From: Minisyncoccota bacterium
Lineage (GTDB): Bacteria > Patescibacteriota > Minisyncoccia > Phycocordibacterales > UBA2100
Reading direction: 5' to 3'
Assembly: GCA_043780835.1 (NCBI GenBank)
Contig: JAYWCB010000005.1
Span: forward strand, 125,945 to 189,944
DNA: 64,000 nt
Shown here: positions 1 through 64,000 of the stretch, piece by piece
Layout: every line of letters begins with the position of its first letter
How positions within the stretch are numbered: position 1 is the stretch's first letter
Program-made: the position numbers and the translations under genes
Notes under the pieces: model-generated
What the model was told of the DNA's origin: nothing
What the model saw: the letters and a program-made list of their open reading frames with translations, nothing else
Database searches by the model: none

Positions 1-622
1 AATATCCGTCGAAGCTGTCTGTTCGTATGCGGAAGGAATTGATGCCCATATCTTTTAAAAGAGACGAGGTGGTCTTTACCATTTCCGTCGGGCCGGCAAC
101 ATAATAGAGATCAGCATTTTTCCACATTGTCTCCTGATACAGCTTCACTCGATCCTTTCGCTTGAGCTCATCGGTTCGTATGTAGTGGAGATCAAGACGT
201 AATTCATTCTTCCACTCATTGAGTTCGTCTTGAAACAGAAATATATCGCTCTTATTAAAATACAGAAGCTGCACCTGGTTACCGCTTCGTTCGTCATACA
301 TCTCCTTAAGCATGCTTCGAAACGGTGCAATGCCGATACCGCCCGCGATGAATACGCTCGTGCGGTTATCTTTGACATAGAAGTCATAGGAATTGCCGTA
401 CTGACTGACATTGAGTATGTCGTCATTTTTCCGCGATTGAAGGTATTGTTTGAACGGACTCCTGCCAAACCTGAAGCTGATCATGATGCTGTCCTCTGTT
501 GGAGAGGATGCAATGGAGTATGTCTTTCCACCGCGAGGCACGCTCTCTGCTGTCATGAAAAAATCCAGCCAGTCTCCGGCCTTGTAAGAGAAGCCGTTGG
601 GACGCTTGAAATATATATTCAT
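1..622 (-). CDS. FNR-like FAD/NAD(P)-binding oxidoreductase, N-terminal ~207 aa; gene continues beyond window start
   Basis: Manual reverse-complement translation from ATG at ~620-622: MNIYFKRPNGFSYKAGDWLDFFM..GKTYSIASSP (R-x-Y-S FAD motif)..VFIAGGIGIAPF (GGxGxxP NAD(P) motif). Not in ORF track because no stop codon inside window; table ORFs 145..468(-) and 230..658(+) are off-frame/antisense artefacts of it. Confidence 0.6.
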   Translation of the reverse strand, partial: MNIYFKRPNGFSYKAGDWLDFFMTAESVPRGGKTYSIASSPTEDSIMISFRFGRSPFKQYLQSRKNDDILNVSQYGNSYDFYVKDNRTSVFIAGGIGIAPFRSMLKEMYDERSGNQVQLLYFNKSDIFLFQDELNEWKNELRLDLHYIRTDELKRKDRVKLYQETMWKNADLYYVAGPTEMVKTTSSLLKDMGINSFRIRTDSFDGY

Positions 623-870
623 AGAGTCAGAGATGCGCTCGGTGCGGATAACTTTTAACGTACATGGATTTCGTATTACTGACATGTTTGAAAAAGAATT
701 CTACACATAAACGACCTTGTTGCTGCAGGATGTATCTAATTACAGCCTCCGTCAATTTGAACCTGCTTATTGACCGCCAGTTGAACTTTATAGAATTCTG
801 TTGTAACATATTTTTTGGATTGAAATGCCCGTGCTACCAGGTTCGTATCCAGAAAACAGGGAGAATTCCT

Positions 871-1254
871 ATGCGATATTTCGTCTCTCGTATCCAATCC
901 AAGGCATGGAGACACCCGTTAGTCGAACAGGTAGTAAACGCCGCAATGCTCGGCACGGAGACCGAGCTCCAAAAGGAATTGAAGACAGTCGTCTTCGACA
1001 GTGGGTTGTGGACACCTTTCCTCCCCATTCCGTTCACTGCCGATTCCCAACTGGGTCAGCGCATATCGGAGGCACTTGTCCAACTCAAAGCTGAATTTCC
1101 TCAACGGGCTACGGTGGCAGAATTCGACTTTAGGTTCTGGCGGCCCCACTCAGATGCCTTAGACTCCATGCTGGTTGACGATGCGATCGAGATTGATGCT
1201 CAGAGGCGGGGTGTCCAAGTCACTACCACAACGTTAGTTGAAGTTTTCAACTAA
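871..1254 (+). CDS. hypothetical protein (~127 aa)
   Basis: Tail of table ORF 664..1254; likely start MRYFVSRIQS.. preceded by AGGGAG; balanced composition versus Arg/Pro-rich overlapping frames. Confidence 0.4.
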   Translation: MRYFVSRIQSKAWRHPLVEQVVNAAMLGTETELQKELKTVVFDSGLWTPFLPIPFTADSQLGQRISEALVQLKAEFPQRATVAEFDFRFWRPHSDALDSMLVDDAIEIDAQRRGVQVTTTTLVEVFN

Positions 1255-1269
1255 CCAGTTCAACGTTCT

Positions 1270-1310
1270 ATGGCCGGCCCCCTCACGGGTATCCGGCCAT
1301 TTCCTTTTAT
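1270..1310 (+). terminator. rho-independent terminator
   Basis: ATGGCCGG-N13-CCGGCCAT stem followed by TTCCTTTTATT. Confidence 0.5.
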
Positions 1311-1414
1311 TCAGTCATGTTTAACCCTCCATTTACCGTCTGACTGAATTGAACCATAGTGGGGTAGCACATAGCTAAAGTGGAGCCCGTGGTATCGTTT
1401 CAATACAAATTTTT

Positions 1415-2002
1415 ATGGAGAAGATTGAAATACAGCAATTACTGAATTTTTCAGAACTTATATATGCATTCGAGCGTGTAGCCCGCATGGATGTAGTGCC
1501 CGGAACTGATAGACATGAAAATGATGCTGAGCATTCCTACCATCTCGCAATGCTCGCATGGTATATATCCGATGTATATAAACTAGATTTAGATACAGAA
1601 AAGCTTTTAAAATATGCCCTAACCCATGACTTGGTAGAAGCATATGCCGGCGATACACCCGCGTACGGAGGTAATCAAAGTCTTGTTACAAAACATGATC
1701 GTGAAGCGAGTGCACAAATGCAAATACAGAAAGAATTTCCTGATTTCTATGAACTCAATTCTTCTATTGATATGTACGAAAAACGAAATGATCCAGAAAG
1801 TGCATTCATATATGCATTAGATAAAATCATTCCAATACTTGTATGCTATGCCGGCAAAGGAAAGGCATGGAAGAAGTGGGATGTAACATTCGAAAAAGTT
1901 TGTGACGTTAAAAGGTCTAAAGTCGGCGATCACGACTTGAGATTGGTGCTTGAAGACATCCTTTCCATTGTCGAAAAAGAAAGAGTTACACTTTTTAACT
2001 AG
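1415..2002 (+). CDS. HD-domain phosphohydrolase (YfbR-like 5'-deoxynucleotidase family)
   Basis: H..HD..E..GD pattern: AEHSYHLAML...LTHDLVEAYAGD. Confidence 0.65.
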   Translation: MEKIEIQQLLNFSELIYAFERVARMDVVPGTDRHENDAEHSYHLAMLAWYISDVYKLDLDTEKLLKYALTHDLVEAYAGDTPAYGGNQSLVTKHDREASAQMQIQKEFPDFYELNSSIDMYEKRNDPESAFIYALDKIIPILVCYAGKGKAWKKWDVTFEKVCDVKRSKVGDHDLRLVLEDILSIVEKERVTLFN

Positions 2003-2311
2003 AATTTTGTGACCTAATAAGGTTTCACCTCGTACCAAACACCCATCAAGAGGACCAACTTCTTGCGACAATGTCTTGTCACGCTTGCCGCCCTTCTCAT
2101 TCAGTGCACTTTTTCTGGATCAGAAGAATTAGTGACAAAACCATCGACTCTTCATCGAAAACAAGACGCGCCGCCTATACACTAGTCGAGTTCTAACTGC
2201 ACTCTGAATTGCATCAGGTAAGTCTTCCACATCCCAAAGGATCTGATGACTGAAATCGTGCAGCTAAAGCTTTAGTGGCTGTCTGAAAAAATTCATTAAA
2301 TAATAAACTAT

Positions 2312-2536
2312 ATGCAAAAAACGATGCTTCAAAGATTGGCAAGCAAGTCAGCGGATGAGTTTGATATGGCATTCATTGAGATGATGACAAAGCATCACAA
2401 TGAGGCTATAGAGATGGCTGGGCTGGCTAAAAAGAAAGGTGCACACAAGGAGATATTAAAACTTGCGGAAAATATAATCTATGCTCAAACAAAGGAAATT
2501 AAACAAATGAAATTATGGAAATCTGAATGGAAGTAA
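2312..2536 (+). CDS. DUF305-like small protein (single ferritin-like half repeat), paralog of 17754..17981
   Basis: FDMAFIEMMTKHHNEAIEMA..AENIIYAQTKEIKQMKLWKSEWK; second copy has the same C-terminal WKSEWK. Confidence 0.55.
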   Translation: MQKTMLQRLASKSADEFDMAFIEMMTKHHNEAIEMAGLAKKKGAHKEILKLAENIIYAQTKEIKQMKLWKSEWK

Positions 2537-2571
2537 TCCAAGGAGCTAGGTCTTAATGATTGCCTGCTAAA

Positions 2572-3015
2572 TCATTTAAACAACCCCATGGCAATGGCAG
2601 CGATTGCCAAGTATCGGCCAAGCTTAGCTAAAAACACCAGAGCTATAAAAATAGCTAACGGCTCCCTGAGGAATCCGGCAACGAGCGTGATGGGGTCTCC
2701 GATGATTGGAGCCCAACTCAACAGCAGTGACCATTTACCGTATCGCCTATACCACGCCTCAGCTTTTTCGATTGTCGTCCGTTTTTTTATGGGAAACCAC
2801 GTGTACTGCTCAAGATACGCGATATTCCTGCCAATGAACCAATTGATTAATGATCCGAGTGTGTTTCCCGCAGTTGCAACCAGAACGAGAATCCACCATG
2901 AATACTTTCCTGATAGAAGTAGTCCGAAAAGGACCGCCTCTGACTGAAATGGGAATACTGTAGCCGCTAGTAATGCTACCCAGAAGAGGCTTACATAGAC
3001 CAAAAGAGAGCTCAT
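2572..3015 (-). CDS. DedA/YqaA-family (VTT domain) membrane protein
   Basis: Multi-TM 147 aa; typical DedA core ...YGKWSLLLSWAPIIGDPITLVAGFLR... Confidence 0.6.
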   Translation of the reverse strand: MSSLLVYVSLFWVALLAATVFPFQSEAVLFGLLLSGKYSWWILVLVATAGNTLGSLINWFIGRNIAYLEQYTWFPIKKRTTIEKAEAWYRRYGKWSLLLSWAPIIGDPITLVAGFLREPLAIFIALVFLAKLGRYLAIAAIAMGLFK

Positions 3016-3083
3016 AGATGTATCTTAGCTTTGGATTATAAGAACCAATGCCACGAGGGTGGCATTATTTCCTAATCATTCGA

Positions 3084-3980
3084 CTACTCCAGCTGATTAT
3101 TAATATCAACTGCCGCAATAGCGGCCTGGCCCATAGCTACACTTATCTGATTAAGTGCGTTCGTAACGTCTCCAACTGCATAGATGCGCGGGATAGAGGT
3201 GCGGCAATGGTCGTCAACGACAAGCGCACCCTTTGAATCAACGTCGGGTTTGAACTGCTCGACAAGGTCGGCGCGCACCTTTGCACCCAGAGCTGAATAA
3301 ATGGTGTCGAACTCGAGCTCTTGGCCCCGTGCTTCAAACGCACATATTTTGTCTCCGTTCATAACAACTTTCGTCACAGGGTCTTCTACAAAATGTATTC
3401 CTTCAGCAGTTAACACCTCGCGCTCCTCATTTAGAATATGCATCGGTTTGCCGAGTGACAATATGGTTAGGTCTTTTGCGTAGCGTTTTAACAGCAGGCT
3501 CTCCCGCAAATTCGCTTCGCCATAAAATATGACGCCAACTTTTTTATCGATTACCTCGAACCCGTCACAAATGACGCAATGACGGATCAGGCCGCGCGCA
3601 ATCGCTGCCTCGACATTAGGCAAATCCGGTTCGATATCGACGACACCAGTAGCCAGGATTACAGTTCGCGATTCGAATGTTCCTGCCCCAGTGGTTGCCA
3701 AGAATGTGCCATCGACACTCCGTATTAAATCTCTTACAGCATCCGTAATGATCTCAGCGCCGTATTTTTGCGCCTGCCGGCGCATCCGTTTGACGAGGTC
3801 GGGACCAGAAATGCCGTCGGGGAAACCTGCGTGGTTATGTGATGTGGGGATGAGCGATGCGCGACTCTTGCCGTTGTCGATAACGAGGAAGCTCCGACGG
3901 AAGCGCGCGAGATATATGGCCGCGGTCAATCCTCCTGGACCTCCGCCAATAATGAGAGAATCCAGAATTTTCCTTTGCAT
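3084..3980 (-). CDS. thioredoxin-reductase-like NAD(P)/FAD-dependent disulfide oxidoreductase
   Basis: [17 protein letters not shown] motif, redox CxxC (HCVICDG), GxGxxA NAD motif, C-terminal AVGDV. Confidence 0.7.
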
Positions 3981-4091
3981 CCATCAATGATAATTGGCGT
4001 GGGTAAGTTTAATATGAAGCATTTCAACATGGGCAGACAGCGAAATGGAATTCATGCGCCTGAAAAGTTCCCAAAGCTGATCAGAATAAAA

Positions 4092-5252
4092 TCATCCAAA
4101 TGTAAACGTATACGCTTGCAATCCGGGATTGTTTACGATTATCTCGATTGTATGTTCACCATAATCTATGCCTTCGACTAATTTGTAGAGCCGGTTTTCT
4201 TGAATCGTCATCGTGCCGTCCGCAGATACATCCGATCCTCTCCCAACCGTTATCGGTTTACCATCCAACATAACTGTGACGTTCACAGGTTTAGCGGCCG
4301 TACCAACGAGGTACACATTCTTCGATTTGTATTTATAGACAATTTTTGCACCTATGGACGTGTTTTCCGCATATTCATTTTGTAAGTTCCACGTGCCATC
4401 GAGGTACAACTCATTTGAGTGAATAGTGGTGTGCACCGTAAGCTTTTGCGTGCCCACAGTGCCCACAGTGCCCACAGTGCCTCGTGTGCCGTTTCCAAGG
4501 TACTCATTTCGAGAAGCGCCAAAATATGTTTCTGGACTTTGGACTCCGTTATTGCTAACCGTGATCACACCTGCGGGGTTCACTGTGCCGGTGGGCACCG
4601 TATCTGGAAGTCCGAGCACTTGGTCGCGCTCTTTCAATGCTGTCTGAATTTTTTGCTCGGTCTTATCATAATTACCCTCGCCAAAATGGGTATCAGCGAT
4701 ATAGCCGTCAATATCGATCAGGTATTCCGCTGGCCAATACTGGTTTTGGTACGCCTGCCATGTCGCCATTTCATTATCCTGCATAACTGGATACTTGATC
4801 CCATATTGGCCGTTGACGGCTTTGAGTACATTGTTGTAATCCTTCTCGAATTCAAATTCCGGCGAATGGACACCGACTATGACAAGACCCTGATCTTTGT
4901 ATTTCTCGTACCACGCGTTCACATACGGCGCGGAGCGTAAACAATTGATGCACGTATACGTCCAGAAGTCGATAAGTACTACTTTCTTGCCGATTAGATC
5001 TTTCAGTTTGAATGGCTCCGAATTTATGAATTTTCCACCAGGAATAAGTTCGACTGCCGGAGATAAAGTCGAAGCTTTTTGTTTGAGTATCACGGCTCTC
5101 TCTTGAGTTGTCGGTGTTGACGAAGATGTGGCAGTACGAGCGACAGGTGTACCAGCGACCGCAGGTGGCTTCGTTGACTCAATATACCAAATTGCGCCGG
5201 TGATGAATATGACTGCAATCATCAATAAAGTGTTTTTGTTCGACAAATTCAT
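4092..5252 (-). CDS. membrane-anchored TlpA/ResA-like thioredoxin-fold protein with DipZ-C-terminal-like beta domain
   Basis: N-terminal TM, Thr/Ser-rich linker, thioredoxin motif VVLIDFWTYTCINCLRSAPYV..VIVGVHSPEFEFEKD, ~170-aa C-terminal beta-rich domain; start overlaps upstream stop (ATGA). Confidence 0.7.
   Translation of the reverse strand: MNLSNKNTLLMIAVIFITGAIWYIESTKPPAVAGTPVARTATSSSTPTTQERAVILKQKASTLSPAVELIPGGKFINSEPFKLKDLIGKKVVLIDFWTYTCINCLRSAPYVNAWYEKYKDQGLVIVGVHSPEFEFEKDYNNVLKAVNGQYGIKYPVMQDNEMATWQAYQNQYWPAEYLIDIDGYIADTHFGEGNYDKTEQKIQTALKERDQVLGLPDTVPTGTVNPAGVITVSNNGVQSPETYFGASRNEYLGNGTRGTVGTVGTVGTQKLTVHTTIHSNELYLDGTWNLQNEYAENTSIGAKIVYKYKSKNVYLVGTAAKPVNVTVMLDGKPITVGRGSDVSADGTMTIQENRLYKLVEGIDYGEHTIEIIVNNPGLQAYTFTFG
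4450..4487. repeat. 9-bp tandem repeat (gcccacagt x3 plus a degenerate unit) encoding GTVGTVGTVGT inside the TlpA-like CDS
   Basis: Directly visible tandem periodicity in sequence and protein. Confidence 0.6.
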
Positions 5253-6049
5253 ACGTCTTGTTTTTTGATACTCGACTCCGCCAAGTATGAAAGGAATCCT
5301 GGAATGATTGGCAATACACAGGGGCTCAGGAATGATGCAAGGCCAGCGAAGAGAGCGACTGCAAGATTAACAATGCTCAGCGATGAAATACTTCCACCTG
5401 CGCTCGTGCCTAAATGGAGAGCGGTGAGAATGCTCGTCAGAAATTGTACATTTGCTACTTTACTCAACTCGCCGGTGAAGATAAAAATGCCTATGATAAT
5501 GAGTACTACGCCAAAAAAGTACTCGACATACGTGAGCCATGCTCCAGCGCGATTGATGAACTCCTGTGCCTGATTCGTAAATGCGCCGACGATCAAAAAC
5601 GGAATGCCGAGACCAAGAGTATATGCGAAGAGAAGCAGGAATGCGCTGCTGGGGTTTACTGCCGCGAGAGCTAAAATTGCTCCGAGTGCCGCGCTTACGC
5701 AGGGTGTCCATCCGACAGCAAATGCCGCGCCGAAAACAAACGCAGTAATGTACCGCGACTTAAACTTTCTTCGTATAAGAATTTTGTGATCGCGCTGAAG
5801 AAAGCGCGGCGTGAATAGTCCGAGAACGAAGAGTCCGAACAGGATGATGATAATGCCGCCGATCCTACCCAGCCACATCTGTACGTCGTGAGAGGAATGT
5901 ACCAGAACTGTCCGTAGCATCACTCCTACAAGCGAAAACACGACGGAAAATCCGAGCACAAAAAATACACTGGTGAAGAAAACGCCCCAGTCTCTTTTTT
6001 CATGTGCGAGGGCGAATTCGGGCTCCATATGTATGAAGTGTACTACCAA
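5249..6049 (-). CDS. CcdA/DsbD-core-like thiol-disulfide transporter with apparently circularly permuted helix order (TM2-TM6 then TM1)
   Basis: GWTPC motif (FAVGWTPCVSAALG) precedes SFLSPCVLPIIPGFLSY motif, which lies at the extreme C-terminus; N-terminus aligns with CcdA TM2; table start is TTG at 6049 with in-frame stop just upstream; ATG (MEPEF..) at ~6028 more likely. Confidence 0.6.
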   Translation of the reverse strand: MVVHFIHMEPEFALAHEKRDWGVFFTSVFFVLGFSVVFSLVGVMLRTVLVHSSHDVQMWLGRIGGIIIILFGLFVLGLFTPRFLQRDHKILIRRKFKSRYITAFVFGAAFAVGWTPCVSAALGAILALAAVNPSSAFLLLFAYTLGLGIPFLIVGAFTNQAQEFINRAGAWLTYVEYFFGVVLIIIGIFIFTGELSKVANVQFLTSILTALHLGTSAGGSISSLSIVNLAVALFAGLASFLSPCVLPIIPGFLSYLAESSIKKQDV

Positions 6050-6063
6050 ATTTTAGATAGGCT

Positions 6064-6495
6064 ATGTATACTACGATGCATATGAGGCTCGGAACGCATG
6101 CTCAGATCCTCGTGCTTTTCGTGCTCGCGGCACTCATCGTAATGAGTCTTTGCGGAACAGTTCTCAATGTGAGAATGGAAAAAGATGCACAAACATCAAC
6201 ATCTGGATGCATGTTCAGCGCCATTGCCATTTGCACGCTGTCCCCCCTGGCGCATTTTGCTGTGGGGCAGAGTATGTTCACCGGGACAGCTTTCGATGCA
6301 GTTCGTGCACTTGCTCTCCTGTTAGCTGCGGCAGTTTTTGCAGTATATATAACAAGGCGGTTACTGTTTGATGACGTTCTCAATTTTCTAGAGACACGTC
6401 AAAGATTGCGTTTTGAGCACTCGCTCGCGATTGTCCATATAAGTTCGTTCCAGGAAGCTTTTTCACGCGGCATTCTAAATCCGAAGGTTTATTAA
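6064..6495 (+). CDS. hypothetical Cys/His-containing membrane protein
   Basis: ORF divergent from ccdA-like gene; hydrophobic segments; no recognisable domain. Confidence 0.3.
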   Translation: MYTTMHMRLGTHAQILVLFVLAALIVMSLCGTVLNVRMEKDAQTSTSGCMFSAIAICTLSPLAHFAVGQSMFTGTAFDAVRALALLLAAAVFAVYITRRLLFDDVLNFLETRQRLRFEHSLAIVHISSFQEAFSRGILNPKVY

Positions 6496-6563
6496 TTTCT
6501 CTTAACGAAAGACCCTCAATGAAGTTGAGCGGTTTTCTATTTATAAGGTCAAGAGAAATTAAC

Positions 6564-7082
6564 ATGAAAACAAAATACATTATTGGCTTCATTGTTGGAG
6601 CGGCGGTACTGCCGTTGCTCGCAATTGTATTAATCCCCACTCCGAAGCCGCAGGCGGCGAGACCTCTGATGGGCGAGAAAATGACTGATCAGACTGCCAC
6701 ACACATCGAACGTGGGGCGGCACATGCGGCATACAACTCGGATCCGCCGACGTCAGGCGTACATTGGGGAGATGGCGTCGCGGGAGCTGGCATTAAGACT
6801 GAACAGGTCCCTGATGAACTTGTGCTACACAGTATGGAGCACGGTGCGGCAGTTATTTGGTACAAGGCAGACCTTGCAAAAGACGAGATTGCGAAAATTC
6901 AGGGCGCGTTCGATGCAGCAAAGATCGCGAAGAAAATCATGGTGCCCCGTACAAATCTCGACGTACCCGTCGCGCTCGTCTCGTGGGGCTACCTGCTGAA
7001 GCAGAAAACGTTAGATCCTGCACAAATCACTGCATTCTTATTGTCGAACAATGGACGCGGTACGGAAAACTCACCAATCTAG
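6564..7082 (+). CDS. DUF3105-like membrane-anchored protein
   Basis: N-terminal TM then HIERGAAHAAYNSDPPTSGVHW...LHSMEHGAAVIWY; internal Met of table ORF 6519..7082 taken as start. Confidence 0.45.
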   Translation: MKTKYIIGFIVGAAVLPLLAIVLIPTPKPQAARPLMGEKMTDQTATHIERGAAHAAYNSDPPTSGVHWGDGVAGAGIKTEQVPDELVLHSMEHGAAVIWYKADLAKDEIAKIQGAFDAAKIAKKIMVPRTNLDVPVALVSWGYLLKQKTLDPAQITAFLLSNNGRGTENSPI

Positions 7083-7128
7083 ATGTGCGATGCGTGATTA
7101 TTAAATTAGAAGTTAAGATGAAATAACT

Positions 7129-7848
7129 ATGGAGACTGAATCGCAACAAAATAAATTACTCATTCCTGGCGCGATAGTCATTGCTGGATTTTTAATCGCT
7201 GGAGGACTTCTCATTGGACTTCGTGGAAACAGTTCGGCGCAAGTCGGTGCGACGCCTCCAACCGGCCAACAACCAACACAGGCGGCGGATGTTAGCAAGG
7301 TCAAGATCGCTGGTGAACCATATATTGGAAAGGAGGACGCTCCAGTCACGATGGCGTACTGGTTCGATTACCAGTGTCCGTTCTGTCAGCGCAACGAGAT
7401 TGATGTCATGCCGCAGCTCGTTAAAGAATACGTGGACACCGGCAAGGTTAAGATTGTATTCAAAGATTTCGAATTTTTAAGCGAGGATTCGCAACGACTT
7501 GGCAAAGTAGCGCGTGCTGTCTGGGATACTGCTCCGGATAAATTCTATCAATGGCACAAGGCTGTCTTTGAGAATCAGGGTAAGGAAAATACAGGCTGGG
7601 CAACAGACGCGAAGATCCTCTCAATTACGACGAGCGTACTTGGCGCAGCAGATGCGCAAAAAGTAATGGCACTGGCGATTAAGAATTCAGATGCGTATCA
7701 AAAAGAGATGGACGATGACAAAGCCGAAGGAGGGGCAATGGGCGTAAGCGGTACGCCAGGCACGATCATTGGTAAACAGTTTATCAATGGAGCTCAGCCA
7801 TACGCAGCATTTAAGCAAGTCATTGATCTTACCCTTGCGGGAAAGTGA
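7129..7848 (+). CDS. DsbA/BdbD-like thiol:disulfide oxidoreductase, membrane anchored
   Basis: N-terminal TM; thioredoxin-fold active site YWFDYQCPFCQRNE (CPFC); C-terminal GVSGTPGTIIG. Confidence 0.7.
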   Translation: METESQQNKLLIPGAIVIAGFLIAGGLLIGLRGNSSAQVGATPPTGQQPTQAADVSKVKIAGEPYIGKEDAPVTMAYWFDYQCPFCQRNEIDVMPQLVKEYVDTGKVKIVFKDFEFLSEDSQRLGKVARAVWDTAPDKFYQWHKAVFENQGKENTGWATDAKILSITTSVLGAADAQKVMALAIKNSDAYQKEMDDDKAEGGAMGVSGTPGTIIGKQFINGAQPYAAFKQVIDLTLAGK

Positions 7849-8384
7849 TTATGATTGCGAGCGCGTTCACGACAGTATTCAAAAAGTGGCAGTATGTGTT
7901 ACTTGCCGCTGCTGTGGCGCTGTTTATGACTGTGTTTGCAACATGGCTGCCGAATCTGCGACTCCTATTGTCGATTCTTGGAAATCCCGCAGTAGCTCTC
8001 GCCGACAAATTAACTTTGCCGGTTAATCTTGCCACGTCGATCACGACAAACTTCACGGTCCGTGCCGCTCTCTACATCATTGCGAGCGCCGTGCTCGCTG
8101 GTATCAATGTCTCGCTCATTACGTACTACATTAATAGACAGAGACGTGTATCAGGAGCTGGCGCGGCAGCGGGTGGGCTCGGACTCATAAGTGGAGTCCT
8201 TGGAGTCGGATGCGCTGCATGTGGCTCGCTGGTAGTCATGTCCGTATTCGGCACAGCGGCGGGTGCAAGCATCATCACCTTTTTACCGCTCAAAGGTGAA
8301 GAATTCGGAATCGCTGGAGTAACGCTGCTTGGTATTTCGGCGTACATTTCGGCGAAACAAATAACGAAGCCCCTTGTGTGCTAG
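7845..8384 (+). CDS. polytopic membrane protein with intramembrane CAAC motif, translationally coupled to dsbA-like gene
   Basis: ATGA overlap with upstream stop; ~5 TM; GVLGVGCAACGSLVVM; no DsbB/VKOR signatures. Confidence 0.5.
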   Translation: MIMIASAFTTVFKKWQYVLLAAAVALFMTVFATWLPNLRLLLSILGNPAVALADKLTLPVNLATSITTNFTVRAALYIIASAVLAGINVSLITYYINRQRRVSGAGAAAGGLGLISGVLGVGCAACGSLVVMSVFGTAAGASIITFLPLKGEEFGIAGVTLLGISAYISAKQITKPLVC

Positions 8385-8524
8385 TCACAACATTGTCCTA
8401 CCTTTCCATACCCTAAGGGATGACACTAGATGCCCTAGGGCGTCAAGAGCGTCCTGAGTAGCCAAGGTGTTGGTAACTAAAATGTGCCGAAAAGCACTGA
8501 AAGCGGGTTGGATAAATGAGTAGC

Positions 8525-8569
8525 AAACGACGGCCACATTTGGTAAGTGGCCGTCGTTTTATTTTTCTT
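8525..8569 (+). terminator. rho-independent terminator
   Basis: AAACGACGGCCAC..GTGGCCGTCGTTT stem then TATTTTTCTT. Confidence 0.5.
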
Positions 8570-8667
8570 AATAATTCCAATATATAGATCCAATATACTT
8601 AGCTCGACTTCTTAAATACTTGTTGTAATCTTCTATCTAGAAGCAACCATTTTAGAGAGGTCTAAAC

Positions 8668-9426
8668 ATGCGTGGGCAAGCACTGCCAACCGAAGTCGTT
8701 TCGCTACTTCGATCCTCGGAAAGGCTTGAGAAACTTACCGGGGTTAGAAAAGCAGGCCAACTTATGGCCTTCTGCAATTCACTTCAGGAATCTGCCGCGC
8801 TGAAAATGTTTAGCAGTACAGATTGGTTTCAGATCAATACGCTTCCGGAGCGTATTTACGAATTGCTATTCTCTAGTGATCATGACGTTGCACGCGAAGC
8901 CGCATTTGTTTTGGTGGCAAACGCAACGAAATACTCGAACTGTTATCAGAACAGTAAGTGTTTTTTTGAATTGTCGCAGACAGAGCGCTCTGTCTTTGCC
9001 ACTCAGCTCCTTGAGCTTGTGGAAGATTTTGGGCTCGAATATGTAGTCCAAGGCGAGTTACATTATGACGGAGAAACTGAGGAGGATTACAAGATCAAGG
9101 GAACGTTTTGCTTCATGGATAGGCTGCACTTTAAAATTGACGATCTGCCACTTATCTTAAAAGAGCAGAAAGTATTCGATAACCACCTAAGTGTGGGAGT
9201 GCCTCCCGGTTCGGCTGGATGTGTAATTTCTCACGCAAGAATTGAACTGACCGCTCAAGACATCAAGGGCGGAGTCGTGGCCAAAGGTACTGCTAATCTG
9301 TCGACCTCAAAAGAGGATTGGCGAAACTATAACAGTCGGACCTTTCCTGTGGTTTTATACTTCAACAGGTCGGTGGACTGCATTGAACTCCCAATCATAG
9401 GCTTGCCTGAATTGGTAAAAACTTAG
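8668..9426 (+). CDS. hypothetical protein (252 aa)
   Basis: ORF with upstream promoter-like motif shared with 10113..10547. Confidence 0.45.
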   Translation: MRGQALPTEVVSLLRSSERLEKLTGVRKAGQLMAFCNSLQESAALKMFSSTDWFQINTLPERIYELLFSSDHDVAREAAFVLVANATKYSNCYQNSKCFFELSQTERSVFATQLLELVEDFGLEYVVQGELHYDGETEEDYKIKGTFCFMDRLHFKIDDLPLILKEQKVFDNHLSVGVPPGSAGCVISHARIELTAQDIKGGVVAKGTANLSTSKEDWRNYNSRTFPVVLYFNRSVDCIELPIIGLPELVKT

Positions 9427-9430
9427 ACTT

Positions 9431-9465
9431 AAAGCCGCCCTTCAAAAGGCGGTTTTTCTTTTGGT
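9431..9465 (+). terminator. rho-independent terminator
   Basis: AAAGCCGCC-loop-GGCGGTTTTTCTTTT. Confidence 0.5.
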
Positions 9466-9590
9466 TAGAATGTCTTAAACTAAAACCACTCGGATATAGT
9501 CCCACAATCCCAGCCAAGTTGAGCGTGGGTTTTTGGGCTCAGTCGGGTTGATAATAGTTCCAACTTTGTACCAAGCAACCTTCACCCTAT

Positions 9591-10004
9591 ATGTCAAAAG
9601 TAGAAGTAGCACTCATTTTGATAATGAACTCAAAAGGCGAGTTTTTCGTGCATCAACGCTTGGCGTCAAAAAAGAAATTTCCAAACAAATATGGAATAGG
9701 TGCGGGTGGTCATGTCGACGCAGGCGAGGTGCCACAAAACACTGCGGTAAGAGAGTTATTTGAAGAAACAGGATTAAAAACACTGGTGAAGTATTTGTTT
9801 ATGGAAGATTTTGATACTCCAGATTTCCAGCAAATTTCTCACGCATATATTACAGAAACTGATGACGCGCTGCAGACAGATAAGACCGAGTGGCAATGGT
9901 CGGGATGGATGAAGAAAGAAGAAGTTGACCGTCTTTTGATTGAGAATAAACTTTGTACGGACACAGGCGTCATTTATGAAAGGTATCTCCGGTCTCTTTC
10001 ATAG
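9591..10004 (+). CDS. NUDIX hydrolase
   Basis: Nudix box GGHVDAGEVPQNTAVRELFEETGL. Confidence 0.7.
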   Translation: MSKVEVALILIMNSKGEFFVHQRLASKKKFPNKYGIGAGGHVDAGEVPQNTAVRELFEETGLKTLVKYLFMEDFDTPDFQQISHAYITETDDALQTDKTEWQWSGWMKKEEVDRLLIENKLCTDTGVIYERYLRSLS

Positions 10005-10112
10005 TTGGTTCCAACTTCGTACATACACCCAGCTCGACATTCTTAATTTTCTATTGTAATGTACTTTTGTTCGGTTCTTTGAAACCGTTTTCATGTCCCA
10101 AAGGAACTGCTC

Positions 10113-10547
10113 ATGTCTAACCATGATCAGCTGACGGTCCGCGACATTCGTGGCCCGTACATGCAGCTTTTGACTAACCTCCAGGGTGAGAATGGCCGCG
10201 AGTGGCTTGATGCACTCAAGGTGTTCAATTCACGCAAAAACCCCTGGACTGAAAGCACTTCGAGCGAAGACGATTGTTGGCACAAAATCAATACTCTTGT
10301 GACAATAATGAAAGAGGGAAATCAGTTACATCAGGCTCTTCGATCGCTTGCGGGGGTATTGCAGCACTGGTTTTCAATTGCCAGCTCAACAGATGGCATT
10401 GAAAACTCTGCTTCGCTTGATTACATCATGCGCGCTGTTGAGGTTGCTATTGAAGATCTAGGTGTATATGAAAGTCGAAAAGGCTATATCATCGGAAATT
10501 TACAGCAAGGGCTTGATGGCTTAGAAAAGAATCTAAAAGGAACCTAA
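10113..10547 (+). CDS. hypothetical protein (144 aa)
   Basis: ORF; shares upstream AGCTCGACaTTCTTAA..TTGTAAT motif with 8668 gene. Confidence 0.45.
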   Translation: MSNHDQLTVRDIRGPYMQLLTNLQGENGREWLDALKVFNSRKNPWTESTSSEDDCWHKINTLVTIMKEGNQLHQALRSLAGVLQHWFSIASSTDGIENSASLDYIMRAVEVAIEDLGVYESRKGYIIGNLQQGLDGLEKNLKGT

Positions 10548-10552
10548 ATTTA

Positions 10553-10582
10553 GGCCCGCGTTAAGCGGGCCTTTTCCTTTCT
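10553..10582 (+). terminator. rho-independent terminator
   Basis: GGCCCGC-gttaa-GCGGGCC then TTTTCCTTTC. Confidence 0.55.
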
Positions 10583-10670
10583 AAAAAGTCTCTATTAAGT
10601 ACCATGTGTGAGCTAGTGACTTATACTCAATAGTTGTTATCTTTGAATCAGATCGCAACAGGAGGATATT

Positions 10671-11063
10671 GTGACAGAACCTACGGAGCAACGATGGCTC
10701 GTTAACGATAAAACGGTTTGGAAAAAGGCATGCCGACCGGCGATAGCAAAAATCCGCTATTATCTCGAAGGGTTTTTGGGAGGCGTCGGATCAGTTGACT
10801 GGATGGGTACATACTTTCTTATCACTCTACCCGGTACACCGTCGCAACTTCACTACGACCTCGATGAATTTCGACCTGAGCCCAGTAGGTACACCACCCG
10901 AGAAATTCATATCACTTTTCACTCCACGAACGGCCTAGTGGTTAGTTGTGCAGTGCAGGATAACTTTACGTTGCGTACCGCAGAGGCCATTTCACGGATG
11001 TTTTATGGCATTCAAGGATACGCAGATCTAGCTCTCGTCGAAAACCAAGAGAACCGTTCTTAA
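10671..11063 (+). CDS. hypothetical protein (130 aa), GTG start
   Basis: Strong SD (CAGGAGGATATTGTG) then ORF. Confidence 0.45.
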   Translation: MTEPTEQRWLVNDKTVWKKACRPAIAKIRYYLEGFLGGVGSVDWMGTYFLITLPGTPSQLHYDLDEFRPEPSRYTTREIHITFHSTNGLVVSCAVQDNFTLRTAEAISRMFYGIQGYADLALVENQENRS

Positions 11064-11496
11064 AATCCATATCTGCTGACAGCAGTACCGAAACAAAATC
11101 ACTCTTATTGAGTGATTTTGCTTTCGTTCCGTAACGTCATCAGCCTTGCGTGTATGGTTACGCAACAAGACCTGGGTGATTCACGATTGTCTCAACGGGG
11201 CAACCTTGTTTCGGATCAGTCTTGCCAATGCAAATTGCAACATTGGTGCTGATTGTTTTTCTCGCGTTACTTACTCGTTTTACATCCGCAGGAACATGAG
11301 CCATCAGCCTGTGTGTGTTCGTGATTGCAGCTTGAACAAGTACCAGATTTTGTATCCATAGTAGTTTAATTAGGTTGATATAAGCACTTCACATAGTGTC
11401 ATGCCCGTAATGTGATTTACATGAGGAATACTCAGGCACGCGCGGAAGGATTAAATCCCATTTTCCTATCCTCATCGACGTTCATGTGTATCACAT

Positions 11497-11513
11497 ACCC
11501 CTAGGGGGTATAC
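11497..11513. promoter_or_regulatory. CsoR-type operator (perfect palindrome ATACCCCTAGGGGGTAT)
   Basis: 17-bp perfect inverted repeat ~8 bp upstream of csoR start; matches the GC-rich CsoR box type (ATACCC.A.GGGGGTAT) of Bacillus copZA operators; overlaps a TATACT -10-like hexamer. Confidence 0.6.
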
Positions 11514-11520
11514 TGTGTGA

Positions 11521-11793
11521 GTGAGAGCAGATATTAAGCGCAAAACTATACGAAGGCTGAAGTTGATTGAAGGACAGGTGCGTGGCCTTCAGCGTATGGT
11601 TGAAGACGAAAAGTATTGCGTCGACATCATTATCCAAGCCTCTGCCATCAAGGAAGCGCTTTCCGGTGTCAAAGATCTGGTACTGGAGAATCATCTTTCT
11701 ACTCACGTCATCGAGCAGATTAAGGCCGGCAAAGAAAAGAAATCTGTAGACGAGATCCTTAAGATCTATAAGTTGGCGCAAAAGAAAAGATAA
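11521..11793 (+). CDS. csoR: CsoR/RcnR/FrmR-family copper-sensing transcriptional repressor
   Basis: RLKLIEGQVRGLQRMVEDEKYCVDIIIQ..H..C pattern typical of CsoR; GTG start. Confidence 0.75.
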   Translation: MRADIKRKTIRRLKLIEGQVRGLQRMVEDEKYCVDIIIQASAIKEALSGVKDLVLENHLSTHVIEQIKAGKEKKSVDEILKIYKLAQKKR

Positions 11794-11797
11794 ATCT

Positions 11798-13930
11798 ATG
11801 GATCACTCACATCACAACCATGGCGAGCATCATACAGATTCGACTGGAGAATCGTATAGCTGCCCCATGCACCCGGGAGTTGTGCAAGACAAACCAGGTA
11901 TGTGCCCCGAGTGCGGCATGAATCTTGTGCCTATAAAAAAGAAGTCGGCTGCGGAAATGAGTGAAATTAAGCACGTTGGTCACAACACCTTTTCATTTTT
12001 GCAGAAGTTCTGGATTTCACTTGCGCTCACCATACCCATCTTCTTTTACTCAGAAATGGCGCTATCGGTCTTTGGAATTCACGGACCTGAGTTCCCCGGA
12101 TGGCAGTACGTACTACTCTTGCTCGGATCAGCTGTATTTTTTTACTGTGGATGGATCTTTCTTAGTAGTGCATACCGTGAGCTTCGGGCACGGATGCCGG
12201 GAATGATGACGCTGATCGCACTTGCGATCATTGCGGCATATCTGTATAGCTTCTTCTCTATCATCCTTGGAACGGGTCACGATTTGCTTTTTGAACTCTC
12301 AACACTGATAGCCATTATGCTTCTTGGCCACTGGATCGAGATGCGCTCGGTGCAAGGTGCCAAAGGAGCTCTTAAAGAACTAGCTAAACTTCTCCCCGAT
12401 ACCGCAGACGTAATCCGCAACGGTAAAACCGAAACTGTCTCACTGAGCGACCTGCGTGCAGGCGATAAAGTGCTCGTTAAACCGGGTGCAAAAATTCCGG
12501 CTGACGGACGAATTGTTGAAGGACAGTCAGAAATAAACGAGGCAATTATCACCGGAGAATCGAAACCTGTTTCTAGAACGACGGGAGCACAAGTTATAGC
12601 TGGCTCTATTAATGGAGACGGAAGCCTCACGGTTGAAGTAACACATATTGGCGACAAGACTTTTCTGGCAGGAATCATGCGACTTGTCGCTGATGCCGAA
12701 GCGTCTAAATCCAAATTGCAGATGCTCTCGGATCGAGCAGCGTTTTATCTCACCATTATTGCGATTGTCGCAGGAGTCACAACATTTATTGCATGGCTCT
12801 TGGCAAACGCAGGCGTAGGAACTGCTACAGAGCGTCTTGTCGCTGTTCTCGTCATTACGTGTCCTCACGCCCTGGGTCTAGCAATTCCGCTCGTTGCGTC
12901 GATCTCTACGACCATGGCTGCACGAAATGGACTCTTAGTGCGCCGCCGCATGGCTCTGGAAGAAGCCCGAAATATTAATACGGTTTTATTTGATAAGACA
13001 GGCACCCTGACTAAGGGAGAATTTGGCATAGACGCGATTGTTGCAAACGAAGGTGTTACGGAGGAGCAAGTCCTCAAAACGGCCGCCTCAGTCAATAGTC
13101 AATCAGAACATCCATTGGCTAGTGCAATGGTCAAAGAGGCGCAAAAAAGAAACATCGCTTTGATTGGTATAAAAGACTTTGCACGTATTGGAGGCCGCGG
13201 CGCAAAGGCGCAGATGGAAAATAGCGAAGTGTATGTTGGCAACGAATCTTTTCTTGCAGAAAATAATATACAAGTACCATCAGAGTATCAAAACAAAATA
13301 GATATCCTCTCAAAACAAGGAAAAACGGTGATATTTGTTGTCGTTGATAAAAAACTCATCGGTAGCATCGCGCTTGCCGACGTTATTCGAGAAGAGTCAC
13401 GAGAAGCAATTAAAACCCTTAAGGCTCTTGGTATTCGTACCGCTATGGTTACGGGCGATTCCGAAGATGTTGCCGCGTGGGTAGCCAAGGAAATAGGTAT
13501 TGATGAATATTTTGCAAAAGTCATGCCTGACCAAAAGGCAGAAAAAGTAAAACTTCTGCAAAGCAAAGGCCAAAAAGTAGCTATGGTCGGCGACGGGGTG
13601 AATGATGCGCCCGCGCTTACGCAAGCAGACCTTGGTATAGCAATCGGTGCAGGTACAAATGTTGCGATTGAGTCAGCGGGAATTATCCTCGTAAAAAGTG
13701 ATCCTCGCGATATCACGAAAATCTTTAACCTATCGCGCCTTACCTACAACAAGATGATCCAAAATCTTTTCTGGGCTACAGGCTACAACGTCGTGGCGAT
13801 TCCCTTGGCTGCCGGAACGCTCGCGTCGTACGGAATCATTCTGCAACCCGCACTTGCTGCCGTGTTTATGTCAGTAAGTACCGTGATAGTTGCATTCAAC
13901 GCAGTGCTATTGAGACGACAAAAAATCTAG
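11798..13930 (+). CDS. copB: copper-translocating P1B-type ATPase, CPH (CopB/P1B-3-like) subtype with His-rich and CxxC N-terminus
   Basis: N-terminus MDHSHHNHGEHH + YSCPMHPGV..CPECGM; TM CPH motif (ITCPHALGLA); DKTGTLT, TGD, GDGVNDAP motifs. Confidence 0.85.
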   Translation: MDHSHHNHGEHHTDSTGESYSCPMHPGVVQDKPGMCPECGMNLVPIKKKSAAEMSEIKHVGHNTFSFLQKFWISLALTIPIFFYSEMALSVFGIHGPEFPGWQYVLLLLGSAVFFYCGWIFLSSAYRELRARMPGMMTLIALAIIAAYLYSFFSIILGTGHDLLFELSTLIAIMLLGHWIEMRSVQGAKGALKELAKLLPDTADVIRNGKTETVSLSDLRAGDKVLVKPGAKIPADGRIVEGQSEINEAIITGESKPVSRTTGAQVIAGSINGDGSLTVEVTHIGDKTFLAGIMRLVADAEASKSKLQMLSDRAAFYLTIIAIVAGVTTFIAWLLANAGVGTATERLVAVLVITCPHALGLAIPLVASISTTMAARNGLLVRRRMALEEARNINTVLFDKTGTLTKGEFGIDAIVANEGVTEEQVLKTAASVNSQSEHPLASAMVKEAQKRNIALIGIKDFARIGGRGAKAQMENSEVYVGNESFLAENNIQVPSEYQNKIDILSKQGKTVIFVVVDKKLIGSIALADVIREESREAIKTLKALGIRTAMVTGDSEDVAAWVAKEIGIDEYFAKVMPDQKAEKVKLLQSKGQKVAMVGDGVNDAPALTQADLGIAIGAGTNVAIESAGIILVKSDPRDITKIFNLSRLTYNKMIQNLFWATGYNVVAIPLAAGTLASYGIILQPALAAVFMSVSTVIVAFNAVLLRRQKI

Positions 13931-13963
13931 TATGGCAAATTACTCGCAAAGAATTCTTAAAAT

Positions 13964-16543
13964 ATGAATACCGAAAAACTTACAGAACGCTCGCGAGAGG
14001 CACTAGAGAGAGCGCTTGATATCGCACACAGCGCGCGGCATTCGAGCATTGAACCGATGCATCTCCTTGCCGCTCTTCTTGAGCAGAACGATACGGTGGT
14101 TCGCCCTCTTATTGAAAGTCTGAAAATTGATGTTGAGGGACTCCGCGATACGGTAGCAGCAGCACTTAGTCACTTGCCCATTCTCCAACACGACACGTCG
14201 CCGAGGCTCTCGCCCGAATTACAGCAGGTGCTAGAAAAAAGCGTTACAGAAGCTGGGGCACTTTCGGACAGCTATGTAAGCACCGAACATCTGCTCCTTG
14301 CAATTCTCGACGTTGCAAGCAATACAAAGGTGATTTTGAACGAACTTGGTGCGCGATACGCAGATATTAAGAGCAATCTTCCGAAAGTCCGCGGCGCGGG
14401 CAACGTACATGATCCAAATCCTGAAACAAAATATAATGTATTAAAAAAATACGGACAGGATTTTACAGAACTCGCTCGTCAGGGAAAACTCGATCCAGTC
14501 ATCGGGCGAGATGACGAGATCCGTCGCGTGATGCAGGTGCTTTCACGCCGCCGCAAGAACAATCCGGTCCTTATCGGAGAACCCGGCGTTGGTAAGACGG
14601 CAATTGTCGAGGGGCTGGCGCAACGGATAGTTTCGGGAGACGTACCTGATTCGCTCAAGAATAAGCAGCTACTTGGCCTTGAGATCGCATCGCTGCTTGC
14701 TGGCGCAAAGTTTCGTGGAGAGTTTGAGGAGCGTCTACAGGCGGTGCTCAAGGAGGTGGAGAAAGCGGAAGGAAGCATCATCTTGTTTGTCGACGAATTG
14801 CACACGATTGTTGGCGCTGGAAAAGCGGACGGCGCGGTCGATGCAGCAAACATGCTCAAGCCACTTCTTGCACGCGGGAAACTTCATATGATCGGCGCAA
14901 CAACCTTGAACGAATATCGCCAATACATCGAAAAAGACCAGGCGCTTGAGCGAAGGTTCCAGCCAGTATTCGTCGGGGAGCCGTCTATAGAAGACACTAT
15001 CGCAATATTGCGGGGTCTCAAGGAGAAATACGAAGTGCATCACGGCGTAAAGATTACGGACGAGGCCCTCGTAGCCGCCGCACGGCTCTCTGAGCGGTAC
15101 ATCACCGAGCGATTCCTGCCGGACAAAGCGGTAGATCTTATAGACGAAGCAACGTCAACGCTTAAGATGGAAATTGAGACCATGCCTATTGATCTTGATG
15201 CGATGCATCGCAAGATCTTGAAGTTTCAGATAGAAAAGGAGGCGCTCAAGAAGGAAAAGGGCGCCGAGAGCAAAAGCCGACTCCAAGAGGTCGAAAAAGG
15301 CATCGCGTCACTCAAAGAAGAATTCGACGGGAAAAAGGTTCGATGGGAAAAGCAGCGGGAGCTTGTAAGGAAACTTCGAGCACTTTCAAAAGACATCGAC
15401 GAGTTACGAATACAAATGGAGCGGGCGGAACGCTCCGGCGATCTCTCCCGCGCGGCCGAGATCCAATACGCTACGCTTCCCGAAAAGCAGAAGGCGATCA
15501 AGAATGTAGAGAAAGAAATTAGCGCTATTCCGGAAGCAGAGCGCTTGGTCCGCGAAGAAGTAACCGAAGAAGATATTGCTCGCATGGTGGCACGCTGGAC
15601 AGGGATACCTGTTTCGAAACTTTTAGAAACCGAATCGCACAAATTGGCTCACCTCGAGGAAGAGCTCTCGAAGCGCGTGGTGGGACAGGAAAAAGCGCTG
15701 TCCGCAGTGGCGCGCGCGATCCGTCGCGCACGAGCTGGCCTCAAATCGAAAGGTCACCCTATCGGCTCATTCCTATTTCTCGGCCCTACGGGCGTGGGAA
15801 AGACTGAATTATCACGAGCGCTCGCGGAAATTCTTTTTGATAACGAAGACGCGGTCGTTCGGATAGACATGAGTGAATATATGGAACGTCACTCTGTGTC
15901 CCGGCTCATCGGAGCTCCGCCCGGGTATGTCGGATATGAAGAAGGAGGTCAGCTTACCGAGCCGATACGACGACGTCCCTATGCGGTCATACTTATCGAT
16001 GAAATTGAAAAGGCACATCCCGATGTCTTCAACGTCCTCTTGCAGGTATTGGATGCGGGCAGACTCACCGATGGTCAGGGTCGTACCGTCAATTTCACAA
16101 ACACGCTTATTATCATGACCTCCAATCTGGGAAGCGAGTTGCTGCTCGAAGAGAAAAACGGAAAAGACGTTGAACGCGATGTAATGGCCATTGTCCGAAA
16201 AAATTTCAGACCGGAGTTCTTAAATCGCATCGATGAGATCGTTTTCTTCAACGCTCTCGACAAAGCGGTACTGAAAGAAATCGTCACACTTCAAGTCAGC
16301 GAGCTTCTCCGGCTGCTTCTGGAAGAAAAGAGAATCATCCTTGATGCAGATAGCTCCGTGTACGACCTGTTACTCAAAAAAGGATACGACCCGGCATTTG
16401 GGGCTCGTCCGCTCAAGCGAGCCATACAAACGGAACTCATGGACACGCTTGCTATGGCGATCATTGATGGTTCTATCGCCGAAGGTGATCGGGTCAAGGC
16501 GACGGTGGATAAGGGGGGTGAAATTATCTTCAAGAAAAAATAA
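13964..16543 (+). CDS. clpB: ATP-dependent chaperone ClpB
   Basis: 859 aa, two AAA+ modules (GEPGVGKT; GPTGVGKT), coiled-coil middle domain, ClpB N-domain. Confidence 0.9.
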
Positions 16544-16545
16544 TA

Positions 16546-16958
16546 TGGATACGTTTCTAACCCAAAAACAACAGATCGTGGTACGAGGACTTCTTGAAGA
16601 TTCCGGCGAAATTCTGATTACTGTAGACCAAAGATATGCACCATCATATTTAGAGTATTACAACCTACCGGGAGGAGTGGTTCCATTCGGTCGCGAACCT
16701 GCCGAAGTTCTTCAAGATATCTTTTTTGAACAAACGCATGTTCGCGTAAAGGTAGATGCACCGCTGCGCACCATAAACAGGATCCTTGATCGTGGTAGCA
16801 GCCAGATACTTGAGATCATTTACCGTGTGGAGAAACAGGAAATTCAGAGCGTTGCATCGCAAAAGTCGCAATGTCTTTGGGTACAGATTGATGAGAGAGG
16901 ATATTTCTTGTCCAGCTGTATTTCAGAGACGCTCAGTGACTTCAGAAAAGAAAAGTAA
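16546..16958 (+). CDS. NUDIX-fold-like protein with degenerate Nudix box
   Basis: Starts right after clpB stop; LPGGVVPFGREPAEVLQDIFFEQT resembles the Nudix box but lacks REx2EE glutamates; table ORF 16341.. is an over-extended start inside clpB. Confidence 0.4.
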
Positions 16959-16974
16959 GCCGAAATAGTATTCT

Positions 16975-17724
16975 ATGGATCCTTCAATGATAATGACAAA
17001 TACGAATAAAAGCGGTTCGTTTTTGGACACCGCGCTTGTCATTTGGTTTATTCTTACTGCGATCTCGGTGGTCTACGTTGCATGGGATGCGTATCACAAT
17101 AATCCCGAGTTGAAAGTAATGCGTGTTGGATGGATTCTCGTAACCGCATACACAGGAGTCATCGGTGCCGCCTTGTATGTGCTGTCTTGCAAACCGCCTA
17201 AGGTTAGTGAGCACGAGAAATTTATTGCACCTGTATGGAAACAGTCGCTTGGTTCCACAATTCATTGCATGGCAGGAGATGCGACTGGAATCATAGTTGC
17301 GGCAGTCATTACGGTGGCGCTGGGGCTACCAATGTATCTCGATGTAGTCTCAGAGTACTTTTTTGGGTTCGCCTTTGGCCTGCTTATCTTCCAAGCGTTG
17401 TTTATGCAAAAAATGCTTGGTGGCAGTTACGTCGCAGCAGTAAAGAAATCTTTTATGCCCGAATGGCTCTCCATGAATGCAGTCATGGCAGGCATGATAC
17501 CCGTGATGGTTATTCTCATGAGTTCGGACATGAGAGCAATGGAGGCAACGGACATCAGGTTTTGGGGTGTGATGTCTTTGGCGACCTTGGTTGGACTTGT
17601 CATCGCGTACCCCATCAATTGGTGGCTCGTAGCCAATAAGCTAAAGCATGGCATGGGAACAGAAGCAGTGATCGGCAAAGGAGGAGAAAAGCAGAGTGTA
17701 AATCAAAGTGGCATGCAAATGTAA
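16975..17724 (+). CDS. DUF4396-like membrane protein
   Basis: Multi-TM with GSTIHCMAGDATG motif; sits in copper gene array. Confidence 0.45.
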   Translation: MDPSMIMTNTNKSGSFLDTALVIWFILTAISVVYVAWDAYHNNPELKVMRVGWILVTAYTGVIGAALYVLSCKPPKVSEHEKFIAPVWKQSLGSTIHCMAGDATGIIVAAVITVALGLPMYLDVVSEYFFGFAFGLLIFQALFMQKMLGGSYVAAVKKSFMPEWLSMNAVMAGMIPVMVILMSSDMRAMEATDIRFWGVMSLATLVGLVIAYPINWWLVANKLKHGMGTEAVIGKGGEKQSVNQSGMQM

Positions 17725-17753
17725 CTTATAAATTAATAAATATAGATAAGAAT

Positions 17754-17981
17754 ATGAAAAAAAACGAAACAATGAACTCGCTAGCAAGCAAAACTGAAGC
17801 TGCATTCGACAAGGCTTTTATCGTGGCAATGACGGCGCACCACAACGAAGCAATTGCAATGGCTAAAATTGCGGAGAAGAAAAGTAAACGCAAGGAAATA
17901 CTAAAACTTGCAAAAAATATTATTACAGCTCAGTCGAAGGAAAATGCACAAATGAAAGTATGGAAATCTGAGTGGAAATAG
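17754..17981 (+). CDS. DUF305-like small protein (paralog of 2312..2536)
   Basis: FDKAFIVAMTAHHNEAIAMA...MKVWKSEWK; immediately upstream of multicopper oxidase. Confidence 0.55.
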   Translation: MKKNETMNSLASKTEAAFDKAFIVAMTAHHNEAIAMAKIAEKKSKRKEILKLAKNIITAQSKENAQMKVWKSEWK

Positions 17982-17991
17982 TCTGCTAAAG

Positions 17992-19677
17992 ATGGCGAGA
18001 AAAATGAAACGTAATATGAAAAACAAAGCAATGAAAATGAAAAAAGGAAATGTGACGAGGGCGCAGCTCATGGCGGTGACGGTGCTATCTCTCGCAGCGC
18101 TCACTATCGGCGTATTCATCTCTGGAATCTTTGGCAACTTCTCCATGCGTCCAGGTGACATGAGCGGCACTCAACGGGGTCCTTTTTCGCAATCTACTAC
18201 AGGTCTTAGAGAGGCAACCTCTTCTGAAGTGGTTGAGCTAAAAAATGGCTACACCTACAGTCTCACCGCATCTATCGTGAAAAAAGTAATCGGTGAGACA
18301 GCAGTAAAAATGCTCGCATATAACGGCATGATCCCGGGACCGCTGCTAAAGATTCCTCAAGGTGCGGAAATTACGGTGAATTTCAAAAACGAGACTGATG
18401 TTCCAACCACACTTCACTCTCACGGTATCCGCTTGGAAAATGCCAATGATGGTACGCCTCCGATAACGCAAAAGGAGGTACCGCCAGGCGGCTCTTTTAC
18501 GTACAAGATCAAATTCCCCGATGCTGGGATGTACTGGTACCATCCGCATGTACGCGAAGATTATGCACAAGAACTCGGCCTCTACGGAAATTATTTAGTG
18601 ACGCCGGCGAGCCCGAACTATTGGAATCCTGTCAATCGCGAAATGCCCCTCATTCTTGATGATATTTTAATTGAAAATGGTGCAATTGCCGCTTTCGATA
18701 GAAAAACAGCAGATCGCACGCTTATGGGCCGGTATGGAAATACCTTTCTAATCAATGGCGACGATCGCTACAGTCTGCAAGCAAAAACAGGAGAAGTGAT
18801 CCGCTTTTATGTCACGAACACTGCTAATGCCAGGCCATTTAACTTCGCTATATCGGGAGCAAAAATAAAACTCGTCGGAAGCGATAGTGGTGCATATGAA
18901 AAAGACCAGTGGATCGACGCCGTAACGCTGGGACCATCAGAGCGTGCCGTAGTAGAAGTACTATTCGATAAAGCTGGAACATATGCGATTCAAAACAAGA
19001 CACCGGATATAACGAATCAACTTGGCACCGTGATTGTCTCAGGAAGTCCGATCACCCCATCGTATGCACGCTCCTTTGCAACCCTTGCGACTCACATAGA
19101 TGTTGTTAAAAGCATCGACCACTTCCGAGCGGATTTCAGCAAACTGCCGGACAAGCAACTCAAGCTAACTGTGGACTTAAAGGGCGCTATGTCGAGCATG
19201 ATGAACAGCGGAAACAGCATGGCCGGGATGGATATGAGTGGAGGCTCGATGGCGATGGGGGCGCCAAAAGACGGCATCGAATGGGACGACACGAGCGGAG
19301 GTATGGGACAGATGAATCAGATGTCGAATGCAGATACCGTTGCGTGGAAAATAGTTGATACGGGAACTGGTAAGGAAAATATGAACATCGATTGGAACTT
19401 TAAAGTCGGTGACAAAGTAAAAATACGAATCACGAATGACCCGAACTCACCGCATCCGATGCAACACCCCATACACTTCCATGGCCAACGATTTTTGGTA
19501 CTTGATCGCAATGGTGTCGAACAAACGGATCTCGTATGGAAAGACACGGTACTTGTTCCTTCAGGTCAGTATGTCGATATTCTCCTTGATGCGTCCAACC
19601 CTGGCACATGGATGGCGCACTGTCACATCGCAGAGCACCTTGAGGCGGGCATGATGTTTAGCTTTACGGTCAAATAA
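17992..19677 (+). CDS. multicopper oxidase (CueO/laccase-like) with Met-rich segment
   Basis: HSHGIRL, WYHPH, HPIHFHG, HCHIAEHLEAGMM copper-site motifs; Met-rich MSSMMNSGNSMAGMDMSGGSMAMG insert; N-terminal signal/TM. Confidence 0.85.
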   Translation: MARKMKRNMKNKAMKMKKGNVTRAQLMAVTVLSLAALTIGVFISGIFGNFSMRPGDMSGTQRGPFSQSTTGLREATSSEVVELKNGYTYSLTASIVKKVIGETAVKMLAYNGMIPGPLLKIPQGAEITVNFKNETDVPTTLHSHGIRLENANDGTPPITQKEVPPGGSFTYKIKFPDAGMYWYHPHVREDYAQELGLYGNYLVTPASPNYWNPVNREMPLILDDILIENGAIAAFDRKTADRTLMGRYGNTFLINGDDRYSLQAKTGEVIRFYVTNTANARPFNFAISGAKIKLVGSDSGAYEKDQWIDAVTLGPSERAVVEVLFDKAGTYAIQNKTPDITNQLGTVIVSGSPITPSYARSFATLATHIDVVKSIDHFRADFSKLPDKQLKLTVDLKGAMSSMMNSGNSMAGMDMSGGSMAMGAPKDGIEWDDTSGGMGQMNQMSNADTVAWKIVDTGTGKENMNIDWNFKVGDKVKIRITNDPNSPHPMQHPIHFHGQRFLVLDRNGVEQTDLVWKDTVLVPSGQYVDILLDASNPGTWMAHCHIAEHLEAGMMFSFTVK

Positions 19678-19680
19678 TGT

Positions 19681-20328
19681 ATGTGTTTCTCTGCGACAGC
19701 AAGTTTCGTAGCTGGAGGGGCGCTCAGTGCGGCGGGAGTTTTGACGATTGCGCAGGTGAAGAAGAAATCCGAACTACCCTTTGCCAGTATTCCGCTTTTG
19801 TTCGGAATCCAGCAGGCTATTGAAGGAGTGGTGTGGGTTTCTTTTGGTTCCCCAATTTTGAATGCCATAGCCACGTACGGATTCTCTTTGTTTTCACATG
19901 TCCTCTGGCCGATACTTATTCCTGTTTCGGTTTTGTTGATGGAGACAGATGAGACTCGTCGGAAAATTCTGTGGGGCTTTTCAGGCATCGGCATCGCTGT
20001 CGGATTATATCTTCTGTATTTCATCGTCACCGAGCCGATTACATCGCAGATTGTAAATAACAGCATCGCGTATAATTCTCCTCATCTTTTCTTGTATCCG
20101 ATGCTTGCACTGTATCTGGCGGCTACATGTGTCAGCTGTTTCTTTTCCAGCCATAGATTTATAAAAGTATTCGGAGTTTTCGCACTCATATCTGCGTTTA
20201 TTGCAGCATGGTTTTTTAGTGAGACATTTCTATCCGTGTGGTGCTTCTTCGCAGCAATTCTGAGCGTACTAGTCTTCTGGCACATCAAAAGAAAATCTGT
20301 TGCCGTAAGGTTAATCAAAACAGGTTAG
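19681..20328 (+). CDS. hypothetical polytopic membrane protein
   Basis: Starts 4 nt after MCO stop; 6 predicted TM. Confidence 0.4.
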   Translation: MCFSATASFVAGGALSAAGVLTIAQVKKKSELPFASIPLLFGIQQAIEGVVWVSFGSPILNAIATYGFSLFSHVLWPILIPVSVLLMETDETRRKILWGFSGIGIAVGLYLLYFIVTEPITSQIVNNSIAYNSPHLFLYPMLALYLAATCVSCFFSSHRFIKVFGVFALISAFIAAWFFSETFLSVWCFFAAILSVLVFWHIKRKSVAVRLIKTG

Positions 20329-20362
20329 TTATCAGTTCATTTAATAAATAAAAGTAAAAATT

Positions 20363-20584
20363 ATGAAACTATCAAAAGTAATGCACGTAGTTAGTGTTGT
20401 TGTGGGGGTTGTTGGAGTAGGTATGTTTGTTGGTGCAATTCGGATCGGGTCGAACAAAATGGTATATGGGATCACAAAGATGAACGCACTTGCGTGCGTT
20501 GCCATCCTCATTCTAATCGCTACGTGGCTTCAGATTGCGACGATCCATCACATGATGCTTGAGAAGAAAGGAGAGATTGTCTAG
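20363..20584 (+). CDS. small hypothetical membrane protein (73 aa)
   Basis: Two hydrophobic helices; weak. Confidence 0.3.
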   Translation: MKLSKVMHVVSVVVGVVGVGMFVGAIRIGSNKMVYGITKMNALACVAILILIATWLQIATIHHMMLEKKGEIV

Positions 20585-20595
20585 AATTTGTACCC

Positions 20596-20961
20596 ATGGA
20601 CATCGGCAATTTGCTCAAGCTAGCGATTCCTCTTTTTGTCGCCCATGCGATAGAAGAGTATAGTACCGGCCTTCTTGGCCTCGACCCTCTCTTCCGTTCC
20701 ATAACCGCGCACCATTTGCCCACAATTACTCTATACATTGTCGAACAGTTACTATTGGTAGCAATTTTGCTGTGGACAATTTATCAACCGAAGCGATGGC
20801 TTCTGGTTTTTATCGGACTACTCTTTATTTTCGAAGTGAGTCATGTCATTCCTGCGTTAGCCCAAACGTCGTATTACCCAGGGCTTGTAACAGCGATACT
20901 ATTGCTTCTTTTGGGACTTTTTTATTGGAGGGCCGTAATGATACGATTTACCAGGAGGTAA
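20596..20961 (+). CDS. HXXEE-domain membrane protein
   Basis: VAHAIEEY (H-x-x-E-E) motif in first helix, 4 TM. Confidence 0.55.
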   Translation: MDIGNLLKLAIPLFVAHAIEEYSTGLLGLDPLFRSITAHHLPTITLYIVEQLLLVAILLWTIYQPKRWLLVFIGLLFIFEVSHVIPALAQTSYYPGLVTAILLLLLGLFYWRAVMIRFTRR

Positions 20962-20998
20962 GGTAATCTTGTCTTGCGCTTCTTAATACATACAAACC

Positions 20999-21517
20999 AT
21001 GAATACAAAAGTCATTATTGGTCTCGCGGCGGTCGTTCTTATTACGGGTGGTGCGTACTATTTTTCAACGACAAAAACGGGCGACTCTTCGGGCATGAAT
21101 ATGACACCCGAGCAGAGGGCGGCCATGCATCATTCTTCCGGTAATGCTTCCAATACATCGCCGATGCTCGCTGAGCCGAATGCTGTCGTAGTGACTGATC
21201 AGCGACCAGGTAAGGTGGTAACAGGCACCGTGTATCTTGCAGCTCCCGGATATCTCGTTATCCACGACGAGTCAGGCACCGTGCTTGGATCAAGTGCACT
21301 TCTCCCCGCAGGACAAAGTAATAACGTCAAAGTAGTGCTCTCACGTGCAAGCAAAAACGACGAGAAGCTCATGGCCATGCTGCACTCAGATACAGACGGC
21401 AACGGTTCGTTCGACGCATCGAAGGATGTGCCCGTCCAGAGCAAGCTTGGCGGAGCCATTCAGGGCTCTTTCCAGGTGTCATCAAGAGCGGGCGCAAACA
21501 CCCCGGTGAGCATCTAA
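20999..21517 (+). CDS. membrane-anchored periplasmic hypothetical protein with Met/His motif
   Basis: N-terminal TM, MTPEQRAAMHHSSG; beta-rich remainder. Confidence 0.4.
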   Translation: MNTKVIIGLAAVVLITGGAYYFSTTKTGDSSGMNMTPEQRAAMHHSSGNASNTSPMLAEPNAVVVTDQRPGKVVTGTVYLAAPGYLVIHDESGTVLGSSALLPAGQSNNVKVVLSRASKNDEKLMAMLHSDTDGNGSFDASKDVPVQSKLGGAIQGSFQVSSRAGANTPVSI

Positions 21518-21566
21518 CTTCTGGCGAAACACTGCTAAATATTCCATCTTAATTTTAGAACTTGAT

Positions 21567-22292
21567 ATGGTCATCCTCATTGCAATTGCTGCATTCTGTT
21601 CAACACTTTTGGGAGGCTGGTTTGCGCTTCGCCTCAAAGATCGTTTACATCTCATTCTTGGATTCAGTGCGGGAGCTGTGATAGGCGTCGCTTTCTTCGA
21701 CCTTATACCGGAAGCGATTGATCTTGTGGGAAAAAGCAATGGAACGGCATTCGCCACTTCCATTATCGCTTTTGGTTTTGCCCTATATCTGGCGCTCGAC
21801 AGACTCTTTGTTTTGCATCGACATCACGAAGACGACACGCACGAGCACGCACACTCCGAGCGCGGTGTATGGGGTGCGAGTACGCTTTCACTGCATAGTT
21901 TTCTTGATGGAGTTGGTATCGGTCTTGCTTTCAAAATTTCTCCTGCGATCGGTCTCGTCGTTGCTGCGGCTGTTTTAGCACATGATTTCTCCGACGGCAT
22001 CAATACGGTAAATATGATTCTGAAGAATGGTGGCAAACGAAGACGTGCTTTGCGCTGGCTTATTATTGATGCTCTTGCCCCCGTAGCAGGTGTTCTCATC
22101 ACCCTTCTGTTTTCTGTTACAGAAGGAAGTCTGGGCATTCTTATCGCGCTTTTCTCTGGTTTCTTTCTGTATATAGGAGCAAGCGATCTTCTACCAGAAA
22201 GCCACCATGCACATCCTAAGCGCTGGACGACCATCTCAACAATTGCTGGCATGGGATTTATCTACACCATCATTAAATTAGCCGGAGCCTGA
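21567..22292 (+). CDS. zupT: ZIP-family metal (Zn/Fe) transporter (ZupT-like)
   Basis: HEDDTHEHAHSE His-rich loop, HSFLDGVGIG and HDFSDGINT signature helices. Confidence 0.8.
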   Translation: MVILIAIAAFCSTLLGGWFALRLKDRLHLILGFSAGAVIGVAFFDLIPEAIDLVGKSNGTAFATSIIAFGFALYLALDRLFVLHRHHEDDTHEHAHSERGVWGASTLSLHSFLDGVGIGLAFKISPAIGLVVAAAVLAHDFSDGINTVNMILKNGGKRRRALRWLIIDALAPVAGVLITLLFSVTEGSLGILIALFSGFFLYIGASDLLPESHHAHPKRWTTISTIAGMGFIYTIIKLAGA

Positions 22293-22317
22293 TACGTATA
22301 TCTCCTGATACGTCTAC

Positions 22318-23454
22318 CTAATGACGATGGGACGAGTGCCCGCTGCTCGAGGGTTTTGAATTGCCTGAAAGCATATATGTCGCGATCAGCGTTGTGATTG
22401 GAACGCCGAGGACAAGTCCGATCGAACCGATAAGAATACGCACGATCTCGGTTGCGAAGATCTCGTTATTGATCGCATAGCCGACACCGTACGTCGCGTG
22501 TTGTACGAGGAGCAACAAAGGCAGTGCTGCTCCTACATACGCAATGGCAAGTGTATTCACGAGAGCGCCAATGTGTTCTCGACCGATTCGAATTGCGCGT
22601 TCATATACCTGAATACGAGTCATGTGCACACCAGCTCTGAATAATTCTTCTACCGCTATCGCTTGTCCGATCGCGATATCGTACAAAACACCCAGAAGGC
22701 CGATCATGATCCCGCCATAGAGAAGACCGACGAGATCTATTGAACCGTTCGTGCTAAAGGTGAGATATCGCGATTCTTCGTTGTTATATCCGGTCAACTG
22801 CGCCGCATGCACTACGTAATAAGCACCAAGACCTGTTATCAATACGGTACCAATCATGCCCAAAACGGCGGCTGTTGTGGTGCGGTTAAAACCGTGCGTA
22901 ATATATGAACCGGCAACGATAATAAGAGATGAGACGCCAATACTTACAAAGATTGGCGAATAACCGTGGAGCATACCTGGTAGGAGTACGTAGAAAATCA
23001 AAATAAGACTTCCACACAAACTCGCGAATCCTCGGATGCCCTGAGTGCCACCAAAAATGATTATGAGGACAAGGAACGCGGCGGCAAGCCCCCAGAGCAC
23101 ATTGAGTCGGTACGGATCGGATACCGAGTAGTAATCCACTGGATCCACAGAGCTCGTTGTATGGCGAAGATAAAATATATTTCCTACAGACATTTGAATG
23201 TATTCGTTATCGAATGTGACGACCGATCCAGCATCAGGTCCATCAAGAACTTTTACCCTGAGAGTTTGCATCTTCGTAGACTTGTCTGTTCCCAGAAGGG
23301 CCGTTTCCTTTTGATTCGTCACTTCAAGCACCTGTGCCTTTTGAATTGTTACCGTGTCCTGTACAAGTTCCGACTGAGCGTATGCAAAAATGGGACTCAA
23401 TAATTGAAGCGCCAAAATGAGGAATGTAATATTTTTCGCCACTTTCATAACCAC
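22318..23454 (-). CDS. YibE/F-family-like membrane protein
   Basis: Signal peptide + ~120-aa extracytoplasmic domain + 6-7 TM; family call from memory. Confidence 0.45.
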   Translation of the reverse strand: MVMKVAKNITFLILALQLLSPIFAYAQSELVQDTVTIQKAQVLEVTNQKETALLGTDKSTKMQTLRVKVLDGPDAGSVVTFDNEYIQMSVGNIFYLRHTTSSVDPVDYYSVSDPYRLNVLWGLAAAFLVLIIIFGGTQGIRGFASLCGSLILIFYVLLPGMLHGYSPIFVSIGVSSLIIVAGSYITHGFNRTTTAAVLGMIGTVLITGLGAYYVVHAAQLTGYNNEESRYLTFSTNGSIDLVGLLYGGIMIGLLGVLYDIAIGQAIAVEELFRAGVHMTRIQVYERAIRIGREHIGALVNTLAIAYVGAALPLLLLVQHATYGVGYAINNEIFATEIVRILIGSIGLVLGVPITTLIATYMLSGNSKPSSSGHSSHRH

Positions 23455-23645
23455 TAGTATACGCTCAACGTTTGGTTTCCATGGCTCTTATTCTAGTATA
23501 TTTGCCTGTTGGTAAGTCCCTTCGCAAAACCCTGAAATCTGCTAGGGTGCAAATTGATAGCCTAAAGTGCTATCATGTTCTTGCAGACAATTAAATAAAA
23601 GCCGACCTAACCCCTTTGGAATTTCCAGAGGATATGGTTGCAAAC

Positions 23646-23797
23646 CCCGCTAGAGATCAAAGGACTCCTCGTCAGAGTCACTCTAGCGGGTTATATCGGG
23701 AAACCGGTATAGGTGGGAGCCGAAAGGTTCTCATCGCGATGGCGAGGGGCCTTTTGATTACCTGAAGGTTCCCACCACTAAAATCCCGCTAGATTTT
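23646..23797 (+). promoter_or_regulatory. structured 5' leader with mutually exclusive helices (possible cis-regulatory RNA) upstream of 23798 gene
   Basis: CCCGCTAGAG (23646-55) and CCCGCTAGA (23785-93, followed by TTTT and the ATG) can both pair with CTCTAGCGGG (23681-90); internal GAAA-tetraloop hairpin and GGTGGGA..GGTTCCCACC helix. Confidence 0.3.
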
Positions 23798-24394
23798 ATG
23801 GCTACGAAGTTTCTCTACTCCGCTACCGGAGTAGCTGTTCTCGGTTTTGTTTTATTGCTAGTCATCGGCCTGAATACGCCTCAGCCAATTAAACAGGCTC
23901 AGCAAAGCGCACTCATGCAAAATCCTGTAGTTGTCGCAACCTCGTCTGCTCCGGACAATCAGAAAATTGCTGCGATTCTTTCAGCAAGCGTTACATATTA
24001 CACGCAGTTATTTGTCACGGGTAAAGCAGCACTTGGCACCGCGCAGTATGCAGACGCGAACGCGGGACTAAAAGCATTTAATGATCCGAATTCTGCAGCT
24101 GTTCACTTCGGTACGTTCAGAACAAACACGTGCCTCAAAAATGATCCTGGGGCGAATGCGATAAGCGCATACCAAGAGGCCGATAATTTATACACAGACT
24201 CCTCACCAGACGCTCTAAGTAAATGGAACGAAGACATCAACAATACGGCAAGCGATATCTGTCTCTGGGCTGCAGATGCAGTTGGCTGGCAAATCAAGGA
24301 AATATCAAGCGCCAAATTACATACCGATGAACAGAAGGTTTCTGAAGATATTGCCAAAGCAGAGGTAGACATTAAGCAGATACCGGCCAAGTAA
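23798..24394 (+). CDS. hypothetical secreted/membrane-anchored protein
   Basis: N-terminal TM/signal; Ala/Ser-rich; no domain recognised. Confidence 0.45.
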   Translation: MATKFLYSATGVAVLGFVLLLVIGLNTPQPIKQAQQSALMQNPVVVATSSAPDNQKIAAILSASVTYYTQLFVTGKAALGTAQYADANAGLKAFNDPNSAAVHFGTFRTNTCLKNDPGANAISAYQEADNLYTDSSPDALSKWNEDINNTASDICLWAADAVGWQIKEISSAKLHTDEQKVSEDIAKAEVDIKQIPAK

Positions 24395-24445
24395 CTGTCG
24401 ATAACTTGCTTCGCAGACTCCGCTTTTTGAGATAGGAATGAGTCG

Positions 24446-24634
24446 ATGGCAATTCTCTCAAAACAAAGCGCTACAGAACTTCGCCGTATCATCAAGGAGG
24501 CTACAGGTCGCAACATTTCAGTCGGCGAAGCGTATGCCATCTGGCACTATCTTCTGAAACTACTACAGTTACTGTGGAGGATAGAAAAGAGACAAAAAAT
24601 CCAACCGCAATCAGATCAGTTGAGTCTTTTCTAG
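24446..24634 (+). CDS. small hypothetical ORF (62 aa) at edge of phage-derived segment
   Basis: ORF only; contains the ATAGAAAAGAG repeat. Confidence 0.2.
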   Translation: MAILSKQSATELRRIIKEATGRNISVGEAYAIWHYLLKLLQLLWRIEKRQKIQPQSDQLSLF

Positions 24635-26178
24635 AAAATACCAGGAATTCTCGAACGAACAGTAATTTCTGTATCGGGATCAATAATGTCATCCGGAAAC
24701 CGTCTCGGTGTACCGTACGATGTTGGACCACGCCAGGTGTCGCTACTACTGTATCCCATGAATTTTGTAAGATGAATGACGAGCATGGTGAGAGCGTCAC
24801 AGAGATCATCGTGATTCTCTAACCCAAAATTGACGGCTTGGTTAATGATCTCTTCGCATCCTCGATGGAATACTATCTGCCCATTTTGAATCAGTGCACC
24901 AATGCTCATAAGGCGCTGCTCCTTGCTTCCGTATATGTTGGGATAGAACTCAGATACCGGATAGCCTTGGTGATTGAGGTCTTGGAAGATATATACCTGC
25001 GCCTGCACTGCCTCTACAACGATTTGAGTTCTCAGGCCAGCAGCTCCCTTAGTCGATATTTCTTTTATCTTTTTAATAATATCTCCGAAGTCGAGTCGGT
25101 CGTTATAGTAGATGGGCGAGATATAAATCTTCGCCTTGTTGCCTGACCCATAGAGATGGCCATGCACGATCGCAGTAGGGTCAGTGCCTTCTTTGTTCTT
25201 CGTACCCGGATCAACGGCAGTCACAGACATCCGGTATCGGAGAACGGGATCATTTTTATCAGGGAGAACGTCGTAGTACGTAATCCAGTCGCGTTTGATG
25301 ATCTGGTCATCATCAGCGATCACTTGCAGCAGGTACTCGCGGAACCACGTCTTGTCATTACCAATGCGCTTACGTTCGGCTTCAATTTCTGCCATCGTCG
25401 GAAATTTACCTGGCCACATACTCTCGCCGTTGCGACCTATAAGCACATACTCTCGGTAGATGCCTGTAGTCATACCGTCGCCGATCTCTTGCTTGAGTCG
25501 CATGACAAGACAGTGTTCGTGTAAGACGTTCCCAATCACGATGAATCGTGTGCGTTTCGATCCGAGCGGCATAACCTCGCCTTTGAACCAGTTATATATC
25601 TTCTCTCGACCTTCTTTCGTACGTGCCGACTGAAGGTCCTCGGGGTCATCGATAATCACGAGATCTGGGCGATGTTGGAGATGCTTGATGCCTCGAATAG
25701 CCTCACTGACAGAGGCTACTGAGATACGTGCTCCAAGCTTAGTGAAGACTATGGTGGATGCGCCCCATGTGTCTGTTTCCTCCCGAAATGGCCCCAGCGT
25801 GCGCCGCAGAACCTCATTGTGCTCAAGAGCACCACGCAGGTTCATCATGTGCTGTTTTGCCTGGCTCTGGGTTTGAGCGACTATGAGCACGAACTTCTTT
25901 TGCTGGATACCCAAGATCGCCCACAGCACATACGAGAGTGTAAGCAGTGTACTTTTCGCACTGCCACGAAATGCGACAAGGCACAGTAGATTCCAGTCCG
26001 TCCGCTCGGTAAGTGCAAATATCTCATACTGGAACGGAGCTGTTTCGTACTCGACGTATTCTGCAAAGAAGATGTTGAAAAACCATAGGTGAGATCGTCG
26101 AGTCACGTAGCTTCGCACGAGTTTGTTCTTGCAGATCATTTCAAGAACGTCCTGCCGGAGTGTTTTATTGCTTTTCAT
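24631..26178 (-). CDS. phage terminase large subunit (Terminase_6-like ATPase + RNaseH-like nuclease)
   Basis: Deviant Walker A AFRGSAKST, Walker B LVIIDDPED, C-terminal nuclease Asp cluster (AVDPGTKNKEGTDPTAIV). Confidence 0.75.
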   Translation of the reverse strand: MKSNKTLRQDVLEMICKNKLVRSYVTRRSHLWFFNIFFAEYVEYETAPFQYEIFALTERTDWNLLCLVAFRGSAKSTLLTLSYVLWAILGIQQKKFVLIVAQTQSQAKQHMMNLRGALEHNEVLRRTLGPFREETDTWGASTIVFTKLGARISVASVSEAIRGIKHLQHRPDLVIIDDPEDLQSARTKEGREKIYNWFKGEVMPLGSKRTRFIVIGNVLHEHCLVMRLKQEIGDGMTTGIYREYVLIGRNGESMWPGKFPTMAEIEAERKRIGNDKTWFREYLLQVIADDDQIIKRDWITYYDVLPDKNDPVLRYRMSVTAVDPGTKNKEGTDPTAIVHGHLYGSGNKAKIYISPIYYNDRLDFGDIIKKIKEISTKGAAGLRTQIVVEAVQAQVYIFQDLNHQGYPVSEFYPNIYGSKEQRLMSIGALIQNGQIVFHRGCEEIINQAVNFGLENHDDLCDALTMLVIHLTKFMGYSSSDTWRGPTSYGTPRRFPDDIIDPDTEITVRSRIPGIF

Positions 26179-26614
26179 GGTCTTGTTTAAGTTGGCTTAG
26201 GCCTTCTTCCAAAACGAGCGATGAGAGCCGCAATGCTTCTTCTGCCGCAGCTTGCTCCTGTACGGTAAGGTCTTCGCGCGTATGGTGAATGTTTCCGCTT
26301 ATCTCCAGTTTCGATGAATACGCGGGGTGATGCGTCTTGAGCCACAGCGAAATGGCCGACATGTTTTTGTCTCGAATGGCAGATACTAAAAATCCTTCCG
26401 CGACATCATTTACTAGAAGTGACCCGTCGTAGATCGCTTCGTCCGCTGCCTTTGCGAATTCCGGATCTTCTTTGCGCCATCGATAATAGCTGGCGCGTCC
26501 GATGTTTGCTTTCGCGCATGCCATCTCGACGATAGGGGTGGACTTTAGATGTTCGAGTAGAGTTTGCTTGTCCCGGGCGACTCGTTTTTCAACTGCTGTT
26601 TGTTTCTGTTCCAT
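26165..26614 (-). CDS. terminase small-subunit-like HTH protein
   Basis: HTH segment IGRASYYRWRKEDPEFAKAADEAI typical of phage small terminase/HTH_23-like proteins; overlaps terL start by 14 nt. Confidence 0.5.
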   Translation of the reverse strand: MEQKQTAVEKRVARDKQTLLEHLKSTPIVEMACAKANIGRASYYRWRKEDPEFAKAADEAIYDGSLLVNDVAEGFLVSAIRDKNMSAISLWLKTHHPAYSSKLEISGNIHHTREDLTVQEQAAAEEALRLSSLVLEEGLSQLKQDHEKQ

Positions 26615-26615
26615 A

Positions 26616-27890
26616 TTATATTTTCTTCGCTTTGATACCCGTCAGTGCCTCGAAGCGGTTTTTGATGAGATCACAAAAGATCGGCTCTACCTCAACGAGA
26701 TATGCTGAGCGTTTGAGCTGTTCACAGGCCACCAATGTGCTTCCAGAGCCGCCGAACAAGTCCAATACAACATCGTTTACCTTTGAGCAGCGCTTCAGTG
26801 CCTTTTCGTGGAGCGTAGGTGGCTTTTCGGTTGGATGGGTGTATTGCTGTCCCGGCAGGCGTTTGACGAGCCAGATGTCGAGGAGGCTGAGAACATCTTC
26901 AATGAGGTCATTGCCGGTGCCGATTTCTTTATTCATTACTTCGGTAAGATTGTAATGATTCTTGGAAAGATAGGGCGATCCGCGAGTTCCATACACGCAT
27001 GGTTCGTACACCTTGTTGAATGCAACCTGAGGTACAACATTCTGATTATTTTTAATCCATAAACAGGTGCGCTTGTTCTCAATACCGAGCGAGTGATATA
27101 TGTCTTGAATCATTCCGACATAATTCTGGTCACACCAGTAGAAGTAGTGAGCGTCGCTCTTTGAAAAAGTAATAGCGTTTTGTATTGTCTTCTTTAGGAA
27201 TAGTTGGTATTCATCGAACGATTTATTGTCGTCTGTCTTGCCACCGTACTTTCCCTTAGTACCGACTCCCTTGTCGTAGCTGAGGTTTATATTAAAAGGT
27301 GGATCTGAATACGTGACATCCACCTTTGTATTGCCCAGAAGTTTTTTGAGAGACTCTGGATTAGTCGAGTCTGCGCAGATCAGACGGTGTCGCCCAAGCT
27401 GATACATTTCTCCTAGCTTCGTAACTGGTTTCTTTATCGCTGTGAGTGCCTCGTCCACGTCGAATGAGTCATCTTTTATTTCGAGTGCTTCATCCCAAAT
27501 GTTGTCGAGCTCCTCCGTGCTGAACCCGATGTCGGCAAGAAGGCTTGTATCGAACTCCCGTAGCTTCTCAATATCCCAGGCTCCGACATTTTTATTCAAT
27601 CGAATATTGAGTATCTTCTCTTTCTCAATATTAGGTATGTCGAGGAAGATCACAGGCACTTCTGTATACCCGAGGTCTTTTGCGATCTTGAGGCGAAAGT
27701 GACCCCCGATCACCGTGAACTTCCGCTTCGGTGCCTTGTTTACCAGAATCGGATCAACAAAACCATTCTGTGTGATGCTTTCTGTAAGTTGTGATATTGC
27801 CGAGGTATCCCACGTGCGCGGGTTATACGCAGCGGGCTTTAGAAGATTTATAGGTACGTACTCAATTTGGAGATTATGTAGTTTGGTCAT
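26616..27890 (-). CDS. ParB-like nuclease N-terminal domain fused to DNA N6-adenine/N4-cytosine methyltransferase
   Basis: N-terminal ParB/Srx motif (IIGGHFRLKIAKDLG), motif IV SDPPF then C-terminal motif I LDLFGGSGST (beta-class order). Confidence 0.75.
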   Translation of the reverse strand: MTKLHNLQIEYVPINLLKPAAYNPRTWDTSAISQLTESITQNGFVDPILVNKAPKRKFTVIGGHFRLKIAKDLGYTEVPVIFLDIPNIEKEKILNIRLNKNVGAWDIEKLREFDTSLLADIGFSTEELDNIWDEALEIKDDSFDVDEALTAIKKPVTKLGEMYQLGRHRLICADSTNPESLKKLLGNTKVDVTYSDPPFNINLSYDKGVGTKGKYGGKTDDNKSFDEYQLFLKKTIQNAITFSKSDAHYFYWCDQNYVGMIQDIYHSLGIENKRTCLWIKNNQNVVPQVAFNKVYEPCVYGTRGSPYLSKNHYNLTEVMNKEIGTGNDLIEDVLSLLDIWLVKRLPGQQYTHPTEKPPTLHEKALKRCSKVNDVVLDLFGGSGSTLVACEQLKRSAYLVEVEPIFCDLIKNRFEALTGIKAKKI

Positions 27891-28249
27891 GTCTCTTTAG
27901 CTATGTAGTAATAGAAAAGAGCCGAGTGATCTGGCTATTGCTTCCTGATGCGGAGCCTCATCAGTACTCTAATTCGACCTACTTATGATTGGTTAACTGC
28001 TAAACTCCTCGGGCTCTTCTCGATAGAAAAAGTCTAAACGAGCTGACTGTTTATATCCGTACGAAGACCGTACGAAGGGCGAGCTCTTATAAATAACTAT
28101 ATCGGAACGCACTTCAGGCGATAGGGTTCAAAATAAGGAACTGTGGATAACAACACGCTTGTAATTCCTTGTCAATCCTTGTGAACTGGCGCTTATCCCT
28201 TATAGCCAAGTACGGCCTCTTCGTATAAGTAGAGATATACTGCAACTTA

Positions 28250-28747
28250 ATGATTCGTGCGTGGTGGGTAATGTATTACTTTGTTCACTACGACGGTACT
28301 TCTGATGTCAGTGTGCCTCACTGGCATACGGACATAGAACGCGGGGCTTTGCTCCATCACTTGATCGTGCGAAAGTATTTCAGAGAGGATGTTGTAGATA
28401 CATTTGAACGTTGGTGGTACACATTTGTACTACGTCGATCAATCATACAAGAAAGTCCCGCAAGGAAGCGTAGGGTCGAAAAGAGATTTCAAGAAGTGAA
28501 TGATGCAATTGATAAAACAATTGACCTTAAATATATATTTCCAGTGCCCGGTCAAAGTACTCATACTCTTTCATACAGGGTACGACTCGATCATAATTTC
28601 AAAGGTCGCGAGTTCATAAAGCCACACTACTTCCTAAAAGCTTGTCTGCAAGAATTTGACCCGGTTCTGAGGTTCTTTTTAGGTGGTAGTGTCGGTGCGA
28701 TGATAGTCGCAGGTATCTGGTTGTATAATCACTTCAATGTCCGCTGA
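28250..28747 (+). CDS. hypothetical protein (165 aa)
   Basis: ORF only. Confidence 0.3.
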   Translation: MIRAWWVMYYFVHYDGTSDVSVPHWHTDIERGALLHHLIVRKYFREDVVDTFERWWYTFVLRRSIIQESPARKRRVEKRFQEVNDAIDKTIDLKYIFPVPGQSTHTLSYRVRLDHNFKGREFIKPHYFLKACLQEFDPVLRFFLGGSVGAMIVAGIWLYNHFNVR

Positions 28748-28941
28748 GAGGCTAAGATACGCGTAGGGACAAGATGGAAAGTAAGACAGATCAAAAGTAG
28801 CCCTTAAAGTAGCCCTTACTGTGTCTCATTTGTCTCATTAACAAAAGTCGACCCTGCTGTTGACTCCTCGGTAAACAACGGCAAAAATAGCCAGAAAACC
28901 CTTGTGGGGCTTGGAGGCCTGAGTACTAACTGCGGACGGCC

Positions 28942-28970
28942 CGCAATGACTCAAAAAACGCGCCGCAGGG
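28942..28970. terminator. bidirectional rho-independent terminator hairpin
   Basis: AAAAAACGCGCC-gcag-GGCGCTTTTTTG. Confidence 0.5.
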
Positions 28971-29317
28971 CGCTTTTTTGATTCATCATTGCGAGTAAGA
29001 GAGAGGGATTTGAAAGCGAGCCCTGGGGCCCCATCAGTAGATGGGGATGGGCGAGCAGGGCTGAGAGGAAAAACTTTGCGACGGCAAAGTTTTGAGCTCT
29101 TGGCCAAATCTCTCTCAAATAACGCCGAGTTGGGGTCGCACAAAATTGCAGCAGCGATTTATGAGTGACCAAATCCCTCTTCATATATCAAGTTCTTGAG
29201 TTGTCACTCCGGAAGCCGGAGCTGGAAAGTGAGCGGAAAATATCATTCAATCGGTAGATCAATGAATGAGTTGTTGTAATCGTGGAAGCATGGCACTGAT
29301 ATACTCAAGCAAACGCC

Positions 29318-30151
29318 ATGTTCCGTATTTTCCGTAAAACGAGCACATATATGCTCCTGTGCATCGCGATGCTCATAGGACTTTATGTTGTCTTTGCATT
29401 CATCACCCACCCGTCGCTTGACCGTAATTGGACACCTGATCAGAGTGTACTCGCGCGCGCAAAAATCAATGGATCGTTAGTCAATATAAAAAATATCCGA
29501 AACATTAACTATCGGAGTGTGTCTGACTACGACGTTCGCTACTATGACAAAACCTTTAATGTAAATGATATCGAATCTGCATGGTTCGTCGTTGAGCCGT
29601 TTTCAGGTCATGGATTTGGTGCGGCACATACGCTGGTTTCGTTCGGTTTTAAGGGTGGAGAGTATGTGGCGATTTCCGTGGAAATCCGCAAAGAAAAAGG
29701 GGAATCGTTTTCACCGATCTTGGGAGTGCTGCGTCAGTACGAAATCGTGTACGTGATAGCCGACGAGCGCGATGTCATAAAATTGCGAACCAATTACCGC
29801 AAAGACGATGTCTTTTTGTATCCGATACATACCACAAAGGAAAATATGCGTAAAATGTTCCTGTCGATGGTTACGAGGGCTAATACTCTTGCCACGTACC
29901 CCGAGTTTTATAACACGCTCACGAACACGTGTACGACAAACCTCGTCGCCCATGTAAATGAAATCGTGCCGGGACGAATTCCGTTTAGTTATAAAATTTT
30001 GATGCCTGCATATTCAGATGAACTAGCCGAGAAACTCGGTCTGATCGATTCAACGCTGCCGATCACCGCATTGCGCGCGCAGCACCTGATAAATGAGAAA
30101 GCATTGCGCTATGCTGATGACCCGCTTTTTTCTGAAAAGATTCGACAATAG
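29318..30151 (+). CDS. DUF4105-like membrane-anchored protein
   Basis: N-terminal TM; DRNWTPDQ...VEPFSGHGFGAAHTLVSFGF...AISVEIRKEKGESFSPILGVLRQYEIVYVIADERD pattern recalled for DUF4105/Lnb-N. Confidence 0.5.
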   Translation: MFRIFRKTSTYMLLCIAMLIGLYVVFAFITHPSLDRNWTPDQSVLARAKINGSLVNIKNIRNINYRSVSDYDVRYYDKTFNVNDIESAWFVVEPFSGHGFGAAHTLVSFGFKGGEYVAISVEIRKEKGESFSPILGVLRQYEIVYVIADERDVIKLRTNYRKDDVFLYPIHTTKENMRKMFLSMVTRANTLATYPEFYNTLTNTCTTNLVAHVNEIVPGRIPFSYKILMPAYSDELAEKLGLIDSTLPITALRAQHLINEKALRYADDPLFSEKIRQ

Positions 30152-30232
30152 TTTCGCCATTGCGATACAAGCAGTACCTGGCGACGCCATTTTTCATTGC
30201 GACTTTGCATATAGGCAGTACCATTCATATAT

Positions 30233-30625
30233 ATGACAATAGATCTCTGGTACCTCGCCTTCACGGCAATGCTCACCGCGACTCTTTGGATTCCATACAT
30301 CGTCTCACAGGTCATGGCCAATGGACCACTGAAGCCGGCCAATTATATAGACCCGACCCCGCGCCCTACCGCTCTCTGGGGCCAACGTGCACATCGGGCA
30401 TATTTGAATGCAATTGAAGTGTTCGCTCCGTTTGCGGCACTCGTATTAATTGCGCACATTACCGGCACGGCAAACGGTATGACTGCGCTGTGGTCAATGG
30501 TGTTCTTTTGGTCACGCGTGGTACACGCAGCGGTATATTATGCGGCCATTCCATATATTCGGACGCTCTCGTTTACGGTTGGGTTTATCGCCGTTGCAGG
30601 AATATTTTTGCAGGTAATTCGGTAG
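30233..30625 (+). CDS. MAPEG-family membrane protein
   Basis: 130 aa, 3-4 TM, RAHRAYLNAIEVFAPFAALVLIA motif. Confidence 0.6.
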   Translation: MTIDLWYLAFTAMLTATLWIPYIVSQVMANGPLKPANYIDPTPRPTALWGQRAHRAYLNAIEVFAPFAALVLIAHITGTANGMTALWSMVFFWSRVVHAAVYYAAIPYIRTLSFTVGFIAVAGIFLQVIR

Positions 30626-30743
30626 GCTACTCCGACGGTGAAACGGTTGACCGAGGCAACTCGGTGGGCCGCCATCTCTTCCAGCGGCAATTACGTATAA
30701 ATTTGAAACCACTGAACAGTTATACAGTTCGAACTCTAAGCTT

Positions 30744-31973
30744 TTATTGACCAGCTGACTGTTCTATAAATTTAGTTAACGAATCGTTCATTGTAGATAT
30801 TGACGGCTGTATGTGAGCCGTACCCCATTGCGTGAGTGTTACCGAATACAGGGAGTGTGTATCTTTTTCTGCCAGTACTGCTGAAACAGAGGCTGAGCCG
30901 TCTATATCTCTATAGGGTCTTACGGATTTGCAAATAGAAATCCCATAGATCCCTTCATTTTCCGGATAGGTTCCCGTCGACTCCTTAGTGGTCACGCGAC
31001 AATCATCGGTCACGGGATCGTATGCGAGCGCACAGCGACCCGCGTCCATCGCGCATGCGGCAAAGTCCCATTTTAAAAGCTGAATAACAGTGCTCTTGTC
31101 TTGGTTGTTCTCTTTATCGATTCGCCATGCCTTTACTATGTGAGGATTCTGATCCATTGCGTCATTGTCGGGAACAAGGAGATAACCAGTTGGAACAAAT
31201 ACAGGTAAATTTGTAGATACTTGCCCTTCGCGTTCGCGTAAACAGCTTGTACGCACCCGCCCCACAAAAAGGTCCGCGTATTGACCATCAATCCGCTTAC
31301 GTATTGCACACGTTTTTGAATCCAAAATTTCAGTATCAGAGTACGCAATACACTCTATTTTGTTCACTTCACTCACGCGTCTGCATATCGAAGGATCCTT
31401 TTTTAAAAATGCCAATTTAGAGTACAGGGCATCTTTTCGATATTCTTTTGTGGCTAGTTTCAATTGCAGTTCAATAAGCGCCGTGCTACCTGTCGCTTGC
31501 TCAATTGCATCGAACATTTCGTTCATAACGCTACTTCCGTTGAACAAAACAAACATTATGACCGGAATGATAAGCGCAGAAAGTCCTAAAAGAATGTCTT
31601 TAAATCCGGCAGCGCGCAACTGTAGCGGATCAATTTTATCTTTCACTACCCATCCTTTTGCGGCGGAATATTGTAATAAGGCAAGAATAAAAATAACAAC
31701 GGCAGATAGAATGTTGCAGAATACTAACAGCGGTACAATAAACAACGCAAAGCCGGCGGTAACAACGATCGCCACAAGTGACAGTCCGAAGAATATTATC
31801 TGGCTTACCGCGAGAATGCGAAATGCAAACGTCAAACGAGAATCGAGCACGCTACTTTTTTGAAATTGTTTCCGCAAAGCGCGCCATCCAAAAAAGCTGG
31901 ACAAAAGATACAAAATTATAGTTTCTATGCCTACGTAAAGGAATATTGGCGCAAATGACTTTAATATTTCCAT
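30744..31973 (-). CDS. hypothetical membrane protein with Cys-rich C-terminal extracytoplasmic domain
   Basis: 4-5 N-terminal TM then ~220-aa soluble domain with 10 Cys. Confidence 0.45.
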   Translation of the reverse strand: MEILKSFAPIFLYVGIETIILYLLSSFFGWRALRKQFQKSSVLDSRLTFAFRILAVSQIIFFGLSLVAIVVTAGFALFIVPLLVFCNILSAVVIFILALLQYSAAKGWVVKDKIDPLQLRAAGFKDILLGLSALIIPVIMFVLFNGSSVMNEMFDAIEQATGSTALIELQLKLATKEYRKDALYSKLAFLKKDPSICRRVSEVNKIECIAYSDTEILDSKTCAIRKRIDGQYADLFVGRVRTSCLREREGQVSTNLPVFVPTGYLLVPDNDAMDQNPHIVKAWRIDKENNQDKSTVIQLLKWDFAACAMDAGRCALAYDPVTDDCRVTTKESTGTYPENEGIYGISICKSVRPYRDIDGSASVSAVLAEKDTHSLYSVTLTQWGTAHIQPSISTMNDSLTKFIEQSAGQ

Positions 31974-32039
31974 AGGATCATTCCATTCACGTTAGCATGA
32001 CTTTCACCGATTGTTTTCCTGATATGCTTACCCTGACGT

Positions 32040-32444
32040 ATGAAATATGATGGCGGCAAAAAGGTGCTTCTCCTCGACGACGAAAAATTGCTCGTGGATA
32101 TTTATAAACAAAAGCTCGAACAGAGCGGCTACAGCGTAGCTCCATTTTATTCAGGAGATGATGCGCTGACCGCGATGCGCTCAGGGTATACGCCAGATGT
32201 CATACTGTTCGATATAACCATGCCGCAAGGCATGAGCGGATACGAATTTTTGGAACGCGTACAGAGTGAACAGTTGGCCGTACACAGTTATAAAATAGCA
32301 CTGACCAATGATGGCCAAGATGCAGAGATTATCCGATTAATGGAGCTCGGCGCACATGCGCATTGGATGAAATCGGAACTCCTTCCAATCGAGATCGTAG
32401 CCGGTGTCACAAACGTGCTCGCCGAATCACACAGTCGGGAATAG
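32040..32444 (+). CDS. single-domain response regulator (CheY-like receiver)
   Basis: VLLLDDEK.., phospho-acceptor ILFDITMP, downstream T/K positions conserved. Confidence 0.7.
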   Translation: MKYDGGKKVLLLDDEKLLVDIYKQKLEQSGYSVAPFYSGDDALTAMRSGYTPDVILFDITMPQGMSGYEFLERVQSEQLAVHSYKIALTNDGQDAEIIRLMELGAHAHWMKSELLPIEIVAGVTNVLAESHSRE

Positions 32445-32708
32445 TTAAGATCTTTTTAATTCGCACTCATGCGCGAATGGATTTTAAAGTATATTATGGC
32501 GCTTTCTTACACTTGGTATACTTACGCCTATGATTGATTATTTGTTCGCGTCTAAGCCATACTATTTATGGCTTGCGCTCGCACTTCCCGTGCTCTCCTC
32601 CGTATTTCTTATTTCGAAAATCGATGACTTCAGTCGTCATTTTGTTACTTCAACACGCGTGCCCGGGTCCGAACTGACGATCGATCCCAATGGGCTATAA
32701 ACGACGGT

Positions 32709-33425
32709 TTGTATTTAATAATTGAAGCGTATACTGTCGCGATGAATCGGTACCGCTGGTGCCTCGTTGCGCTTTTTTCCGTGTCGTGGATTCTTGCGGC
32801 AGTGAATCCGGTCGATCGCGGTACATGGGCAGTAGAGAATATACTCGTGGTCATTTTCGCGTTCGTACTTATTTCATTAGGACGGTATTTTAAGCTGTCC
32901 GACGTCTCGTACACATTTATAACGCTTTTCCTTATTCTCCATCTGATTGGGGCGCATTGGACGTACGCAAACGTTCCGTTCGGCTATTACTTGCAGGACC
33001 TCATTCATTCACCGCGCAACATGTATGACCGCGTCGTACATTTTTCGTTCGGGTTTCTCATGGTGTATCCGATACGCGAAGTGTTTGTACGCGTGACCGG
33101 TGCGAAGGGCGTATGGGGATACTATTTTCCACTCGATGTGGTGATGTCATTTTCTGCGATATACGAAATCATTGAATGGATCAGCGCTTTTGTGGCAGAT
33201 CCTGTAACGGCGTCATCGTTTATGGGATCGCAAGGGGATATATGGGATACACAAAAGGACATGGCGGCTGCTGGAGTGGGTGCGCTTATCGCGGTCGCGA
33301 TTGTGTTCTCGATCAATTATTTTTATAATCGGAAACTCGGAGAGGAAATGCGCGAAAGCCTTCGGATCAAAGATCCGAACCCCCACGGAGAAGAAAGTTT
33401 CTGGAGCAGATCACCGTTTATATAA
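32709..33425 (+). CDS. DUF2238 (YjdF-like) membrane protein
   Basis: HLIGAHWTYANVPFG...YDRVVHFSFGFL...SAIYEIIEW pattern; a 58-aa ORF (32530..32706) just upstream could be a split N-terminus. Confidence 0.5.
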   Translation: MYLIIEAYTVAMNRYRWCLVALFSVSWILAAVNPVDRGTWAVENILVVIFAFVLISLGRYFKLSDVSYTFITLFLILHLIGAHWTYANVPFGYYLQDLIHSPRNMYDRVVHFSFGFLMVYPIREVFVRVTGAKGVWGYYFPLDVVMSFSAIYEIIEWISAFVADPVTASSFMGSQGDIWDTQKDMAAAGVGALIAVAIVFSINYFYNRKLGEEMRESLRIKDPNPHGEESFWSRSPFI

Positions 33426-33569
33426 GTCGAACGGGGCTTATGACGTTTACGGTTCAGGTTTAGGAGCGGGATTCAGTGTAATAGTGATAGGTCGCCTACA
33501 ATTGAATTCTGCCTTACGTGTGGTAGGCTCGCGGCAGAAGAAAGTAACATATGAGAAAAGGGCTTAACA

Positions 33570-34679
33570 ATGCTTTCCAAGAAGATCATAGCGTACCTCT
33601 TTCGTCGGGCTGGGGTCGTTATTAATGGGTCTCATGATCGGGATCCGCAAATCCATGATGAGCGATTCTATCGTCGGGTACTCTTTCAGGGATCAGTTGG
33701 TCTCGGTGAGTCGTATGTCGACGGCTGGTGGGACTGCAAGCGGATCGATTTGTGTATCGACATGCTGCTGAGAAGCGGTATTGCAGATCTCGTACCTCGT
33801 GGTGATGCGTGGTGGCTTGCCATCCAAAATACGATTACCGATCGACAAAATCGCAGTCGCTCAATTCGTGTCGCGGAAAAACATTACGATACGGATCCGA
33901 ACTTCTTCGTCGACTACATTTTAGGGCCCACGAATAGTTACACCTGTGCGCGCTGGAATGGTGTTCGCGACCTTGATGCAGCGCAGACTCAGAAAATGGA
34001 ACTGCTTTGTCGAAAGGCGAAGTTGAAACCGAATCAAACTGTACTCGATATCGGGTGCGGATGGGGAGGATTCCTTGCCCATGCATCCGCAAACTACGGG
34101 ACACAGGGCATCGGATTAAGCATATCGAAGCCGCAACTCGATTTTGCGCGGGAGCGATATCGAAATTTGCCGGTTGAATACCGTATGCAAGACTATCGGG
34201 ATTTCGATGGGACCGCTGACGCTGCGGTTTCGATCTGCATGGTTGAACACGTGGGCCATACGCACTTGCGTGAGTACTTCGACATGGTTCGCAATGCGCT
34301 TCCTTCTCGCGGGTACTTTGCATTGCAATGCATCGTTGCGCGTGCGGCCAGTTCGGTTCGCGACGCGTGGCTCGATAAGCACATCTTTCCGGGAGGAGAT
34401 CTGCTGACGATTGATAGTCTGAAGAAGGCTACGCGGGGCTTGTTCCATATTCTCGACACTGAAGAATTCGGAGAAGACTACGTGCGAACCCTTCGTGTAT
34501 GGCACGCGAATCTCGTAAAGCATCGCGATGCGATCATAAAAAAATACGGCCTCCGGCATTTCCGCACGTATGAGTACTACTTCCTTATGTGTGCAGGTGC
34601 GTTCCTTTCGGATCGCATTACGGTTATGCAGATCGTACTGTCCCCCGAACGTCGCGAGTACACGATAGAGAGACTCTAA
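33570..34679 (+). CDS. cfa: cyclopropane-fatty-acyl-phospholipid synthase
   Basis: SAM-binding VLDIGCGWGG; full-length Cfa architecture. Confidence 0.85.
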   Translation: MLSKKIIAYLFRRAGVVINGSHDRDPQIHDERFYRRVLFQGSVGLGESYVDGWWDCKRIDLCIDMLLRSGIADLVPRGDAWWLAIQNTITDRQNRSRSIRVAEKHYDTDPNFFVDYILGPTNSYTCARWNGVRDLDAAQTQKMELLCRKAKLKPNQTVLDIGCGWGGFLAHASANYGTQGIGLSISKPQLDFARERYRNLPVEYRMQDYRDFDGTADAAVSICMVEHVGHTHLREYFDMVRNALPSRGYFALQCIVARAASSVRDAWLDKHIFPGGDLLTIDSLKKATRGLFHILDTEEFGEDYVRTLRVWHANLVKHRDAIIKKYGLRHFRTYEYYFLMCAGAFLSDRITVMQIVLSPERREYTIERL

Positions 34680-34698
34680 ATAGCAAGGCGCGGCCCAT

Positions 34699-35214
34699 GT
34701 GGCCGCGCCTTTTGTTTGCCGGCAGTTAGTACATACTAGATGTATGCAGCAGGCGACTATTTGTTATTGCATCAACGATAGCCGGGTGTTACTCGGTATG
34801 AAAAAAGCCGGGTTCGGAAAAGGGAAATGGAACGGCTTCGGCGGCAAAATTGATGCAGGGGAAACCAACGAAGAGGCAGCCGCGCGCGAATTATTCGAAG
34901 AGGCGAGCATTGCGACCGATCCACACACGCTTGAAAAGATTGCGCAAATTAAATTTTATTTCGGTACGAAGCCGAAGTTTGAATGTCATGCCTATATTGC
35001 GCGCTCATGGGAGGGAGATCCTACGGAAAGCGATGAAATGGCACCTCAGTGGTTTGATCTTGAGTCCATGCCGCTCGCGCATATGTGGATTTCAGATTCC
35101 GTGTGGCTCTTGCCTGCACTTCATGGCGAGCACGTGCGAGGAGCAGTCCATTTTGATGACGCAGGTTCTCATGTGGTGCGCATCGAACTTGAGCCCGTGT
35201 CGTTTTCCTCATGA
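34699..35214 (+). CDS. NUDIX hydrolase (MutT-like)
   Basis: Nudix box GGKIDAGETNEEAAARELFEEASI; start may be internal Met (~34744). Confidence 0.65.
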   Translation: MAAPFVCRQLVHTRCMQQATICYCINDSRVLLGMKKAGFGKGKWNGFGGKIDAGETNEEAAARELFEEASIATDPHTLEKIAQIKFYFGTKPKFECHAYIARSWEGDPTESDEMAPQWFDLESMPLAHMWISDSVWLLPALHGEHVRGAVHFDDAGSHVVRIELEPVSFSS

Positions 35215-35225
35215 GCACATGACCT

Positions 35226-36077
35226 GTGATAGGATCACGTCCAATGGTGCGCAATTTCCGCGACATGCTCGAAAAGAACTGGGCGGCGGGTAAATTTCTT
35301 TGTGTTGGACTCGATCCGGACTTTGAGAAAGTTCCTGAACACTTGAAGCGGCACGGCATTCATGACGCGCTGCTCGCTTTCAATCGAGGCATTATTGATG
35401 CGACTGCAGATATTGCCGGCTCATACAAACCCAATACGGCGTTTTATGAGGCATACGGAGATATTGGATGGGAGGTACTCCGAGAGACTATTCAATATAT
35501 ACGTGAGAATGCACCGGATGCACCGGTTATAGCTGACGCAAAGCGCGGCGACATCGGAAATTCAAATAACGGATATGTGGATGCAATCTTTAAGCATTTG
35601 CAGGCGGACGCGATTACCGTGCACCCGTATCTCGGCGCTGAAGCGCTCAAGCCGTTTCTCGAACAATCGGACAAAGGGGTAATCGTGCTCTGTCGTACGT
35701 CCAACCCGGGAGCTCGCGAGGTGCAAGATCTGCTCGTGGGTGACATTCCGCTCTATCAAGCGGTTGCCCGGATGGTTGCGGACTCATGGAATGCAAACGG
35801 CAACTGTGCACTTGTAGTCGGAGCTACGTATCCGAACGAACTCGCGCTCGTGCGCTCGATTGCGCCTGATCTGCCGATTCTGATTCCGGGAGTCGGCGCG
35901 CAAGGTGGTGATGTAAAAAAGACGATTGAAAACGGTCGTGATGCGCGAGGTTGCGGTATGATCATCGCGTCGTCACGCGCTATTATGTACGCTTCGAATG
36001 GTACAGATTTTGAGGAAGCGGCGCATCGCGCTGCATACGCGCTGGATAGCGCTATTCGAGAAGCGGCAGTACGATAG
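35226..36077 (+). CDS. pyrF: orotidine 5'-phosphate decarboxylase (type 2)
   Basis: FLCVGLDPD, ADAKRGDIGNS motifs. Confidence 0.85.
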   Translation: MIGSRPMVRNFRDMLEKNWAAGKFLCVGLDPDFEKVPEHLKRHGIHDALLAFNRGIIDATADIAGSYKPNTAFYEAYGDIGWEVLRETIQYIRENAPDAPVIADAKRGDIGNSNNGYVDAIFKHLQADAITVHPYLGAEALKPFLEQSDKGVIVLCRTSNPGAREVQDLLVGDIPLYQAVARMVADSWNANGNCALVVGATYPNELALVRSIAPDLPILIPGVGAQGGDVKKTIENGRDARGCGMIIASSRAIMYASNGTDFEEAAHRAAYALDSAIREAAVR

Positions 36078-36092
36078 TTAAAATTTAACCGT

Positions 36093-36722
36093 ATGAATGA
36101 GTCAGACATACTCGATATTCTGCAAAAAGTTGGTGCGTTTCGCTCCGGACATTTTGTATTTGTTTCCGGATTACATGCGGATACGTATGTGAACAAAAAC
36201 GCGATGTATCCGTACACTCGCGAAATGTCGAAGCTGTGCCTCGACGTCGCTCGTCGCTTCGTGGGAAAAAATATAGACGCAGTGGTCGGTCCCGCAACTG
36301 GTGGGGTTATTTTATCGCAGTGGGTTGCATACCATCTTTCGGAGCTTGAAGGGCGGGAAGTATACGGCATCTACGCGGATAAAGATGCGGACGGATTTGT
36401 TATAAAGCGCGGGTACAACGATCTGATCAAGGGGAAAAATGTACTCGTGGTTGAGGATCTTGTTACAACCGGCGGCTCTCTTGCCAAAGTAATTGAAGCG
36501 GCTCGATCAGAAGGTGCCACCGTTATCGGCGCGGTCGCGATATGCAACCGTGGCGGTGTCACCGGAGAGATGATCGGAAATCCGCCGGAGTTCGTATCGA
36601 TGCTCAGTGTTGATCTGGATCAGTGGCCCGAGTCAGACTGCGATCTTTGCAAACGCAATATCCCGATTAATACCGATGTGGGTCACGGCAAGGAATTCTT
36701 GGCAAATAAGCACGCCGCATGA
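36093..36722 (+). CDS. pyrE: orotate phosphoribosyltransferase
   Basis: PRPP-binding VLVVEDLVTTGGS. Confidence 0.85.
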   Translation: MNESDILDILQKVGAFRSGHFVFVSGLHADTYVNKNAMYPYTREMSKLCLDVARRFVGKNIDAVVGPATGGVILSQWVAYHLSELEGREVYGIYADKDADGFVIKRGYNDLIKGKNVLVVEDLVTTGGSLAKVIEAARSEGATVIGAVAICNRGGVTGEMIGNPPEFVSMLSVDLDQWPESDCDLCKRNIPINTDVGHGKEFLANKHAA

Positions 36723-37084
36723 GCAAAAAGATAGTATTCGCCATTCTCTCTATTATTATATTGAGTAGTGGTCTGTATCTTTGGGTATCGCACAGCGATA
36801 CGCGCACCGTAGTTGCAAAAACAATGCCTCCGGTAACGGCGTATTCAGGTCCGATCACGCTCGCGATGGTAGCCTCACATAACACGCAGACAAGTTGTTG
36901 GACGGTGATCGATGGCGGCGTATACGATCTGACAGGGTGGATTCCAAATCATCCCGGCGGAGAGCGTGCCATTCTCAGTTTGTGCGGACACGACGGAAGC
37001 GGCGCATTTCATGGTCAACATGATGACGCAAAGCGACAAGCAGATATTCTTGCAACATTTAAAATCGGCACGATAACGCAGTAA
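36719..37084 (+). CDS. membrane-anchored cytochrome b5-like heme-binding domain protein
   Basis: HNTQTSCWTVIDGGVYDLTGWIPNHPGG (cyt-b5 HPGG motif); ATGA overlap with pyrE. Confidence 0.6.
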   Translation: MSKKIVFAILSIIILSSGLYLWVSHSDTRTVVAKTMPPVTAYSGPITLAMVASHNTQTSCWTVIDGGVYDLTGWIPNHPGGERAILSLCGHDGSGAFHGQHDDAKRQADILATFKIGTITQ

Positions 37085-37164
37085 TAAACTCACGCTGTCT
37101 TCATGAATGGTAGTGATATACTGGTTGTAACTCGTTTACGAATATAAAAATATAAAAAATTGTT

Positions 37165-37677
37165 ATGCGAAATCTTCTATGGATTATTGTTGCGATTGTT
37201 ATCATCGGCGGAGGATTTTGGTGGTGGAATATGTCCGGAAATACTTCTTTGAGTAATACCAATACCGCAGTCAATGAAAATGCCGCATCAAACGCACTGG
37301 TGGCGACCACAACTGCAAATACTTCTGTTACCACTCCGGTTGCGACACCGCCGGCACAGCCAACAACCGTCACGATTGCCTACGACGGCAAGGTTTTCTC
37401 GCCGAAAACAGTCACGGTGAAAGTTGGTGATACTGTCATGTTTCAGAATTCGACGAAGAAAAATATGTGGATTGCGTCTGACGAGCATCCAACGCACACG
37501 GAATTCGACGGCACATCTCGCACAACGCACTGCGCAGCCAACTACACTGGTGCTACGCCGTTTGACCAGTGCAAGCCTGCAACGACTGACTACTCCTTCA
37601 CATTCACTAAGGCGGGAGCGTTCTCATTCCATGACCACTTGAATGCAAGTGCGAGCGGTACAGTGACAGTGCAGTAA
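37165..37677 (+). CDS. membrane-anchored cupredoxin-like domain protein (putative)
   Basis: TM, Thr-rich linker, beta domain VKVGDTVMFQN...HPTH...C...FHDH; ligand spacing atypical. Confidence 0.35.
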   Translation: MRNLLWIIVAIVIIGGGFWWWNMSGNTSLSNTNTAVNENAASNALVATTTANTSVTTPVATPPAQPTTVTIAYDGKVFSPKTVTVKVGDTVMFQNSTKKNMWIASDEHPTHTEFDGTSRTTHCAANYTGATPFDQCKPATTDYSFTFTKAGAFSFHDHLNASASGTVTVQ

Positions 37678-37681
37678 GTCT

Positions 37682-38038
37682 ATGAATAGGGAACGGTTCG
37701 CTGACTTTGTGCTCCGTGCAGGACTTGCGTTTGCATTCCTGTATCCGCCGATCAATGCGATATTCGACCCCAACGCATGGATAGGCTATTTTCCCTCGTT
37801 CCTGCGAGGGCGTGTGGAAGATCTCGTGCTCCTGCATACGTTCGGCCTCATAGAAGTCATCATTGCGCTCTGGATACTCAGCGGTAAACGAATTTTCTGG
37901 CCCTCAGCTGCGGCATTCGTTATGCTCATCGCCATCGTGACAATGGACTATACGGAGTTTCAAGTCGTATTTCGCGACCTCTCGATCGCCACCATCGCGC
38001 TCTATCTCGCGATACGAAACTATCCCCGTTCGGCATAA
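37682..38038 (+). CDS. small membrane protein (DoxX-like?)
   Basis: 118 aa, 3-4 TM. Confidence 0.3.
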   Translation: MNRERFADFVLRAGLAFAFLYPPINAIFDPNAWIGYFPSFLRGRVEDLVLLHTFGLIEVIIALWILSGKRIFWPSAAAFVMLIAIVTMDYTEFQVVFRDLSIATIALYLAIRNYPRSA

Positions 38039-38052
38039 CAATTCGAACATAA

Positions 38053-38082
38053 GAAAAACCCGTGGTACCACGGGTTTTTCTT
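38053..38082 (+). terminator. rho-independent terminator
   Basis: AAAAACCCGTGG-TA-CCACGGGTTTTTCTT. Confidence 0.6.
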
Positions 38083-38098
38083 ATGACATAGTGTTCCA

Positions 38099-38644
38099 AT
38101 GATGTTCGAAAATGCAGGTCGCGAATATAAAAAGCGACTCGAAAGTAATCGGGAACGTTTTGAGAAAGCAGGCGAATCAATTAAAACAATACAAGAAATG
38201 GAGAACCTTTTTCATGAGCATGAGGCTCTTTTGCAGAGAGCTTCAACGGGAGAAATTGATACGGAAACCTATATGCTAGAAAAAGAGCGGCTGGATACGG
38301 CGCTCGGCGCCGTCGAAGTCGACTCAATCATGGAGCTGCGTACGCTTTTAATCGAGGCTGGTTATGCGGATGAAGAAGCTGACTATTGGGCTGCACACGA
38401 AAATGCTCACGCGAATAAGGCCCAAGAGCTCGGTCTGCCAGTGCAGTACCAGGTCTTTCGAGCGACACATCGGGACGCAGATGGCACCGTTACACGAAAA
38501 ATACTGCCCGCTGTCTCGGTCGGATATAACGCTGAACAGACGCATGCGGAACGTGCAAAAGACAATCGCGCTGTAACATCCGCGCCAGACGAATTGAGTG
38601 AGGGTGATAAGCGCGTGCTCGGGTCATTCGATAAAGGCAACTAG
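38099..38644 (+). CDS. hypothetical protein (181 aa)
   Basis: ORF; acidic, helical. Confidence 0.4.
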   Translation: MMFENAGREYKKRLESNRERFEKAGESIKTIQEMENLFHEHEALLQRASTGEIDTETYMLEKERLDTALGAVEVDSIMELRTLLIEAGYADEEADYWAAHENAHANKAQELGLPVQYQVFRATHRDADGTVTRKILPAVSVGYNAEQTHAERAKDNRAVTSAPDELSEGDKRVLGSFDKGN

Positions 38645-39585
38645 CTTCCTTTGTGTACGAACAGGTAGATGTCCTCAAGCGCTTTGACGGCGTCGCCAGC
38701 GGCGATGTTGTTCTGGTGATAGACGCCGTCGGTAATATCGCCTGCAGCCCATACGCGCGGGTGTGAGGTGCGTTGTGTGCGTGGATTGACTTTGATTTGT
38801 CTTATTTCATTCATATCGACATTTTCGCCGACCCATCCGGAATTCGGAATGAGTCCGATTTCCACGAAGATTCCCGAGACCGGTAGCAGTGTTTCAGCAC
38901 CCGTTGCGTCTTTGTATTTGATTCCGGAGACGAAACCTGTGCCCACCACTTCGCTTGGCGACACATTGGTAATGACTTTAAAATTCGGCTTTGCTTTAGC
39001 GGCAGCGACAGTAATCTCATCGGCGCGAAAGGAATCAGTGCGGTTCAGGAGTGTTACGGTTTTGCAGTACGCGAGTAGCTGGAGCGCGGTTTCAAATGCC
39101 GCATTACCGCCTCCTATGACCGCCACATCCATACCGCCAAAGAGCGGCCCGTCACAGGACGCGCAGTAGGTGAGGCCTTTATTGTCAAACTCTACCGCAC
39201 CGGTCACATCAAGCTTTCTGCGCTGTGCTCCCGATGCCACAAGAAGGGATTTTGCAGAGTATACCGTGCCATCGTCGAGCGTAACTTCTACATGATCATC
39301 AAAGGTCTTGAGTGATGTTGCGAGCCCGGGTGAGACCACTTCCAGAAAATCGCCCTTGTACGCCTCGACGTGCTTCTTTAGTGCCTCTGCGAGTTCAGTG
39401 CCATGAATGGCCGGTGTGCCGACCCAGTTCTGGATTTCTGTTGAAACAACGCTCTGTCCTCCCCATTCGGAAGTAATTTGAATAGTTTTCAGCTGCTTTC
39501 GCGCTGCATATATTGCAGCCGAAGTTCCCGCAGGTCCGCCTCCGATGATGATGAGATCGTGCATACCCGTCACACGAAACGGCAT
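38641..39585 (-). CDS. trxB: thioredoxin-disulfide reductase
   Basis: IIIGGGPAGTSAAIY, redox CASCDG, GGGNAA, AAGDIT motifs. Confidence 0.8.
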   Translation of the reverse strand: MPFRVTGMHDLIIIGGGPAGTSAAIYAARKQLKTIQITSEWGGQSVVSTEIQNWVGTPAIHGTELAEALKKHVEAYKGDFLEVVSPGLATSLKTFDDHVEVTLDDGTVYSAKSLLVASGAQRRKLDVTGAVEFDNKGLTYCASCDGPLFGGMDVAVIGGGNAAFETALQLLAYCKTVTLLNRTDSFRADEITVAAAKAKPNFKVITNVSPSEVVGTGFVSGIKYKDATGAETLLPVSGIFVEIGLIPNSGWVGENVDMNEIRQIKVNPRTQRTSHPRVWAAGDITDGVYHQNNIAAGDAVKALEDIYLFVHKGS

Positions 39586-39755
39586 CGTCTCTGTATGCCG
39601 TATGAAATTAATAATGAGAACAAGATTTTTTCAGTTTTGATATTCATAGGTGAAATGATTCGACGCATACAATGCCGTTTCGTGTGAACGGGCATAGTGT
39701 AAAGAGAATACCACGCGGTCGAGCGCTCGCCGTGTGGATAATTGTAAAGTCAGCT

Positions 39756-40967
39756 TTACTTACGACGTAGGAACGAAGGAAGACCACCCCAACTGTCATC
39801 CTCGTCGGTAACAGGCTCCACCGACGTGTCCTGGACGCGCACGTCCGGCTTCTGGTCAACCCGCATCTGCGCCTTTTCTGTTGCAAGTGCATCAATGATT
39901 TTTTTCGGTTCAGGTCGAGGAATTTGCTGTACCGGTGGCACATCGGCATCTTTGCCGCGCGACGGAATAACGCGTGTTGCAAAAGTGGCGCCTGCAGGTC
40001 GGGCCGGCGTTTCAGGAAAACCGGTTGCAATAACAGTCACACGCACCTGGCCCTTCTTGAGCGACTCATCGGTGACTGCACCGAAAATAACTTTGGCCTC
40101 AGGATCGATGGCTTCGGTAATCACGTTTGCGGCATCCTGCACTTCGAGCATGCCCAAATCGTCTCCGCCTGCGATTGAGAAAAGTACTCCTTTTGCGCCG
40201 GTAATCGATACTTCGAGCAGCGGGGAATTAATTGCCGCGCGTGCAGCGTTTTCTGCACGCTTTTCGCCGACCGCTGTTCCGATTCCCATGAGCGCACTGC
40301 CAGCATTGGCCATGATCGCGCGCACATCGGCAAAGTCGACGTTGATGATACCTGTTTGTGTGATGAGGTCAGAAATTCCTTCAACAGCCTGCTTGAGGAT
40401 GTCGTCGCACATTGCAAATGCGTTCTTAATACCGGTTTCGCGGGATACGATTGCGAGCAGTTTGTCGTTGGGGATGATGATAGACGCATCGACTGCTTTA
40501 CGGAGCTCGGCAAGTCCTTGTTCGGCCAAACGAATTCGCTGTTGTCCTTCGAATGCAAATGGGCGAGTCACTACGCCGATGGTGAGTGCGCCGAGTTCAC
40601 GGGCAATTTTTGCAACGACCGGTGCTGCGCCGGTACCGGTACCGCCGCCCATACCGCAGGTAACGAACACCATATCCGACCCTTTAATTGCGTCTTGAAT
40701 TTCCTCGCGAGTCTCTTCAGCAGCCTGTTTACCCATATCCGGGTTCATGCCGGTTCCCAAACCGCGCGTCAGCGTCTTTCCGATGTGAATTTTATGTTTT
40801 GCTTTGGACTTGTGCAGATCCTGGGCGTCGGTGTTAACTGCAATGAAATCTACCCCCTGAACGCCGGTTGTAACCATGTGGTTGACCGTATTTCCACCCG
40901 ATCCGCCGACTCCAATAACTCGTATTCGTGCGAATGATTCTACTTCGGGCTTCACTTGCTTTGACAT
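39756..40967 (-). CDS. ftsZ: cell division GTPase FtsZ
   Basis: GVGGSGGN tubulin signature, T7 loop; table ORF starts at upstream TTG (41003) - ATG at ~40967 preferred. Confidence 0.9.
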
Positions 40968-41090
40968 AGTGGGAACATCATAGCATTTCTGCGCCCAGGG
41001 CAACGTTGACTCGCGTAATCAATCATGTCTGAATCGGGCCCGAAAAACACAGGGATTCCGTGGTTTTTTCGACATTATGAAGTTTCTAAA

Positions 41091-42260
41091 TTAGGGAAGC
41101 AGTGATCGGAAGCCCGACTTCAATGTGCTCCAACCCGCCGACAGAACTTCGCCGAGTGTCGAGCCTTTATCCGACGCGTCTTCCGCAAAAGCCCACCGAC
41201 ACAATCCGTATGCAACTGCCCATGTGGCGTCAGTCGATGCAGTACGAGCGACATTTGCCATTTGTCCGATTTGCGACGGTAATTTTAAAACCGCTTTTGC
41301 TATTTCTGCCGCTGAAGTTGATCCCGAACCGCCGCCGGTAATCACGATGCCGGCGGGCAATAATTTCTGACGATTGATGGTTTTTAAATGGCCGTTGATA
41401 AGGGTGAACATATCTTTGAGTCGCGCGCTCACAATCGTGTCTGCTTTTTTTTGCGGAACATCGGCACCGGTTACACCACCGCGTTTTAATTGCTCTGCCT
41501 CTGAGAGCGGAATTTGAAAATTAAGCGCAATCATATTGGTGATATCACCCGAGCCGACAGGAAATACCTTGAGCGAGATAGGCGTATCGTTGTCAAACAC
41601 GATAATGGAAAGTGTTTCAGCTCCGATATTTGCCAAGCACACACCTGCCATTTTTTGCGCCTTGGTGAGTGAAACGAGGCTCGCCGCGAGCGGTGAAGCC
41701 ATGACGCTCTCCACTTCCACTCCTGCGGCCTCCACGGCTTCGATGAGGTCGTCGTGATGCTGAGAAAGCAGTGTGATGAGAAGCGTGTCGACGGAAAGTT
41801 TCGTGCCTTGGAGATGCGCTGGTTTACCGAATACACGATTGCCATCTACGCGGTATTCGAGCGGTATAGTATGAATAACGACGCGGTTAACAAGCTTTGG
41901 AGTCGCACGTTTTTCGCTATCTTGCATCGCGCGCTCAATGTCGCGCTCCGTCACAATGCCGCCTGATTGCGTGAGGGTCACGTCACCGGTGGATCGGATG
42001 TCGTCCAGCCCTACGCCACCTAACGCAAGGCGAGCGCTTTTGACCGTGACCTTTGCCGCACTTTGTGCACGAGAAAGCGCTTCGCGAATTGATCGAGTCG
42101 CCTCCGCGCGATCAACGATGTACCCGTGACGCATGCCTTTGGAAACGGCAGTGCCGGTACCAATAATCTGCATCGGTGCTTCAGGGTTTTCTGCAGGTGC
42201 AGCAATAACAACCTTCACATTGAACGTTCCGATGTCGATACCGGTATAAAAAGTCCGCAT
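41091..42260 (-). CDS. ftsA: cell division protein FtsA
   Basis: Actin-fold DIGT..VKVV N-terminus; upstream of ftsZ. Confidence 0.85.
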   Translation of the reverse strand: MRTFYTGIDIGTFNVKVVIAAPAENPEAPMQIIGTGTAVSKGMRHGYIVDRAEATRSIREALSRAQSAAKVTVKSARLALGGVGLDDIRSTGDVTLTQSGGIVTERDIERAMQDSEKRATPKLVNRVVIHTIPLEYRVDGNRVFGKPAHLQGTKLSVDTLLITLLSQHHDDLIEAVEAAGVEVESVMASPLAASLVSLTKAQKMAGVCLANIGAETLSIIVFDNDTPISLKVFPVGSGDITNMIALNFQIPLSEAEQLKRGGVTGADVPQKKADTIVSARLKDMFTLINGHLKTINRQKLLPAGIVITGGGSGSTSAAEIAKAVLKLPSQIGQMANVARTASTDATWAVAYGLCRWAFAEDASDKGSTLGEVLSAGWSTLKSGFRSLLP

Positions 42261-42388
42261 TGTAAGCCAAGTATACCGCGAAGACGCAGTTTTTATCGCT
42301 TAAAAAGAGGGGATTTCTGTCGGCGACGTAGGGCGAGGGAAATACGAAGGCGCAGCTTTTGAATTTTCGAGCCGTGGAGCTGCGTCGT

Positions 42389-42784
42389 TTACGATTCGGC
42401 GAGATGGAATCGTTGCAGTATGAGTTGCTCTTGCGCTTCCATTCGATCTGAGTGATCCATGCCGCGCAGGTGAAATAATCCGTGTACAAAGAGGAGCGCC
42501 GTGCGTTTGATGACGGGCGTATCCATTTGGCGGGCTTCACGAGCGGCTTTGCGGATATTGAGAAAGATTTCGCCGTCTTTTTTGTCGAGGGGGAATGAAA
42601 GCACGTTTGGAACGTATGTTTTGTTGCGATATTGCTTATTCATGCGTTGCGCCAAATGGTCACCGCAGAGAACGAGCGAGAGCGTGTAGTTTGTGCCAAG
42701 TACGGCGTGGGCCATCTCTACAAACGGAATCCGCGGCACTGAGCCGCGGATTGTCGTTTTGATATCTATGGTGGGCGAACCCAT
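42389..42784 (-). CDS. ybeY: endoribonuclease YbeY
   Basis: HGLFHLRGMDH metal-binding motif; internal Met (MGSPTIDIK) taken as start because upstream part of table ORF overlaps rpsU. Confidence 0.75.
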   Translation of the reverse strand: MGSPTIDIKTTIRGSVPRIPFVEMAHAVLGTNYTLSLVLCGDHLAQRMNKQYRNKTYVPNVLSFPLDKKDGEIFLNIRKAAREARQMDTPVIKRTALLFVHGLFHLRGMDHSDRMEAQEQLILQRFHLAES

Positions 42785-42788
42785 GAGG

Positions 42789-43130
42789 TTAGCGGGCGAT
42801 CGGAGTCGATTCACCAAAGCGTGCCGGTCCGGTGTTTTGTTCTGCCTTATTTGCCTGCGCCTGACTCTGATTCGCGTCGCGGTTGTATCCACGGCGAGTC
42901 GGTGCTTCCGTAACCTTGCCCTCTTTGAGGAGCTGTTTGAAATCAGCACGGCGTTTTATGAGTTTCAGTGCGCGCTTCTTTTGTACTGATTTGGAGGCAT
43001 TGCGTTCGTAGTAGCGCGTTTTGCGAGCGTTCTTAACGAGGCCAGTGCCCTGCACTCTTCGGCTGAACTTACGAATGACCGCAATAGAGGATTCGTTACC
43101 GACTTTCGTGACTTCTGCGTTTAGTGACAT
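42789..43130 (-). CDS. rpsU: 30S ribosomal protein bS21 with basic/Gln-rich C-terminal extension
   Basis: MSLNAEVTKVGNESSIAVIRKFSRRVQ..YYERNASK.. resembles S21 core; ~45-aa extension. Confidence 0.55.
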   Translation of the reverse strand: MSLNAEVTKVGNESSIAVIRKFSRRVQGTGLVKNARKTRYYERNASKSVQKKRALKLIKRRADFKQLLKEGKVTEAPTRRGYNRDANQSQAQANKAEQNTGPARFGESTPIAR

Positions 43131-43579
43131 GTGGGCAGAGATTACCATAGCCCTTGGCAAATGGGAAGGCCGCGTTTCGACTTCACTTGACATTCACTCA
43201 GGACATAGCAATATATTGCTCGGTACTTCAAAGAAAGTACTTTCTTGATAGAGGATGTTCTTATGACGCAGCACACCGATTCCGCCGAGGAAGCACAAAA
43301 GATTGAAGCCTCACTTGAGGTACTCGATCAAAGGCTTGCACTCCTTCGAGGGACTCGTATGCATTCTGCAGGTCGCATGCCGGCAACACCGCATCGCACC
43401 CGGGATACAACCACACGTTCACGACAGTCGGATAGTTAGTTCTGCGTCTACCGAAAGGCCTCCGCGTTTTACGCGGAGGCCGTATTGTTGTCCTACACAC
43501 AAACTTTGTAACACCGTTTGACCTCGTACCTCGATTTGGCTAGGGTGCTGACAGGATCGAACAAGAAGGAGCCAGATCG

Positions 43580-44077
43580 ATGACCGTACCCAAAATCGTG
43601 AACATGGTGAACTCATGCGGTGAATGCCCGAATTACGGGTATTACAGTGGCCGGGTTTATCGATGCAATCTCGTCGAAGAGGCCGTGCTCGAAAAGGATC
43701 GGATCGCCCCCTTTTGTCCACTACCTGATTACCCGTCGCGGGTAATCAAGGAAATGGAGATTACCGTCCTCGGCCTGCAGAAGAGCGTCGACTATTCGTA
43801 CCCGTTTGCACTTTTTACATTCATCGCGGCAAAGCTCAAGCGTACAGTAAGTGCGAATGGTTCCACAATCAGGATCCCGTGTCGCGACGGCGAGGTGTGC
43901 TTGCAGTACGACCACATCCGGGATCTCACATTGAATCCGTTTAGCATCCGGTTTCTTGATGCAGACAAGACATACGTGCTATGCGTCGACGGAATCGCCG
44001 GACCATCTCTCAGTGAAGTTGTTCGCCGGGAGGGAATTGACGAAGAATTGTTCCACCAGATTTATCTCGCTGCATGA
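43580..44077 (+). CDS. hypothetical Cys-motif protein (165 aa)
   Basis: SD AAGGAG; CGECPNY..C..C motifs. Confidence 0.5.
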   Translation: MTVPKIVNMVNSCGECPNYGYYSGRVYRCNLVEEAVLEKDRIAPFCPLPDYPSRVIKEMEITVLGLQKSVDYSYPFALFTFIAAKLKRTVSANGSTIRIPCRDGEVCLQYDHIRDLTLNPFSIRFLDADKTYVLCVDGIAGPSLSEVVRREGIDEELFHQIYLAA

Positions 44078-44089
44078 ATGGGGCGAAGC

Positions 44090-44124
44090 AAAAAAAGACC
44101 CGCTGCGAGGCGGGTCTTTTTCTT
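44090..44124. terminator. bidirectional rho-independent terminator
   Basis: AAAAAAGACCCGC-tgcgag-GCGGGTCTTTTTC. Confidence 0.6.
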
Positions 44125-44132
44125 TGGAATTT

Positions 44133-45344
44133 TTACAAGGTGGGCGAAAGCGCTTTCCACGTGCCCATGCGTCGGCGGCGGAGGTAGTTTGCAAGTTCGT
44201 CCACGGGGACTGCGTCTTGCGAGTTCGTTGCAACTTCGCGCACAAGAATCGTGTTTTCCATAGCCTCCTTGTATCCCATGATAAGGATGTAGGGGACCGC
44301 AAGTTCTTTGGCTCGCAGCATTTGTTCTCCGATTTTGTCGAACAGGAGTGATTGATGCACCGGAATTTCGGCGCGTCGCAGGCTCTCCAGCACCATGAGT
44401 GCCCGGCGTCGAGCCTCAGGACCGAGGTGCGCAAAATATATCGAAGGCATAGCGCGAACTTCTTTTTTGAATGTAGTTTTTCCGCGGACTTCACAAGAAA
44501 TCGAGATCATCGCTGCGGGAATGTGTTTCGCGGCAAAGCGCGTTGCAAGCGGATCGTAGCGCCCACCCAGGGCAAACCCGACGCGCGCACCTGTTTCAGG
44601 ATCATTTGATGAGATTTCATACAGTGAATGTGCCCAGCAGTCGCGCGACCCCAACACGTGTGGAGAAAGTTCGTACGGCAAACCGAAGACCTCGAGGTAT
44701 TCAAGCAAATCCCAAAACTTGCGACGCTCGTCTTCGGTAAGGTATTCCATGGATTGCGGCGCCCTCGGTGCTGCGGGATGACCCTTTTCTATTAACTGCA
44801 CGAGTGTACCCAACGGATCGGTTGCGGCGCGCGGGCGTAGTGTGGGAGAAATGGATTCGATGTGTTTGCGTAAATATGAACCGATGTCGCGCACAAACCG
44901 ATTCGACGACTCATGCGATCCGATGTTGTTGATCGAAAGATAGCGGTCTTTAATGCCACTCTCCTGTGCAATGGTATTTGCAACGACGAGCAGAATCGCT
45001 TCTGCAATGGCGGCTTGCGAACCCAGAACGTGTAGTTCGAGCGACATCGTCGGACCGTCGCTTTGTCCCTGCGCGACACGCCATGCAAGAAGCGTGCCTT
45101 GTTGCGCACGGGCAACAGATACTGCGCGGCGTGCGACAGACGCCAAGGCTCGCTCATCTTTACGGGCGTAGGCAATTTCGGTTTCGCTTTTGGCCACTTG
45201 TACTTTGCGCGCTGCTTCATCGCGCTCTTTTGTCTGACCTTTCATGTCGTCGAGCGGCACAAAACCGTAATATTCTGCGATTCGAATCGCGTTCTGCAGA
45301 AACTCCGCTGTGTTTGCGTGTCCCGTATCTTTCAGCCGTATCAT
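44133..45344 (-). CDS. hisS: histidyl-tRNA synthetase-like class II aaRS (HisS or HisZ-like)
   Basis: Class-II motif 2/3 region with GGRYDPL, C-terminal anticodon-binding-like domain; atypical N-terminus. Confidence 0.55.
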   Translation of the reverse strand: MIRLKDTGHANTAEFLQNAIRIAEYYGFVPLDDMKGQTKERDEAARKVQVAKSETEIAYARKDERALASVARRAVSVARAQQGTLLAWRVAQGQSDGPTMSLELHVLGSQAAIAEAILLVVANTIAQESGIKDRYLSINNIGSHESSNRFVRDIGSYLRKHIESISPTLRPRAATDPLGTLVQLIEKGHPAAPRAPQSMEYLTEDERRKFWDLLEYLEVFGLPYELSPHVLGSRDCWAHSLYEISSNDPETGARVGFALGGRYDPLATRFAAKHIPAAMISISCEVRGKTTFKKEVRAMPSIYFAHLGPEARRRALMVLESLRRAEIPVHQSLLFDKIGEQMLRAKELAVPYILIMGYKEAMENTILVREVATNSQDAVPVDELANYLRRRRMGTWKALSPTL

Positions 45345-45353
45345 AAAGCAGGG

Positions 45354-46019
45354 CTATGACTTAACATTTGTAATGGAGGAGTCGTTGTTGTATCGCACTG
45401 TGCCGGGAAGTATGCCTATTTTATCGAACGGAAAGAGTCGCAGTGCCGCGCGTCCGACAATATCTTGTCGTGGAAGCACGCCCCATGAGCGAGAATCAGC
45501 AGAGACCCGGCGATTATCACCCAGTACATAATACTGATCCGGACCGAGCGTTACTTTCATATCAGTAGGGCCACCAAGATTTTGCGGATCGAGATACGGC
45601 TCATTCAGTACGAAACCATTGGGATGAGCGGCGTTCACGATCGTGACCTCGGTACCTGAGAGGGAGATTGTTTCTCCGGGGAGCCCGATAACGCGTTTAA
45701 TGAGTGCCCGTGAGGTATCTTGCGGCAAATCAAGCACGATCACGTCGCCTCGCTGCGGTGTTTCGAATCCGTAGGATACGCGATCAATAATCAGGTAGTG
45801 ATAGTCGTAAAAGGTCGGAATCATCGACGCGCCCGATACGACATATGGAGCTGCAATGAAGAATCGAATGAAAAATGCGAGTGCGAGCGCGACGATTGTA
45901 TACACAATCAGAGATCGCGCAGATGAGCCGTCGTTTTTCGCGACAGGATGCGGTGCGCCTTCGTGGTGCGTCCCGTCCGAATGAGTGTGGAATGTATCGT
46001 TCATAGCAATACCATTCAC
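45354..46019 (-). CDS. lepB: signal peptidase I
   Basis: GASMIPT (Ser box), KRVIGLPGE (Lys box), GDNRRVSADSR. Confidence 0.8.
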   Translation of the reverse strand: MNGIAMNDTFHTHSDGTHHEGAPHPVAKNDGSSARSLIVYTIVALALAFFIRFFIAAPYVVSGASMIPTFYDYHYLIIDRVSYGFETPQRGDVIVLDLPQDTSRALIKRVIGLPGETISLSGTEVTIVNAAHPNGFVLNEPYLDPQNLGGPTDMKVTLGPDQYYVLGDNRRVSADSRSWGVLPRQDIVGRAALRLFPFDKIGILPGTVRYNNDSSITNVKS

Positions 46020-46235
46020 TCGGTGAGTGAGATTCCATCAGAACTACATCCAACGGATTTCATGTGCGAGCACTATAACCTCGCGATGCCGTTGACACAA
46101 AGTGTTTGTCATCGCGCACCGCTGTTTTTTCTCATTTTCAAATAATTTTTCAAAAAAATTCGAGAAAAAATCCAAATAAAAAAATGTGATCAAAAATTAT
46201 CTCAGACAAATCGCATTTACTATAATTTTTCCTGT

Positions 46236-46264
46236 GGATTACAAAATGAATTGCGGTGGTATGA
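46236..46264 (+). promoter_or_regulatory. putative sigma70-like promoter for pth (TTACAA-N15-TATGAT), ~10-nt leader
   Basis: Hexamers read directly; A/T-rich UP-like region upstream. Confidence 0.3.
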
Positions 46265-46273
46265 TACGGCCCA

Positions 46274-46864
46274 ATGGCATGGGTCATCACAGGGCTTGGA
46301 AATCCCGGACCGGAATACGAAAACACGCGTCACAACGCGGGCCGTATGGCCGTGATGCATTTTGCGAAGTATGCAGACGCTCCTGCGTGGAAAGAAGACA
46401 AGAAATCGCAGTCGCTCACAACTGGTGCGACGGTTAAAACGACACTTCTTGCCCTGCAACTGCCAAACACCTTTATGAACAAGTCCGGTAGTGCCGTTTC
46501 AAAGCTCGTAAAAAGCGCGAAAGCAGCTGAAAAGCTCATTGTGGTCTATGACGACCTGGATCTGCCTATCGGTAAGATTAAATTATCCTTTGATCGTGGT
46601 TCCGGAGGTCACAAGGGCATCGAGTCGATTTCAACGGCACTGCGTACAAAGAAATTCACTCGCATACGCATCGGTATCTCACCGGAAACACCCGGAGGGA
46701 AGATAAAAAAGCCGGAAGGCGACTCGGTGGTCAATGATTTTATCCTCAAGAAATTCAAAGAGTCAGAAATGGATACTCTCAAGAAAGTGTTTAAGCGAGT
46801 CGCAGAGGCGATCGACGTAATCGTGGCCGAAGGCCCGATGATCGCGATGAACCACTTCAATTGA
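46274..46864 (+). CDS. pth: peptidyl-tRNA hydrolase
   Basis: VITGLGNPGPEY N-terminus, catalytic His. Confidence 0.85.
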   Translation: MAWVITGLGNPGPEYENTRHNAGRMAVMHFAKYADAPAWKEDKKSQSLTTGATVKTTLLALQLPNTFMNKSGSAVSKLVKSAKAAEKLIVVYDDLDLPIGKIKLSFDRGSGGHKGIESISTALRTKKFTRIRIGISPETPGGKIKKPEGDSVVNDFILKKFKESEMDTLKKVFKRVAEAIDVIVAEGPMIAMNHFN

Positions 46865-46865
46865 T

Positions 46866-47297
46866 ATGGGGTGCGTATTTTGTGAGCAAGAAGATATTCA
46901 GGCCCGCGTTATTGTCGACACGGGTCTCGCTCGCGCGTTTCCAACCATTGTTCCGATTACACCCGGGCATACGCTTGTTGTACCAAATCGCCACGTCGGA
47001 TCGATCGCAGAATTGACCGTCGATGAGCGGAATGCGGTATTCGATCTCGCCGAGATGGTTAAACAGGCACTCCGCACGAGCGTGCGGGCAGAAGGCTTCA
47101 ATCATGCGTGGAATGAAAACGAAATGGCAGGGCAATCCGTTTCTCATTTTCACCTGCATATCGTCCCTCGTACGACAGGGGATGCGGGCGTACTCACCTA
47201 TGAGCCGCGTGATTTCCTGTACCGACCCGGTTCGCGGGCGGCAACGCCGCAGGCGGAACTACTCGAGGTCGCGTCGCTCATTCGGGACGCGCTCTGA
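46866..47297 (+). CDS. HIT-family (histidine triad) hydrolase
   Basis: HFHLHIVPR. Confidence 0.8.
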   Translation: MGCVFCEQEDIQARVIVDTGLARAFPTIVPITPGHTLVVPNRHVGSIAELTVDERNAVFDLAEMVKQALRTSVRAEGFNHAWNENEMAGQSVSHFHLHIVPRTTGDAGVLTYEPRDFLYRPGSRAATPQAELLEVASLIRDAL

Positions 47298-47317
47298 TTC
47301 GTTTACCTCCAGCAGCC

Positions 47318-47345
47318 TCCGCATCAAGGCGTCGCCTTGATATTC
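47318..47345. repeat. REP-like palindrome (left end of RAYT element)
   Basis: GCATCAAGGCG-T-CGCCTTGATAT. Confidence 0.55.
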
Positions 47346-47995
47346 GAGGCATAGAACTCACGGGCTTCACTCAACATTGCCTCAGGGGCGCGCTGGGTTT
47401 CAATAGAAAATATATCTGCACCCAGCAGTTTTCTGACTGGATGTTTCAAATCAAGAAAAGCTCCATAGCTCGAATAGGGATACATCTGTAATGCCTTTGT
47501 AAGTTTGACCATATTTTCCACGCGGCCAACTTTCCATCCGGGCTCCGTTATTTCAGCTGGATTACAGTGAATATATTGGAGTACCCATTGGAAATATGTA
47601 TCGTCGTGGACATGACGAGATCGAAATGGTTTTACAAACAATCCACCAGTTCGCGAATGCTTGAGATTAAAATACATCGTGTATGCAGTGCCGAGTTTTT
47701 GCATAAATGTCGAAATTCCATTTTCAGTAACTTCTTTTAAAAGGAGATGGAAGTGGTTGGACATAAGACAAAAAGCACCGATAGAAACGAGTTGATCTCC
47801 GCGCTCAAGCGCAAAAATATCACGGAGAGATTTATTCCGTTGATTGCTGATGTGTACGCGTTTGGAACTGTTTGCTAAATAGATCAACGCCACAAAACGC
47901 TCGTAATCCTCTTTTGATTTAAATGTGTTGCGTTTGTCGATGCCTCGGCCATAACAGTGAAACCACTCGTCGACCGCAAAAGGATCCCGTTGCAT
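47324..47995 (-). CDS. IS200-like / REP-associated tyrosine (Y1, HUH) transposase
   Basis: FHCYGRGIDKRNTF, HUH motif SNHFHLLL, catalytic-Tyr region YTMYFN..QYIHCNPA. Confidence 0.75.
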   Translation of the reverse strand: MQRDPFAVDEWFHCYGRGIDKRNTFKSKEDYERFVALIYLANSSKRVHISNQRNKSLRDIFALERGDQLVSIGAFCLMSNHFHLLLKEVTENGISTFMQKLGTAYTMYFNLKHSRTGGLFVKPFRSRHVHDDTYFQWVLQYIHCNPAEITEPGWKVGRVENMVKLTKALQMYPYSSYGAFLDLKHPVRKLLGADIFSIETQRAPEAMLSEAREFYASNIKATP

Positions 47996-48005
47996 GAGTG
48001 CATTA

Positions 48006-48040
48006 TATCACGCATCAAGGCGTCGCCTTGATGCGTGATA
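48006..48040. repeat. REP-like perfect 17-bp-arm palindrome (right end of RAYT element)
   Basis: TATCACGCATCAAGGCG-T-CGCCTTGATGCGTGATA. Confidence 0.6.
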
Positions 48041-48189
48041 TTCGCCGTCGACTACAAGAAATCAGGCGCGTCCTGGTACGCGTCGTTATAAACAAAGACG
48101 GGACCTTGCTGTATTACAGACAGGATGAGCTCGAAAAGGTGGTGTAAAACGGAGGACAGCATGATTTATTCTGTCGCCCAAAAGAAAAA

Positions 48190-48235
48190 AGTCCGGTCAG
48201 CGTGAATGCGAACCGGACTTTTCTGTTTGCGTCAT
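48190..48235 (-). terminator. rho-independent terminator (for 48279..48854)
   Basis: AAAAGTCCGGT..ACCGGACTTTT hairpin, T-run on minus strand. Confidence 0.5.
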
Positions 48236-48259
48236 GTGCAAGGTGTCATCTTGCACACA
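48233..48259. repeat. REP-like palindrome variant (ATGTGCAAG-gtgtcat-CTTGCACAcAT)
   Basis: Shares GTGCAAGGTG core with 60551 and 62342 copies. Confidence 0.45.
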
Positions 48260-48278
48260 TCACATCTCACTTGTTTTT

Positions 48279-48854
48279 TTAGTGAGGAGCAAATCGGTGG
48301 TCGAACAGATGGGGCACGACTGCGCAACGAACTGCCCACGAAAGGAGTTCCGTCCGATCTATAGAGCCGCAGGAGAAGTACGCCATCGGATTTTTGTCAG
48401 GGGCACCTCGTTTCATAACCACGGTACCGAGTTCGCTCTGCCGTGCTTCGTGCGCGGCCCATTTCGGTATCGGGAATCCGGGACCGAAGCCGACGCTTTC
48501 TCGACCGTCGCGTGCAATTATTACGGCGATCGCGGGATCGAAAAAAAGATCCTGAATTTCCACAATGCCGCTCTCGAGCCCAAGACCGAAATCTGCGCGA
48601 ATGGCCAATTGCAGTGCAGTATTCGCTCGAGCACGGGCGCCCGACAGCATTTCATCGAATCCTTCGGGCTGATCTGCGACGCCGCTCTCAACGGTTTGTG
48701 GAAGAACCACGACTTCATAGTTGAAATGTCGGAAGCCCGTAATGACTGCCTTAATTTTGAGCGCACTTGTGCTTCCAAGTGCAACGACGCAACGTTTGCT
48801 GAATGTTTCCGACACAGTACCTCCACGGTTTGGAATGGACCCGCGCCGAATCAT
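48279..48854 (-). CDS. inosine/xanthosine triphosphatase-like (NTPase_I-T / YjjX family)
   Basis: VALGSTSALK..SGVADQPEG..ADFGLGLESG pattern; real start probably internal. Confidence 0.45.
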   Translation of the reverse strand: MIRRGSIPNRGGTVSETFSKRCVVALGSTSALKIKAVITGFRHFNYEVVVLPQTVESGVADQPEGFDEMLSGARARANTALQLAIRADFGLGLESGIVEIQDLFFDPAIAVIIARDGRESVGFGPGFPIPKWAAHEARQSELGTVVMKRGAPDKNPMAYFSCGSIDRTELLSWAVRCAVVPHLFDHRFAPH

Positions 48855-48887
48855 ACGTAGGGGTATCGAGGTGTCAACGATTCAAAT

Positions 48888-48925
48888 AAAAAGACCCGGA
48901 TTGCTTCGGGTCTTTTTATTTTGAG
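48888..48925 (-). terminator. rho-independent terminator downstream of rpsA
   Basis: AAAAAGACCCGG..CGGGTCTTTTTATTTT. Confidence 0.55.
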
Positions 48926-48936
48926 TCGTTTGTTTG

Positions 48937-50052
48937 TTAAACAACCGGCTTGAGTGTCATGCGACGCTCCTTCGGTTCGAAGAAGGTGATCGTAAACGGG
49001 TACACCTTGCCGAGTTCAAGTTTTGCGCGCAATTCGTCTTCGCTGCCGAATTCGGAGATATGCACCAAGCCTGCAACACCTTCCTCGATTGAGGCGAGCG
49101 CGCCGTGCTTGTTGTACTTGATAACCACGGCTTCCACCTGCTGATCCTTCTTGTACTTCGCCGCAGCTGCCTTCCATGGGTCATCCACGAGTGCCTTGAT
49201 AGAAAGTGACACCTTGTCGTCCTTTATTTCAATAACCTTCACTTTGACCGGTTCGCCAACCTTGTAGCGAGTCTTTGGGTTTTCAACGAGCGCCCAGTCC
49301 ATTTCAGAAATGTGCACGAGTCCTTCCAAGCTGTCCTCAAGCTTCACGAAGACGCCGAATTCAGTCGCACCGGTGACGACGCCGTCGAGGACGTCGTTTA
49401 CGTTGTACTTGCCAACGAGCGATGCGCGCTCAGATGTGCCTGCACCCTTTTCGGAGAAAATAAGCTTCTGCTCCTTGGGATTTGCGGTAATAACCATCAC
49501 TTCGAGCTTCGTGCCGATCATTTTCTTCAATTCAACGAAGATCTTGTCCTTATCGCCATCCGGAACACGAGGATAGTGTGCCGGTGAAAGCTGCGATGCG
49601 GGGAGAAAGCCCTGGATTCCATTCCAGCTGATGATGAGACCGCCTTTGTTTGCATCCGTGATAGGAAGCTCAAACACGGTCTTCTTCTGCGATGCCTGTT
49701 CGGCTTCGTTCCAGATAAGTGCCTGACGAGCTTCGCGGAGCGACAATTCAATGTAGCCCTCAACGTTTTCATTGCCGACGACCTTCGCGGTTACGAGATC
49801 GCCGATGTTGACGTTCTTGAGTGTCTCGCGTGCCGAGAGGTATTCGCGACCATAAATAATACCCGTCCCGAACGGGTGGAGATCGACGAATACGCGTGCG
49901 CGACCGATCGCAACGACCGGTCCTTCAACCACGTCGTCCATGACCGGTACCTTTGGTGCCGTCAAAAGCAGTTCCGCCATCGGACCCTTCTTTTCCTGTA
50001 CAACCTCGACGTCGGTATCCTCGACGTCTTTAACTACTTCTTTTTGAGCCAT
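48937..50052 (-). CDS. rpsA: 30S ribosomal protein S1 (short, 4 S1 domains)
   Basis: Repeated S1 OB-fold segments (GDLVTAKVVG.., GKYNVNDVLDGVVTG.., GEPVKVKVIEI..). Confidence 0.8.
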   Translation of the reverse strand: MAQKEVVKDVEDTDVEVVQEKKGPMAELLLTAPKVPVMDDVVEGPVVAIGRARVFVDLHPFGTGIIYGREYLSARETLKNVNIGDLVTAKVVGNENVEGYIELSLREARQALIWNEAEQASQKKTVFELPITDANKGGLIISWNGIQGFLPASQLSPAHYPRVPDGDKDKIFVELKKMIGTKLEVMVITANPKEQKLIFSEKGAGTSERASLVGKYNVNDVLDGVVTGATEFGVFVKLEDSLEGLVHISEMDWALVENPKTRYKVGEPVKVKVIEIKDDKVSLSIKALVDDPWKAAAAKYKKDQQVEAVVIKYNKHGALASIEEGVAGLVHISEFGSEDELRAKLELGKVYPFTITFFEPKERRMTLKPVV

Positions 50053-50219
50053 TGTGTTTGGTGGATACGGCGCTCCGCCCCTTACGCTACCGTGCCTTTC
50101 GGAGGGGGAGTATGAACCGTTTCCATTAACTAATAAATGGTCCGCACACTATATATAGAGCGAGACCGCTGTGCAAGGCTTGATGTAACGGTGACTGAGT
50201 CTGTGATAATATCGTCCTC

Positions 50220-50690
50220 ATGAAACGAGTGGCAGAACTGCAGGAAAAGGTAGGGAAACAAGCAGGGGGATTTTTCAGTGAATTTTGGGCCTTTGCCGCA
50301 AAAGGGAATGTATTTGATCTCGCGGTTGCGGTGATTTTGGGCAATGCATTCGGTGCGGTCGTCAATTCATTTGTGGCGGATGTGGCAATGCCGTTACTTT
50401 CTATCGCAACGGGCAATCTGCAGGATCTGAGCGGGCTCAAATACACCTCGCCCGGCGCACGTGTCGTCATAAGCTACGGACACTTGCTTCAAGTGTTCAT
50501 CAACTTTATCGTGATTGCGCTTTCGATTTTTGCGATGTTTAAACTCATCACCGGCGTTCGAGCGCGTCTTGCCCGAAAAGAAGAGGCAAATCCGGAAACA
50601 AAGCCAGAACCGACAGAAGATCAGAAAATTCTCATAGAGATCCGTGATGCGCTCATGCAGCATCTTGATTCGCATCACCGCGAGTCCTAA
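50220..50690 (+). CDS. mscL: large-conductance mechanosensitive channel
   Basis: EFWAFAAKGNVFDLAVAVILGNAFGAVVNSFVADVAMPLL. Confidence 0.85.
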   Translation: MKRVAELQEKVGKQAGGFFSEFWAFAAKGNVFDLAVAVILGNAFGAVVNSFVADVAMPLLSIATGNLQDLSGLKYTSPGARVVISYGHLLQVFINFIVIALSIFAMFKLITGVRARLARKEEANPETKPEPTEDQKILIEIRDALMQHLDSHHRES

Positions 50691-50743
50691 AAGGAAAATT
50701 CCCGAGAACGAGTCCCGGGAATTTATTTGTGTGCATCGGAACG

Positions 50744-51082
50744 TCAGTTCCGGTTGGTGTGCGCGATCGCGGTCGGTTCGGCGTATTCAGGTATATACAC
50801 GGTGCGTCGTACGACCGTAACACCGTCTTCCGATTTCAGTCGGGATTGCTTCTCGCGAAGCAGCGGTTCGACCGTATCGGGATAAAATGCGATTTCACAG
50901 AGTGAGATTGCTTCTGCTTGATCGTGAGCATCGATCGACGCGCGAAGTGCCATGATCGAGCCTGTGGAAGTTGCGAACAATTTCCAACAGGCGTAGGTCC
51001 GCTCTCCGTCCTCAACAGCGTGTGCCGCCAAGGGAAGAAGTGCGGTAAGCGTTACTCCCAACAGTAGTTTTTTCATTTTCAT
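50744..51082 (-). CDS. small secreted hypothetical protein
   Basis: Signal peptide MKMKKLLLGVTLTALLPLAAHA. Confidence 0.45.
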   Translation of the reverse strand: MKMKKLLLGVTLTALLPLAAHAVEDGERTYACWKLFATSTGSIMALRASIDAHDQAEAISLCEIAFYPDTVEPLLREKQSRLKSEDGVTVVRRTVYIPEYAEPTAIAHTNRN

Positions 51083-51234
51083 TACCCCAAGAGTGCCACC
51101 CATGGGACTTATCCTGTCATCCGGTGGTGGAGAACAGGTACTAGGCTACACGGTAGGACTTAATGGCACGCTTGTCAACTATGTATTGGATGTACAGATA
51201 CGTTGCCACGAAGGTTTCTGTTATACTGCGGCGC

Positions 51235-51855
51235 ATGATTTTGACATTCCACGACGGCGCATGCATTCGCGCGAGCGCAGGAGACACTGCGATTGTATTC
51301 AGTCCTATTTCAAAGCAGTCGAAAAATTACAAGCCGACAAACTTTGGTGCCGATGTTGCATTCATATCGCTCAATCACCCAGACATGAACGGGTCCGAAG
51401 AAGCCGGACGTGGCGAAAAACAGCCGTTTGTCGTTTCGGGTCCGGGCGAATACGAGGTGAAAGAAATTACAGCATCCGGATATCCAGCCGGTTCTATGTA
51501 TAGAGGTGAAGGTCGCATCAATACCGTGTACTCGATTCACTTTGATGGAATTTCAGTTTTGTACTTGGGTGCGCTTGGCGATATGGACCTCCCCTCAGAA
51601 GTGCTGGAAATGGATTCGCCCGATATTTTGATAATTCCAATTGGTGGCGAGGGCACATTGAATGCCGCAGAGGCGGAGAAGCTTGGGGTAAAACTCGAAG
51701 CAAAAATTGTGATTCCTATTTTGTACGACGAAAAAACGCTCAAAACGTTCCTGAAGGAAGCGGGGTCTGAGAGCGTAAAGCCGGTGGATAAATTGACCAT
51801 CAAGCCGCGCGATATCGCAGGTAAACAGGGAGAGGTGGTCGTTCTGTCAGCATAA
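51235..51855 (+). CDS. MBL-fold metal-dependent hydrolase (Lactamase_B_3-like)
   Basis: Internal Met of table ORF 51163..51855; LTFHDGACIRA..AFISLNHPDMNG..ILIIPIGG pattern. Confidence 0.5.
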   Translation: MILTFHDGACIRASAGDTAIVFSPISKQSKNYKPTNFGADVAFISLNHPDMNGSEEAGRGEKQPFVVSGPGEYEVKEITASGYPAGSMYRGEGRINTVYSIHFDGISVLYLGALGDMDLPSEVLEMDSPDILIIPIGGEGTLNAAEAEKLGVKLEAKIVIPILYDEKTLKTFLKEAGSESVKPVDKLTIKPRDIAGKQGEVVVLSA

Positions 51856-51907
51856 TGGCAGCATAACTGCTTAGTTTGTCGCTCAGTTGGGTGCATAATA
51901 GACATAT

Positions 51908-52234
51908 ATGGTTGTTCAGCGGACACTCGCAAAGATTGAAGAGCTCAAAGAGCGACCGCATCACGAACGTCGTACGATCGCGCTGTATTGGGCGGTCGGA
52001 ATCGTCGCAGTGCTCATCGTTTTCTGGGGATTTTTTGCAGTTCGCACAATCGGCCGCACAGCAATTGAATTAACGCGCCAACAAAATATACCGAAGTCGT
52101 ACGCTGAAACCGCCTCCGCAGCTGCTGCGGATAGTGTAATGCTCGGTGCGCCACCCGAACTCACTGCAAGCTCTACAAATGGATATATAGATCTGATTCC
52201 AGCGTCTCAGTCTGCACCCCACGCGGCGAAATAA
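51908..52234 (+). CDS. hypothetical membrane protein
   Basis: One TM, Ala-rich tail. Confidence 0.35.
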   Translation: MVVQRTLAKIEELKERPHHERRTIALYWAVGIVAVLIVFWGFFAVRTIGRTAIELTRQQNIPKSYAETASAAAADSVMLGAPPELTASSTNGYIDLIPASQSAPHAAK

Positions 52235-52376
52235 TTGACCGGACACGGTAAGAGGGCGCTCCATCGCTGAGACCGCGCGCACGCGATTCACACCTGACAC
52301 GTCGCGTTAAATAAGGGTTTTTCAGACATTTCTTTACTGGCACAGAGGCTTCATTCTTGATACACTTCTCCAACTT

Positions 52377-54887
52377 ATGGCGCGCGCAAAAAAAGATGAA
52401 ATCCCTTCAGATGATAAGGGTGCAGTTCCGGCAGTGCATCAAAACGTAATTCCACGATCAATCACGGTAGAAATGCGCGAATCGTATCTCGATTACGCAA
52501 TGACTGTGATCACCGGTCGTGCGCTTCCTGATGTGCGTGACGGATTCAAGCCCGTGCACCGTCGCATTATGTATGCCATGCAAGAAGCCGGACTGACTGC
52601 CAACGCGAAAACCCGTAAGTCTGCAACAGTGGTAGGAGATGTGCTTGGTAAATACCACCCGCACGGCGACGCCTCGGTGTACGATGCGATGGTGAAAATG
52701 GCACAGGATTTTTCTATGCGATATCCGCTGGTGATCGGTCAGGGTAACTTCGGATCAATCGACGGTGATGGCGCGGCAGCTTATCGTTACACTGAAGCAA
52801 AAATGTCGCGCATCGGCGGGGAAATGCTTCGCGATATCGATAAAGATACAGTGGATTTCCGCCCGAACTACGACAACACGAAGCAAGAACCAACCGTGCT
52901 TCCGACAACCATTCCGAACTTGCTGCTCAACGGCACACTCGGCATCGCGGTCGGTATGGCATCAAACATTGCGCCGCATAATTTGCGCGAAGTGGGCGGT
53001 GCGGCAATCCATATGATTGAGCACCCCGATGCAACAACCGAAGACCTGCTGCAATTCGTTCAAGGGCCGGATTTCCCAACCGGATGCATTGCATTCAATA
53101 AGCGCGACATTGTGCAGGCATATACGACGGGTCGCGGGCCGGTTGTGGTGCGTGGTAATGCGGAAATCGTTGAGGGCAAAAAAGGTGATTACCAAATCGT
53201 CGTGACCTCGATTCCGTATCGCGTCGTGAAATCTGATCTCATCATAAAGATCGCTGACTTAGTACAGGAGAAAAAGCTCGAGGGCATCCGCGACATTCGT
53301 GATGAATCCACAAAAGACATTCGCATTGTCATCGAGCTCAAAAACAACGCTAACGCGCAGACTGTGCTCAACTACCTCTACAAGCACACGCAGCTCGAAG
53401 ACACATTCCACTACAATATGGTGGCGCTTGTTGACGGCGTGCCTCAAACGCTCTCGCTCAAGGCGATGCTTGAGTACTACATCGCGCACCGCAAAGAAGT
53501 GGTCACGCGTCGTACGAAGTACGATCTGCGTATTGCAGAGGCGCGCGAACACATACTGCTGGGTCTCAAAAAAGCGCTCGATCACCTCGACGAGATCATT
53601 TCACTGATTCGTAAATCAAAGACAGTGGACGATGCGCGTCTGGGCCTGATGAAAACATTTAAGTTTTCTGAACTGCAGGCACAGGCCATTCTTGATCTGC
53701 GTTTGCAGCGTCTCGCCGCACTCGAACGACAAAAGATTGAAGACGAGCTCAAAGAAGTCCAGGCGCTCATCGAAGAATTGCGCGCGCTCCTCAAGAGCGA
53801 AAAGAAGCTGATGGATCTGATCAAGAAGGAGATTAATGAGGTTGTCGAAAAATACGGTGACGACCGACGCACCAAGATAATGAAAGGCGGAGCAACGATA
53901 CTCTCTGCAGAAGATCTCGTTGCAGACGATGAGTCGGTGCTTGTACTCACCTCCGGCGGGTACATTAAGCGCACGAATCCAAGTGAATACCGTCGACAGA
54001 AGCGCGGCGGTGTGGGGGTGGTTGATTTGGATACAAAAGAAGAGGATTTTGTGACGCAGTTTTTGACCGCGAGCGCGCATTCCGATCTTTTGTTTTTTTC
54101 AGACCGTGGCAAAGCGTATCAACTCAAAATGTATGAACTACCCGAAGGCAAGCGCGCAACAAAAGGGAAATCTATCATGAATTTCTTGTCGCTGGAGCAA
54201 GGTGAGCAGATCACATCCATTTTGGCGATGCCGAAAGAAAAAAAGGCAGCCGACGATCTTTCCCTCATTATGGCCACACAAAACGGTACGGTGAAGCGTG
54301 TAGCCGCGAGCAATTTCAAAGAAGTGCGACGATCCGGCCTCATTGCGATCGGACTCGATAAGGGCGACTCATTGATTACAGCGGAATTTGTACGTAAGGG
54401 CGATGATGCATTGCTTGTAACTGCCAAAGGTCAATCCATTCGCTTTGCGACCGACGACGTGCGAGAAATGGGACGGCAAGCTGCGGGCGTGCGCGGCATG
54501 AAGCTCGCGGCGGGCGACACAATTGTGGGTGCTGGCGTAATTCCACACGGTTCAAAAGACGCAGCGTTGCTCGTGATCTCCTCGTCCGGGTACGGCAAGA
54601 AAACAAAGCTCTCTGAATACAAAACGCAGGGTCGCGGTGGCAGCGGTATCAAGACCATGTCGATCACGGCAAAAACCAAACAGCTCGTCGGCGGGTACGT
54701 GCTTGTTAAAAAAGGCGGTGAACTCGTAGCGATGTCAAAAAAGTCACAAACAATTCGTACCGGACTGGACGAAATTCCTACACTTTCTCGCGCGACACAG
54801 GGAGTGCGTGTTATGAAAATGCGAGATACAGACACGGTGGCATCGTTCGTTGTGTTTGAAGCAGACGACACGGACGTGGCTGAGTAA
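52377..54887 (+). CDS. gyrA: DNA gyrase subunit A
   Basis: [11 protein letters not shown] active-site Tyr region, GyrA box, C-terminal beta-pinwheel repeats. Confidence 0.92.
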
Positions 54888-54973
54888 GTCATCCCCATCA
54901 ACTCCTGTAACTTGAGGATACCGTCATTTTGTGACGGTATACTTATACATAATGACGAATCCGTTCATCGCGT

Positions 54974-55609
54974 TTGAGATATGCGCGGGATGCCAGGAGG
55001 ATTCGTATTTTTGATATGACCCATACCAATACCAACGAGCCCGATGTCCGCTCTCATGGGGCGAGGACGGCTAATTTTGCGCATCCTTTGCGCAACGTCG
55101 CCGCTATGGAAATAGAACCTGGCATGATTGTTGCTGACTTTGGATCCGGTTCGGGTGCATACGTGCTCGCCATTGCTGAGCGGCTTGCGCACGCGGGTCA
55201 TGTGTACGCAATTGATGTGCAGCAAGATTTGCTTCGACGAATCAAGAATGACTCGCACAAACGCGGATACAAAAACGTGGAAATTGTGTGGTCCGATTTA
55301 GATCGGCCCTATGGTTCAAAACTTGCCGATGCGCACGTGGATCGCGTACTGATTTCCAATCTTCTTTTTCAATTGGACGATAAAAACGTGATTATGAGCG
55401 AAGCGTATCGAATTCTCAAACCGCACGGCCTGCTTGTAATCGTAGATTGGAGCGAATCATTTGGTGGACTCGGTCCGCAGAAAAAAAGCGTTGTGAACAA
55501 AGATGCGGCGAGTGTGCTTGTGCACAAGGCAGGGTTTGAATCGTTGCGCGATTTCGATGCCGGTGCGCACCATTACGGATTAATTGCGCTTAAACCCGCG
55601 CACGTATGA
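54974..55609 (+). CDS. class I SAM-dependent methyltransferase
   Basis: Motif I VADFGSGSGAY; start uncertain (Met1 or Met15). Confidence 0.65.
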   Translation: MRYARDARRIRIFDMTHTNTNEPDVRSHGARTANFAHPLRNVAAMEIEPGMIVADFGSGSGAYVLAIAERLAHAGHVYAIDVQQDLLRRIKNDSHKRGYKNVEIVWSDLDRPYGSKLADAHVDRVLISNLLFQLDDKNVIMSEAYRILKPHGLLVIVDWSESFGGLGPQKKSVVNKDAASVLVHKAGFESLRDFDAGAHHYGLIALKPAHV

Positions 55610-56940
55610 AAGGCGGCGTATCGATGTTTCAGGTCATCTTGCTCTGCGTATTCGGGGCATGCGCAATCGCGGGAGTGCTTATCTTTGCGCTCGCCGTTGG
55701 AAAAGGAAATGCAAACACCATAGGCAGTGTAGTGATTTGGGGGACACTTGATGAAAACACTTTTACCGATATTTTGCGCTCCGCGAGCGACGAGAACCCA
55801 TCTCTCTTGGGGGTCACGTACATTCAAAAAGATGGGGACTCCTACCTCTCGGATATCACCAATGCACTCGCGAGCGGAAAAGGTCCGGATCTTTTAATAC
55901 TGCGGCAAGACGACGCGCTGACGCAAGAATCGCGTCTGGTTAAAATTCCGTATACGGAACTCACCTTACAGGATTTTAAATCACGTTTTGTCGAAGCAGC
56001 ATCTCCATTTCTTACCACCGACGGTATTCTTGGAATTCCGATCCTCGTTGATCCACTGATATTGTATTGGAACAAAGATATGCTCAATACCGCGGGCTAC
56101 GCTGACGCGCCCCAGTACTGGGACGAAGTGCAGGACATGGCTCAAAAAATAACAAAACGCACGGAAAGCGGCGTCATCACGAAAGAGACCATTCCGTTCG
56201 GACAATACAAAAACGTAAATAACGCAAAAGAAATTCTCTCGATGCTCGTCATGCAGGCGGGCGGTGAGATTACAACGCGTGATTCGGACGGTGTATTACA
56301 GGCGGCACTCGCGCCATCGCAAGCTAATGTGGCTCAGGCATCGCTGGCGGCACTTCGTTTTTACACGGAATTCGCTGATCCGGCAAAGCCCGGCTACTCA
56401 TGGAATGCCTCACTCCCTGAGGCGCGCAAGGCATTTATTGCAGGGGACCTTGCGCTCTATGTCGGACTGGTCAGTGAGCGACCTCTGATTGCCGCCGCGA
56501 ATCCCAACCTCAATTTTGGCGTCGCGCGCGTTCCACAACGGCGAAGCGTACAGGCAGCGATTGATTCCGGATATACCTACGCTTTTGCGATTCCGCGCAC
56601 GAGTAAAAATGCGGGTGGCGCCAGAGCCGTCGCCTACTTACTTGCTGCACCCAATATTGCATTCTCCATCTCAAAGCGCTTTCAAATCCCAACTGCACGA
56701 ATAGACGTGATTAAACTCGCAACGACCACCGATTTGGGATTTTATAACAAACAGGCGATCCTCGTACGTTCATGGACTGATCCCAATCCTGCCCAGACCA
56801 GCGAAATTTTTCGAGCTATGATTGAAGACACGGTCTCCGGATCGTTCTTGCTCGGCGAAGCCGTGCAGCGTGCTGATCGGCAAATCGCAGCCCTCCTCGA
56901 GGCATATAACCAAGCTAAAAATCAAGAGCAAATACAATGA
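55606..56940 (+). CDS. membrane-anchored extracellular solute-binding-protein-like protein (family 1)
   Basis: N-terminal TM, ~400-aa periplasmic alpha/beta domain; no adjacent ABC permease/ATPase. Confidence 0.4.
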   Translation: MKGGVSMFQVILLCVFGACAIAGVLIFALAVGKGNANTIGSVVIWGTLDENTFTDILRSASDENPSLLGVTYIQKDGDSYLSDITNALASGKGPDLLILRQDDALTQESRLVKIPYTELTLQDFKSRFVEAASPFLTTDGILGIPILVDPLILYWNKDMLNTAGYADAPQYWDEVQDMAQKITKRTESGVITKETIPFGQYKNVNNAKEILSMLVMQAGGEITTRDSDGVLQAALAPSQANVAQASLAALRFYTEFADPAKPGYSWNASLPEARKAFIAGDLALYVGLVSERPLIAAANPNLNFGVARVPQRRSVQAAIDSGYTYAFAIPRTSKNAGGARAVAYLLAAPNIAFSISKRFQIPTARIDVIKLATTTDLGFYNKQAILVRSWTDPNPAQTSEIFRAMIEDTVSGSFLLGEAVQRADRQIAALLEAYNQAKNQEQIQ

Positions 56941-57308
56941 TCAACTTTCGACGATTTCTCTCATACGTACTCCCTGGGGTCGTACTTTGGTTCGCTGTCT
57001 TTGATGTCGCCTTTGCGGCATGCCCAGGCGGAGGCGGCGGTTTGTGCAATCCGCTGAGTGATAGCGTCAGTACCATTCCGCAGTTTATTTCCGGTGCGTT
57101 AAAGGTGATGGTGATGGTGGCGCTTCCGATCATTACACTGTTTATGGTGTATTCGGGTTTTCTTTTTGTGTTTGCGCAGGGGAATCAGGAACAGCTCGCA
57201 AAAGCAAAAACAAATTTCGTTTACGTGGTTATCGGCTCGATTTTGATTCTTGGCGCATGGGTCTTTGCCTCGCTCATTGGAGGCACTATTTCGCAATTGA
57301 CGGCTTAA
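56937..57308 (+). CDS. TrbC/VirB2-like pilin-family small membrane protein, paralog 1
   Basis: Signal peptide, Cys pair (CPGGGGGLCNPL), two TM helices. Confidence 0.4.
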   Translation: MINFRRFLSYVLPGVVLWFAVFDVAFAACPGGGGGLCNPLSDSVSTIPQFISGALKVMVMVALPIITLFMVYSGFLFVFAQGNQEQLAKAKTNFVYVVIGSILILGAWVFASLIGGTISQLTA

Positions 57309-57309
57309 T

Positions 57310-57687
57310 ATGAAACACGCTCTGCGAATTGCGCCATTCATAGTGCTTATGCTCCCGTTCGTAGCGCTTGCTGCTGTGCCGACAACATTGAAAGATCTTG
57401 TAGGATCAATAGTCAATCTCCTCAATCAAGCGACAACGGCGCTTGTTGCAACCGCCCTCGTCGCCTTTTTATACGGCGCGGCATACAATATGCTGAAAGC
57501 AGGCGAGCGTGGCTCGGGTGCGCTTCGACAATTCCTTGTGTGGGGCGTCATTATTCTCTTCGTCATGGTTTCGATTTGGGGAATTCTCAATGTGCTGCAG
57601 CAAACGTTATTTGGAGCCGGCGGTAGCGGCGCCTCGGGTGGTTCATCGTCGCGTTCATCTGACTCGTCAAACATTCAAATTAATTAA
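57310..57687 (+). CDS. pilin-like small membrane protein, paralog 2
   Basis: Signal peptide + 2 TM; VMVSIWGILNVLQQTLFG; Gly/Ser-rich tail. Confidence 0.4.
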   Translation: MKHALRIAPFIVLMLPFVALAAVPTTLKDLVGSIVNLLNQATTALVATALVAFLYGAAYNMLKAGERGSGALRQFLVWGVIILFVMVSIWGILNVLQQTLFGAGGSGASGGSSSRSSDSSNIQIN

Positions 57688-57694
57688 TGCACGT

Positions 57695-58021
57695 ATGGGA
57701 CTCACCACTGTCGTTGCGTTGTTCAATATCATCGTCGGATTGATGCTCGTTTTCTCGATACTACTTGTCGGCGGAGGACTGATGCAGTGGTATGTTCGTC
57801 TCGGGACCTATCCCACCTATCGCGACGAATCCATCGACATGATGCAGTGGGGAGTCGCCGTCTTGTTTGTGCTTACGGTGCTGCTTGGTATTGCGCAATT
57901 TGTGCAAACACACATGGCGGCGTCGATGTTTGCTATCGGCGCAGTTATCGCCGCCGTGGTTGTATATTTTGTCGCTACGACCCTGCTTGCAGGCGGAGGC
58001 CGCGAAGAAGAGGAGCATTAA
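57695..58021 (+). CDS. pilin-like small membrane protein, paralog 3
   Basis: Internal Met of table ORF 57509..58021; 2-3 TM; acidic REEEEH tail. Confidence 0.35.
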   Translation: MGLTTVVALFNIIVGLMLVFSILLVGGGLMQWYVRLGTYPTYRDESIDMMQWGVAVLFVLTVLLGIAQFVQTHMAASMFAIGAVIAAVVVYFVATTLLAGGGREEEEH

Positions 58022-58114
58022 AAGCTATCCACATTCGTGCTGTAGAGGCCTTGTACTCGGCCGCACAGAAGATACGATTGATGAACTAGTACTAAACGTC
58101 ATTTTCATTATTTT

Positions 58115-58498
58115 ATGCGCGCAAAGCTTACTCGGATTTCATTGCAACTCGGCACAACAGCAGCAACCATCGCGTTTGTGGGCCTACCATCTATCGTAGC
58201 GGCGCAGCAAACTGCGGCACAAGGACTTTTGGGTACGCTCGCGCTCGCCAACCGTATCCTCAATGGCATGGTCGGTCTCCTCATTCTCGTGGCGATCCTC
58301 GCGTTCTTCTGGGGCTTGGTCAAATACTTGTTCTCCGGCGGTGGTGAAGACAAGTCAGAGGGTCTCAAACTGATGTTCTACGGCGTTATCGCCATCTTCG
58401 TGATGGTTTCGATTTGGGGCATCATACGTCTGCTTCAGAACACGTTCGGCGTCACACAAAACACCTCAATCACGCCAGACGGCATTCGATCGTTCTAA
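58115..58498 (+). CDS. pilin-like small membrane protein, paralog 4
   Basis: Signal peptide + 2 TM; VMVSIWGIIRLLQNTFG. Confidence 0.4.
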   Translation: MRAKLTRISLQLGTTAATIAFVGLPSIVAAQQTAAQGLLGTLALANRILNGMVGLLILVAILAFFWGLVKYLFSGGGEDKSEGLKLMFYGVIAIFVMVSIWGIIRLLQNTFGVTQNTSITPDGIRSF

Positions 58499-58521
58499 GC
58501 TCGCGCTAATCTTGCGAGTGT

Positions 58522-58827
58522 ATGCAAACTGCATCCGTCATTGTGAATCGGCTGGTTGATCTCATCATCAACCCGCTGATTCTTTTGGTGTTTGCAGGGG
58601 GTTTCTTCTTCTTTATGTACGGACTGGTCAATTTTCTATGGAATTCGCGCGAAGGGGAAATCGCAACTGAGGGAAAACAACACATGCTGTGGGGAGTGGT
58701 GGGCATGTTCATTATGGTCTCTGTGTACGGGATCATTACCATCATTACCGGCACATTCGGGATCAATGGTCAGAATGCTACCGACACGAGCAATGCCGGG
58801 AGTTACAGCAACATTCAGTTTAAGTAA
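58522..58827 (+). CDS. pilin-like small membrane protein, paralog 5
   Basis: 2 TM; IMVSVYGIITIITGTFG. Confidence 0.4.
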   Translation: MQTASVIVNRLVDLIINPLILLVFAGGFFFFMYGLVNFLWNSREGEIATEGKQHMLWGVVGMFIMVSVYGIITIITGTFGINGQNATDTSNAGSYSNIQFK

Positions 58828-58989
58828 AGACTCGGTCATGCGCTCAAAAGTTTTTAATGTACCGCGCAGGGAAAGACTCGGTCACAGATAATTTCTTCGC
58901 CGCCGCTCGGAAATTTCCGCGACCCCGACTCGCGGTTCGGCCTGCTAGCCTCACATCCGCTCCGTCCTTCGAGTCTCCCTCCGCCCTCC

Positions 58990-59030
58990 AAAAAGCAAAA
59001 ACCGACGCTGCGCGTCGGCCTCTGCTTTTT
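58990..59030. terminator. bidirectional terminator (pilin array on + / tRNA-Leu on -)
   Basis: CCGACGC-tgc-GCGTCGG flanked by A-run and T-run. Confidence 0.55.
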
Positions 59031-59033
59031 CTG

Positions 59034-64000: not shown

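Follow-up and report, generated by a model that had tools for sequence, protein, structure and literature searches.

A LOOT RNA with an extended architecture as a candidate cis-acting leader of mobile-element genes in Patescibacteria

The window (i.e. the whole 64-kb stretch of DNA that was analysed) holds a structured intergenic region, a downstream ORF on the same strand and a convergent phage-type gene cassette. A cmscan search against Rfam assigns the region at 23604–23732 (+) to LOOT RNA (RF03000) with 73.0 bits against a gathering score of 46.4 and E = 8e-12 over the 64-kb window, and the match spans model positions 1–121 of 121. The region is a member of the LOOT family. The preliminary description of the locus had found no known family for it; the full-length match of 73 bits overturns that statement, and the individual families set aside there stay excluded, LOOT not being one of them. 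The LOOT motif originates from the comparative screen of Weinberg et al. 2017 (PMC5737381), also appears in the Rfam 14 paper (PMC7779021) among families derived from metagenomes and has the Rfam type 'Gene; sRNA'. It is one of many orphan structured RNAs from such screens. We found no published function for LOOT in the literature, and the supplement of the defining study may already mention some of the features described here. The LOOT core and the genes that follow it are:

23604–23732, + strand, LOOT core (RF03000; cmscan, all helices verified base by base)
23604–07/23636–39, + strand, P1 (base-by-base check)
23606–23637, + strand, 11-nt GAAA-tetraloop-receptor-like internal loop, CCUAAC (23606–11)/UAUGG (23633–37) (Rfam consensus and reference receptor)
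23613–20/23624–31, + strand, P1a hairpin, 8 bp (base-by-base check)
23638–45, + strand, J1/2, A-rich junction TTGCAAAC, as in LOOT
23646–55/23681–90, + strand, P2, CCCGCTAGAG/CTCTAGCGGG, 10 of 10 pairs (base-by-base check)
23663–67/23675–79, + strand, P2a, GACTC/GAGTC, enclosed by P2
23692–99/23704–11, + strand, P3, 8 of 8 pairs, GAAA loop 23700–03 (base-by-base check)
23715–21/23726–32, + strand, P4, 7 of 7 pairs, GAAA loop 23722–25 (base-by-base check)
23798–24394, + strand, downstream ORF, 198 aa, N-terminal signal sequence or membrane anchor (ORF and homologues behind LOOT)
24631–27890, − strand, convergent phage-type cassette (PHROGs matches)
24631–26178, − strand, terminase large subunit, TerL (phrog_38, 1e-78)
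26165–26614, − strand, TerS-like HTH protein (phrog_4044, 1e-8)
26616–27890, − strand, ParB-N6/N4 DNA methyltransferase (phrog_498, 1.6e-100)

A base-by-base check located every helix, repeat and palindrome listed in the preliminary description, including the perfect 10-bp P2 that encloses GACTC/GAGTC, the GAAA-tetraloop hairpin (23692–23711, i.e. P3) and two upstream palindromes, GATAGC (23556)/GCTATC (23569) and TGGAATTTCCA (23617); the last is the tip of the P1a hairpin of LOOT. The window shows the CCUAA/(C/U)AUGG loop around a hairpin, the long and variable P2 helix, the 8-bp P3 with GAAA and the GNRA-capped P4 that characterize LOOT, and its P4 departs from the Rfam consensus by a 3-nt linker and single-nucleotide insertions. 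The interval 23600–23800 folds at −86.7 kcal/mol compared with −58.1 ± 5.1 for dinucleotide shuffles (z = −5.6; none of 200 shuffles as good), and 23455–23800 has a z of −5.1 against shuffles.

The internal loop of P1 resembles the 11-nt receptor for GAAA tetraloops that occurs in group I introns, RNase P and some riboswitches. The canonical receptor reads CCUAAG_UAUGG (PMC11381326), and the window carries 10 of its 11 letters (CCUAAC/UAUGG) flanking a hairpin, together with the GAAA of P3 at 23700–03. CCUAA, CAUGG and the P3 GAAA stand in upper case in the Rfam consensus, which marks high conservation, and are its best-conserved letters. LOOT differs from the canonical receptor in having A or C rather than G at position 6, opposite C or U (position 1 of the 3′ strand). 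We propose that the GAAA loop of P3 may dock into the receptor-like loop of P1.

Relatives were collected by pattern scans, one of genome and one of metagenome collections, which gave at least 240 matches, at least 210 of them passing independent P2 and P3 pairing filters. At least 213 distinct LOOT sequences were gathered, nearly all from Patescibacteria (CPR) genomes and metagenomes, and LOOT scored above the gathering score in all 17 related loci tested. The search pattern demanded CCTAA, YATGG, AAA and GAAA, so the sample is biased to canonical LOOTs and the conservation of those letters rests on the Rfam consensus. A loose pattern had matched 121 times, mostly by chance (8 true LOOTs), and was refined before the genome and metagenome scans. 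A strict pattern with fixed P3–P4 spacing found no match in viral contigs, and blastn of the LOOT DNA against 50,697 deposited phage genomes found none either.

Downstream of the core, four further elements extend to the start codon of the ORF:

23656–23673, + strand, pseudoknot 5′ strand within the apical P2 loop (17 bp with 23741–58, duplex −27.8 kcal/mol; covariation)
23741–23758, + strand, 3′ tail GGCGAGGGGCCUUUUGAU, pseudoknot 3′ strand ending in a U-tract (covariation)
23767–23776, + strand, anti-tail GGUUCC(CACC), complementary to the tail at 23746–51 and, in the window locus only, also to 23712–21
23779–23793, + strand, A-rich flank TAAAAT and a copy of the P2 5′ strand, CCCGCTAGA (23785–93), a 9-bp perfect complement of the P2 3′ strand 23682–90

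The covariation that the preliminary description had proposed as a check is present in the pseudoknot. In an alignment (A2) of 100 non-redundant LOOTs from the matches listed, its 14 pairs are ∼90% paired and 12 of the 14 have changed on both sides, while controls with the partner slid by 1–3 columns give 35–53% for the whole tested structure. Many of the pseudoknot pairs are U–G, which shows selection at the RNA level. A 14-bp covarying pseudoknot thus very probably extends LOOT beyond the Rfam model; because the tail pairs in the pseudoknot and sits outside that model, the RNA would reach at least 23758. The pseudoknot 5′ strand overlaps the P2a hairpin, and the two pairings are mutually exclusive. 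Compared with the window, the Rfam model stops at P4 and lacks the tail and pseudoknot, the promoter, the leader and the downstream complementary segments; truncated in this way it misses the 14-bp covarying pseudoknot, and a correction would improve annotation and 3D modelling.

A U-tract (23752–55) follows the pseudoknot 3′ strand; 70 nt separate this strand from its upstream partner, and a terminator scan of 23600–23800 (+) found no canonical intrinsic terminator. As a counterpoint to a leader reading, the U-tract is conserved, and the RNA might end near 23758, as the sRNA label in Rfam implies.

The tail is also complementary to the sequence just behind it. Among the matches listed, its duplex with the next 38 nt has a mean energy of −14.4 kcal/mol, compared with −9.3 for shuffled sequences and −10.9 for sequences from other loci (p = 1.7e-11), and z is below −2 in 54% of these loci. 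The signal is weak when measured by the longest Watson–Crick run and clear in the energy-based test. The preliminary description had drawn a GGTGGGA..GGTTCCCACC helix here: GGTGGGAGCC (23712–21) can indeed pair over 10 bp with GGTTCCCACC (23767–76), but that helix is not conserved as such and competes with the conserved P4 and pseudoknot. What is conserved is the complementarity of 23767–72 to the tail.

The copy of the P2 5′ strand lies at −13 to −5, followed by TTTT and then the ATG at 23798. The 9-mer CCCGCTAGA occurs exactly twice in the 64-kb window, and the number of exact 9-nt complements to a given strand expected in a 270-nt interval is ∼0.001. We scored a copy wherever at least 8 contiguous Watson–Crick bases complementary to the P2 3′ strand lay 30–300 nt downstream. 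Among the matches listed, such a copy is found in 62 of 192 loci, compared with 1.3 expected from permutation of the P2 strands across loci and with 1 in an antisense control; the pairing of the P2 3′ strand with a segment before the start codon, which had been noticed in this single sequence, is therefore conserved. Among these listed loci, the 62 copies lie at −14 to −4, AAA(A/U) directly precedes the copy in 54 of the 62, and in ∼50 of the 62 an ORF of ≥40 aa begins with an ATG 1–6 nt behind it (mode 3–4). The copy changes along with the P2 sequence type (e.g. CCCGCTAGAG, CCGTCCAAAG and CGTAAGCCAC). Where P2 contains a G–U pair, the copy restores a Watson–Crick pair with the 3′ strand at five of six informative positions in the listed matches; the copy thus tracks complementarity to the P2 3′ strand rather than identity to the 5′ strand. 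Copies are local, with 59 within 300 nt, and the rest of the 1.47 Mb holds 7 (chance expectation 5.6), so that trans targets of the P2 3′ strand are not enriched across this sequence. In the window, the two nested folds differ by 4.5 kcal/mol (−85.6 with P2 and −81.1 with the alternative pairing). As a counterpoint to a switch, the copy is found in only one third of the listed loci; the rest need another platform, for which anti-tail relays are a tentative candidate.

Two further ideas about the start region were rejected. A Shine–Dalgarno (SD) sequence does not substitute for the copy in loci that lack it, since among the matches listed 5 of 62 loci with a copy and 18 of 130 without carry GGAG or GAGG plus a start codon. 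The A-rich flank of the copy does not act as a −10 box of the cargo gene itself, as TAnnnT adjoins the copy in only 3 of the 62 listed loci. That the window ORF lacks an SD, as first described, is true but without significance, because GGAG or GAGG lies upstream of only 3 of the 66 ORFs in the window.

We then compared the sequences upstream of LOOT, which contain:

23506–23549, + strand, conserved upstream module CTGTTGGTAAG..CTTCGCAA..CTGCTAGGGTG (recurrence upstream of LOOT; coordinates checked)
23556–23576, + strand, palindrome GATAGC (23556–61)/GCTATC (23569–74), whose arms covary between loci
23568–76, + strand, extended −10 element TGCTATCAT, the 3′ arm of the GATAGC palindrome (motif enrichment; putative promoter)
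23587–23597, + strand, 5′ leader motif ACAATTAAATA (ACAAYTNAATA), conserved among LOOT loci

Among the matches listed, the motif TGnTAnnnT peaks 21–50 nt upstream of CCTAA, with 90 occurrences in 200 loci compared with 0–5 per 10-nt bin elsewhere. A simple sigma-70 scan of the LOOT locus gave no −35/−10 pair, and the promoter at 23568–76 is for this reason a predicted one; transcription would start near 23583–85. ACAAYY stands 11–20 nt upstream of CCTAA in 114 of 200 listed loci, and the leader motif at 23587–23597 is probably the 5′ end of the RNA. The module TGTTGGTAAC..CTTCGCAAG..CTAAGCTAAGGTAC precedes LOOT in 23 of 210 listed loci, 17 of which have the start-site copy, and its instance in the window (23506–23549) may serve as a binding site for a regulator or as an upstream part of the promoter. 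Between LOOT and the ORF, neither TGnTAnnnT nor TAYMAT is enriched among the matches listed.

The genes behind LOOT are consistent in orientation and diverse in content. In the listed matches, the nearest downstream ORF is co-oriented in 157 of 185 loci, with a median start 77 nt after P3, while upstream genes are mixed in orientation (95 vs 81). The 150 downstream proteins of the matches listed fall into 102 clusters, and the top Pfam families among them have at most 5 members each and are unrelated; they include DNA methylases, nucleases, DUF4352, SHOCT, zinc ribbons and secreted proteins. This functional heterogeneity does not indicate a metabolite-specific riboswitch. The 198-aa protein in the window matches no family in Pfam, PHROGs or PADLOC, yet its homologues also follow LOOT in two other loci (L175 and L213), and the gene order around its ORF recurs on a public contig. 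We infer that this ORF is the regulated 'cargo' gene.

Homologues of TerL, TerS and the methyltransferase are present in 21, 40 and 49, respectively, of 209 LOOT loci among the matches listed, as counted in ∼2.8 kb of flank on each side of LOOT, and mostly in the same convergent layout. Serine integrase genes are also associated with LOOT loci. PADLOC detected no defence system among the LOOT neighbours beyond a type II methyltransferase.

In brief, the functional unit reaches beyond the Rfam model and comprises the putative promoter, the leader, P1–P4, the pseudoknot tail, the anti-tail and the start-site copy. Because the ORF is co-oriented and the putative promoter lies upstream of LOOT, with none after it, a cis-regulatory reading is favoured, and LOOT is fairly likely, judging from its sequence context, to be a cis leader rather than a free-standing sRNA. 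The first impression of a riboswitch- or attenuator-like architecture therefore holds as regards the co-oriented ORF, the promoter motif found only upstream and the conserved alternative pairing, but a metabolite-specific regulon is not indicated and no canonical terminator was found at the relevant place.

We suggest the following model. The whole unit would serve as 5′ untranslated leader to an accessory gene on the same strand. In the native fold, P2 and the pseudoknot would be closed and held by the contact between the P3 GAAA loop and the P1 receptor, which would leave the start region single-stranded and allow translation. When this fold is lost, the P2 3′ strand (23682–90) would pair with the copy (23785–93) and the tail with the anti-tail. 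The alternative fold, which is fully nested, would bury −13 to −5 and block initiation. It should be disfavoured unless the native fold is opened, because P2 is transcribed first, has a short loop and is stabilized by the pseudoknot. The trigger might be a ligand, Mg2+, decay of the 5′ end or a protein that the mobile element encodes. The leader would move together with various accessory genes of a mobile element of Patescibacteria, recognizable by its ParB-methylase/TerS/TerL cassette. On present evidence, the whole reading of LOOT as a cis-acting translational switch is evenly balanced, and the translational strand swap itself is a plausible mechanism that falls slightly short of an even prospect. 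More tentatively still, and with a probability below even, LOOT may be, rather than a free-standing sRNA, a portable 5′-leader riboregulator specific to mobile elements of Patescibacteria (CPR), sensing a signal through a fold based on the tetraloop–receptor contact and the pseudoknot and exchanging P2 and pseudoknot strands for downstream copies to gate translation of whichever accessory or defence gene is inserted behind it. The downstream genes are too varied to point to a ligand, and such variety is unusual behind a metabolite riboswitch.

If the switch reading is true, LOOT would be a cis-acting switch on a widespread mobile element of the CPR, in which gene regulation is almost unstudied and cultivation rare. 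The portable riboregulator would give this largely uncultured lineage a mechanistically defined class of regulatory RNA, and an orphan Rfam family a testable function. What was a bare motif now yields specific, cheap experiments. If the switch reading is wrong, the locus is one more instance of a catalogued RNA family.

Known systems share parts of this arrangement. The c4 RNA of phages P1 and P7 has the order a1b1–c4–a2b2, and the CI RNA of satellite phage P4 the order seqA–seqB–seqC (Rfam C4, RF01695). As in these RNAs, one LOOT strand is complementary to an upstream and a downstream repeat of the same transcript, the downstream repeat covering the ribosome-binding region: window positions 23682–90 are complementary to both 23646–54 and 23785–93. 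LOOT also resembles them in belonging to a mobile element and in having sequence 'types' that co-vary with their targets. The resemblance is in layout only: the C4 (RF01695) covariance model gave no match at its gathering score, nor at E ≤ 5 in 23300–24000. In contrast to c4 and CI, the complementary strand of LOOT is tied up in a stable helix, which belongs to a larger tertiary fold of four helices plus a pseudoknot, and neither RNase P processing nor trans-immunity is indicated.

Translational riboswitch platforms include the adenine add riboswitch and the SAM-II and preQ1-II pseudoknots, which hide the SD. LOOT is similar in that a helix strand and the start region would compete for one partner, in its probable location in the 5′ UTR and in the participation of a pseudoknot in the proposed switch. 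It differs in its incoherent regulon and in that the element to be occluded is not an SD but an exact copy of the other strand of a helix, present in only about one third of its members; it is not an SD because the window genome hardly uses one.

The IsrK RNA of the Salmonella Gifsy-1 prophage also heads accessory genes of a mobile element, and its alternative structures decide the translation of a downstream ORF; its short form activates its long form in trans (PMC4825925). Short (terminated) and long (read-through) isoforms are likewise possible for LOOT, to which IsrK is unrelated in sequence and fold.

An alternative to the cis leader is that LOOT is a discrete small RNA with its 3′ end at the pseudoknot and U-tract, acting as an antisense RNA on the start region of the adjacent gene, either in its own read-through transcript or in a related incoming element, with the P2 sequence 'types' as determinants of specificity or immunity. 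This agrees with the sRNA type in Rfam, with the G+C-rich pseudoknot strand and conserved U-run that resemble the 3′ half of a terminator, and with an order of upstream copy, complementary strand and start-site copy that is that of the P1 and P4 systems. The mobile-element context with integrase, ParB-methylase and terminase genes, the recurrence of discrete P2 types across different host lineages and the trans action of a prophage leader RNA on its own long isoform, as in IsrK, also fit, as does locus L198, which has a LOOT-less second target of identical sequence 3.2 kb away. However, the antisense strand is locked in the 10-bp helix of a conserved fold, whereas c4 and CI expose theirs in a loop; copies at a distance are otherwise at chance level, Rfam gives no match to C4 and the simple scan detected no terminator at the tail. 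Moreover, no promoter motif intervenes between LOOT and the ORF, and the ATG follows 15–40 nt after the tail in many loci, so the ORF must be read through from LOOT. We consider the discrete sRNA unlikely.

A classical ligand-binding riboswitch aptamer, e.g. for a nucleotide second messenger, with the strand swaps as its expression platform, could account for the compact conserved fold with its tetraloop–receptor module, pseudoknot and conserved junction nucleotides, for the 5′ UTR location and for mutually exclusive pairings that involve the start region. The c-di-GMP-I riboswitches offer a parallel: they have a tetraloop–receptor contact and control very diverse genes, phage genes included. 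For LOOT, however, the regulated genes share no pathway, the receptor module accounts for most of the conserved unpaired nucleotides and leaves little obvious pocket, and the switching strand occupies a central rather than a 3′-terminal place in the fold, all of which make an aptamer of this kind rather improbable.

A role in the mobile element itself (e.g. packaging, recombination, a ribozyme or an mRNA stabilizer), with the direct repeat as a DNA junction for cargo exchange, receives little credence from us. It would explain the tight association with ParB-methylase, TerS, TerL and serine integrase genes and the extremely diverse cargo behind an otherwise conserved leader. It would also fit locus L198, where a deletion lies exactly between the two direct repeats and the cargo gene is one that stands behind a full LOOT in L093. 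This deletion indicates that the repeats also act as DNA recombination substrates; L198 was spotted by eye, and no other 'empty' leader (P1, copy and ATG without the core) was found in the sampled loci. Yet the copy keeps Watson–Crick pairing with the P2 3′ strand where P2 has G–U, its distance from the ATG is fixed at 3–4 nt, repeats of 9–14 nt are too short for efficient homologous exchange, and the co-orientation of the ORF and the anti-tail would be left unexplained. Lastly, fortuitous or compositional palindromes without a functional RNA have a practically negligible probability: short repeats are generally frequent, and a 9-nt repeat in 350 nt is not rare alone, but the fold z-scores of −5.6 and −5.1, the Rfam E-value of 8e-12 and covariation in hundreds of relatives refute this explanation.

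Scanned against Rfam, the 64-kb window returned two matches, a distant tRNA-Leu and a LOOT RNA (RF03000) at 23604-23732 (+), the latter over the full model with 73 bits (gathering score 46.4, E = 8e-12). The preliminary description had named an Rfam hit to a known family as a refutation, and with this match the claim of a new RNA class is dropped: the structured RNA is real, but it adds one more member to a catalogued family and founds no new class. LOOT originates from the comparative screen of Weinberg et al. (2017) and is typed by Rfam as 'Gene; sRNA'. Among the papers searched, it appears only in Rfam papers and the CaCoFold paper, none of which assigns it a function. A script check of 23000-24300 found all previously listed elements in place, upstream palindromes included, and the region is indeed highly structured: 23600-23800 folds at -86.7 kcal/mol versus -58.1 +/- 5.1 for shuffles (z = -5.6), and 23455-23800 gives z = -5.1. 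The main features are as follows.

23568-76, + strand: putative extended -10 box TGCTATCAT, the 3' arm of the GATAGC/GCTATC palindrome
23587-97, + strand: ACAAYY-type leader motif ACAATTAAATA
P1a tip, + strand: TGGAATTTCCA, assigned by Rfam alignment
23646-55 / 23681-90, + strand: P2 helix CCCGCTAGAG / CTCTAGCGGG, perfect over 10 bp by script check
23663-67 / 23675-79, + strand: P2a, GACTC / GAGTC, an inner extension of P2 inside the 10-bp helix
23692-23711, + strand: P3, an 8-bp hairpin with a GAAA cap
P4, + strand: GGGAGCC-GAAA-GGTTCTC, assigned by Rfam alignment
23656-61/23753-58, 23662-63/23750-51 and 23665-73/23741-49, + strand: pseudoknot of 17 bp, checked base by base
23767-72 / 23746-51, + strand: tail/anti-tail pairing, GGUUCC / GGGGCC
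23785-93, + strand: start-site copy CCCGCTAGA of the P2 5' strand, then TTTT, then the ATG at 23798
24631-27890, - strand: cassette of ParB-N6/N4 DNA methyltransferase, TerS-like HTH protein and terminase large subunit

Relatives were sought in public collections with a degenerate pattern built from the Rfam consensus letters. Because the pattern fixes CCTAA, YATGG, AAA and the P3 GAAA, the conservation of these letters rests on the Rfam consensus and not on our sample. A loose pattern gave mostly chance matches in viral contigs, plus eight genuine LOOTs; a refined one gave at least 120 matches in species-representative genomes and at least 120 in metagenomes. Independent P2 and P3 pairing tests were passed by 210 of the 240 listed loci, leading to 213 distinct sequences, and all 17 loci tested score 66-93 bits with the Rfam LOOT model. 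The genome records among the matches listed are nearly all Patescibacteria (CPR), i.e. Saccharibacteria, Paceibacterota/Parcubacteria lineages, Microgenomates, Doudna-, Berkel-, Gracili- and Peregrinibacteria. Matches labelled Lutibacter and Promethearchaeota, and one of four labelled Gammaproteobacteria, failed the pairing filter. Three loci labelled 'uncultured Gammaproteobacteria' (L176, L177 and L192) and one labelled 'Pacearchaeota archaeon' (L197) are genuine LOOTs that pass all structural filters; their bins are probably mislabelled or chimeric, rather than evidence of true spread outside Patescibacteria. One Minisyncoccia MAG carries two LOOT loci on two contigs (L203 and L209), with identical P2 (CGTCGTAAAC) and downstream proteins that are DUF4352-like and homologous to each other, so a genome can hold more than one LOOT.

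The structure extends beyond the Rfam model. A tail (..CUGG..GGSGRGCUUUUG..; 23741-58 in the window) lies 3' of P4 in every relative and is complementary to the apical part of the P2 loop. In a MAFFT alignment of 100 non-redundant LOOTs, the 14 proposed pseudoknot pairs are ~90% paired and 12 of them show changes on both sides (e.g. CG 38 / GC 38 / AU 12 at one and GC 59 / AU 31 at another). Pairing falls to 35-53% when the partner is slid by 1-3 columns, a control computed for the whole tested structure. U-G pairs are common in the pseudoknot, which only makes sense at the RNA level, and the window duplex has an energy of -27.8 kcal/mol. The Rfam reference model, which stops at 23732 with the tail beyond it, is truncated at its 3' end. 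The P2a hairpin covaries too (UA 38 / CG 34 at one pair; alignment columns 73-76 with 4 nt from column 86), and it and the pseudoknot are mutually exclusive because they use the same nucleotides. The LOOT core may thus pass through or switch between two conformations, and this might bear on the numerous 'cross-covariations' that the CaCoFold paper (PMC7657543) describes for LOOT. The unpaired letters that LOOT conserves best, CCUAA(N) and (Y)AUGG on either side of P1a, correspond to the 11-nt receptor of GAAA tetraloops, CCUAAG_UAUGG (PMC11381326). The GAAA of P3 is conserved and the P4 loop is variable in the alignment (GAAA, GCAA, GUAA, UUCG); judging from established knowledge of the motif, the P3 loop would dock on P1.

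The most interesting part is the previously noted three-way pairing, including a strand that abuts the start codon: it is conserved and would give the orphan LOOT family a concrete, testable function. At each locus, the stretch from 30 to 300 nt past P3 was scanned for sequence able to form Watson-Crick pairs with the outer 10 nt of that locus's own P2 3' strand. Runs of at least 8 are present in 62 of the 192 listed loci, against an expectation of 1.3 from swapping P2 strands between loci and of 1 from the antisense strand. In 54 of these 62, AAA(A/U) stands ahead of the copy, as it does in the J1/2 junction, and in about 50 the ATG of an ORF comes 1-6 nt behind the copy (mode 3-4); the window fits exactly. 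Its 9-mer CCCGCTAGA occurs twice in the 64 kb and the complement once. The copy changes with P2 (CCCGCTAGAG, CCGTCCAAAG, CCTAGTAGAG, CGTAAGCCAC, CTCGCTACAA and others, each with its own match), and at five of six P2 G-U positions it departs from the 5' strand, restoring Watson-Crick pairing with the 3' strand. Copies are local (59 within 300 nt versus 7 elsewhere in 1.47 Mb, 5.6 expected). The alternative partners are statistically associated and co-vary. There is a second swap: the tail is much more complementary to the next 38 nt (-14.4 kcal/mol) than to shuffled (-9.3) or exchanged (-10.9) sequence (p = 1.7e-11), in loci with and without the copy. The longer GGTGGGA..GGTTCCCACC helix noted earlier, in which GGTGGGAGCC (23712-21) can pair with GGTTCCCACC (23767-76), is a locus-specific extension in conflict with P4.

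LOOT is placed like a leader. The nearest downstream ORF lies on the LOOT strand at 157 of 185 listed loci, starting at a median of 77 nt after P3, and the orientation of the upstream gene is mixed (95 versus 81). Across 200 listed loci, TGnTAnnnT is found 90 times in the interval 21-50 nt ahead of CCTAA, compared with 0-5 times per 10-nt bin in other positions, and ACAAYY lies 11-20 nt ahead of CCTAA in 114 of the 200. Since a strict sigma-70 scan found no -35/-10 pair at the window locus, a LOOT promoter is something we infer. No enrichment of a -10-like motif was found between LOOT and ORF at the listed loci, and in many the ATG is merely 15-40 nt after the tail. The ORF therefore most likely depends on the LOOT promoter. 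Given such dependence, LOOT is probably a 5' leader acting in cis on the ORF, not an independent gene.

The downstream proteins are very diverse (150 in 102 clusters at listed loci; e.g. N6/N4 DNA methylases, DUF4352, SHOCT, zinc ribbons, DUF5067, SNase, Mrr, VRR-NUC, T5orf172 and RadC) and look like accessory or defence cargo. The 198-aa protein of the window has a membrane anchor, matched no known family and has homologues behind LOOT in two other genomes. Among the other neighbours, genes for a ParB-N6/N4 methyltransferase, a TerS-like HTH protein, terminase and large serine recombinases are over-represented. Homologues of the window ParB-methylase, TerS and TerL occur at 49, 40 and 21 of 209 listed loci (~2.8 kb flank per side), mostly in the same convergent layout. 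Nine IMG/VR contigs with LOOT carry the same genes plus (large) serine integrases, with no structural genes among their top families; only the trio is common to them and the window, which contains no integrase although the cassette is present. LOOT therefore travels with a small integrative, phage-related CPR element; the cassette could be the signature of an integrative element in Patescibacteria that is satellite-like or degenerate. It stands beside LOOT in many CPR genomes and is also found at L012 1244-4344, L087 7750-11643 and L003 2419-5403, and no portal, capsid or tail genes adjoin it. To the left of LOOT, 11798-23454 is a metal-handling cluster (heavy-metal P-type ATPase, ClpB, multicopper oxidase, DUF6629, HXXEE, DUF7282, ZIP transporter and YibE/F). 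None of these genes recurs beside LOOT elsewhere (YibE/F in 0 of 209 listed loci), so LOOT sits where core genes give way to the mobile cassette.

We tentatively favour a cis-acting translational switch as the likeliest mechanism. LOOT would be co-transcribed with the ORF; in the native fold A (P1, P2, pseudoknot, P3 and P4) the start region would be free and initiation permitted, whereas in the fully nested fold B the P2 3' strand and the copy would enclose P3, P4 and a tail/anti-tail hairpin, burying the start region and blocking initiation. Some signal would shift the balance. Nested-only energies in the window are -85.6 kcal/mol for the P2 fold and -81.1 for the alternative, and the pseudoknot would add to fold A. 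Against a switch, P2 forms before the alternative pairing and is the stabler of the two, the copy is absent from two thirds of loci, and the U-tract 3' of the pseudoknot could be the RNA end. The main rival, a c4/CI/IsrK-like RNA terminating at this U-tract and pairing antisense with read-through or related transcripts, fits the three-part complementarity and the mobile-element context, but is unlikely, as its antisense strand is sequestered in a helix and distant targets are lacking. That the repeats of the P2 5' strand act at the DNA level is a less likely reading, for which L198 speaks: there, a LOOT-less leader fuses this strand straight to the AAT-ATG of the gene behind the complete LOOT of L093. 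Such a role, however, leaves the preference for complementarity and the fixed spacing to the ATG unexplained. A classical metabolite riboswitch is also less likely, given how heterogeneous the regulated genes are.

The LOOT-less leader of L198 (~6870-7215) lies 3.2 kb downstream of that locus's LOOT (3907-4010, in the orientation with LOOT on the + strand) and keeps the promoter module, the P1 receptor hairpin and J1/2 ahead of the P2 5' strand. It resembles the product of a deletion or recombination precisely between the two direct repeats, and the neighbouring LOOT might target it in trans.

Upstream of the LOOT promoter, a conserved module (TGTTGGTAAC .. CTTCGCAAG .. CTAAGCTAAGGTAC; 23506-23549) with no obvious hairpin and no Rfam match is shared with 23 other loci (e.g. 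L087, L143, L175, L199 and L230), 17 of which also have the start-site copy. In the palindrome at 23556-23576, the 5' arm covaries between loci with the extended -10 box arm (GATAGC/GCTATC, GTAGCA/TGCTAC, AATACCA/TGGTATT and GATAAC/GTTATC), with occasional G-T pairs. A terminator scan flags it on the + strand; it may serve as an operator covering the promoter, or else as an RNA hairpin in a transcript from upstream. Across the whole window, Shine-Dalgarno motifs are nearly absent (3 of 66 predicted ORFs) and several ORFs have a TATAAT-like box just 6-10 nt before the ATG (e.g. 60649, 62386 (-), 47324 (-) and 50220), a pattern that points to frequent leaderless mRNAs in this organism.

Follow-up and report, generated by a model that had tools for sequence, protein, structure and literature searches.

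At the locus considered here, in the window (the whole 64-kb stretch of DNA that was analysed), three adjacent genes lie on the minus strand, encoding a protein with ParB_N and N6A/N4C methyltransferase domains (PM), a TerS-like small terminase subunit and a large terminase subunit, TerL (Table 1). That these co-oriented genes are of phage type, as recognised in the preliminary description, is borne out by the Pfam and PHROG matches. PM contains PF02195 (8e-13) and PF01555 (1e-28), matches phrog_498 (1.6e-100) and, among the PADLOC models, the type II-like methylase MTase_II (6.6e-66), and carries the sequence motifs GGHFRL, DPPF and FGGSGST. Its stop codon abuts the start of terS, and the terS and terL frames overlap by 14 nt. 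The TerS-like protein, a small HTH protein encoded immediately 5' of terL, has TerS-family sequence matches, to phrog_4044 (1e-8) and also to phrog_4102 and phrog_24579, with no sequence match to solved structures at E<=0.1; all 38 of the 38 sampled members of its family match phrog_4044, 32 match phrog_309, and most match 3-4 TerS PHROGs besides phrog_4044. The small convergent ORF, for which no family match was found, was called in locus L001 and is kept directly after TerL in L167 and L169/L170.

Table 1. Features of the locus, with positions in the window
Feature	Position	Strand	Remarks
LOOT RNA (Rfam RF03000)	23604-23732	+	66 nt 5' of the 198-aa ORF
198-aa protein with N-terminal membrane anchor (MATKFLYSATGVAVLGFVLLLVIGL...)	23798-24394	+	convergent with terL; cargo gene
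Small ORF, 62 aa	24446-24634	+	fourth block gene; convergent, overlapping with the terL stop
Left 11-mer ATAGAAAAGAG	24581-24591		inside the 62-aa ORF
TerL, large terminase subunit	24631-26178	-	515 aa, T7-like lineage, intact
TerS-like small terminase subunit	26165-26614	-	149 aa, N-terminal HTH
PM (ParB_N + N6A/N4C methyltransferase)	26616-27890	-	424 aa, beta-class, first gene of the operon
Leader/promoter region	27891-28187	-	non-coding, conserved, upstream of the methylase gene
Right 11-mer ATAGAAAAGAG	27911-27921		in the conserved leader, 21 nt 5' of the methylase start codon
Tandem CCGTACGAAG x2	28057-28077		within the leader region
TGTGGATAA, DnaA-box-like 9-mer	28143-28151		within the leader region

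TerL matches phrog_38 (1e-78), and its profile matches the T7-type TerLs 8dgc and 4bij with the ATPase region covered. Across 29 homologues, K74 of the Walker A motif (GSAKST), D176, D177 and E179 of the Walker B motif (LVIIDDPED) and D322, E388, D457 and D460 of the nuclease half are invariant. The AF2 model (pLDDT 83.6) matches the full-length TerLs of PhiV-1, D6E, T4 and HK97, with E values from 5e-19 to 4e-12, and also the isolated nuclease domains of G20c and P74-26. Judged by the sequence and the model, the protein is predicted to combine an ASCE ATPase and an RNase H-like nuclease in a two-domain fold, as in the TerLs of Caudoviricetes.

When the window is compared with the related locus L167 (GCA_964841545.1), with dS of 0.56-1.64 over the four genes, dN/dS is 0.035 for PM, 0.026 for TerS, 0.033 for TerL and 0.081 for the 62-aa ORF, and no frameshift or stop is present in either of the two copies at dS 0.6-1.6. 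All four genes are under strong purifying selection and the cassette is not decaying. The preliminary description had raised the questions of whether the ATPase and nuclease residues of terL are intact and whether the gene is pseudogenised in relatives; with every one of these residues in place and a low dN/dS, terL has not decayed.

Boundaries and surroundings of the block

The core of the locus, at 24446-28187 (3.74 kb), is 84.7% identical in nucleotides to the block of L167, where the gene context is unrelated to that of the window, and the homology ends sharply, one block end falling exactly on the start codon of the 62-aa ORF. The last 230 nt of the leader are 91% identical between the two loci, despite dS of 0.6-1.6 in the adjoining genes; the leader region (27891-28187) has no significant RNA fold (z = -0.58) and is not conserved in L168.

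The preliminary description had noted an 11-bp direct repeat bracketing the three genes. The two copies do exist, ATAGAAAAGAG occurring exactly twice, and the pair is nominally unusual, because a flanking direct repeat of at least 11 nt is found for only 0.2-3% of random blocks of the same size in the window, depending on the flank width allowed. However, the repeat does not bracket the element: both copies lie within the stretch shared with L167, and it is rejected as an element boundary, attachment site or target-site duplication. One copy in L167 differs at 1 of the 11 positions, and the left copy is also an arm of a local hairpin (24582-24595/24620-24633) at the convergent gene ends. Moreover, neither direct nor inverted repeats show enrichment in the flanks of the homologous cassettes (101 and 99 examined), and the family as a whole has no detectable att sites, terminal repeats or target duplications.

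Outside the cassette, the window consists of ordinary chromosome, from a Kaiserbacteria-like CPR bacterium, and the cassette stands in a variable part rich in metal-resistance genes. No portal, capsid, protease, integrase or LexA gene was found in the 64 kb by a Pfam scan of about 50 ORFs, nor by tblastn with the portal, protease, MCP, serine-recombinase and LexA families from related loci, so the isolation of the three genes from structural genes, claimed earlier, extends over the whole window; equally, no head, tail, lysis or lysogeny genes stand beside the terminase, as they would in a prophage. In a close relative with 95% identical GyrA, the right side is syntenic and the cassette region is absent. 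The comparison of composition and codon usage, suggested in the preliminary description, revealed no contrast, the cassette being host-like in both; a long residence is equally compatible with this.

On the left, the membrane-protein gene is preceded by an element with the full-length match (1-121) and the four-stem structure of Rfam family RF03000, scoring 73 bits against the gathering score of 46.4. LOOT RNA is classed in Rfam as a metagenome-derived sRNA and comes from the collection of Weinberg et al. 2017 (PMC5737381); no context is given for it there or in PMC7779021. We found it also in L002, L004, L008, L011 and L023 and, with a custom covariance model, in about 42 loci; as in the window, it precedes a membrane-protein gene beside TerL in about 40 others. 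Its fold has z = -6.8, with 14 of 16 pairs covarying among related copies and a terminator-like hairpin ahead of the ATG. The 198-aa protein has no family match in Pfam, PHROGs or PADLOC; elsewhere, the membrane-anchored genes that are led by LOOT RNA after TerL encode DUF4352, tRNA_anti-like, SNase or zinc-ribbon plus TM proteins. The RNA lies 46-90 nt 5' of such genes, mostly right after the cassette TerL, and this position suggests that it is a cis-acting leader carried in the cargo slot of the element.

Relatives of the cassette

The capsid-less terminase cassette occurs in hundreds of ultra-small CPR/Patescibacteria genomes: at least 492 relatives are present in species-representative genomes, and 61 of the best 80 relatives have Patescibacteria-lineage names. 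Among the sampled loci, which are the best matches to a cassette-based profile, the order PM, terS, terL recurs across 166 without portal or capsid genes, the PM family being present in 140 of 167, frequently in two copies, and terS being the gene just before terL in 138. The 10-kb flanks on both sides of more than 130 related loci were found to hold no structural gene family that recurs. In a neighbour-joining tree, with midpoint rooting only, the TerLs of these capsid-less loci belong to one clade, which comprises 148 cassette-side TerLs (136 cassette-type and 12 unclassified) and no phage-type TerL.

Of 108 informative loci, 89 (82%) encode a large serine recombinase, identified by Pfam, downstream of TerL on the same strand; it is adjacent to TerL in 41 and separated from it by cargo in 48. 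The cargo includes type I, III and IIG restriction-modification systems, RT plus bAvd, DUF4352 and SNase genes, and CBASS-like and TIR-like genes are also found among the neighbours. A divergent full-length LexA homologue lies upstream in 22 of 82 loci. Homology blocks between loci often terminate no more than 15 nt from the stop of TerL, or take in LexA at the left, and 2-3 divergent copies (44-58% aa identity) can occur within one MAG or contig. No replication gene or excisionase was recognised in the conserved core, and no primase or replicase among the annotated recurrent neighbours (the small ORFs f8, f19 and f27 have no annotation). No helper phage was identified, the closest TerL of an isolated phage being about 25% identical; the single sign of encapsidated or circular forms is a 17.3-kb contig whose ends overlap by 44 nt, which is weak.

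Interpretation and comparison with known systems

Based on these data, we propose that the three genes form the core of a compact integrative element that lacks capsid genes, has its own packaging enzymes and resides mainly in Patescibacteria (CPR), a reading in which we place about half of our confidence. In the canonical layout, a small ORF, next to which some copies have a divergent LexA-like repressor, would be followed by one or two PM genes, TerS, TerL, the cargo and the serine recombinase, with the cargo slot holding restriction-modification systems, DGR parts or LOOT-led membrane and secreted proteins. The window copy is a recombinase-less version, consisting of the core (24446-28187) and the LOOT/membrane-protein module (23604-24394). 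From the gene content we infer how such an element may move. The recombinase would integrate and excise it; upon induction or phage infection, TerS would recognise the element's own DNA, and TerL would dock on procapsids of a co-resident CPR tailed phage and load them with DNA of the element, either as concatemers or along with adjoining chromosome, while the methylase would shield the transferred DNA from restriction. Overall, the element would thus behave as a phage satellite.

The element resembles the PICIs/SaPIs and PICMIs, which are likewise small integrative islands of about 4-15 kb without capsid genes; both have a recombinase at one end, accessory or defence cargo, a gene that gives packaging specificity (TerS in many PICIs) and, in some copies, a divergent repressor. 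PICMIs are minimalist satellites of about 6 kb that are packaged as concatemers in full-size helper capsids (PMC10803314). Compared with these islands, the cassette family adds its own TerL, alongside its own TerS, and a ParB-methyltransferase; has a large serine recombinase where they have a tyrosine one; contains no recognisable primase/replicase with origin, AlpA/Xis or capsid-remodelling gene; and resides mainly in CPR bacteria, with neither a recombinase nor meaningful flanking repeats in the window copy. The cf-PICIs also have their own TerS and TerL and package only themselves (bioRxiv 10.1101/2022.09.08.507074), but they encode major capsid, portal, protease and head-tail connectors and steal only tails, whereas the cassettes have none of these structural genes.

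The tailed phages of CPR bacteria (L131-L166, IMG/VR) show the same order of ParB or ParB-MTase, TerS and T7-like TerL, and their TerL is homologous, with 30-39% identity to that of the window. By contrast with the cassettes, however, portal-MuF, prohead protease and HK97 capsid genes follow TerL in one long co-directional block, the TerS family differs (the two TerS groups have only a weak profile match, with hhalign probability 41%) and the phage TerLs form a separate clade. The shared order and the lack of a recombinase in the window would agree with a decaying prophage remnant, that is, a packaging end left after the loss of structural and lysogeny genes, as the preliminary description had offered among its options. 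Nevertheless, we regard this origin as very improbable, since dN/dS is 0.03-0.08 without frameshifts or stops in two copies at dS 0.6-1.6, the catalytic residues and the fold of TerL are intact, and more than 130 loci, with TerLs that form one clade apart from phage TerLs, are truncated at one and the same point. A helper-dependent mobile element, not a dead prophage, is most likely.

A satellite, a GTA-like module and a domesticated terminase plus methylase are all viable, and of these a satellite-like, mobile element is the best fit, given the linked serine recombinases, the region of cargo genes, the presence of several divergent copies in one genome and the differing insertion contexts. 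If the cassette were a domesticated host function, either a GTA-like packaging module, possibly under SOS control, or a terminase co-opted for DNA processing, its very wide distribution within one phylum, the purifying selection, the host-like composition, the absence of a recombinase from the window copy and the bona fide LexA homologue divergently adjacent in 22 of 82 loci would all be understandable; the last could mark a host SOS-regulated locus, not an element-borne repressor. This is, however, difficult to reconcile with several divergent copies per MAG or contig, copies 85% identical in unrelated insertion contexts, the absence of the region from the syntenic site of a close relative, the linkage to a serine recombinase in 82% of loci and the lack of any recurrent structural family in the 10-kb flanks of more than 130 loci, and we consider it rather unlikely. 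GTAs such as RcGTA, BaGTA and PBSX resemble the cassette in having selected chromosomal terminase genes without a complete self-propagating phage genome. Their terminase, though, is kept within or alongside a full head-tail cluster, and they are single-copy and vertically inherited, whereas around the cassettes no structural gene lies within 10-30 kb, one genome can hold several divergent copies, and recombinases are linked to them; a host terminase with a head-tail cluster was found neither in the window nor in the 10-kb flanks of related loci.

Unlikely, too, in our judgement, is a defence module in which the methylase marks self, the TerS/TerL translocase-nuclease cuts or mis-packages invading phage DNA, and mobility is secondary. 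It is noted that the nearly universal and frequently duplicated methylase, the neighbouring restriction-modification, CBASS-like, TIR-like and RT genes and the strong purifying selection would suit it, and that known satellites shield their hosts via packaging interference (PMC10803314). The only nuclease that accompanies the type II-like methylase is TerL. However, no PADLOC model matches TerL or TerS; ParB-MTase already stands 5' of terS-terL in the parental CPR phages, so that the gene order is inherited and not a sign of restriction-modification logic; and the linkage to recombinases and the presence of several copies suggest an element in the first place. We know of no defence system with a TerL effector.

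Implications for CPR bacteria and their viruses

Whether satellites of CPR viruses exist has been stated to be unknown (bioRxiv 10.1101/2025.02.15.638363). Tentatively, the cassettes may be the first phage satellites of CPR/Patescibacteria and, as such, a satellite class of a new type, having their own TerS, TerL and methylase with no capsid or replication genes, a large serine recombinase, and a slot for defence-gene cargo in which LOOT RNA would lead genes for surface or secreted proteins in the manner of a riboswitch. The family is in any case a concrete and abundant candidate for such satellites, which can be tested in viromes and in culturable Saccharibacteria. The same loci place LOOT RNA taxonomically, in CPR, show its genomic surroundings and suggest a cis-regulatory role that can be tested.

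Moreover, TerL serves as a viral hallmark in virus detection, and of the 80 IMG/VR "viral contigs" retrieved with the TerL of the window, the top 44 are capsid-less cassettes, which inflate the counts of CPR viruses and proviruses and the virus-host links. In genomes where gene flow is very limited, the cassette also marks a hotspot for the exchange of restriction-modification systems, DGRs and surface proteins. Finally, we note that, if the proposal is true, packaging would start at a chromosomal site, and lateral transduction of the neighbouring genes, here the metal-resistance genes, would thus be possible between ultra-small bacteria.

Integrity and setting of the terminase cassette

It is noted that the three co-oriented genes which the preliminary description took to carry phage signatures are confirmed as encoding a ParB_N-methyltransferase (PM), a TerS-like protein and a large terminase subunit (TerL), the last being recognized by the PHROGs phage protein families with Pfam silent at E ≤ 1e-3. 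The trio is arranged as an operon: the start of terS adjoins the stop of PM, and the terS and terL reading frames share 14 nt. The reported lack of structural or recombinase genes around the trio also holds, as tblastn of the 64 kb with queries taken from related loci (portal, protease, capsid, serine-recombinase and LexA families) gives no match. The remaining window is ordinary chromosome, encoding FtsZ, FtsA, GyrA, ribosomal protein S1, signal peptidase, Pth, pyrF, ClpB, a copper ATPase, a multicopper oxidase and others, and because GyrA is 82-95% identical to proteins labelled Kaiserbacteria, Paceibacterota or Parcubacteria, the host is a CPR/Patescibacteria bacterium. An IS200/IS605-type Y1 transposase-like gene (PF01797, 1e-7) is present amid the housekeeping genes at 47324-47995 (-).

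Features of the cassette and its terL-side flank in the window
Feature	Position	Strand	Remark
LOOT RNA (RF03000)	23604-23732	+	Rfam 73 bits versus gathering score 46.4
198-aa membrane-anchored ORF	23798-24394	+	converges on terL; 66 nt downstream of LOOT
62-aa convergent ORF	24446-24634		one of four genes common to L167
TerL large terminase, 515 aa	24631-26178	-	PHROGs 1e-78
TerS-like HTH protein, 149 aa	26165-26614	-	matches small-terminase families
PM, ParB_N + N6/N4 DNA methyltransferase, 424 aa	26616-27890	-	first of trio

In an alignment of 29 homologues that are 43-79% identical to the window TerL, several catalytic residues are invariant, namely K74 of Walker A (GSAKST), D176, D177 and E179 of Walker B and the acidic residues D322, E388, D457 and D460 of the nuclease half. 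Among solved structures the TerL family profile matches T7-type TerL only, while the AlphaFold model of the window TerL (pLDDT 83.6) shows a complete fold, matching the full-length TerLs of PhiV-1, D6E, T4 and HK97 as well as isolated ATPase and nuclease domains. A conserved C-terminal portal-docking motif was also sought, with the C-termini being too variable to use. The locus L167 (GCA_964841545.1) has the same four genes at 89-97% amino-acid identity, giving dN/dS of 0.035 for the methylase, 0.026 for TerS, 0.033 for TerL and 0.081 for the 62-aa ORF, with dS of 0.56-1.64. Despite this dS, identity to L167 reaches 91% over the 230 nt that precede the methylase gene. Since the genes are intact, dN/dS is low and the upstream region is conserved, the cassette is not a decaying remnant, which disfavors the prophage remnant offered before. 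The proposed comparison of GC and codon usage, when carried out, reveals nothing foreign: the values are host-like and a foreign composition of the cassette is ruled out.

Distribution, recombinase and cargo of the cassette family

The protein search gives 1237 hits to TerL homologues, many of them from contigs 0.2-0.7 Mb long, and the species-representative genome collection holds at least 492 loci. By name, the best 80 of these comprise 61 of Patescibacteria lineage, 8 generic and 11 with other, unconfirmed labels, noting that for many MAGs the taxonomic label is unreliable. Cassette records labelled Gammaproteobacteria, Flavobacteriaceae, Bdellovibrionales or Methanoregula are found (L075, i.e. 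OZ246394.1 of 1.61 Mb, L045, L057, L083, L010, L017 and L021), and the non-CPR labels reflect either mis-binning or mislabelling or real occurrence outside CPR. Our literature search returned no account of terminase cassettes in CPR, which is not proof of absence.

When the ORFs of 166 loci are clustered, 140 loci have the methylase family (in many cases as two copies), 138 have the TerS family and 160 have TerL, with the order PM > terS > terL being fixed and with no portal, protease or capsid family recurring beside the cassettes. Loci having a TerL at most 39% identical to that of the window are real phages, because in these loci genes for a portal-MuF fusion, a prohead protease and an HK97 capsid protein come after TerL in long co-directional blocks. 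In a neighbour-joining tree with midpoint rooting, built from loci selected by similarity to the cassette profile, the 148 cassette-side TerLs (136 cassette-type and 12 unclassified) group in a single clade that includes no phage-type sequence, and the 20 TerLs of the phage side make up a separate clade. The nearest TerL of an isolated phage is ~25% identical. Homology of the cassette TerS to CPR phage TerS was rejected, with an hhalign probability of just 41% over 25 columns.

Note also that the Peribacteria-type cassettes L049, L061, L090, L094 and L096-L099, the last four being unlabelled IMG/VR contigs with this architecture, carry two tandem full-length TerL paralogues after two methylase genes; the pairs measured, those of L049 and L097, show 55-58% identity. 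Of the IMG/VR 'viral' contigs retrieved with the window TerL, the top 44 of 80 (L087-L130) are capsid-less cassettes in a cellular context, where the viral call was probably triggered by TerL alone.

A large serine recombinase with Resolvase, Recombinase and zinc-ribbon domains follows TerL in the same orientation in 89 of the 108 loci with enough sequence, adjoining TerL in 41 and separated from it by cargo in 48. Abundant in this cargo are restriction-modification genes of types I, III and IIG, reverse transcriptase and bAvd, which are parts of diversity-generating retroelements (DGRs), DUF4352 and tRNA_anti-like membrane proteins and secreted nucleases; reverse transcriptase with bAvd and type III/I/IIG systems occupy the slot that separates TerL and the serine recombinase in L029, L088, L030, L091, L126 and others. 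In locus pairs with 76-93% identical cores the homology either ends no more than ~15 nt from the stop codon of TerL or runs into the recombinase. For example, L029 and L033 have cores at 88% identity; the recombinase adjoins TerL in L033, and several kb of restriction-modification and DGR genes intervene in L029.

In 22 of 82 loci a full-length homologue of LexA, matching solved LexA structures at E 4e-22, lies divergently upstream. No canonical SOS box is present between LexA and the cassette, where 4-5 of 23 loci have a weak AGCAA-N4-TTGCT only. Several MAGs or single contigs contain two or three cassettes, the TerLs of which are just 44-58% identical. In the search for circular or excised forms the sole case is the 17,334-nt contig L076, with a 44-nt terminal overlap suggesting a circular or terminally redundant molecule; it encodes two methylases, TerS, TerL, two serine recombinases, LOOT and unknown genes including one with an Ntox44 toxin domain, its other genes being uninformative on this point.

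Boundaries, the putative LOOT leader and a possible surrounding island

The block common to the window and L167 spans 24446-28187 (3.74 kb, 84.7% nucleotide identity) with sharp ends, outside which the two are unrelated save for a ~115-nt non-coding segment (28842-28958, corresponding to 5986-6102 of L167). This segment, with no match in Rfam, is positioned beyond a variable divergent gene (165 aa in the window versus 452+112 aa in L167) and ends at a bidirectional terminator (28960-28973). The 11-mer ATAGAAAAGAG, which was thought to bracket the trio, does occur exactly twice in the window, at 24581 and 27911, and is nominally unusual, with only 0.2-3% of random same-size blocks having a comparable flanking repeat. 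It marks no boundary: because both copies are internal to the shared block, one being mismatched in L167, and the longest flanking direct repeats of 101 homologous cassettes follow the control distribution, the 11-mer is neither an att site nor a target duplication, and it could reflect chance or a short regulatory motif. A 22-nt imperfect inverted repeat (24612-24633 / 27912-27933), scoring within the top ~5% of controls, was rejected as terminal inverted repeats, as it is not conserved in L167 and flanking inverted repeats of 99 cassettes show a control-like distribution without enrichment. No att sites were found. The leader of the methylase gene contains a perfect DnaA-box-like 9-mer TGTGGATAA (28143-28151) and a tandem CCGTACGAAG repeat (28057-28077), both kept in L167; it gives no structured-RNA signal (z = -0.58) and is not conserved in L168, a close TerL relative.

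On the other side, the arrangement of the orphan metagenomic RNA motif LOOT and the membrane-anchored ORF is also seen in the closest TerL relatives L002, L004, L168 and L169. With a model built in this analysis LOOT is detected in ~42 loci, and by our count 29 of 42 copies lie at most 1.6 kb downstream of a cassette TerL, a zone making up ~10% of the DNA searched. Nearly all copies precede, by 46-90 nt, a gene on the same strand whose product is small and either membrane-anchored or secreted, the structure covaries, in the window a terminator-like hairpin (z = -6.8) follows LOOT ahead of the start codon, and no LOOT occurs upstream of the relatives of the neighbouring YibE_F gene. Therefore, LOOT looks like a cis-acting leader in the cargo slot of the element, with a terminator-like hairpin, rather than a free sRNA. 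As L167 is without it, LOOT is accessory, not core. A literature search gave no description of LOOT function or genomic context, although this does not prove absence.

In a close relative of the window organism, with a GyrA at 95% identity, synteny begins at the response-regulator gene (32040) and extends rightward, and the genes to the left differ. The break coincides with a change in GC, which is 0.465 over 1-33.5 kb and 0.508 over 33.5-64 kb, and a large variable island may make up the left half of the window. The leftmost local match to the close relative L178 is a 77-aa ORF (28951-29184, -), 69% identical over 49 aa in an unannotated gap there, with differing flanking genes. Of the proposed look for an empty site, the pyrF anchor in the close relative gave non-synteny left of ~30.7 kb with no exact junction resolved, and the YibE_F relatives in metagenomes, whose loci are without LOOT and TerL, do not keep upstream synteny, so no clean empty site was obtained. 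A metal-homeostasis cluster occupies 11798-23448 (copper P-type ATPase, multicopper oxidase, DUF305-like, DUF4396, DUF6629, ZIP, YibE_F). Copper-resistance genes resembling those at 11.8-20 kb are also neighbours of other cassettes: in at least 14 further loci, homologues of CopA, CuOx, DUF305 and DUF6629 recur no more than 10 kb away, which suggests a shared island or an insertion hotspot.

Possible roles of the cassette

Alternative roles are weighed as follows. A decaying prophage remnant is essentially excluded by the intact catalytic residues and the dN/dS of 0.026-0.081 versus L167. A rival explanation is a defence module, acting in a restriction-like manner or by packaging interference. 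Another is a domesticated, possibly SOS-linked module resembling a gene transfer agent (GTA), with the structural genes elsewhere; the absence of structural genes covers the window and the examined loci, and unlinked ones could reside elsewhere in the genomes.

The data support the cassette as a persistent, selected, capsid-less unit in varied contexts, in most cases with a site-specific recombinase and a cargo slot linked to it. It is most economically read as a satellite-like integrative element, for which we infer the packaging, the helper and the replication mode: the element would depend on a co-resident CPR phage for capsids and would use its own TerS and TerL for packaging itself. Like the cassettes, the cf-PICI phage satellites can own both terminase subunits, and PICMI satellites of ~6 kb can be packaged as concatemers (PMC10803314). 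The window copy, being without recombinase and repressor in the 64 kb, would then be either a fixed derivative of such an element or one mobilised in trans.

Follow-up and report, generated by a model that had tools for sequence, protein, structure and literature searches.

The non-coding, structured sequence located at positions 28999-29183 (plus strand; locus 1) of the window, i.e., of the whole 64-kb stretch of DNA analysed in this work, might belong, as a decayed copy devoid of a tRNA, to a family of structured units of about 120-220 nt linked to tRNA 3' ends; this is the reading that we prefer, even though we propose it tentatively. With the same degree of caution, the family might be described as a set of non-coding, strongly self-folding units found immediately 3' of tRNA genes, whose orientation they share, both in this genome and in other CPR contigs. 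Most likely, these units are miniature non-autonomous insertion (att) cassettes, the main rival idea being that they correspond to RNA of tRNA trailers. A folded unit linked to tRNA ends appears not to have been described before, and no description of such units was found in the published literature.

The span embedding locus 1 (28748-29317) has no coding signal. Indeed, the ORFs across the element do not exhibit any frame preference in codon usage, the six-frame segments of at least 25 aa, joined as one query, gave no match at E<=10 among 5.8 billion proteins, the comparison of the ORFs across the span with Pfam and PHROG revealed nothing above noise, and the source annotation calls no gene there. 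The lack of frame bias and of translated homology rules out a degraded coding sequence. Codon usage and the six-frame protein search are thus in agreement with the original prediction that 28780-29317 harbors no convincing ORF, whereas the idea of a 1.4-kb gene-poor tract was correct in part: that span is non-coding, but the tract also holds a real gene of 165 aa (ORF165, 28250-28747). ORF165, which is outside the element, has 40 homologues, mostly near-full-length (best 46% identity, E 2.6e-32; phmmer, 1.84 billion representatives), its own frame is the top of the six for codon usage, and it has no match in Pfam or PHROG. The DNA downstream of its homologues is unrelated and holds no element similar to locus 1. 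On the far side of the element, beyond a small hairpin (29208-29222), lies an Lnb_N (DUF4105) gene, whose homologues (38-77% identity; GTDB genomes, JGI metagenomes and the protein collection) have other neighbours, are non-syntenic and carry no similar leader. A riboswitch or attenuator leader of Lnb_N is not supported, since the leader is not conserved before the homologues and the second copy of the element (locus 2, see below) has no same-strand downstream gene. The features of this region are the following (positions in the window):

23604-23732: LOOT RNA, at the Rfam gathering threshold.
24631-27890: phage remnant (ParB-methylase, terS, terL), 1.1 kb to the left of locus 1.
28250-28747, plus strand: ORF165 (165 aa), real gene with a C-terminal hydrophobic helix, left border of the non-coding span.
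28794-28817, plus strand: exact tandem duplication, AAAGTAGCCCTT x2, in the ORF165 trailer (family D6/D17 repeat listing).
28822-28839, plus strand: exact tandem duplication, TGTCTCATT x2, in the ORF165 trailer (family D6/D17 repeat listing).
28941-28993, both strands: terminator palindrome CGCAATGACTCAAAAAACGCGCC-GCAG-GGCGCTTTTTTGATTCATCATTGCG (inverted repeat I4), scoring as an intrinsic terminator bidirectionally.
28999-29012, plus strand: strand S, GAGAGAGGGATTTG, the 5' strand of the closing helix P1.
29016-29056, plus strand: hairpin P2, apex CCCCATC-AGTA-GATGGGG, base-pair probabilities 0.91-1.0.
29047-29118, plus strand: module a, with a conserved lead-in (GCGAG..GGG), P3 (29059-29105) and S'1 (29105-29116); pair probabilities 0.94-1.0.
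29121-29184, plus strand: module b, tandem duplicate of module a, with lead-in AACGCCGAGTTGGGG, P5 (29135-29169) and S'2 (29170-29181).
29208-29222, plus strand: CTCCGG-aag-CCGGAG, small hairpin separating the element from the Lnb_N gene (sequence read).

Every repeat and helix that had been listed in the original prediction is present, at the positions given or a few bases from them. Both tandem repeats are exact, with two copies each; the long palindrome was found at 28941-28993 and is terminator-like on both strands; the nested hairpins, including CCCCATC/GATGGGG and the one at 29208-29222, are all there; and strand S does have two alternative partners, as it pairs over 12 bp with either 29105-29116 (S'1) or 29170-29181 (S'2). 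The core of the terminator is a GC stem (28960-28973) placed between an A6 run and a T6 run, and an equivalent hairpin occupies the same relative place at locus 2 and in the units of another Patescibacteria contig (L006). The hairpin at 29208-29222 is followed by no U-run and is not called by the terminator scan. The apex of P3 is AAAACTTTGC-GACG-GCAAAGTTTT. The S:S'2 helix has a probability of ~0.97, the proximal alternative (S'1) being dearer by just 2.3 kcal/mol. The alignment of module a with module b reached a score of 28.5 (shuffles 14.7±2.75, 0/1000 as high), and model R3, for which module a itself was the source, gave module a 77.6 bits. It is possible that locus 1 duplicated its hairpin-plus-S' module, which would account for the existence of two alternative partners; the three copies (S, S'1 and S'2) have only CAAATC-CTCT in common. 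The reverse complement of S, TTCAAATCCCTCTC, seems to resemble the T-loop and the 3' strand of the T-stem of a tRNA, and no tRNA with the 3' end TTCAAATCCCTCTC is present in the window. As locus 1 has neither an adjoining nor a matching tRNA in the window, the putative tRNA origin of S relies on this resemblance and on the homology to locus 2.

The structure of 28990-29190 is beyond chance, the plus-strand RNA folding at -87.2 kcal/mol (z -6.3), with 0/200 shuffles as stable. When the window was scanned in 200-nt windows on the plus strand only (n=639), 29001-29200 was at rank 2, above the Rfam-confirmed LOOT RNA, and rank 1 was occupied by 58901-59100 (z -10.5), in the area of the tRNA-Leu terminator and locus 2. 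The sense strand folds at -86.6 kcal/mol vs -69.5 for the antisense one at locus 1, and at -59.9 vs -45.8 at locus 2; hence, the antisense fold is 14-17 kcal/mol poorer at both window loci, and it also loses hairpin P5. Four high-probability G-U pairs of locus 1 are specific to the sense strand; its minus strand still folds well (z -4.6). On the better-folding strand, locus 1 starts ~15 nt past a terminator, and no promoter-like site was found either before S on the plus strand or in 29184-29317 on the minus strand.

The search for other copies, proposed as a check in the original prediction, did reveal a second one, at 58821-58986 on the minus strand, by means of a covariance model built from 28999-29183 (locus 1) alone. 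The match (58821-58981) scored 24.4 bits (E 2.6e-4 in the window), the runner-up in that stretch reaching 5.7 bits, and neither blastn nor nhmmer nor the covariance models detected further copies in the 64 kb beyond the two loci. The organization of this region is as follows:

59115 to 59033 and 59030 to 58990, minus strand: tRNA-Leu and its palindromic terminator, respectively, immediately 5' of locus 2 (Rfam, ARAGORN).
58821-58986, minus strand: locus 2 element, with S (58986 to 58968), hairpins (58967 to 58884), S'1 (58883 to 58869) and S'2 (58837 to 58822).

The two loci share the same order, i.e., palindromic terminator, S, hairpins and two alternative S'. Module b and the first module of locus 2 align with a score of 41 (shuffles 15.1±2.8, 0/1000 as high). 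In the model-fitted alignment of the two loci, 16 pairs are changed on both sides, and 95.9% of the cells are paired, vs at most 48% when the partners are slid; the counterpart of P2 at locus 2 keeps its pairs despite changes on both sides, and the 12-bp terminal strands pair inside each copy and differ between the loci by compensatory change. Judging from these alignments, locus 1 and locus 2 are homologous. The S strand of locus 2 is a perfect reverse complement, 19 nt long, of the 3' end of tRNA-Leu (59053 to 59035), starting from the T-loop (19/19, 0/300 shuffles); once CCA is counted, 22/23 nt are complementary. A 4-nt non-complementary gap separates this strand from the terminator palindrome. 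The direct repeats of the tRNA segment at locus 2 are decayed (15/17 with a 2-nt gap, not significant alone), and no same-strand gene follows the element.

A similar layout was found in other Patescibacteria contigs, behind a tRNA-Arg (L034) and two tRNA-Ser (L006). In the non-redundant set of 13 tRNA loci obtained from all the DNA fetched, an inverted copy (11-19 nt) of the own tRNA 3' end occurs within 400 nt downstream in four cases and upstream in none (0/13), and three of those four loci also carry a perfect direct copy. The latter is 15 nt long by script, and 18-19 nt when read by eye, for the tRNA-Arg, and 22 and 23 nt (both perfect) for the tRNA-Ser genes, one of which is followed by three tandem units. 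In every unit, the minimum-energy fold is closed by S:S' (z from -3.1 to -11.1). The comparison of the L006 units behind the two different tRNA-Ser (sequence-based alignment) revealed 12/60 compensatory pairs and 0 broken ones; since 9 of the 12 sit in hairpins unrelated to the tRNA, the fold itself would be under selection. In both L006 and L034, the inverted and direct copies extend past the mature tRNA end into the gene flank, which suggests that they were made at the DNA level; in particular, the S of L006 runs on into the gene flank (GGGC, GCGC), with no match to CCA, as would be expected of a copy from DNA rather than from mature tRNA. The L034 unit was matched by the two-sequence model (18.5 bits, E ~1e-3), and neither covariance model matches the L006 units. 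In plain alignments, the similarity between the window copies and the L034 unit is not significant (55-62/400 shuffles as high), and that between locus 1 and one L006 unit, the sole such case, is marginal (6/400 shuffles as high). Given this weak similarity across genomes, the unity of the family relies mainly on the shared layout.

On the whole, a unit would comprise a terminator hairpin, a strand S antisense to the T-loop-to-acceptor 3' segment of the tRNA, one to three hairpins and at least one sense copy S'. In a single-stranded unit, S and S' would pair and close a multi-branched fold, the closing helix being a duplex replica of the 3' end of the tRNA gene. This end is a classic integration target, and Williams is said to have distinguished, in 2002, T-loop and 3'-end sublocations for integration in tRNA genes. 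It has also been reported that genetic elements integrating into tRNA genes leave partial tRNA copies (PMC9897764). We suggest that the insertion of a unit into the tRNA 3' end might regenerate this end and bring a terminator, with the displaced end persisting as S', that units might accumulate in tandem, and that a recombinase acting in trans might move them, possibly on the folded strand. Locus 1 would then have lost its tRNA, or would have been carried off, beside a degraded prophage. Some observations go against the cassette reading: none of the window ORFs tested proved to encode an integrase, 140-220 bp is a very short length for a double-stranded circle to recombine, ordinary att scars have no antisense copy, and the selection on hairpins fits a functional RNA equally well.

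By analogy with the manner in which integron attC sites or the CTX-phage attP(+) rebuild their targets, one might also imagine that the units are gene-less CPR mini-elements, belonging to an undescribed class, that recognise tRNA 3' ends by nucleic-acid folding, an idea that we regard as improbable. According to it, a single-stranded form (incoming, replicating or transcribed) would rebuild the tRNA-end duplex via S:S', a host or helper recombinase would insert the unit, regenerating the tRNA end and permitting tandem accretion, and S and S' would be re-templated to each new tRNA. An alternative of equal standing is that the fold may be a mimic of the acceptor/T-arm minihelix, produced from read-through trailers and acting on tRNA-handling enzymes.

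If the units were functional sense-strand RNA elements of tRNA 3' trailers, which is possible although rather doubtful, terminator read-through would yield an S:S' minihelix mimicking the acceptor/T-stem, which might signal processing, serve as a decoy or regulate the cognate tRNA, and locus 1 would be a relic or the leader of the Lnb_N gene. This would be in agreement with the maintenance of all the helices by compensatory changes, with the better folding of the sense strand at both window loci, with the G-U pairs exclusive to that strand at locus 1, and with the finding that the acceptor and T-stem pairs of the adjoining tRNA recur in the S:S' helix. However, the units begin right after an intrinsic terminator, with no promoter-like site before S, the young L006 units have no strand asymmetry, and no gene lies after locus 2 on the same strand; moreover, 9/13 tRNA loci have no unit, so that this is not a general tRNA requirement, and the tandem arrays and the tRNA-less copy look selfish rather than functional. 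It is even harder to accept that the units arose as neutral by-products from local DNA errors at the terminators of tRNAs, with neither mobility nor function, as three genomes share the layout, which is seen behind four or five different tRNAs, the internal hairpins are homologous between loci, with compensatory changes and no broken pair (12/60 and 0), and four non-complementary nucleotides separate S from the terminator palindrome at locus 2. This unlikely scenario, in which the palindrome would have grown by template switching and the short direct repeats would have allowed the units to become duplicated through slippage or unequal crossing-over, does fit the presence of a palindromic terminator flanked by S and the tRNA 3' end, the DNA-level origin implied by the L006 and L034 copies reaching the gene flank, and the tandem arrays and the module duplication of locus 1, which are compatible with slippage.

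Two further explanations can be considered. The functional product might be a small RNA or a 3' UTR of the antisense strand, i.e., at locus 1 a minus-strand RNA running from 29184-29317 to the bidirectional terminator, and at locus 2 the 3' UTR of a pilin-like gene (58522-58827), with the tRNA terminator as its end point. The complement of the element, at either locus, runs straight into a terminator that scores on that strand, the usual layout of small RNAs and 3' UTRs, and the minus strand of locus 1 folds well; yet the poorer antisense fold at both loci, with the loss of P5, the lack of a promoter-like site on the minus strand in 29184-29317, and the tRNA-end link and tandem units, which it would leave unexplained, make this very unlikely. 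The probability that the element is an att, cos/pac or operator scar or site of the adjacent phage remnant (24631-27890) is lower still, in spite of the proximity of ParB-methylase, terS and terL, and of a short site that, with its one inverted copy and two direct ones, recalls the terminase-binding sites of cosB. Indeed, ORF165, a cellular-type gene, separates the remnant from the element, related phage contigs (L016 and L017) lack a similar sequence, no match was obtained in phage, plasmid and viral collections, and no phage genes adjoin locus 2 or the L034 unit. The original prediction of an ncRNA or of an att/regulatory scar of the phage segment therefore survives as regards the non-coding and highly structured nature of the sequence, and its att option heads in the right direction, since the family in which the sequence now appears to fit is tied to tRNA 3' ends and carries sense copies of them. 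The tie to the adjacent phage segment gains no support from the related phage contigs, nor from the second copy and the out-of-window units, which do not lie by phage genes, and the sequence matches no Rfam family.

Returning to the insertion cassettes that we favor, the units share with the attL/attR tRNA copies of tyrosine-integrase elements (prophages, ICEs and islands) the position directly 3' of a tRNA gene, the sense copy of the tRNA stretch that begins at the T-loop and reaches the 3' end (perfect over 18-23 nt in L034 and L006), the tandem accumulation at one tRNA and the replacement terminator after the tRNA. They differ in that the repeats are only 120-220 nt apart and enclose neither an integrase nor any other gene, in the additional antisense copy of the tRNA segment, in the internal hairpins kept by compensatory change and, for locus 1, in the lack of a tRNA. 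Like pneumococcal BOX (boxA-boxB(n)-boxC), ERIC and Correia elements, they are short, non-coding, intergenic and strongly folding, with mutually complementary ends and an internal module that may occur in tandem, like modules a and b of locus 1; unlike them, they are tied to tRNA ends, and their terminal strands, instead of being conserved in sequence, vary by copy in accordance with the local tRNA. Moreover, the 64 kb contain just two copies, neither of which showed a target-site duplication. As in integron attC and CTX-phage attP(+), inverted target-like copies 60-100 nt apart fold into a replica of the target's duplex, extra hairpins or bulges are tolerated, and arrays grow beside a primary site that is regenerated each time. 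This comparison is by analogy alone: the target would be a tRNA 3' end and not attI or dif, no cargo gene is present, the attC consensus boxes are absent, and a role of IntI or Xer would likewise be an analogy. The 19 nt of S at locus 2 recall the primer-binding site of retroviruses and LTR elements (18 nt complementary to the tRNA 3' end), but no reverse transcriptase or LTR is nearby and locus 1 has no TGG. Lastly, the folding z-score, the intergenic place and the host lineage are comparable to those of structured RNAs of Rfam 15, such as LOOT, whereas no model matches the element even at E<=10.

As to the check with Rfam/Infernal that had been proposed, no family was recovered in the span, at gathering thresholds or at E<=10. 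At gathering thresholds, Rfam 15 returned only LOOT and tRNA-Leu in the whole window, and at E<=10 it gave, in 27850-29400, only short chance matches (15-21 bits vs thresholds of 35-80). ARAGORN detected tRNA-Leu only in the window, with no tRNA or tmRNA in the span and no tRNA within 30 kb on the strand of locus 1. A tRNA/tmRNA gene, a pseudogene or a decayed tRNA array is ruled out, as, beyond the 19-nt inverted block, the alignment with tRNA-Leu is no better than shuffles. At the DNA level, the element resembles nothing in the E. coli genomes, phages and plasmids searched; in viral contigs, its exact and gapped patterns were not found, and the module pattern gave nine matches (about 14 expected by chance, as a rough estimate), none of which extends under the model. 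Prophage att repeats are ruled out because no direct repeat joins the two flanks of the phage remnant; the location at the 3' end of a tRNA gene that marks att scars was found for locus 2, L034 and L006, and not for locus 1. A MITE/BOX-like repeat is not supported, given the terminal strands differing between copies, the lack of flanking target-site duplications and the presence of just two loci in 64 kb; nor is an integron attC, given the absence of RYYYAAC/GTTRRRY boxes at the module ends (sequence read) and of any integrase among the window ORFs scanned. The idea of a primer-binding site or retroelement is weakened by the S of L006, which copies the gene flank and not CCA, and by the lack of a reverse transcriptase nearby. 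Retrons, group II introns, IS110 bridge RNA, IS200/IS605 ends, 6S RNA and T-boxes were set aside, the defining partner gene or motif being absent; those having an Rfam model gave no match to the element.

Should the family prove real and active, CPR bacteria, whose non-coding DNA is almost unexplored, would have on their tRNA genes a hitherto unseen type of protein-less element or RNA module, very small in size. Its simple signature (tRNA, terminator, antisense 3' end, hairpins and sense 3' end) can be surveyed across genomes. The units might be a source of stray tRNA fragments in CPR genomes, and they allow a connection of tRNA 3' ends with terminators and site-specific insertion to be put to the test; the helix-rich spacer of the window, in turn, would be explained as a relic copy rather than as a riboswitch or a phage site. 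The sites of these units collect mobile DNA, as a truncated large serine recombinase adjoins one L006 unit and the phage remnant lies by locus 1.

The repeats and helices listed in the original prediction are all present in the sequence, and the element that they mark (locus 1, 28999-29183 (+), behind the terminator at 28941-28993) is non-coding and highly structured; the window also holds a homologue of it. The stretch 28990-29190 (+) is predicted to fold with -87.2 kcal/mol (z -6.3), none of 200 shuffles being equally stable, and its minus strand with -70 kcal/mol (z -4.6). A scan of 639 plus-strand windows of 200 nt ranked 29001-29200 second for structure, after 58901-59100 and before the Rfam-confirmed LOOT RNA (third). 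The ensemble strongly prefers a multi-branched fold, whose helices are as follows:

Helices of locus 1 in the ensemble fold
29001-12 with 29170-81 (+): P1, the closing helix
29016-56 (+): P2
29059-105 (+): P3
29110-34 (+): P4, weak
29135-69 (+): P5

Pairing the 5' strand of P1 (S) with the proximal of its two partner strands (S'), 29105-16, is just 2.3 kcal/mol less favourable. P3 and P5 include four high-probability G-U pairs that are possible on the plus strand only; forbidding G-U pairs costs the plus strand 13 kcal/mol and the minus strand less than 3 kcal/mol. Four other plus-strand windows (50601-50800, 62201-62400, 38001-38200 and 8401-8600) fold with z from -4.9 to -5.9, have no Rfam match and may represent terminators or other structures yet to be classified.

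The view that no convincing ORF lies at the element was borne out: the three ORFs across it score negative for codon usage, with no frame preferred, and are absent from the protein collection, and a six-frame query (stop-free segments of at least 25 aa, joined) had no match at E<=10 among 5.8 billion proteins. Nor was the element matched in the E. coli, phage, plasmid and viral collections, and a tRNA or tmRNA identity is ruled out, none being detected. The original prediction had proposed an Rfam comparison and a search for other copies; the former found no family that fits the element, even at E<=10, and the latter led to a second copy within the window, at 58821-58981 (-). With 28999-29183 as its single source sequence, a covariance model matches this copy (locus 2, 58821-58986 (-)) across its full length with 24.4 bits (E 1e-3 over 495 kb, 2.6e-4 in the window), the runner-up in that stretch scoring 5.7 bits. 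Judging from their sequences, the two loci are homologous, as confirmed by plain alignment: 29117-29190 and 58945-58866 align with a score of 41, against 15.1±2.8 for dinucleotide shuffles (0/1000 as high). In the model-fitted alignment, 16 pairs are maintained through two-sided changes and 95.9% of cells are paired (at most 48% with partners slid); since that alignment is structure-biased, these counts serve as supporting evidence only. Directly ahead of each copy, and in the same relative orientation, stands a palindromic terminator with an A-tract on one side and a T-tract on the other; locus 2 also has two partner strands (58883-58869 and 58837-58822). Within locus 1, modules a (29047-29118) and b (29121-29184) align with a score of 28.5, far above dinucleotide shuffles (14.7±2.75; 0/1000 as high); the module, a hairpin plus S', has therefore been duplicated in tandem, and each of the two alternative partners is the end of one duplicate.

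Units of similar construction occur in two further Patescibacteria contigs (L006 and L034); they and locus 2 are attached to tRNA 3' ends, carry these ends in antisense and sense copies, and can be in tandem. Locus 2 is directly preceded by a tRNA-Leu (59115->59033) and its terminator, and its S strand (58986->58968, GGGCGGAGGGAGACTCGAA) is the perfect reverse complement of 19 nt of this tRNA, from the T-loop through the last acceptor base. The long inverted repeat made up of the tRNA-Leu 3' end, the terminator and the 19-nt antisense copy explains why 58901-59100 is the most structured window of the scan (z -10.5). We surveyed every tRNA in all DNA fetched (13 non-redundant loci; 400 nt downstream for copies): an inverted copy of the tRNA's own 3' end lies downstream in 4/13 loci, three of which also have a direct copy, and upstream in 0/13.

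Copies of tRNA 3' ends downstream of the tRNA
Window tRNA-Leu: inverted copy 19 nt; no direct copy of at least 9 nt
L034 tRNA-Arg: inverted copy 13 nt; direct copy 15 nt by script, 18-19 nt by eye
L006 tRNA-Ser #1: inverted copy 11 nt; direct copy 22 nt
L006 tRNA-Ser #2: inverted copy 14 nt; direct copy 23 nt

L034 is the genome whose Lnb_N gene is closest (77% identity); there, the two-sequence model gives 18.5 bits (E about 1e-3) for the stretch from tRNA-Arg to the direct repeat, and the GCGACGGC loop of P3 is common to locus 1 and this unit. In L006, three units stand in tandem behind one tRNA-Ser, each made up of terminator hairpin, anti-acceptor strand, small hairpin, anti-T-arm strand, long hairpin and sense copy (tRNA end, beginning at the T-loop); in the third, S is uninterrupted, as in the window copies. 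Downstream of the L034 unit, two occurrences of the AT-rich motif TTATTCAATATTCATTAT (6525-6545 and 6955-6975 (-)), some 430 nt from each other, may bound another small insertion.

In every unit S:S' closes the minimum-energy fold, with these z-scores:

Fold z-scores of the units
Locus 1, full: -7.1
Locus 1, core: -8.0
Locus 2, core: -3.1
L006 unit 1: -11.1
L006 unit behind tRNA-Ser #1: -9.3
L006 unit 3: -5.3
L034 unit: -6.2

The L006 units behind two different tRNA-Ser genes share 79% identity, the tRNAs themselves 67%. Their sequence-based alignment has 60 consensus pairs, 12 of them compensatory and none broken; nine of the 12 fall in the terminator and internal hairpins, parts unrelated to tRNA sequence, and the differences in S and S' mirror those of the tRNAs exactly. 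This pattern indicates that the structure of the units is under selection.

Such selection and the sense-strand G-U pairs would also agree with the main rival reading, namely a putative RNA role in tRNA trailers; this reading fits poorly with the units' position behind terminators, with the 9/13 tRNA loci that are without them and with the tandem arrays. The idea that S is a primer-binding site is weakened, since S in L006 runs on into the gene flank instead of matching CCA, so that DNA must have been the template of the copies. Integrase sublocation classes in tRNA genes are known. It has been reported that integrated elements leave tRNA fragments (PMC9897764). The units show the hallmarks of tRNA-gene integration in their position, their tandem accretion, their replacement terminator and their sense copies starting at the T-loop, but they differ from the ordinary case in being tiny and gene-less, with an antisense copy and selected hairpins, features that recall, purely by analogy, folded single-strand sites such as integron attC and CTX-phage attP. 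We thus far found no description of this family in the literature; its members may be miniature cassettes, free of genes, that insert at tRNA 3' ends, with putative mobility. The reverse complement of the locus 1 S (TTCAAATCCCTCTC...) is T-loop-like and then T-stem 3'-strand-like, which suggests a tRNA derivation; no matching tRNA exists in the window, and the three copies of the short site have only about 12 nt in common. We infer that locus 1 has decayed and lost its own tRNA; it is best classed as a relic copy within this structured family linked to tRNA 3' ends.

The neighbourhood comprises:

Features around locus 1
23604-23732 (+): LOOT RNA (RF03000, 73 bits, threshold 46.4)
24631-26178 (-): large terminase, phage remnant
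26165-26614 (-): small terminase, phage remnant
26616-27890 (-): ParB-N6/N4 methylase, phage remnant
28250-28747 (+): ORF165, left neighbour
29318-30151 (+): Lnb_N/DUF4105 gene, right neighbour, followed by a MAPEG gene

The phage remnant (24631-27890 (-)) has three apparently intact genes and is not accompanied by a portal, capsid or integrase gene; in related IMG/VR contigs (58% identity) the portal gene comes next. The sites of the units collect mobile DNA, as shown by this remnant beside locus 1 and by a truncated large serine recombinase in L006 (54-1073 (+); Recombinase and Zn_ribbon_recom domains, without the resolvase domain), which converges on tRNA-Ser #1 and whose 3' end overlaps the tRNA-linked unit. 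No recombinase is assignable to the units. The proposal of an ncRNA or att scar of the adjacent phage is supported in part: the non-coding and att-like character stands, through the tRNA-3'-end-linked family, and neither a link to that phage nor an RNA gene emerges.

The supposed 1.4-kb gene-poor tract includes a real gene, ORF165, which seemed an orphan by word-indexed search, unlike exhaustive phmmer (40 homologues, mostly near-full-length, best 46% identity). The protein has a C-terminal hydrophobic helix, matches nothing in Pfam or PHROG and, with these homologues, forms a small uncharacterised family. The methylase and ORF165 genes diverge from a 359-nt spacer that holds an exact tandem CCGTACGAAG x2 (period 11 nt, 28057-28077). 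DNA downstream of the ORF165 homologues (at most 46% identity) is unrelated to the element; at one of them (L019:4773-5410) there are 637 nt without a called gene, beside a Fic/antitoxin pair, with several hairpins of unrelated sequence and an equivalent gap in L020-L022. The LOOT RNA (LOOT: Latescibacteria, OD1, OP11, TM7) has a YibE/F membrane-protein gene on one side and ORF198 on the other, at the left end of the island that contains the phage remnant, and T4SS-pilin-like proteins, typical CPR genes, are encoded nearby. The closest named relatives of the Lnb_N gene are annotated as Kaiserbacteria, Paceibacterota and Minisyncoccia; together with the LOOT RNA and the pilin-like genes, this indicates a Patescibacteria (CPR) origin of the window. 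Neighbourhoods of the Lnb_N homologues (at most 77% identity) are unrelated to this locus, with no syntenic relative. About 2.3 kb downstream of one homologue, in a related Patescibacteria genome, lies a diversity-generating-retroelement-like pair:

bAvd plus reverse transcriptase pair
L036:13100-14505
L037:13101-14508
L038:3907-5315

Follow-up and report, generated by a model that had tools for sequence, protein, structure and literature searches.

Among the described TnpA-Y1 proteins, members of subclass 2.1 carry the motifs NH[YF]H, FQ, Y[IV]HLNP and SS and are about 238 aa long, whereas those of IS200 subclass 1.1 have a Y---Q motif and are about 150 aa long (Quentin et al. 2018, PMC6006769 Table 1). 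Subclass 2.1 corresponds to Group 1 of the RAYTs of Bertels and, according to Quentin et al., probably to the TIRYTs of Di Nocera; no REP-like structures were found beside subclass 2.1 genes in that study (PMC6006769). The TIRYT element, or TIRtron, has element-specific flanking repeats, some of them self-complementary, and often the same genome has no further copies of them (Di Nocera et al. 2013, PMC3733652). TIRYT terminal inverted repeats are commonly of the GGGGWSAS type (PMC3733652). RAYTs have a specific motif, NP(L/V)(R/K)xG, next to the Tyr (Nunvar et al. 2010, PMC2817692), and they evolve faster than their neighboring genes (PMC2817692). The top-ranked literature on RAYT or IS200 with CPR or Parcubacteria never mentioned either CPR or Parcubacteria.

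Here we describe a Y1/HUH gene and the hairpins that flank it in a 64,000-nt stretch of Patescibacteria DNA (the window). We document the anatomy of the locus, its conservation and covariation across a family, a RAYT-like fold and motif set, low copy number and long residence. We judge it fairly probable that the locus is a resident, single-copy Patescibacteria module, similar to REPtrons and TIRtrons, that unites a class-2 Y1/HUH single-strand DNA endonuclease/ligase with two recognition palindromes of its own.

The Y1 gene is bracketed by two exact copies of a 22-nt direct repeat, CGCATCAAGGCGTCGCCTTGAT (Table 1). The 20-mer core of the repeat has no further match in the window at up to three mismatches, and 0.00 matches were expected from 100 shuffles. 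At the gene-distal copy, a perfect 9-1-9 stem-loop, ATCAAGGCG-T-CGCCTTGAT (47323-47341), is held within an outer GCCTC/GAGGC helix. This 3' hairpin codes for the final residues of the ORF, IKATP, and for its stop codon, and the C-terminal K-A/V-T/S-P is kept in homologs of the protein because the hairpin is conserved. The gene-proximal copy belongs to a perfect 18-1-18 palindrome of 37 nt, with its center 28 nt upstream of the ATG. Folded as single-stranded DNA, the 5' hairpin reaches about -21 kcal/mol (z = -6.6), the 3' hairpin about -11 kcal/mol (z about -3). The two copies share one orientation (direct, with the central T on the plus strand) and are each preceded on the gene strand by CGAATAT; the flank that they share is found at the window locus only and is absent from the homologous loci L088 and L092. 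Sixteen strong hairpins occur in the window, all of them unique except the Y1 pair. The preliminary description had placed a single HUH + Tyr gene between near-identical hairpins, each followed by GATATTCG, and the 223-aa ORF with its NHFH and YIHCNP motifs, the exact repeat on both sides and two occurrences of the 8-mer confirm this. It also rightly saw a perfect palindrome on the right, although at 37 nt this is longer than the 35 bp first reported.

Table 1. Features of the Y1 locus in window coordinates
Feature	Position	Strand	Remark
Gene-distal (3') cognate hairpin	47315..47350		Repeat copy 1 (47320-47341)
Y1/HUH endonuclease gene (class-2 TnpA-Y1, RAYT/TIRYT-like)	47324..47995	minus	223 aa; ORF list
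GATATTCG 8-mer, adjoins left hairpin	47339..47346	+	Read from sequence
Extended -10 box TGATATAAT (gene strand)	48002..48010	minus	Ends 6 nt before ATG
Gene-proximal (5') cognate hairpin	48005..48041		Repeat copy 2 (48011-48032)
GATATTCG 8-mer, outer end of right palindrome	48037..48044	+	Read from sequence
Bidirectional terminator (context only)	48181..48228		Marks far edge of extra DNA

No GT[AG]G tetranucleotide was present at the foot of either window hairpin. Searches against Rfam returned zero matches at the hairpins, and the sub-threshold ones fell only at the terminator at 48181-48228. Neither hairpin was called in scans for intrinsic terminators and sigma-70 consensus promoters, and no T-tract follows the 3' hairpin. 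The promoter scan requires a -35 hexamer and therefore misses an extended -10.

The Y1 protein has NHFH at residues 80-83, YIHCNP at 141-146 and SS at 175-176, so that H81 and H83 form the HUH motif, Y141 is the catalytic Tyr and N145 stands at Y+4. In an alignment of 70 homologs, H81, H83, Y141, H143 and N145 are invariant. With 32.5 bits, the match to the Pfam model Y1_Tnp (PF01797) exceeded the cut-off of 23. The sole NCBIfam match was to the RAYT equivalog REP_Tyr_transpos, whose 40.8 bits lie far under the cut-off of 80; the NCBIfam IS200 models gave zero matches at E <= 0.1. The AlphaFold (AF2) model of the protein has a pLDDT of 84, and its closest fold in the PDB is 4er8_A, the E. coli RAYT with a REP hairpin (E 1.6e-3, probability 1.0). 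The TnpA structures of IS608 and ISDra2, which are likewise HUH-type folds, rank behind it, and by sequence ISDra2 TnpA is the only PDB match, a marginal one (E 0.13). The window protein resembles RAYTs more closely than IS200 TnpA, and these data support its placement among the Y1/HUH enzymes of class 2, which are RAYT-like and have the Y---NP motif.

Within class 2, the RAYT motif NP(L/V)(R/K)xG is absent beside the Tyr, where the window protein reads NPAEIT and distant family members read NPVKLI. The position of the FQ motif is occupied by F-V in the window protein and by FQ in more distant members. As a set, the motifs appear to suit TnpA-Y1 subclass 2.1, or TIRYT, better than RAYT; this placement is by motif comparison only, since Quentin et al. 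saw no REP-like structures beside subclass 2.1 genes. The GC content of the gene is about 5 points under the rest of the window, and Y1 gene GC lies below that of the flanks in 79/79 loci, by 8.6 points on average. No second Y1 paralog was found in the 64 kb, and searches for a link to defense systems or phages gave zero PADLOC or PHROGs matches.

Homologs of the Y1 protein number more than 1000 and occur mostly in Patescibacteria (Paceibacteria, Kaiserbacteria). The closest non-self protein among 5.8 billion is 63% identical, and a profile search recovered 815 clusters (50% identity) at E <= 1e-30. For comparison, 80 loci were fetched from species-representative genomes, of which 77 were usable. 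A perfect hairpin pair with a common apical stem flanks the Y1 gene in 50 of these 77, or in about 60 by a looser criterion. The upstream hairpin is centered at a median of 34 nt before the ATG, and the 3' hairpin lies at or just past the stop codon (median center about 10 nt beyond), overlapping the coding end in 15 loci. An AGG-N5-CCT apex is common to 34/50 loci. The stems differ between loci and match within a locus, and all four Watson-Crick pair types are seen at the lower stem positions, which constitutes covariation between genomes. Different hairpins are found even at paralogs of one genome (the two in L101; L020 and L030). The two loops have a direct orientation in 27 loci and an inverted one in 18, with flips between close relatives. 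The recurrence of this layout, with locus-specific covarying hairpins, in 50/77 loci supports the view that the hairpins on either side of the Y1 gene are its cognate ones.

In some loci the hairpins are not limited to the two ends of the gene. A third cognate hairpin occurs in-frame within the Y1 gene in 11 loci by strict criteria (12 are listed), before the HUH motif at codons ~42-59; the window gene has none, and in a search for an in-frame relic in this gene and its close relatives the best local alignment was no better than shuffled. In L013, L023, L027 and L031, a third cognate hairpin brackets a neighboring accessory gene.

The position of the 5' hairpin relative to the start of the gene is also conserved. 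At the window locus, the 37-nt palindrome and the extended -10 box overlap at the end of the palindrome, which places the 5' hairpin upstream of the inferred transcription start, and the distance of 6 nt from box to ATG implies a leaderless mRNA. Of 50 loci, 39 have a -10-like hexamer in the interval from 5' hairpin to ATG, as against 24/219 control regions, and in 26 loci the hexamer ends exactly 6 nt short of the ATG. The Y1 loci have almost no Shine-Dalgarno-like sequences. Given this spacing and the near absence of Shine-Dalgarno sequences, mRNAs of the Y1 family are probably leaderless, with the 5' hairpin outside the transcript.

The order S1 - Y1 - (HIT) - pth - lepB is found in the same orientation in the window, in L088 (the genome of homolog P0002) and in two Kaiserbacteria, L002 and L003. 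Identity of Y1 to the window protein is 63% in L088, 58% in L002 and 56% in L003, and ranges from 55 to 66% over the four genomes. Their pairwise identities group the window with L088 and L003 with L002, a pattern compatible with that of S1, pth and lepB; in what is a weak four-taxon test, this favors vertical descent of Y1 at the S1-pth locus. Y1 evolves faster than the neighboring genes. In these orthologous loci, one stem pair changed from C.G to T.A (GGCG..CGCC to GGTG..CACC) and another from A.T to G.C (ATCAAGG to GTCAAGG), in each case in both hairpin copies together.

The preliminary description had advised a look for empty sites. The Y1 gene is missing from both of the closest relatives, L083 and L086, whose S1 is 96-97% identical. 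In L086, HIT is directly followed by the equivalent of the terminator at 48181-48228, and no palindrome relic is present at this empty site. L083 has an unrelated 116-aa ORF between HIT and the matching terminator. An 11-nt match in L083, GCATCAAGGCG, was considered as a palindrome relic and taken as unproven: it lies inside that ORF, and homology there is otherwise confined to the shared terminator. The homolog P0005 (60% identical) stands in an unrelated gene context. A look-up of exact proteins for strain variants or empty sites returned Y1 and HIT on one other contig only, at the same locus, and no exact-protein record for the NTPase ORF. The same S1-pth position in four genomes whose Y1 proteins are only 55-66% identical argues that the gene settled there long ago and against an active insertion sequence; from these comparisons, Y1 appears to have stayed in place over a long time, with an occasional loss or move, and not to be a multi-copy insertion sequence that is still active. 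The low GC of the gene and its absence from the two nearest relatives also fit a gain by transfer.

Copies of the palindrome away from the gene are few. The window has two, both at the Y1 gene, and in L088 and L092 the surrounding +/-10 kb contained no extra ones. In a total of 598 kb from 60 loci, we found only 22 extra hairpin copies, about half inside the Y1 gene and the others within 3.1 kb of it. A metagenome scan with GCRTCAAGGCGWCGCCTTGAYGC returned 15 loci, 4 with a Y1 gene and 11 solitary. Several of the solitary matches, on unrelated high-GC or Bacteroidota-like contigs, may be coincidental terminators. Two cases look homologous. In L105/L107, a 33-nt palindrome that has 29 nt in common with the 5' hairpin of P0002 (L088) lies in-frame in murC; it comes from the same metagenome as P0002, on contigs of identical GC (0.532), and the encoded MurC is 4 aa longer than 14 homologs. 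In L095/L096, the GCATC variant of the window is accompanied by an extra shared ATATC flank at a window-like GC of 0.49-0.50. These cases make low-level copying of the hairpin plausible as judged from sequence. The preliminary description had called the palindromes REP-type, and with two gene-bound copies in the 64-kb window such dispersal is unproven.

Three other explanations of the locus were weighed. As an active insertion sequence of the IS200/IS605 type, the locus would have the hairpins as its left and right ends, and TnpA would excise the 0.7-kb unit and reinsert it as a single-stranded circle. Direct hairpins at both ends, as in IS608, a gene 5-9 GC points under its flanks here and in 79/79 loci, the lack of the gene in L083 and L086, the unrelated context of P0005 at 60% identity and the weak ISDra2 TnpA match as the only one by sequence in the PDB all point that way. 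Yet a near-identical copy occurs nowhere (best 63%), the 64 kb contains a single copy, and four genomes have the gene at the same locus and in the same orientation with a divergence that tracks host proteins. The protein has Y---NP and 223 aa where subclass 1.1 has Y---Q and about 150 aa, its fold is closer to RAYT, none of the NCBIfam IS200 models matches at E <= 0.1, and tnpB is missing. We regard an active element as very unlikely, and the IS200-like label of the preliminary description, taken in that sense, is contradicted by the conserved synteny and the lack of a near-identical copy. A classical RAYT, whose genome-wide REP/REPIN population would lie outside the 64-kb sample, would account for the RAYT-like fold, for the cognate palindromes that flank the gene and for solitary 23-nt palindrome copies on other metagenome contigs, including L095/L096 (GCATC, GC 0.49-0.50). 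This too seems distinctly unlikely given zero extra copies in the 64 kb and within +/-10 kb of L088 and L092, and just 22 in 60 loci (598 kb), all in the gene or within 3.1 kb of it; the GT[AG]G foot is absent, the orientation is direct, the RAYT model scores under its cut-off and NP(L/V)(R/K)xG is missing. What stands of the RAYT arrangement recognized in the preliminary description is a RAYT-like class-2 enzyme with cognate hairpins, while the direct copies without a GT[AG]G foot depart from the classical inverted form. That description would have yielded to a palindrome unique to the locus combined with a protein closer to canonical IS200 TnpA: within the 64 kb the palindrome does occur only here, whereas the protein is nearer to RAYT.

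The remaining explanation is a domesticated DNA-binding protein with neither cleavage nor mobility, for which the 5' palindrome would be a double-stranded autorepressor site over the promoter and the 3' hairpin a structure at the mRNA 3' end, as ordinary operator and terminator elements. A palindrome over the -10 of a leaderless promoter in a geometry fixed across the family, a transcribed 3' hairpin at the stop codon and the long stay of the gene at one locus are in keeping with it. Invariance of the catalytic His-u-His, Tyr and Asn in 70 homologs would be unexpected for a mere repressor. Nor does the 3' hairpin have a T-tract or register as a terminator, and hairpins also lie in-frame in the ORF (11 strict/12 listed loci), around neighboring genes and, in one case, in-frame in murC, with a loop orientation that flips (27 direct vs 18 inverted). 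Such a repressor is, in our estimate, unlikely.

We return to the resident module with its own recognition palindromes as the preferred explanation. If it works like E. coli TnpA-REP and IS608 TnpA, the Y1 protein would bind the hairpin that the palindrome forms on extrusion in single-stranded DNA, such as the lagging-strand template. Tyr141 would cut near the foot of the hairpin, with a metal held by His81, His83 and Asn145, and the protein may be able to rejoin the ends. Cycles of cutting and rejoining could keep the two hairpin copies identical (concerted evolution), and hairpins or hairpin-bounded segments might occasionally be copied elsewhere. Binding at the 5' palindrome probably also limits expression of the Y1 gene itself, since this copy overlaps the extended -10 of the leaderless promoter. 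We infer catalysis, the single-stranded substrate, autoregulation and mobilization of the hairpin from these better-known relatives.

A more speculative extension, to which we give little credence, is that the Patescibacteria clade forms a self-contained hairpin-cassette system rather than a spreader of REPs. Y1 would then act mainly on the hairpins in its own promoter, stop codon and sometimes coding sequence, and would capture or exchange hairpin-bounded gene cassettes beside itself. Such a system, if real, would parallel integron-like cassette handling on a single-strand, HUH basis, or would amount to a self-switching gene.

By itself, the window locus is an ordinary instance of the Patescibacteria Y1 family. 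Through this family, the range of domesticated single-strand DNA enzymes of the RAYT/TIRYT type, along with their cognate hairpins, comes to include the reduced genomes of Patescibacteria. The family also suggests that proteins with subclass 2.1 motifs, reported without REP-like partners, can have well-defined co-evolving hairpins. With its fixed geometry of a promoter palindrome, a copy at the stop codon and sometimes an in-frame third, it offers a compact test system for single-copy Y1 genes.

Compared with IS200/IS605 TnpA (IS608, ISDra2), the locus has in common the Y1/HUH fold, direct hairpins at both ends and a presumed single-strand chemistry. It differs in the Y---NP motif in place of Y---Q, in a length of 223 vs about 150 aa, in the lack of tnpB and in being a single diverged copy that is syntenic across genomes. 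With subclass 2.4, in which a REP lies in-frame within tnpA-REP, the resemblance is found in the 11-12 related loci that have an in-frame hairpin, the window excepted; in those loci the hairpin precedes the HUH motif and does not lie between HUH and Tyr, and the motif set of the window protein is unlike NH[IFV]H / WQ / YIxNNP.

The E. coli TnpA-REP system, or REPtron (4ER8), provides the best fold match. It resembles the locus in its HUH and Tyr motifs with Asn at Y+4, in a single-copy gene with co-evolving cognate flanking hairpins and in fast evolution. In contrast, the window hairpins are direct and have neither a GT[AG]G foot nor a detected high-copy REP family, and the window protein scores 40.8 bits against 80, lacks NP(L/V)(R/K)xG and has about 60 extra residues. 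Subclass 2.1/TIRYT differs in having FQ where the window protein has F-V, and the hairpins here are short and perfect, with an AGG-N5-CCT apex in the family and without GGGGWSAS; the hosts are Patescibacteria, which are unmentioned in PMC6006769 and PMC3733652. What the two have in common are NH[YF]H, Y[IV]H-x-NP and a C-terminal SS, a length of about 220-240 aa, low copy number and a pair of element-specific repeats flanking the gene, which in TIRYTs may be self-complementary and may overlap the 3' end of the gene. The closest known kind of element is the TIRYT/TIRtron, the equivalent of subclass 2.1, and more broadly the REPtron.

Hairpin copies were found within coding sequence as well as around it. 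In 12 loci (L012, L014, L032, L033, L035, L045, L050, L052, L062, L068, L070 and L074), the locus-specific hairpin is present a third time, in-frame within the Y1 coding sequence; this internal copy is identical in sequence to the flanking copies, precedes the HUH motif and encodes a peptide such as LKLQGSTLEE. Most of the 12 have it at codons 52-59, and L068 has it at codon 42. The Y1 gene of the window has no internal hairpin, and a search for a relic there gave nothing significant. A perfect palindrome is also carried in-frame by the murC genes of two further loci, L105 and L107, in which THLRQGVALTQVN stands in place of PHLQEEYTD and the product is 4 aa longer than 14 homologues.

Neighboring genes can be bracketed too. 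In four loci, a third cognate hairpin on the far side of the gene adjoining Y1 produces a hairpin-gene-hairpin-Y1-hairpin array; the bracketed ORFs are accessory and unrelated, measure 156-202 aa and include one that is PsbP_2-like. In L002, the right arm and foot of the 3' hairpin, CCTTGACGCAC, are repeated three times in near-tandem downstream of that hairpin, a pattern that could have been left by successive rounds of cleavage and joining or by slippage during replication. The genome encoding P0002, the homologue 63% identical to the window protein, has two Y1 paralogues that are 52% identical and 3.6 kb apart. On either side of the second is a doubled hairpin that differs from that of the first, CAGAGGTGACACCTCCGA-loop-TCGGAGGTGTCACCTCTG; its loop is TTT upstream and AA downstream.

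Positions of features in the window and in loci from related genomes or metagenome contigs (L numbers, counted within each locus)
Feature	Position	Remark
Internal in-frame hairpin, example	L012:1107-1162	
33-nt perfect palindrome CACCTGCGTCAAGGCGTCGCCTTGACGCAGGTG, in-frame within murC	L105:6957-6989; L107:3649-3681	
Third cognate hairpin bracketing gene adjoining Y1	L013:57-679; L023:5275-5964; L027:5343-5952; L031:6652-7314	
Near-tandem repeats	L002:6651-6700	
Second Y1 paralogue, P0002 genome	L101:7000-7800	
HIT-S1 interval	window 47298-48936; L083:5433-5881; L086:4334-4467	
NTPase_I-T gene	window 48279-48854	own terminator at 48884-48920
Putative 49-aa ORF	window 47998-48147	
Solitary perfect hairpin AGTGGAAGGCTAAACCTTCCACT	window 61511-61533	
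287-aa ORF	window 60649-61512	

The interval between the HIT and S1 genes is a variable spot, holding Y1 and an NTPase_I-T gene in the window, nothing in L086 and an unrelated 116-aa ORF in L083. Within the L083 ORF, 11 nt (GCATCAAGGCG) match the palindrome arm. A putative 49-aa ORF starts within the 37-nt palindrome, ends just before a terminator (48181-48228) and has no match in Pfam or PADLOC. In all 79 loci examined, including that of the window (gene at 47324-47995), the Y1 gene has a lower GC content than the DNA flanking it (mean difference, -8.6 points), yet its GC still tracks that of the host, from 0.23 to 0.50.

The window also contains a solitary hairpin with the family-type AGG-N5-CCT apex and no Y1 gene close by. 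An ORF of 287 aa, for which Pfam returned no match, ends here, and the hairpin begins inside its stop codon. The 23-nt palindrome GCGTCAAGGCGWCGCCTTGACGC also occurs on three high-GC contigs (L100, L103 and L104; GC 0.67-0.72), which have conserved flanking sequence in common, along with further hairpins (cagcagaccctcgctg); these copies may belong to an unrelated repeat family of another phylum.
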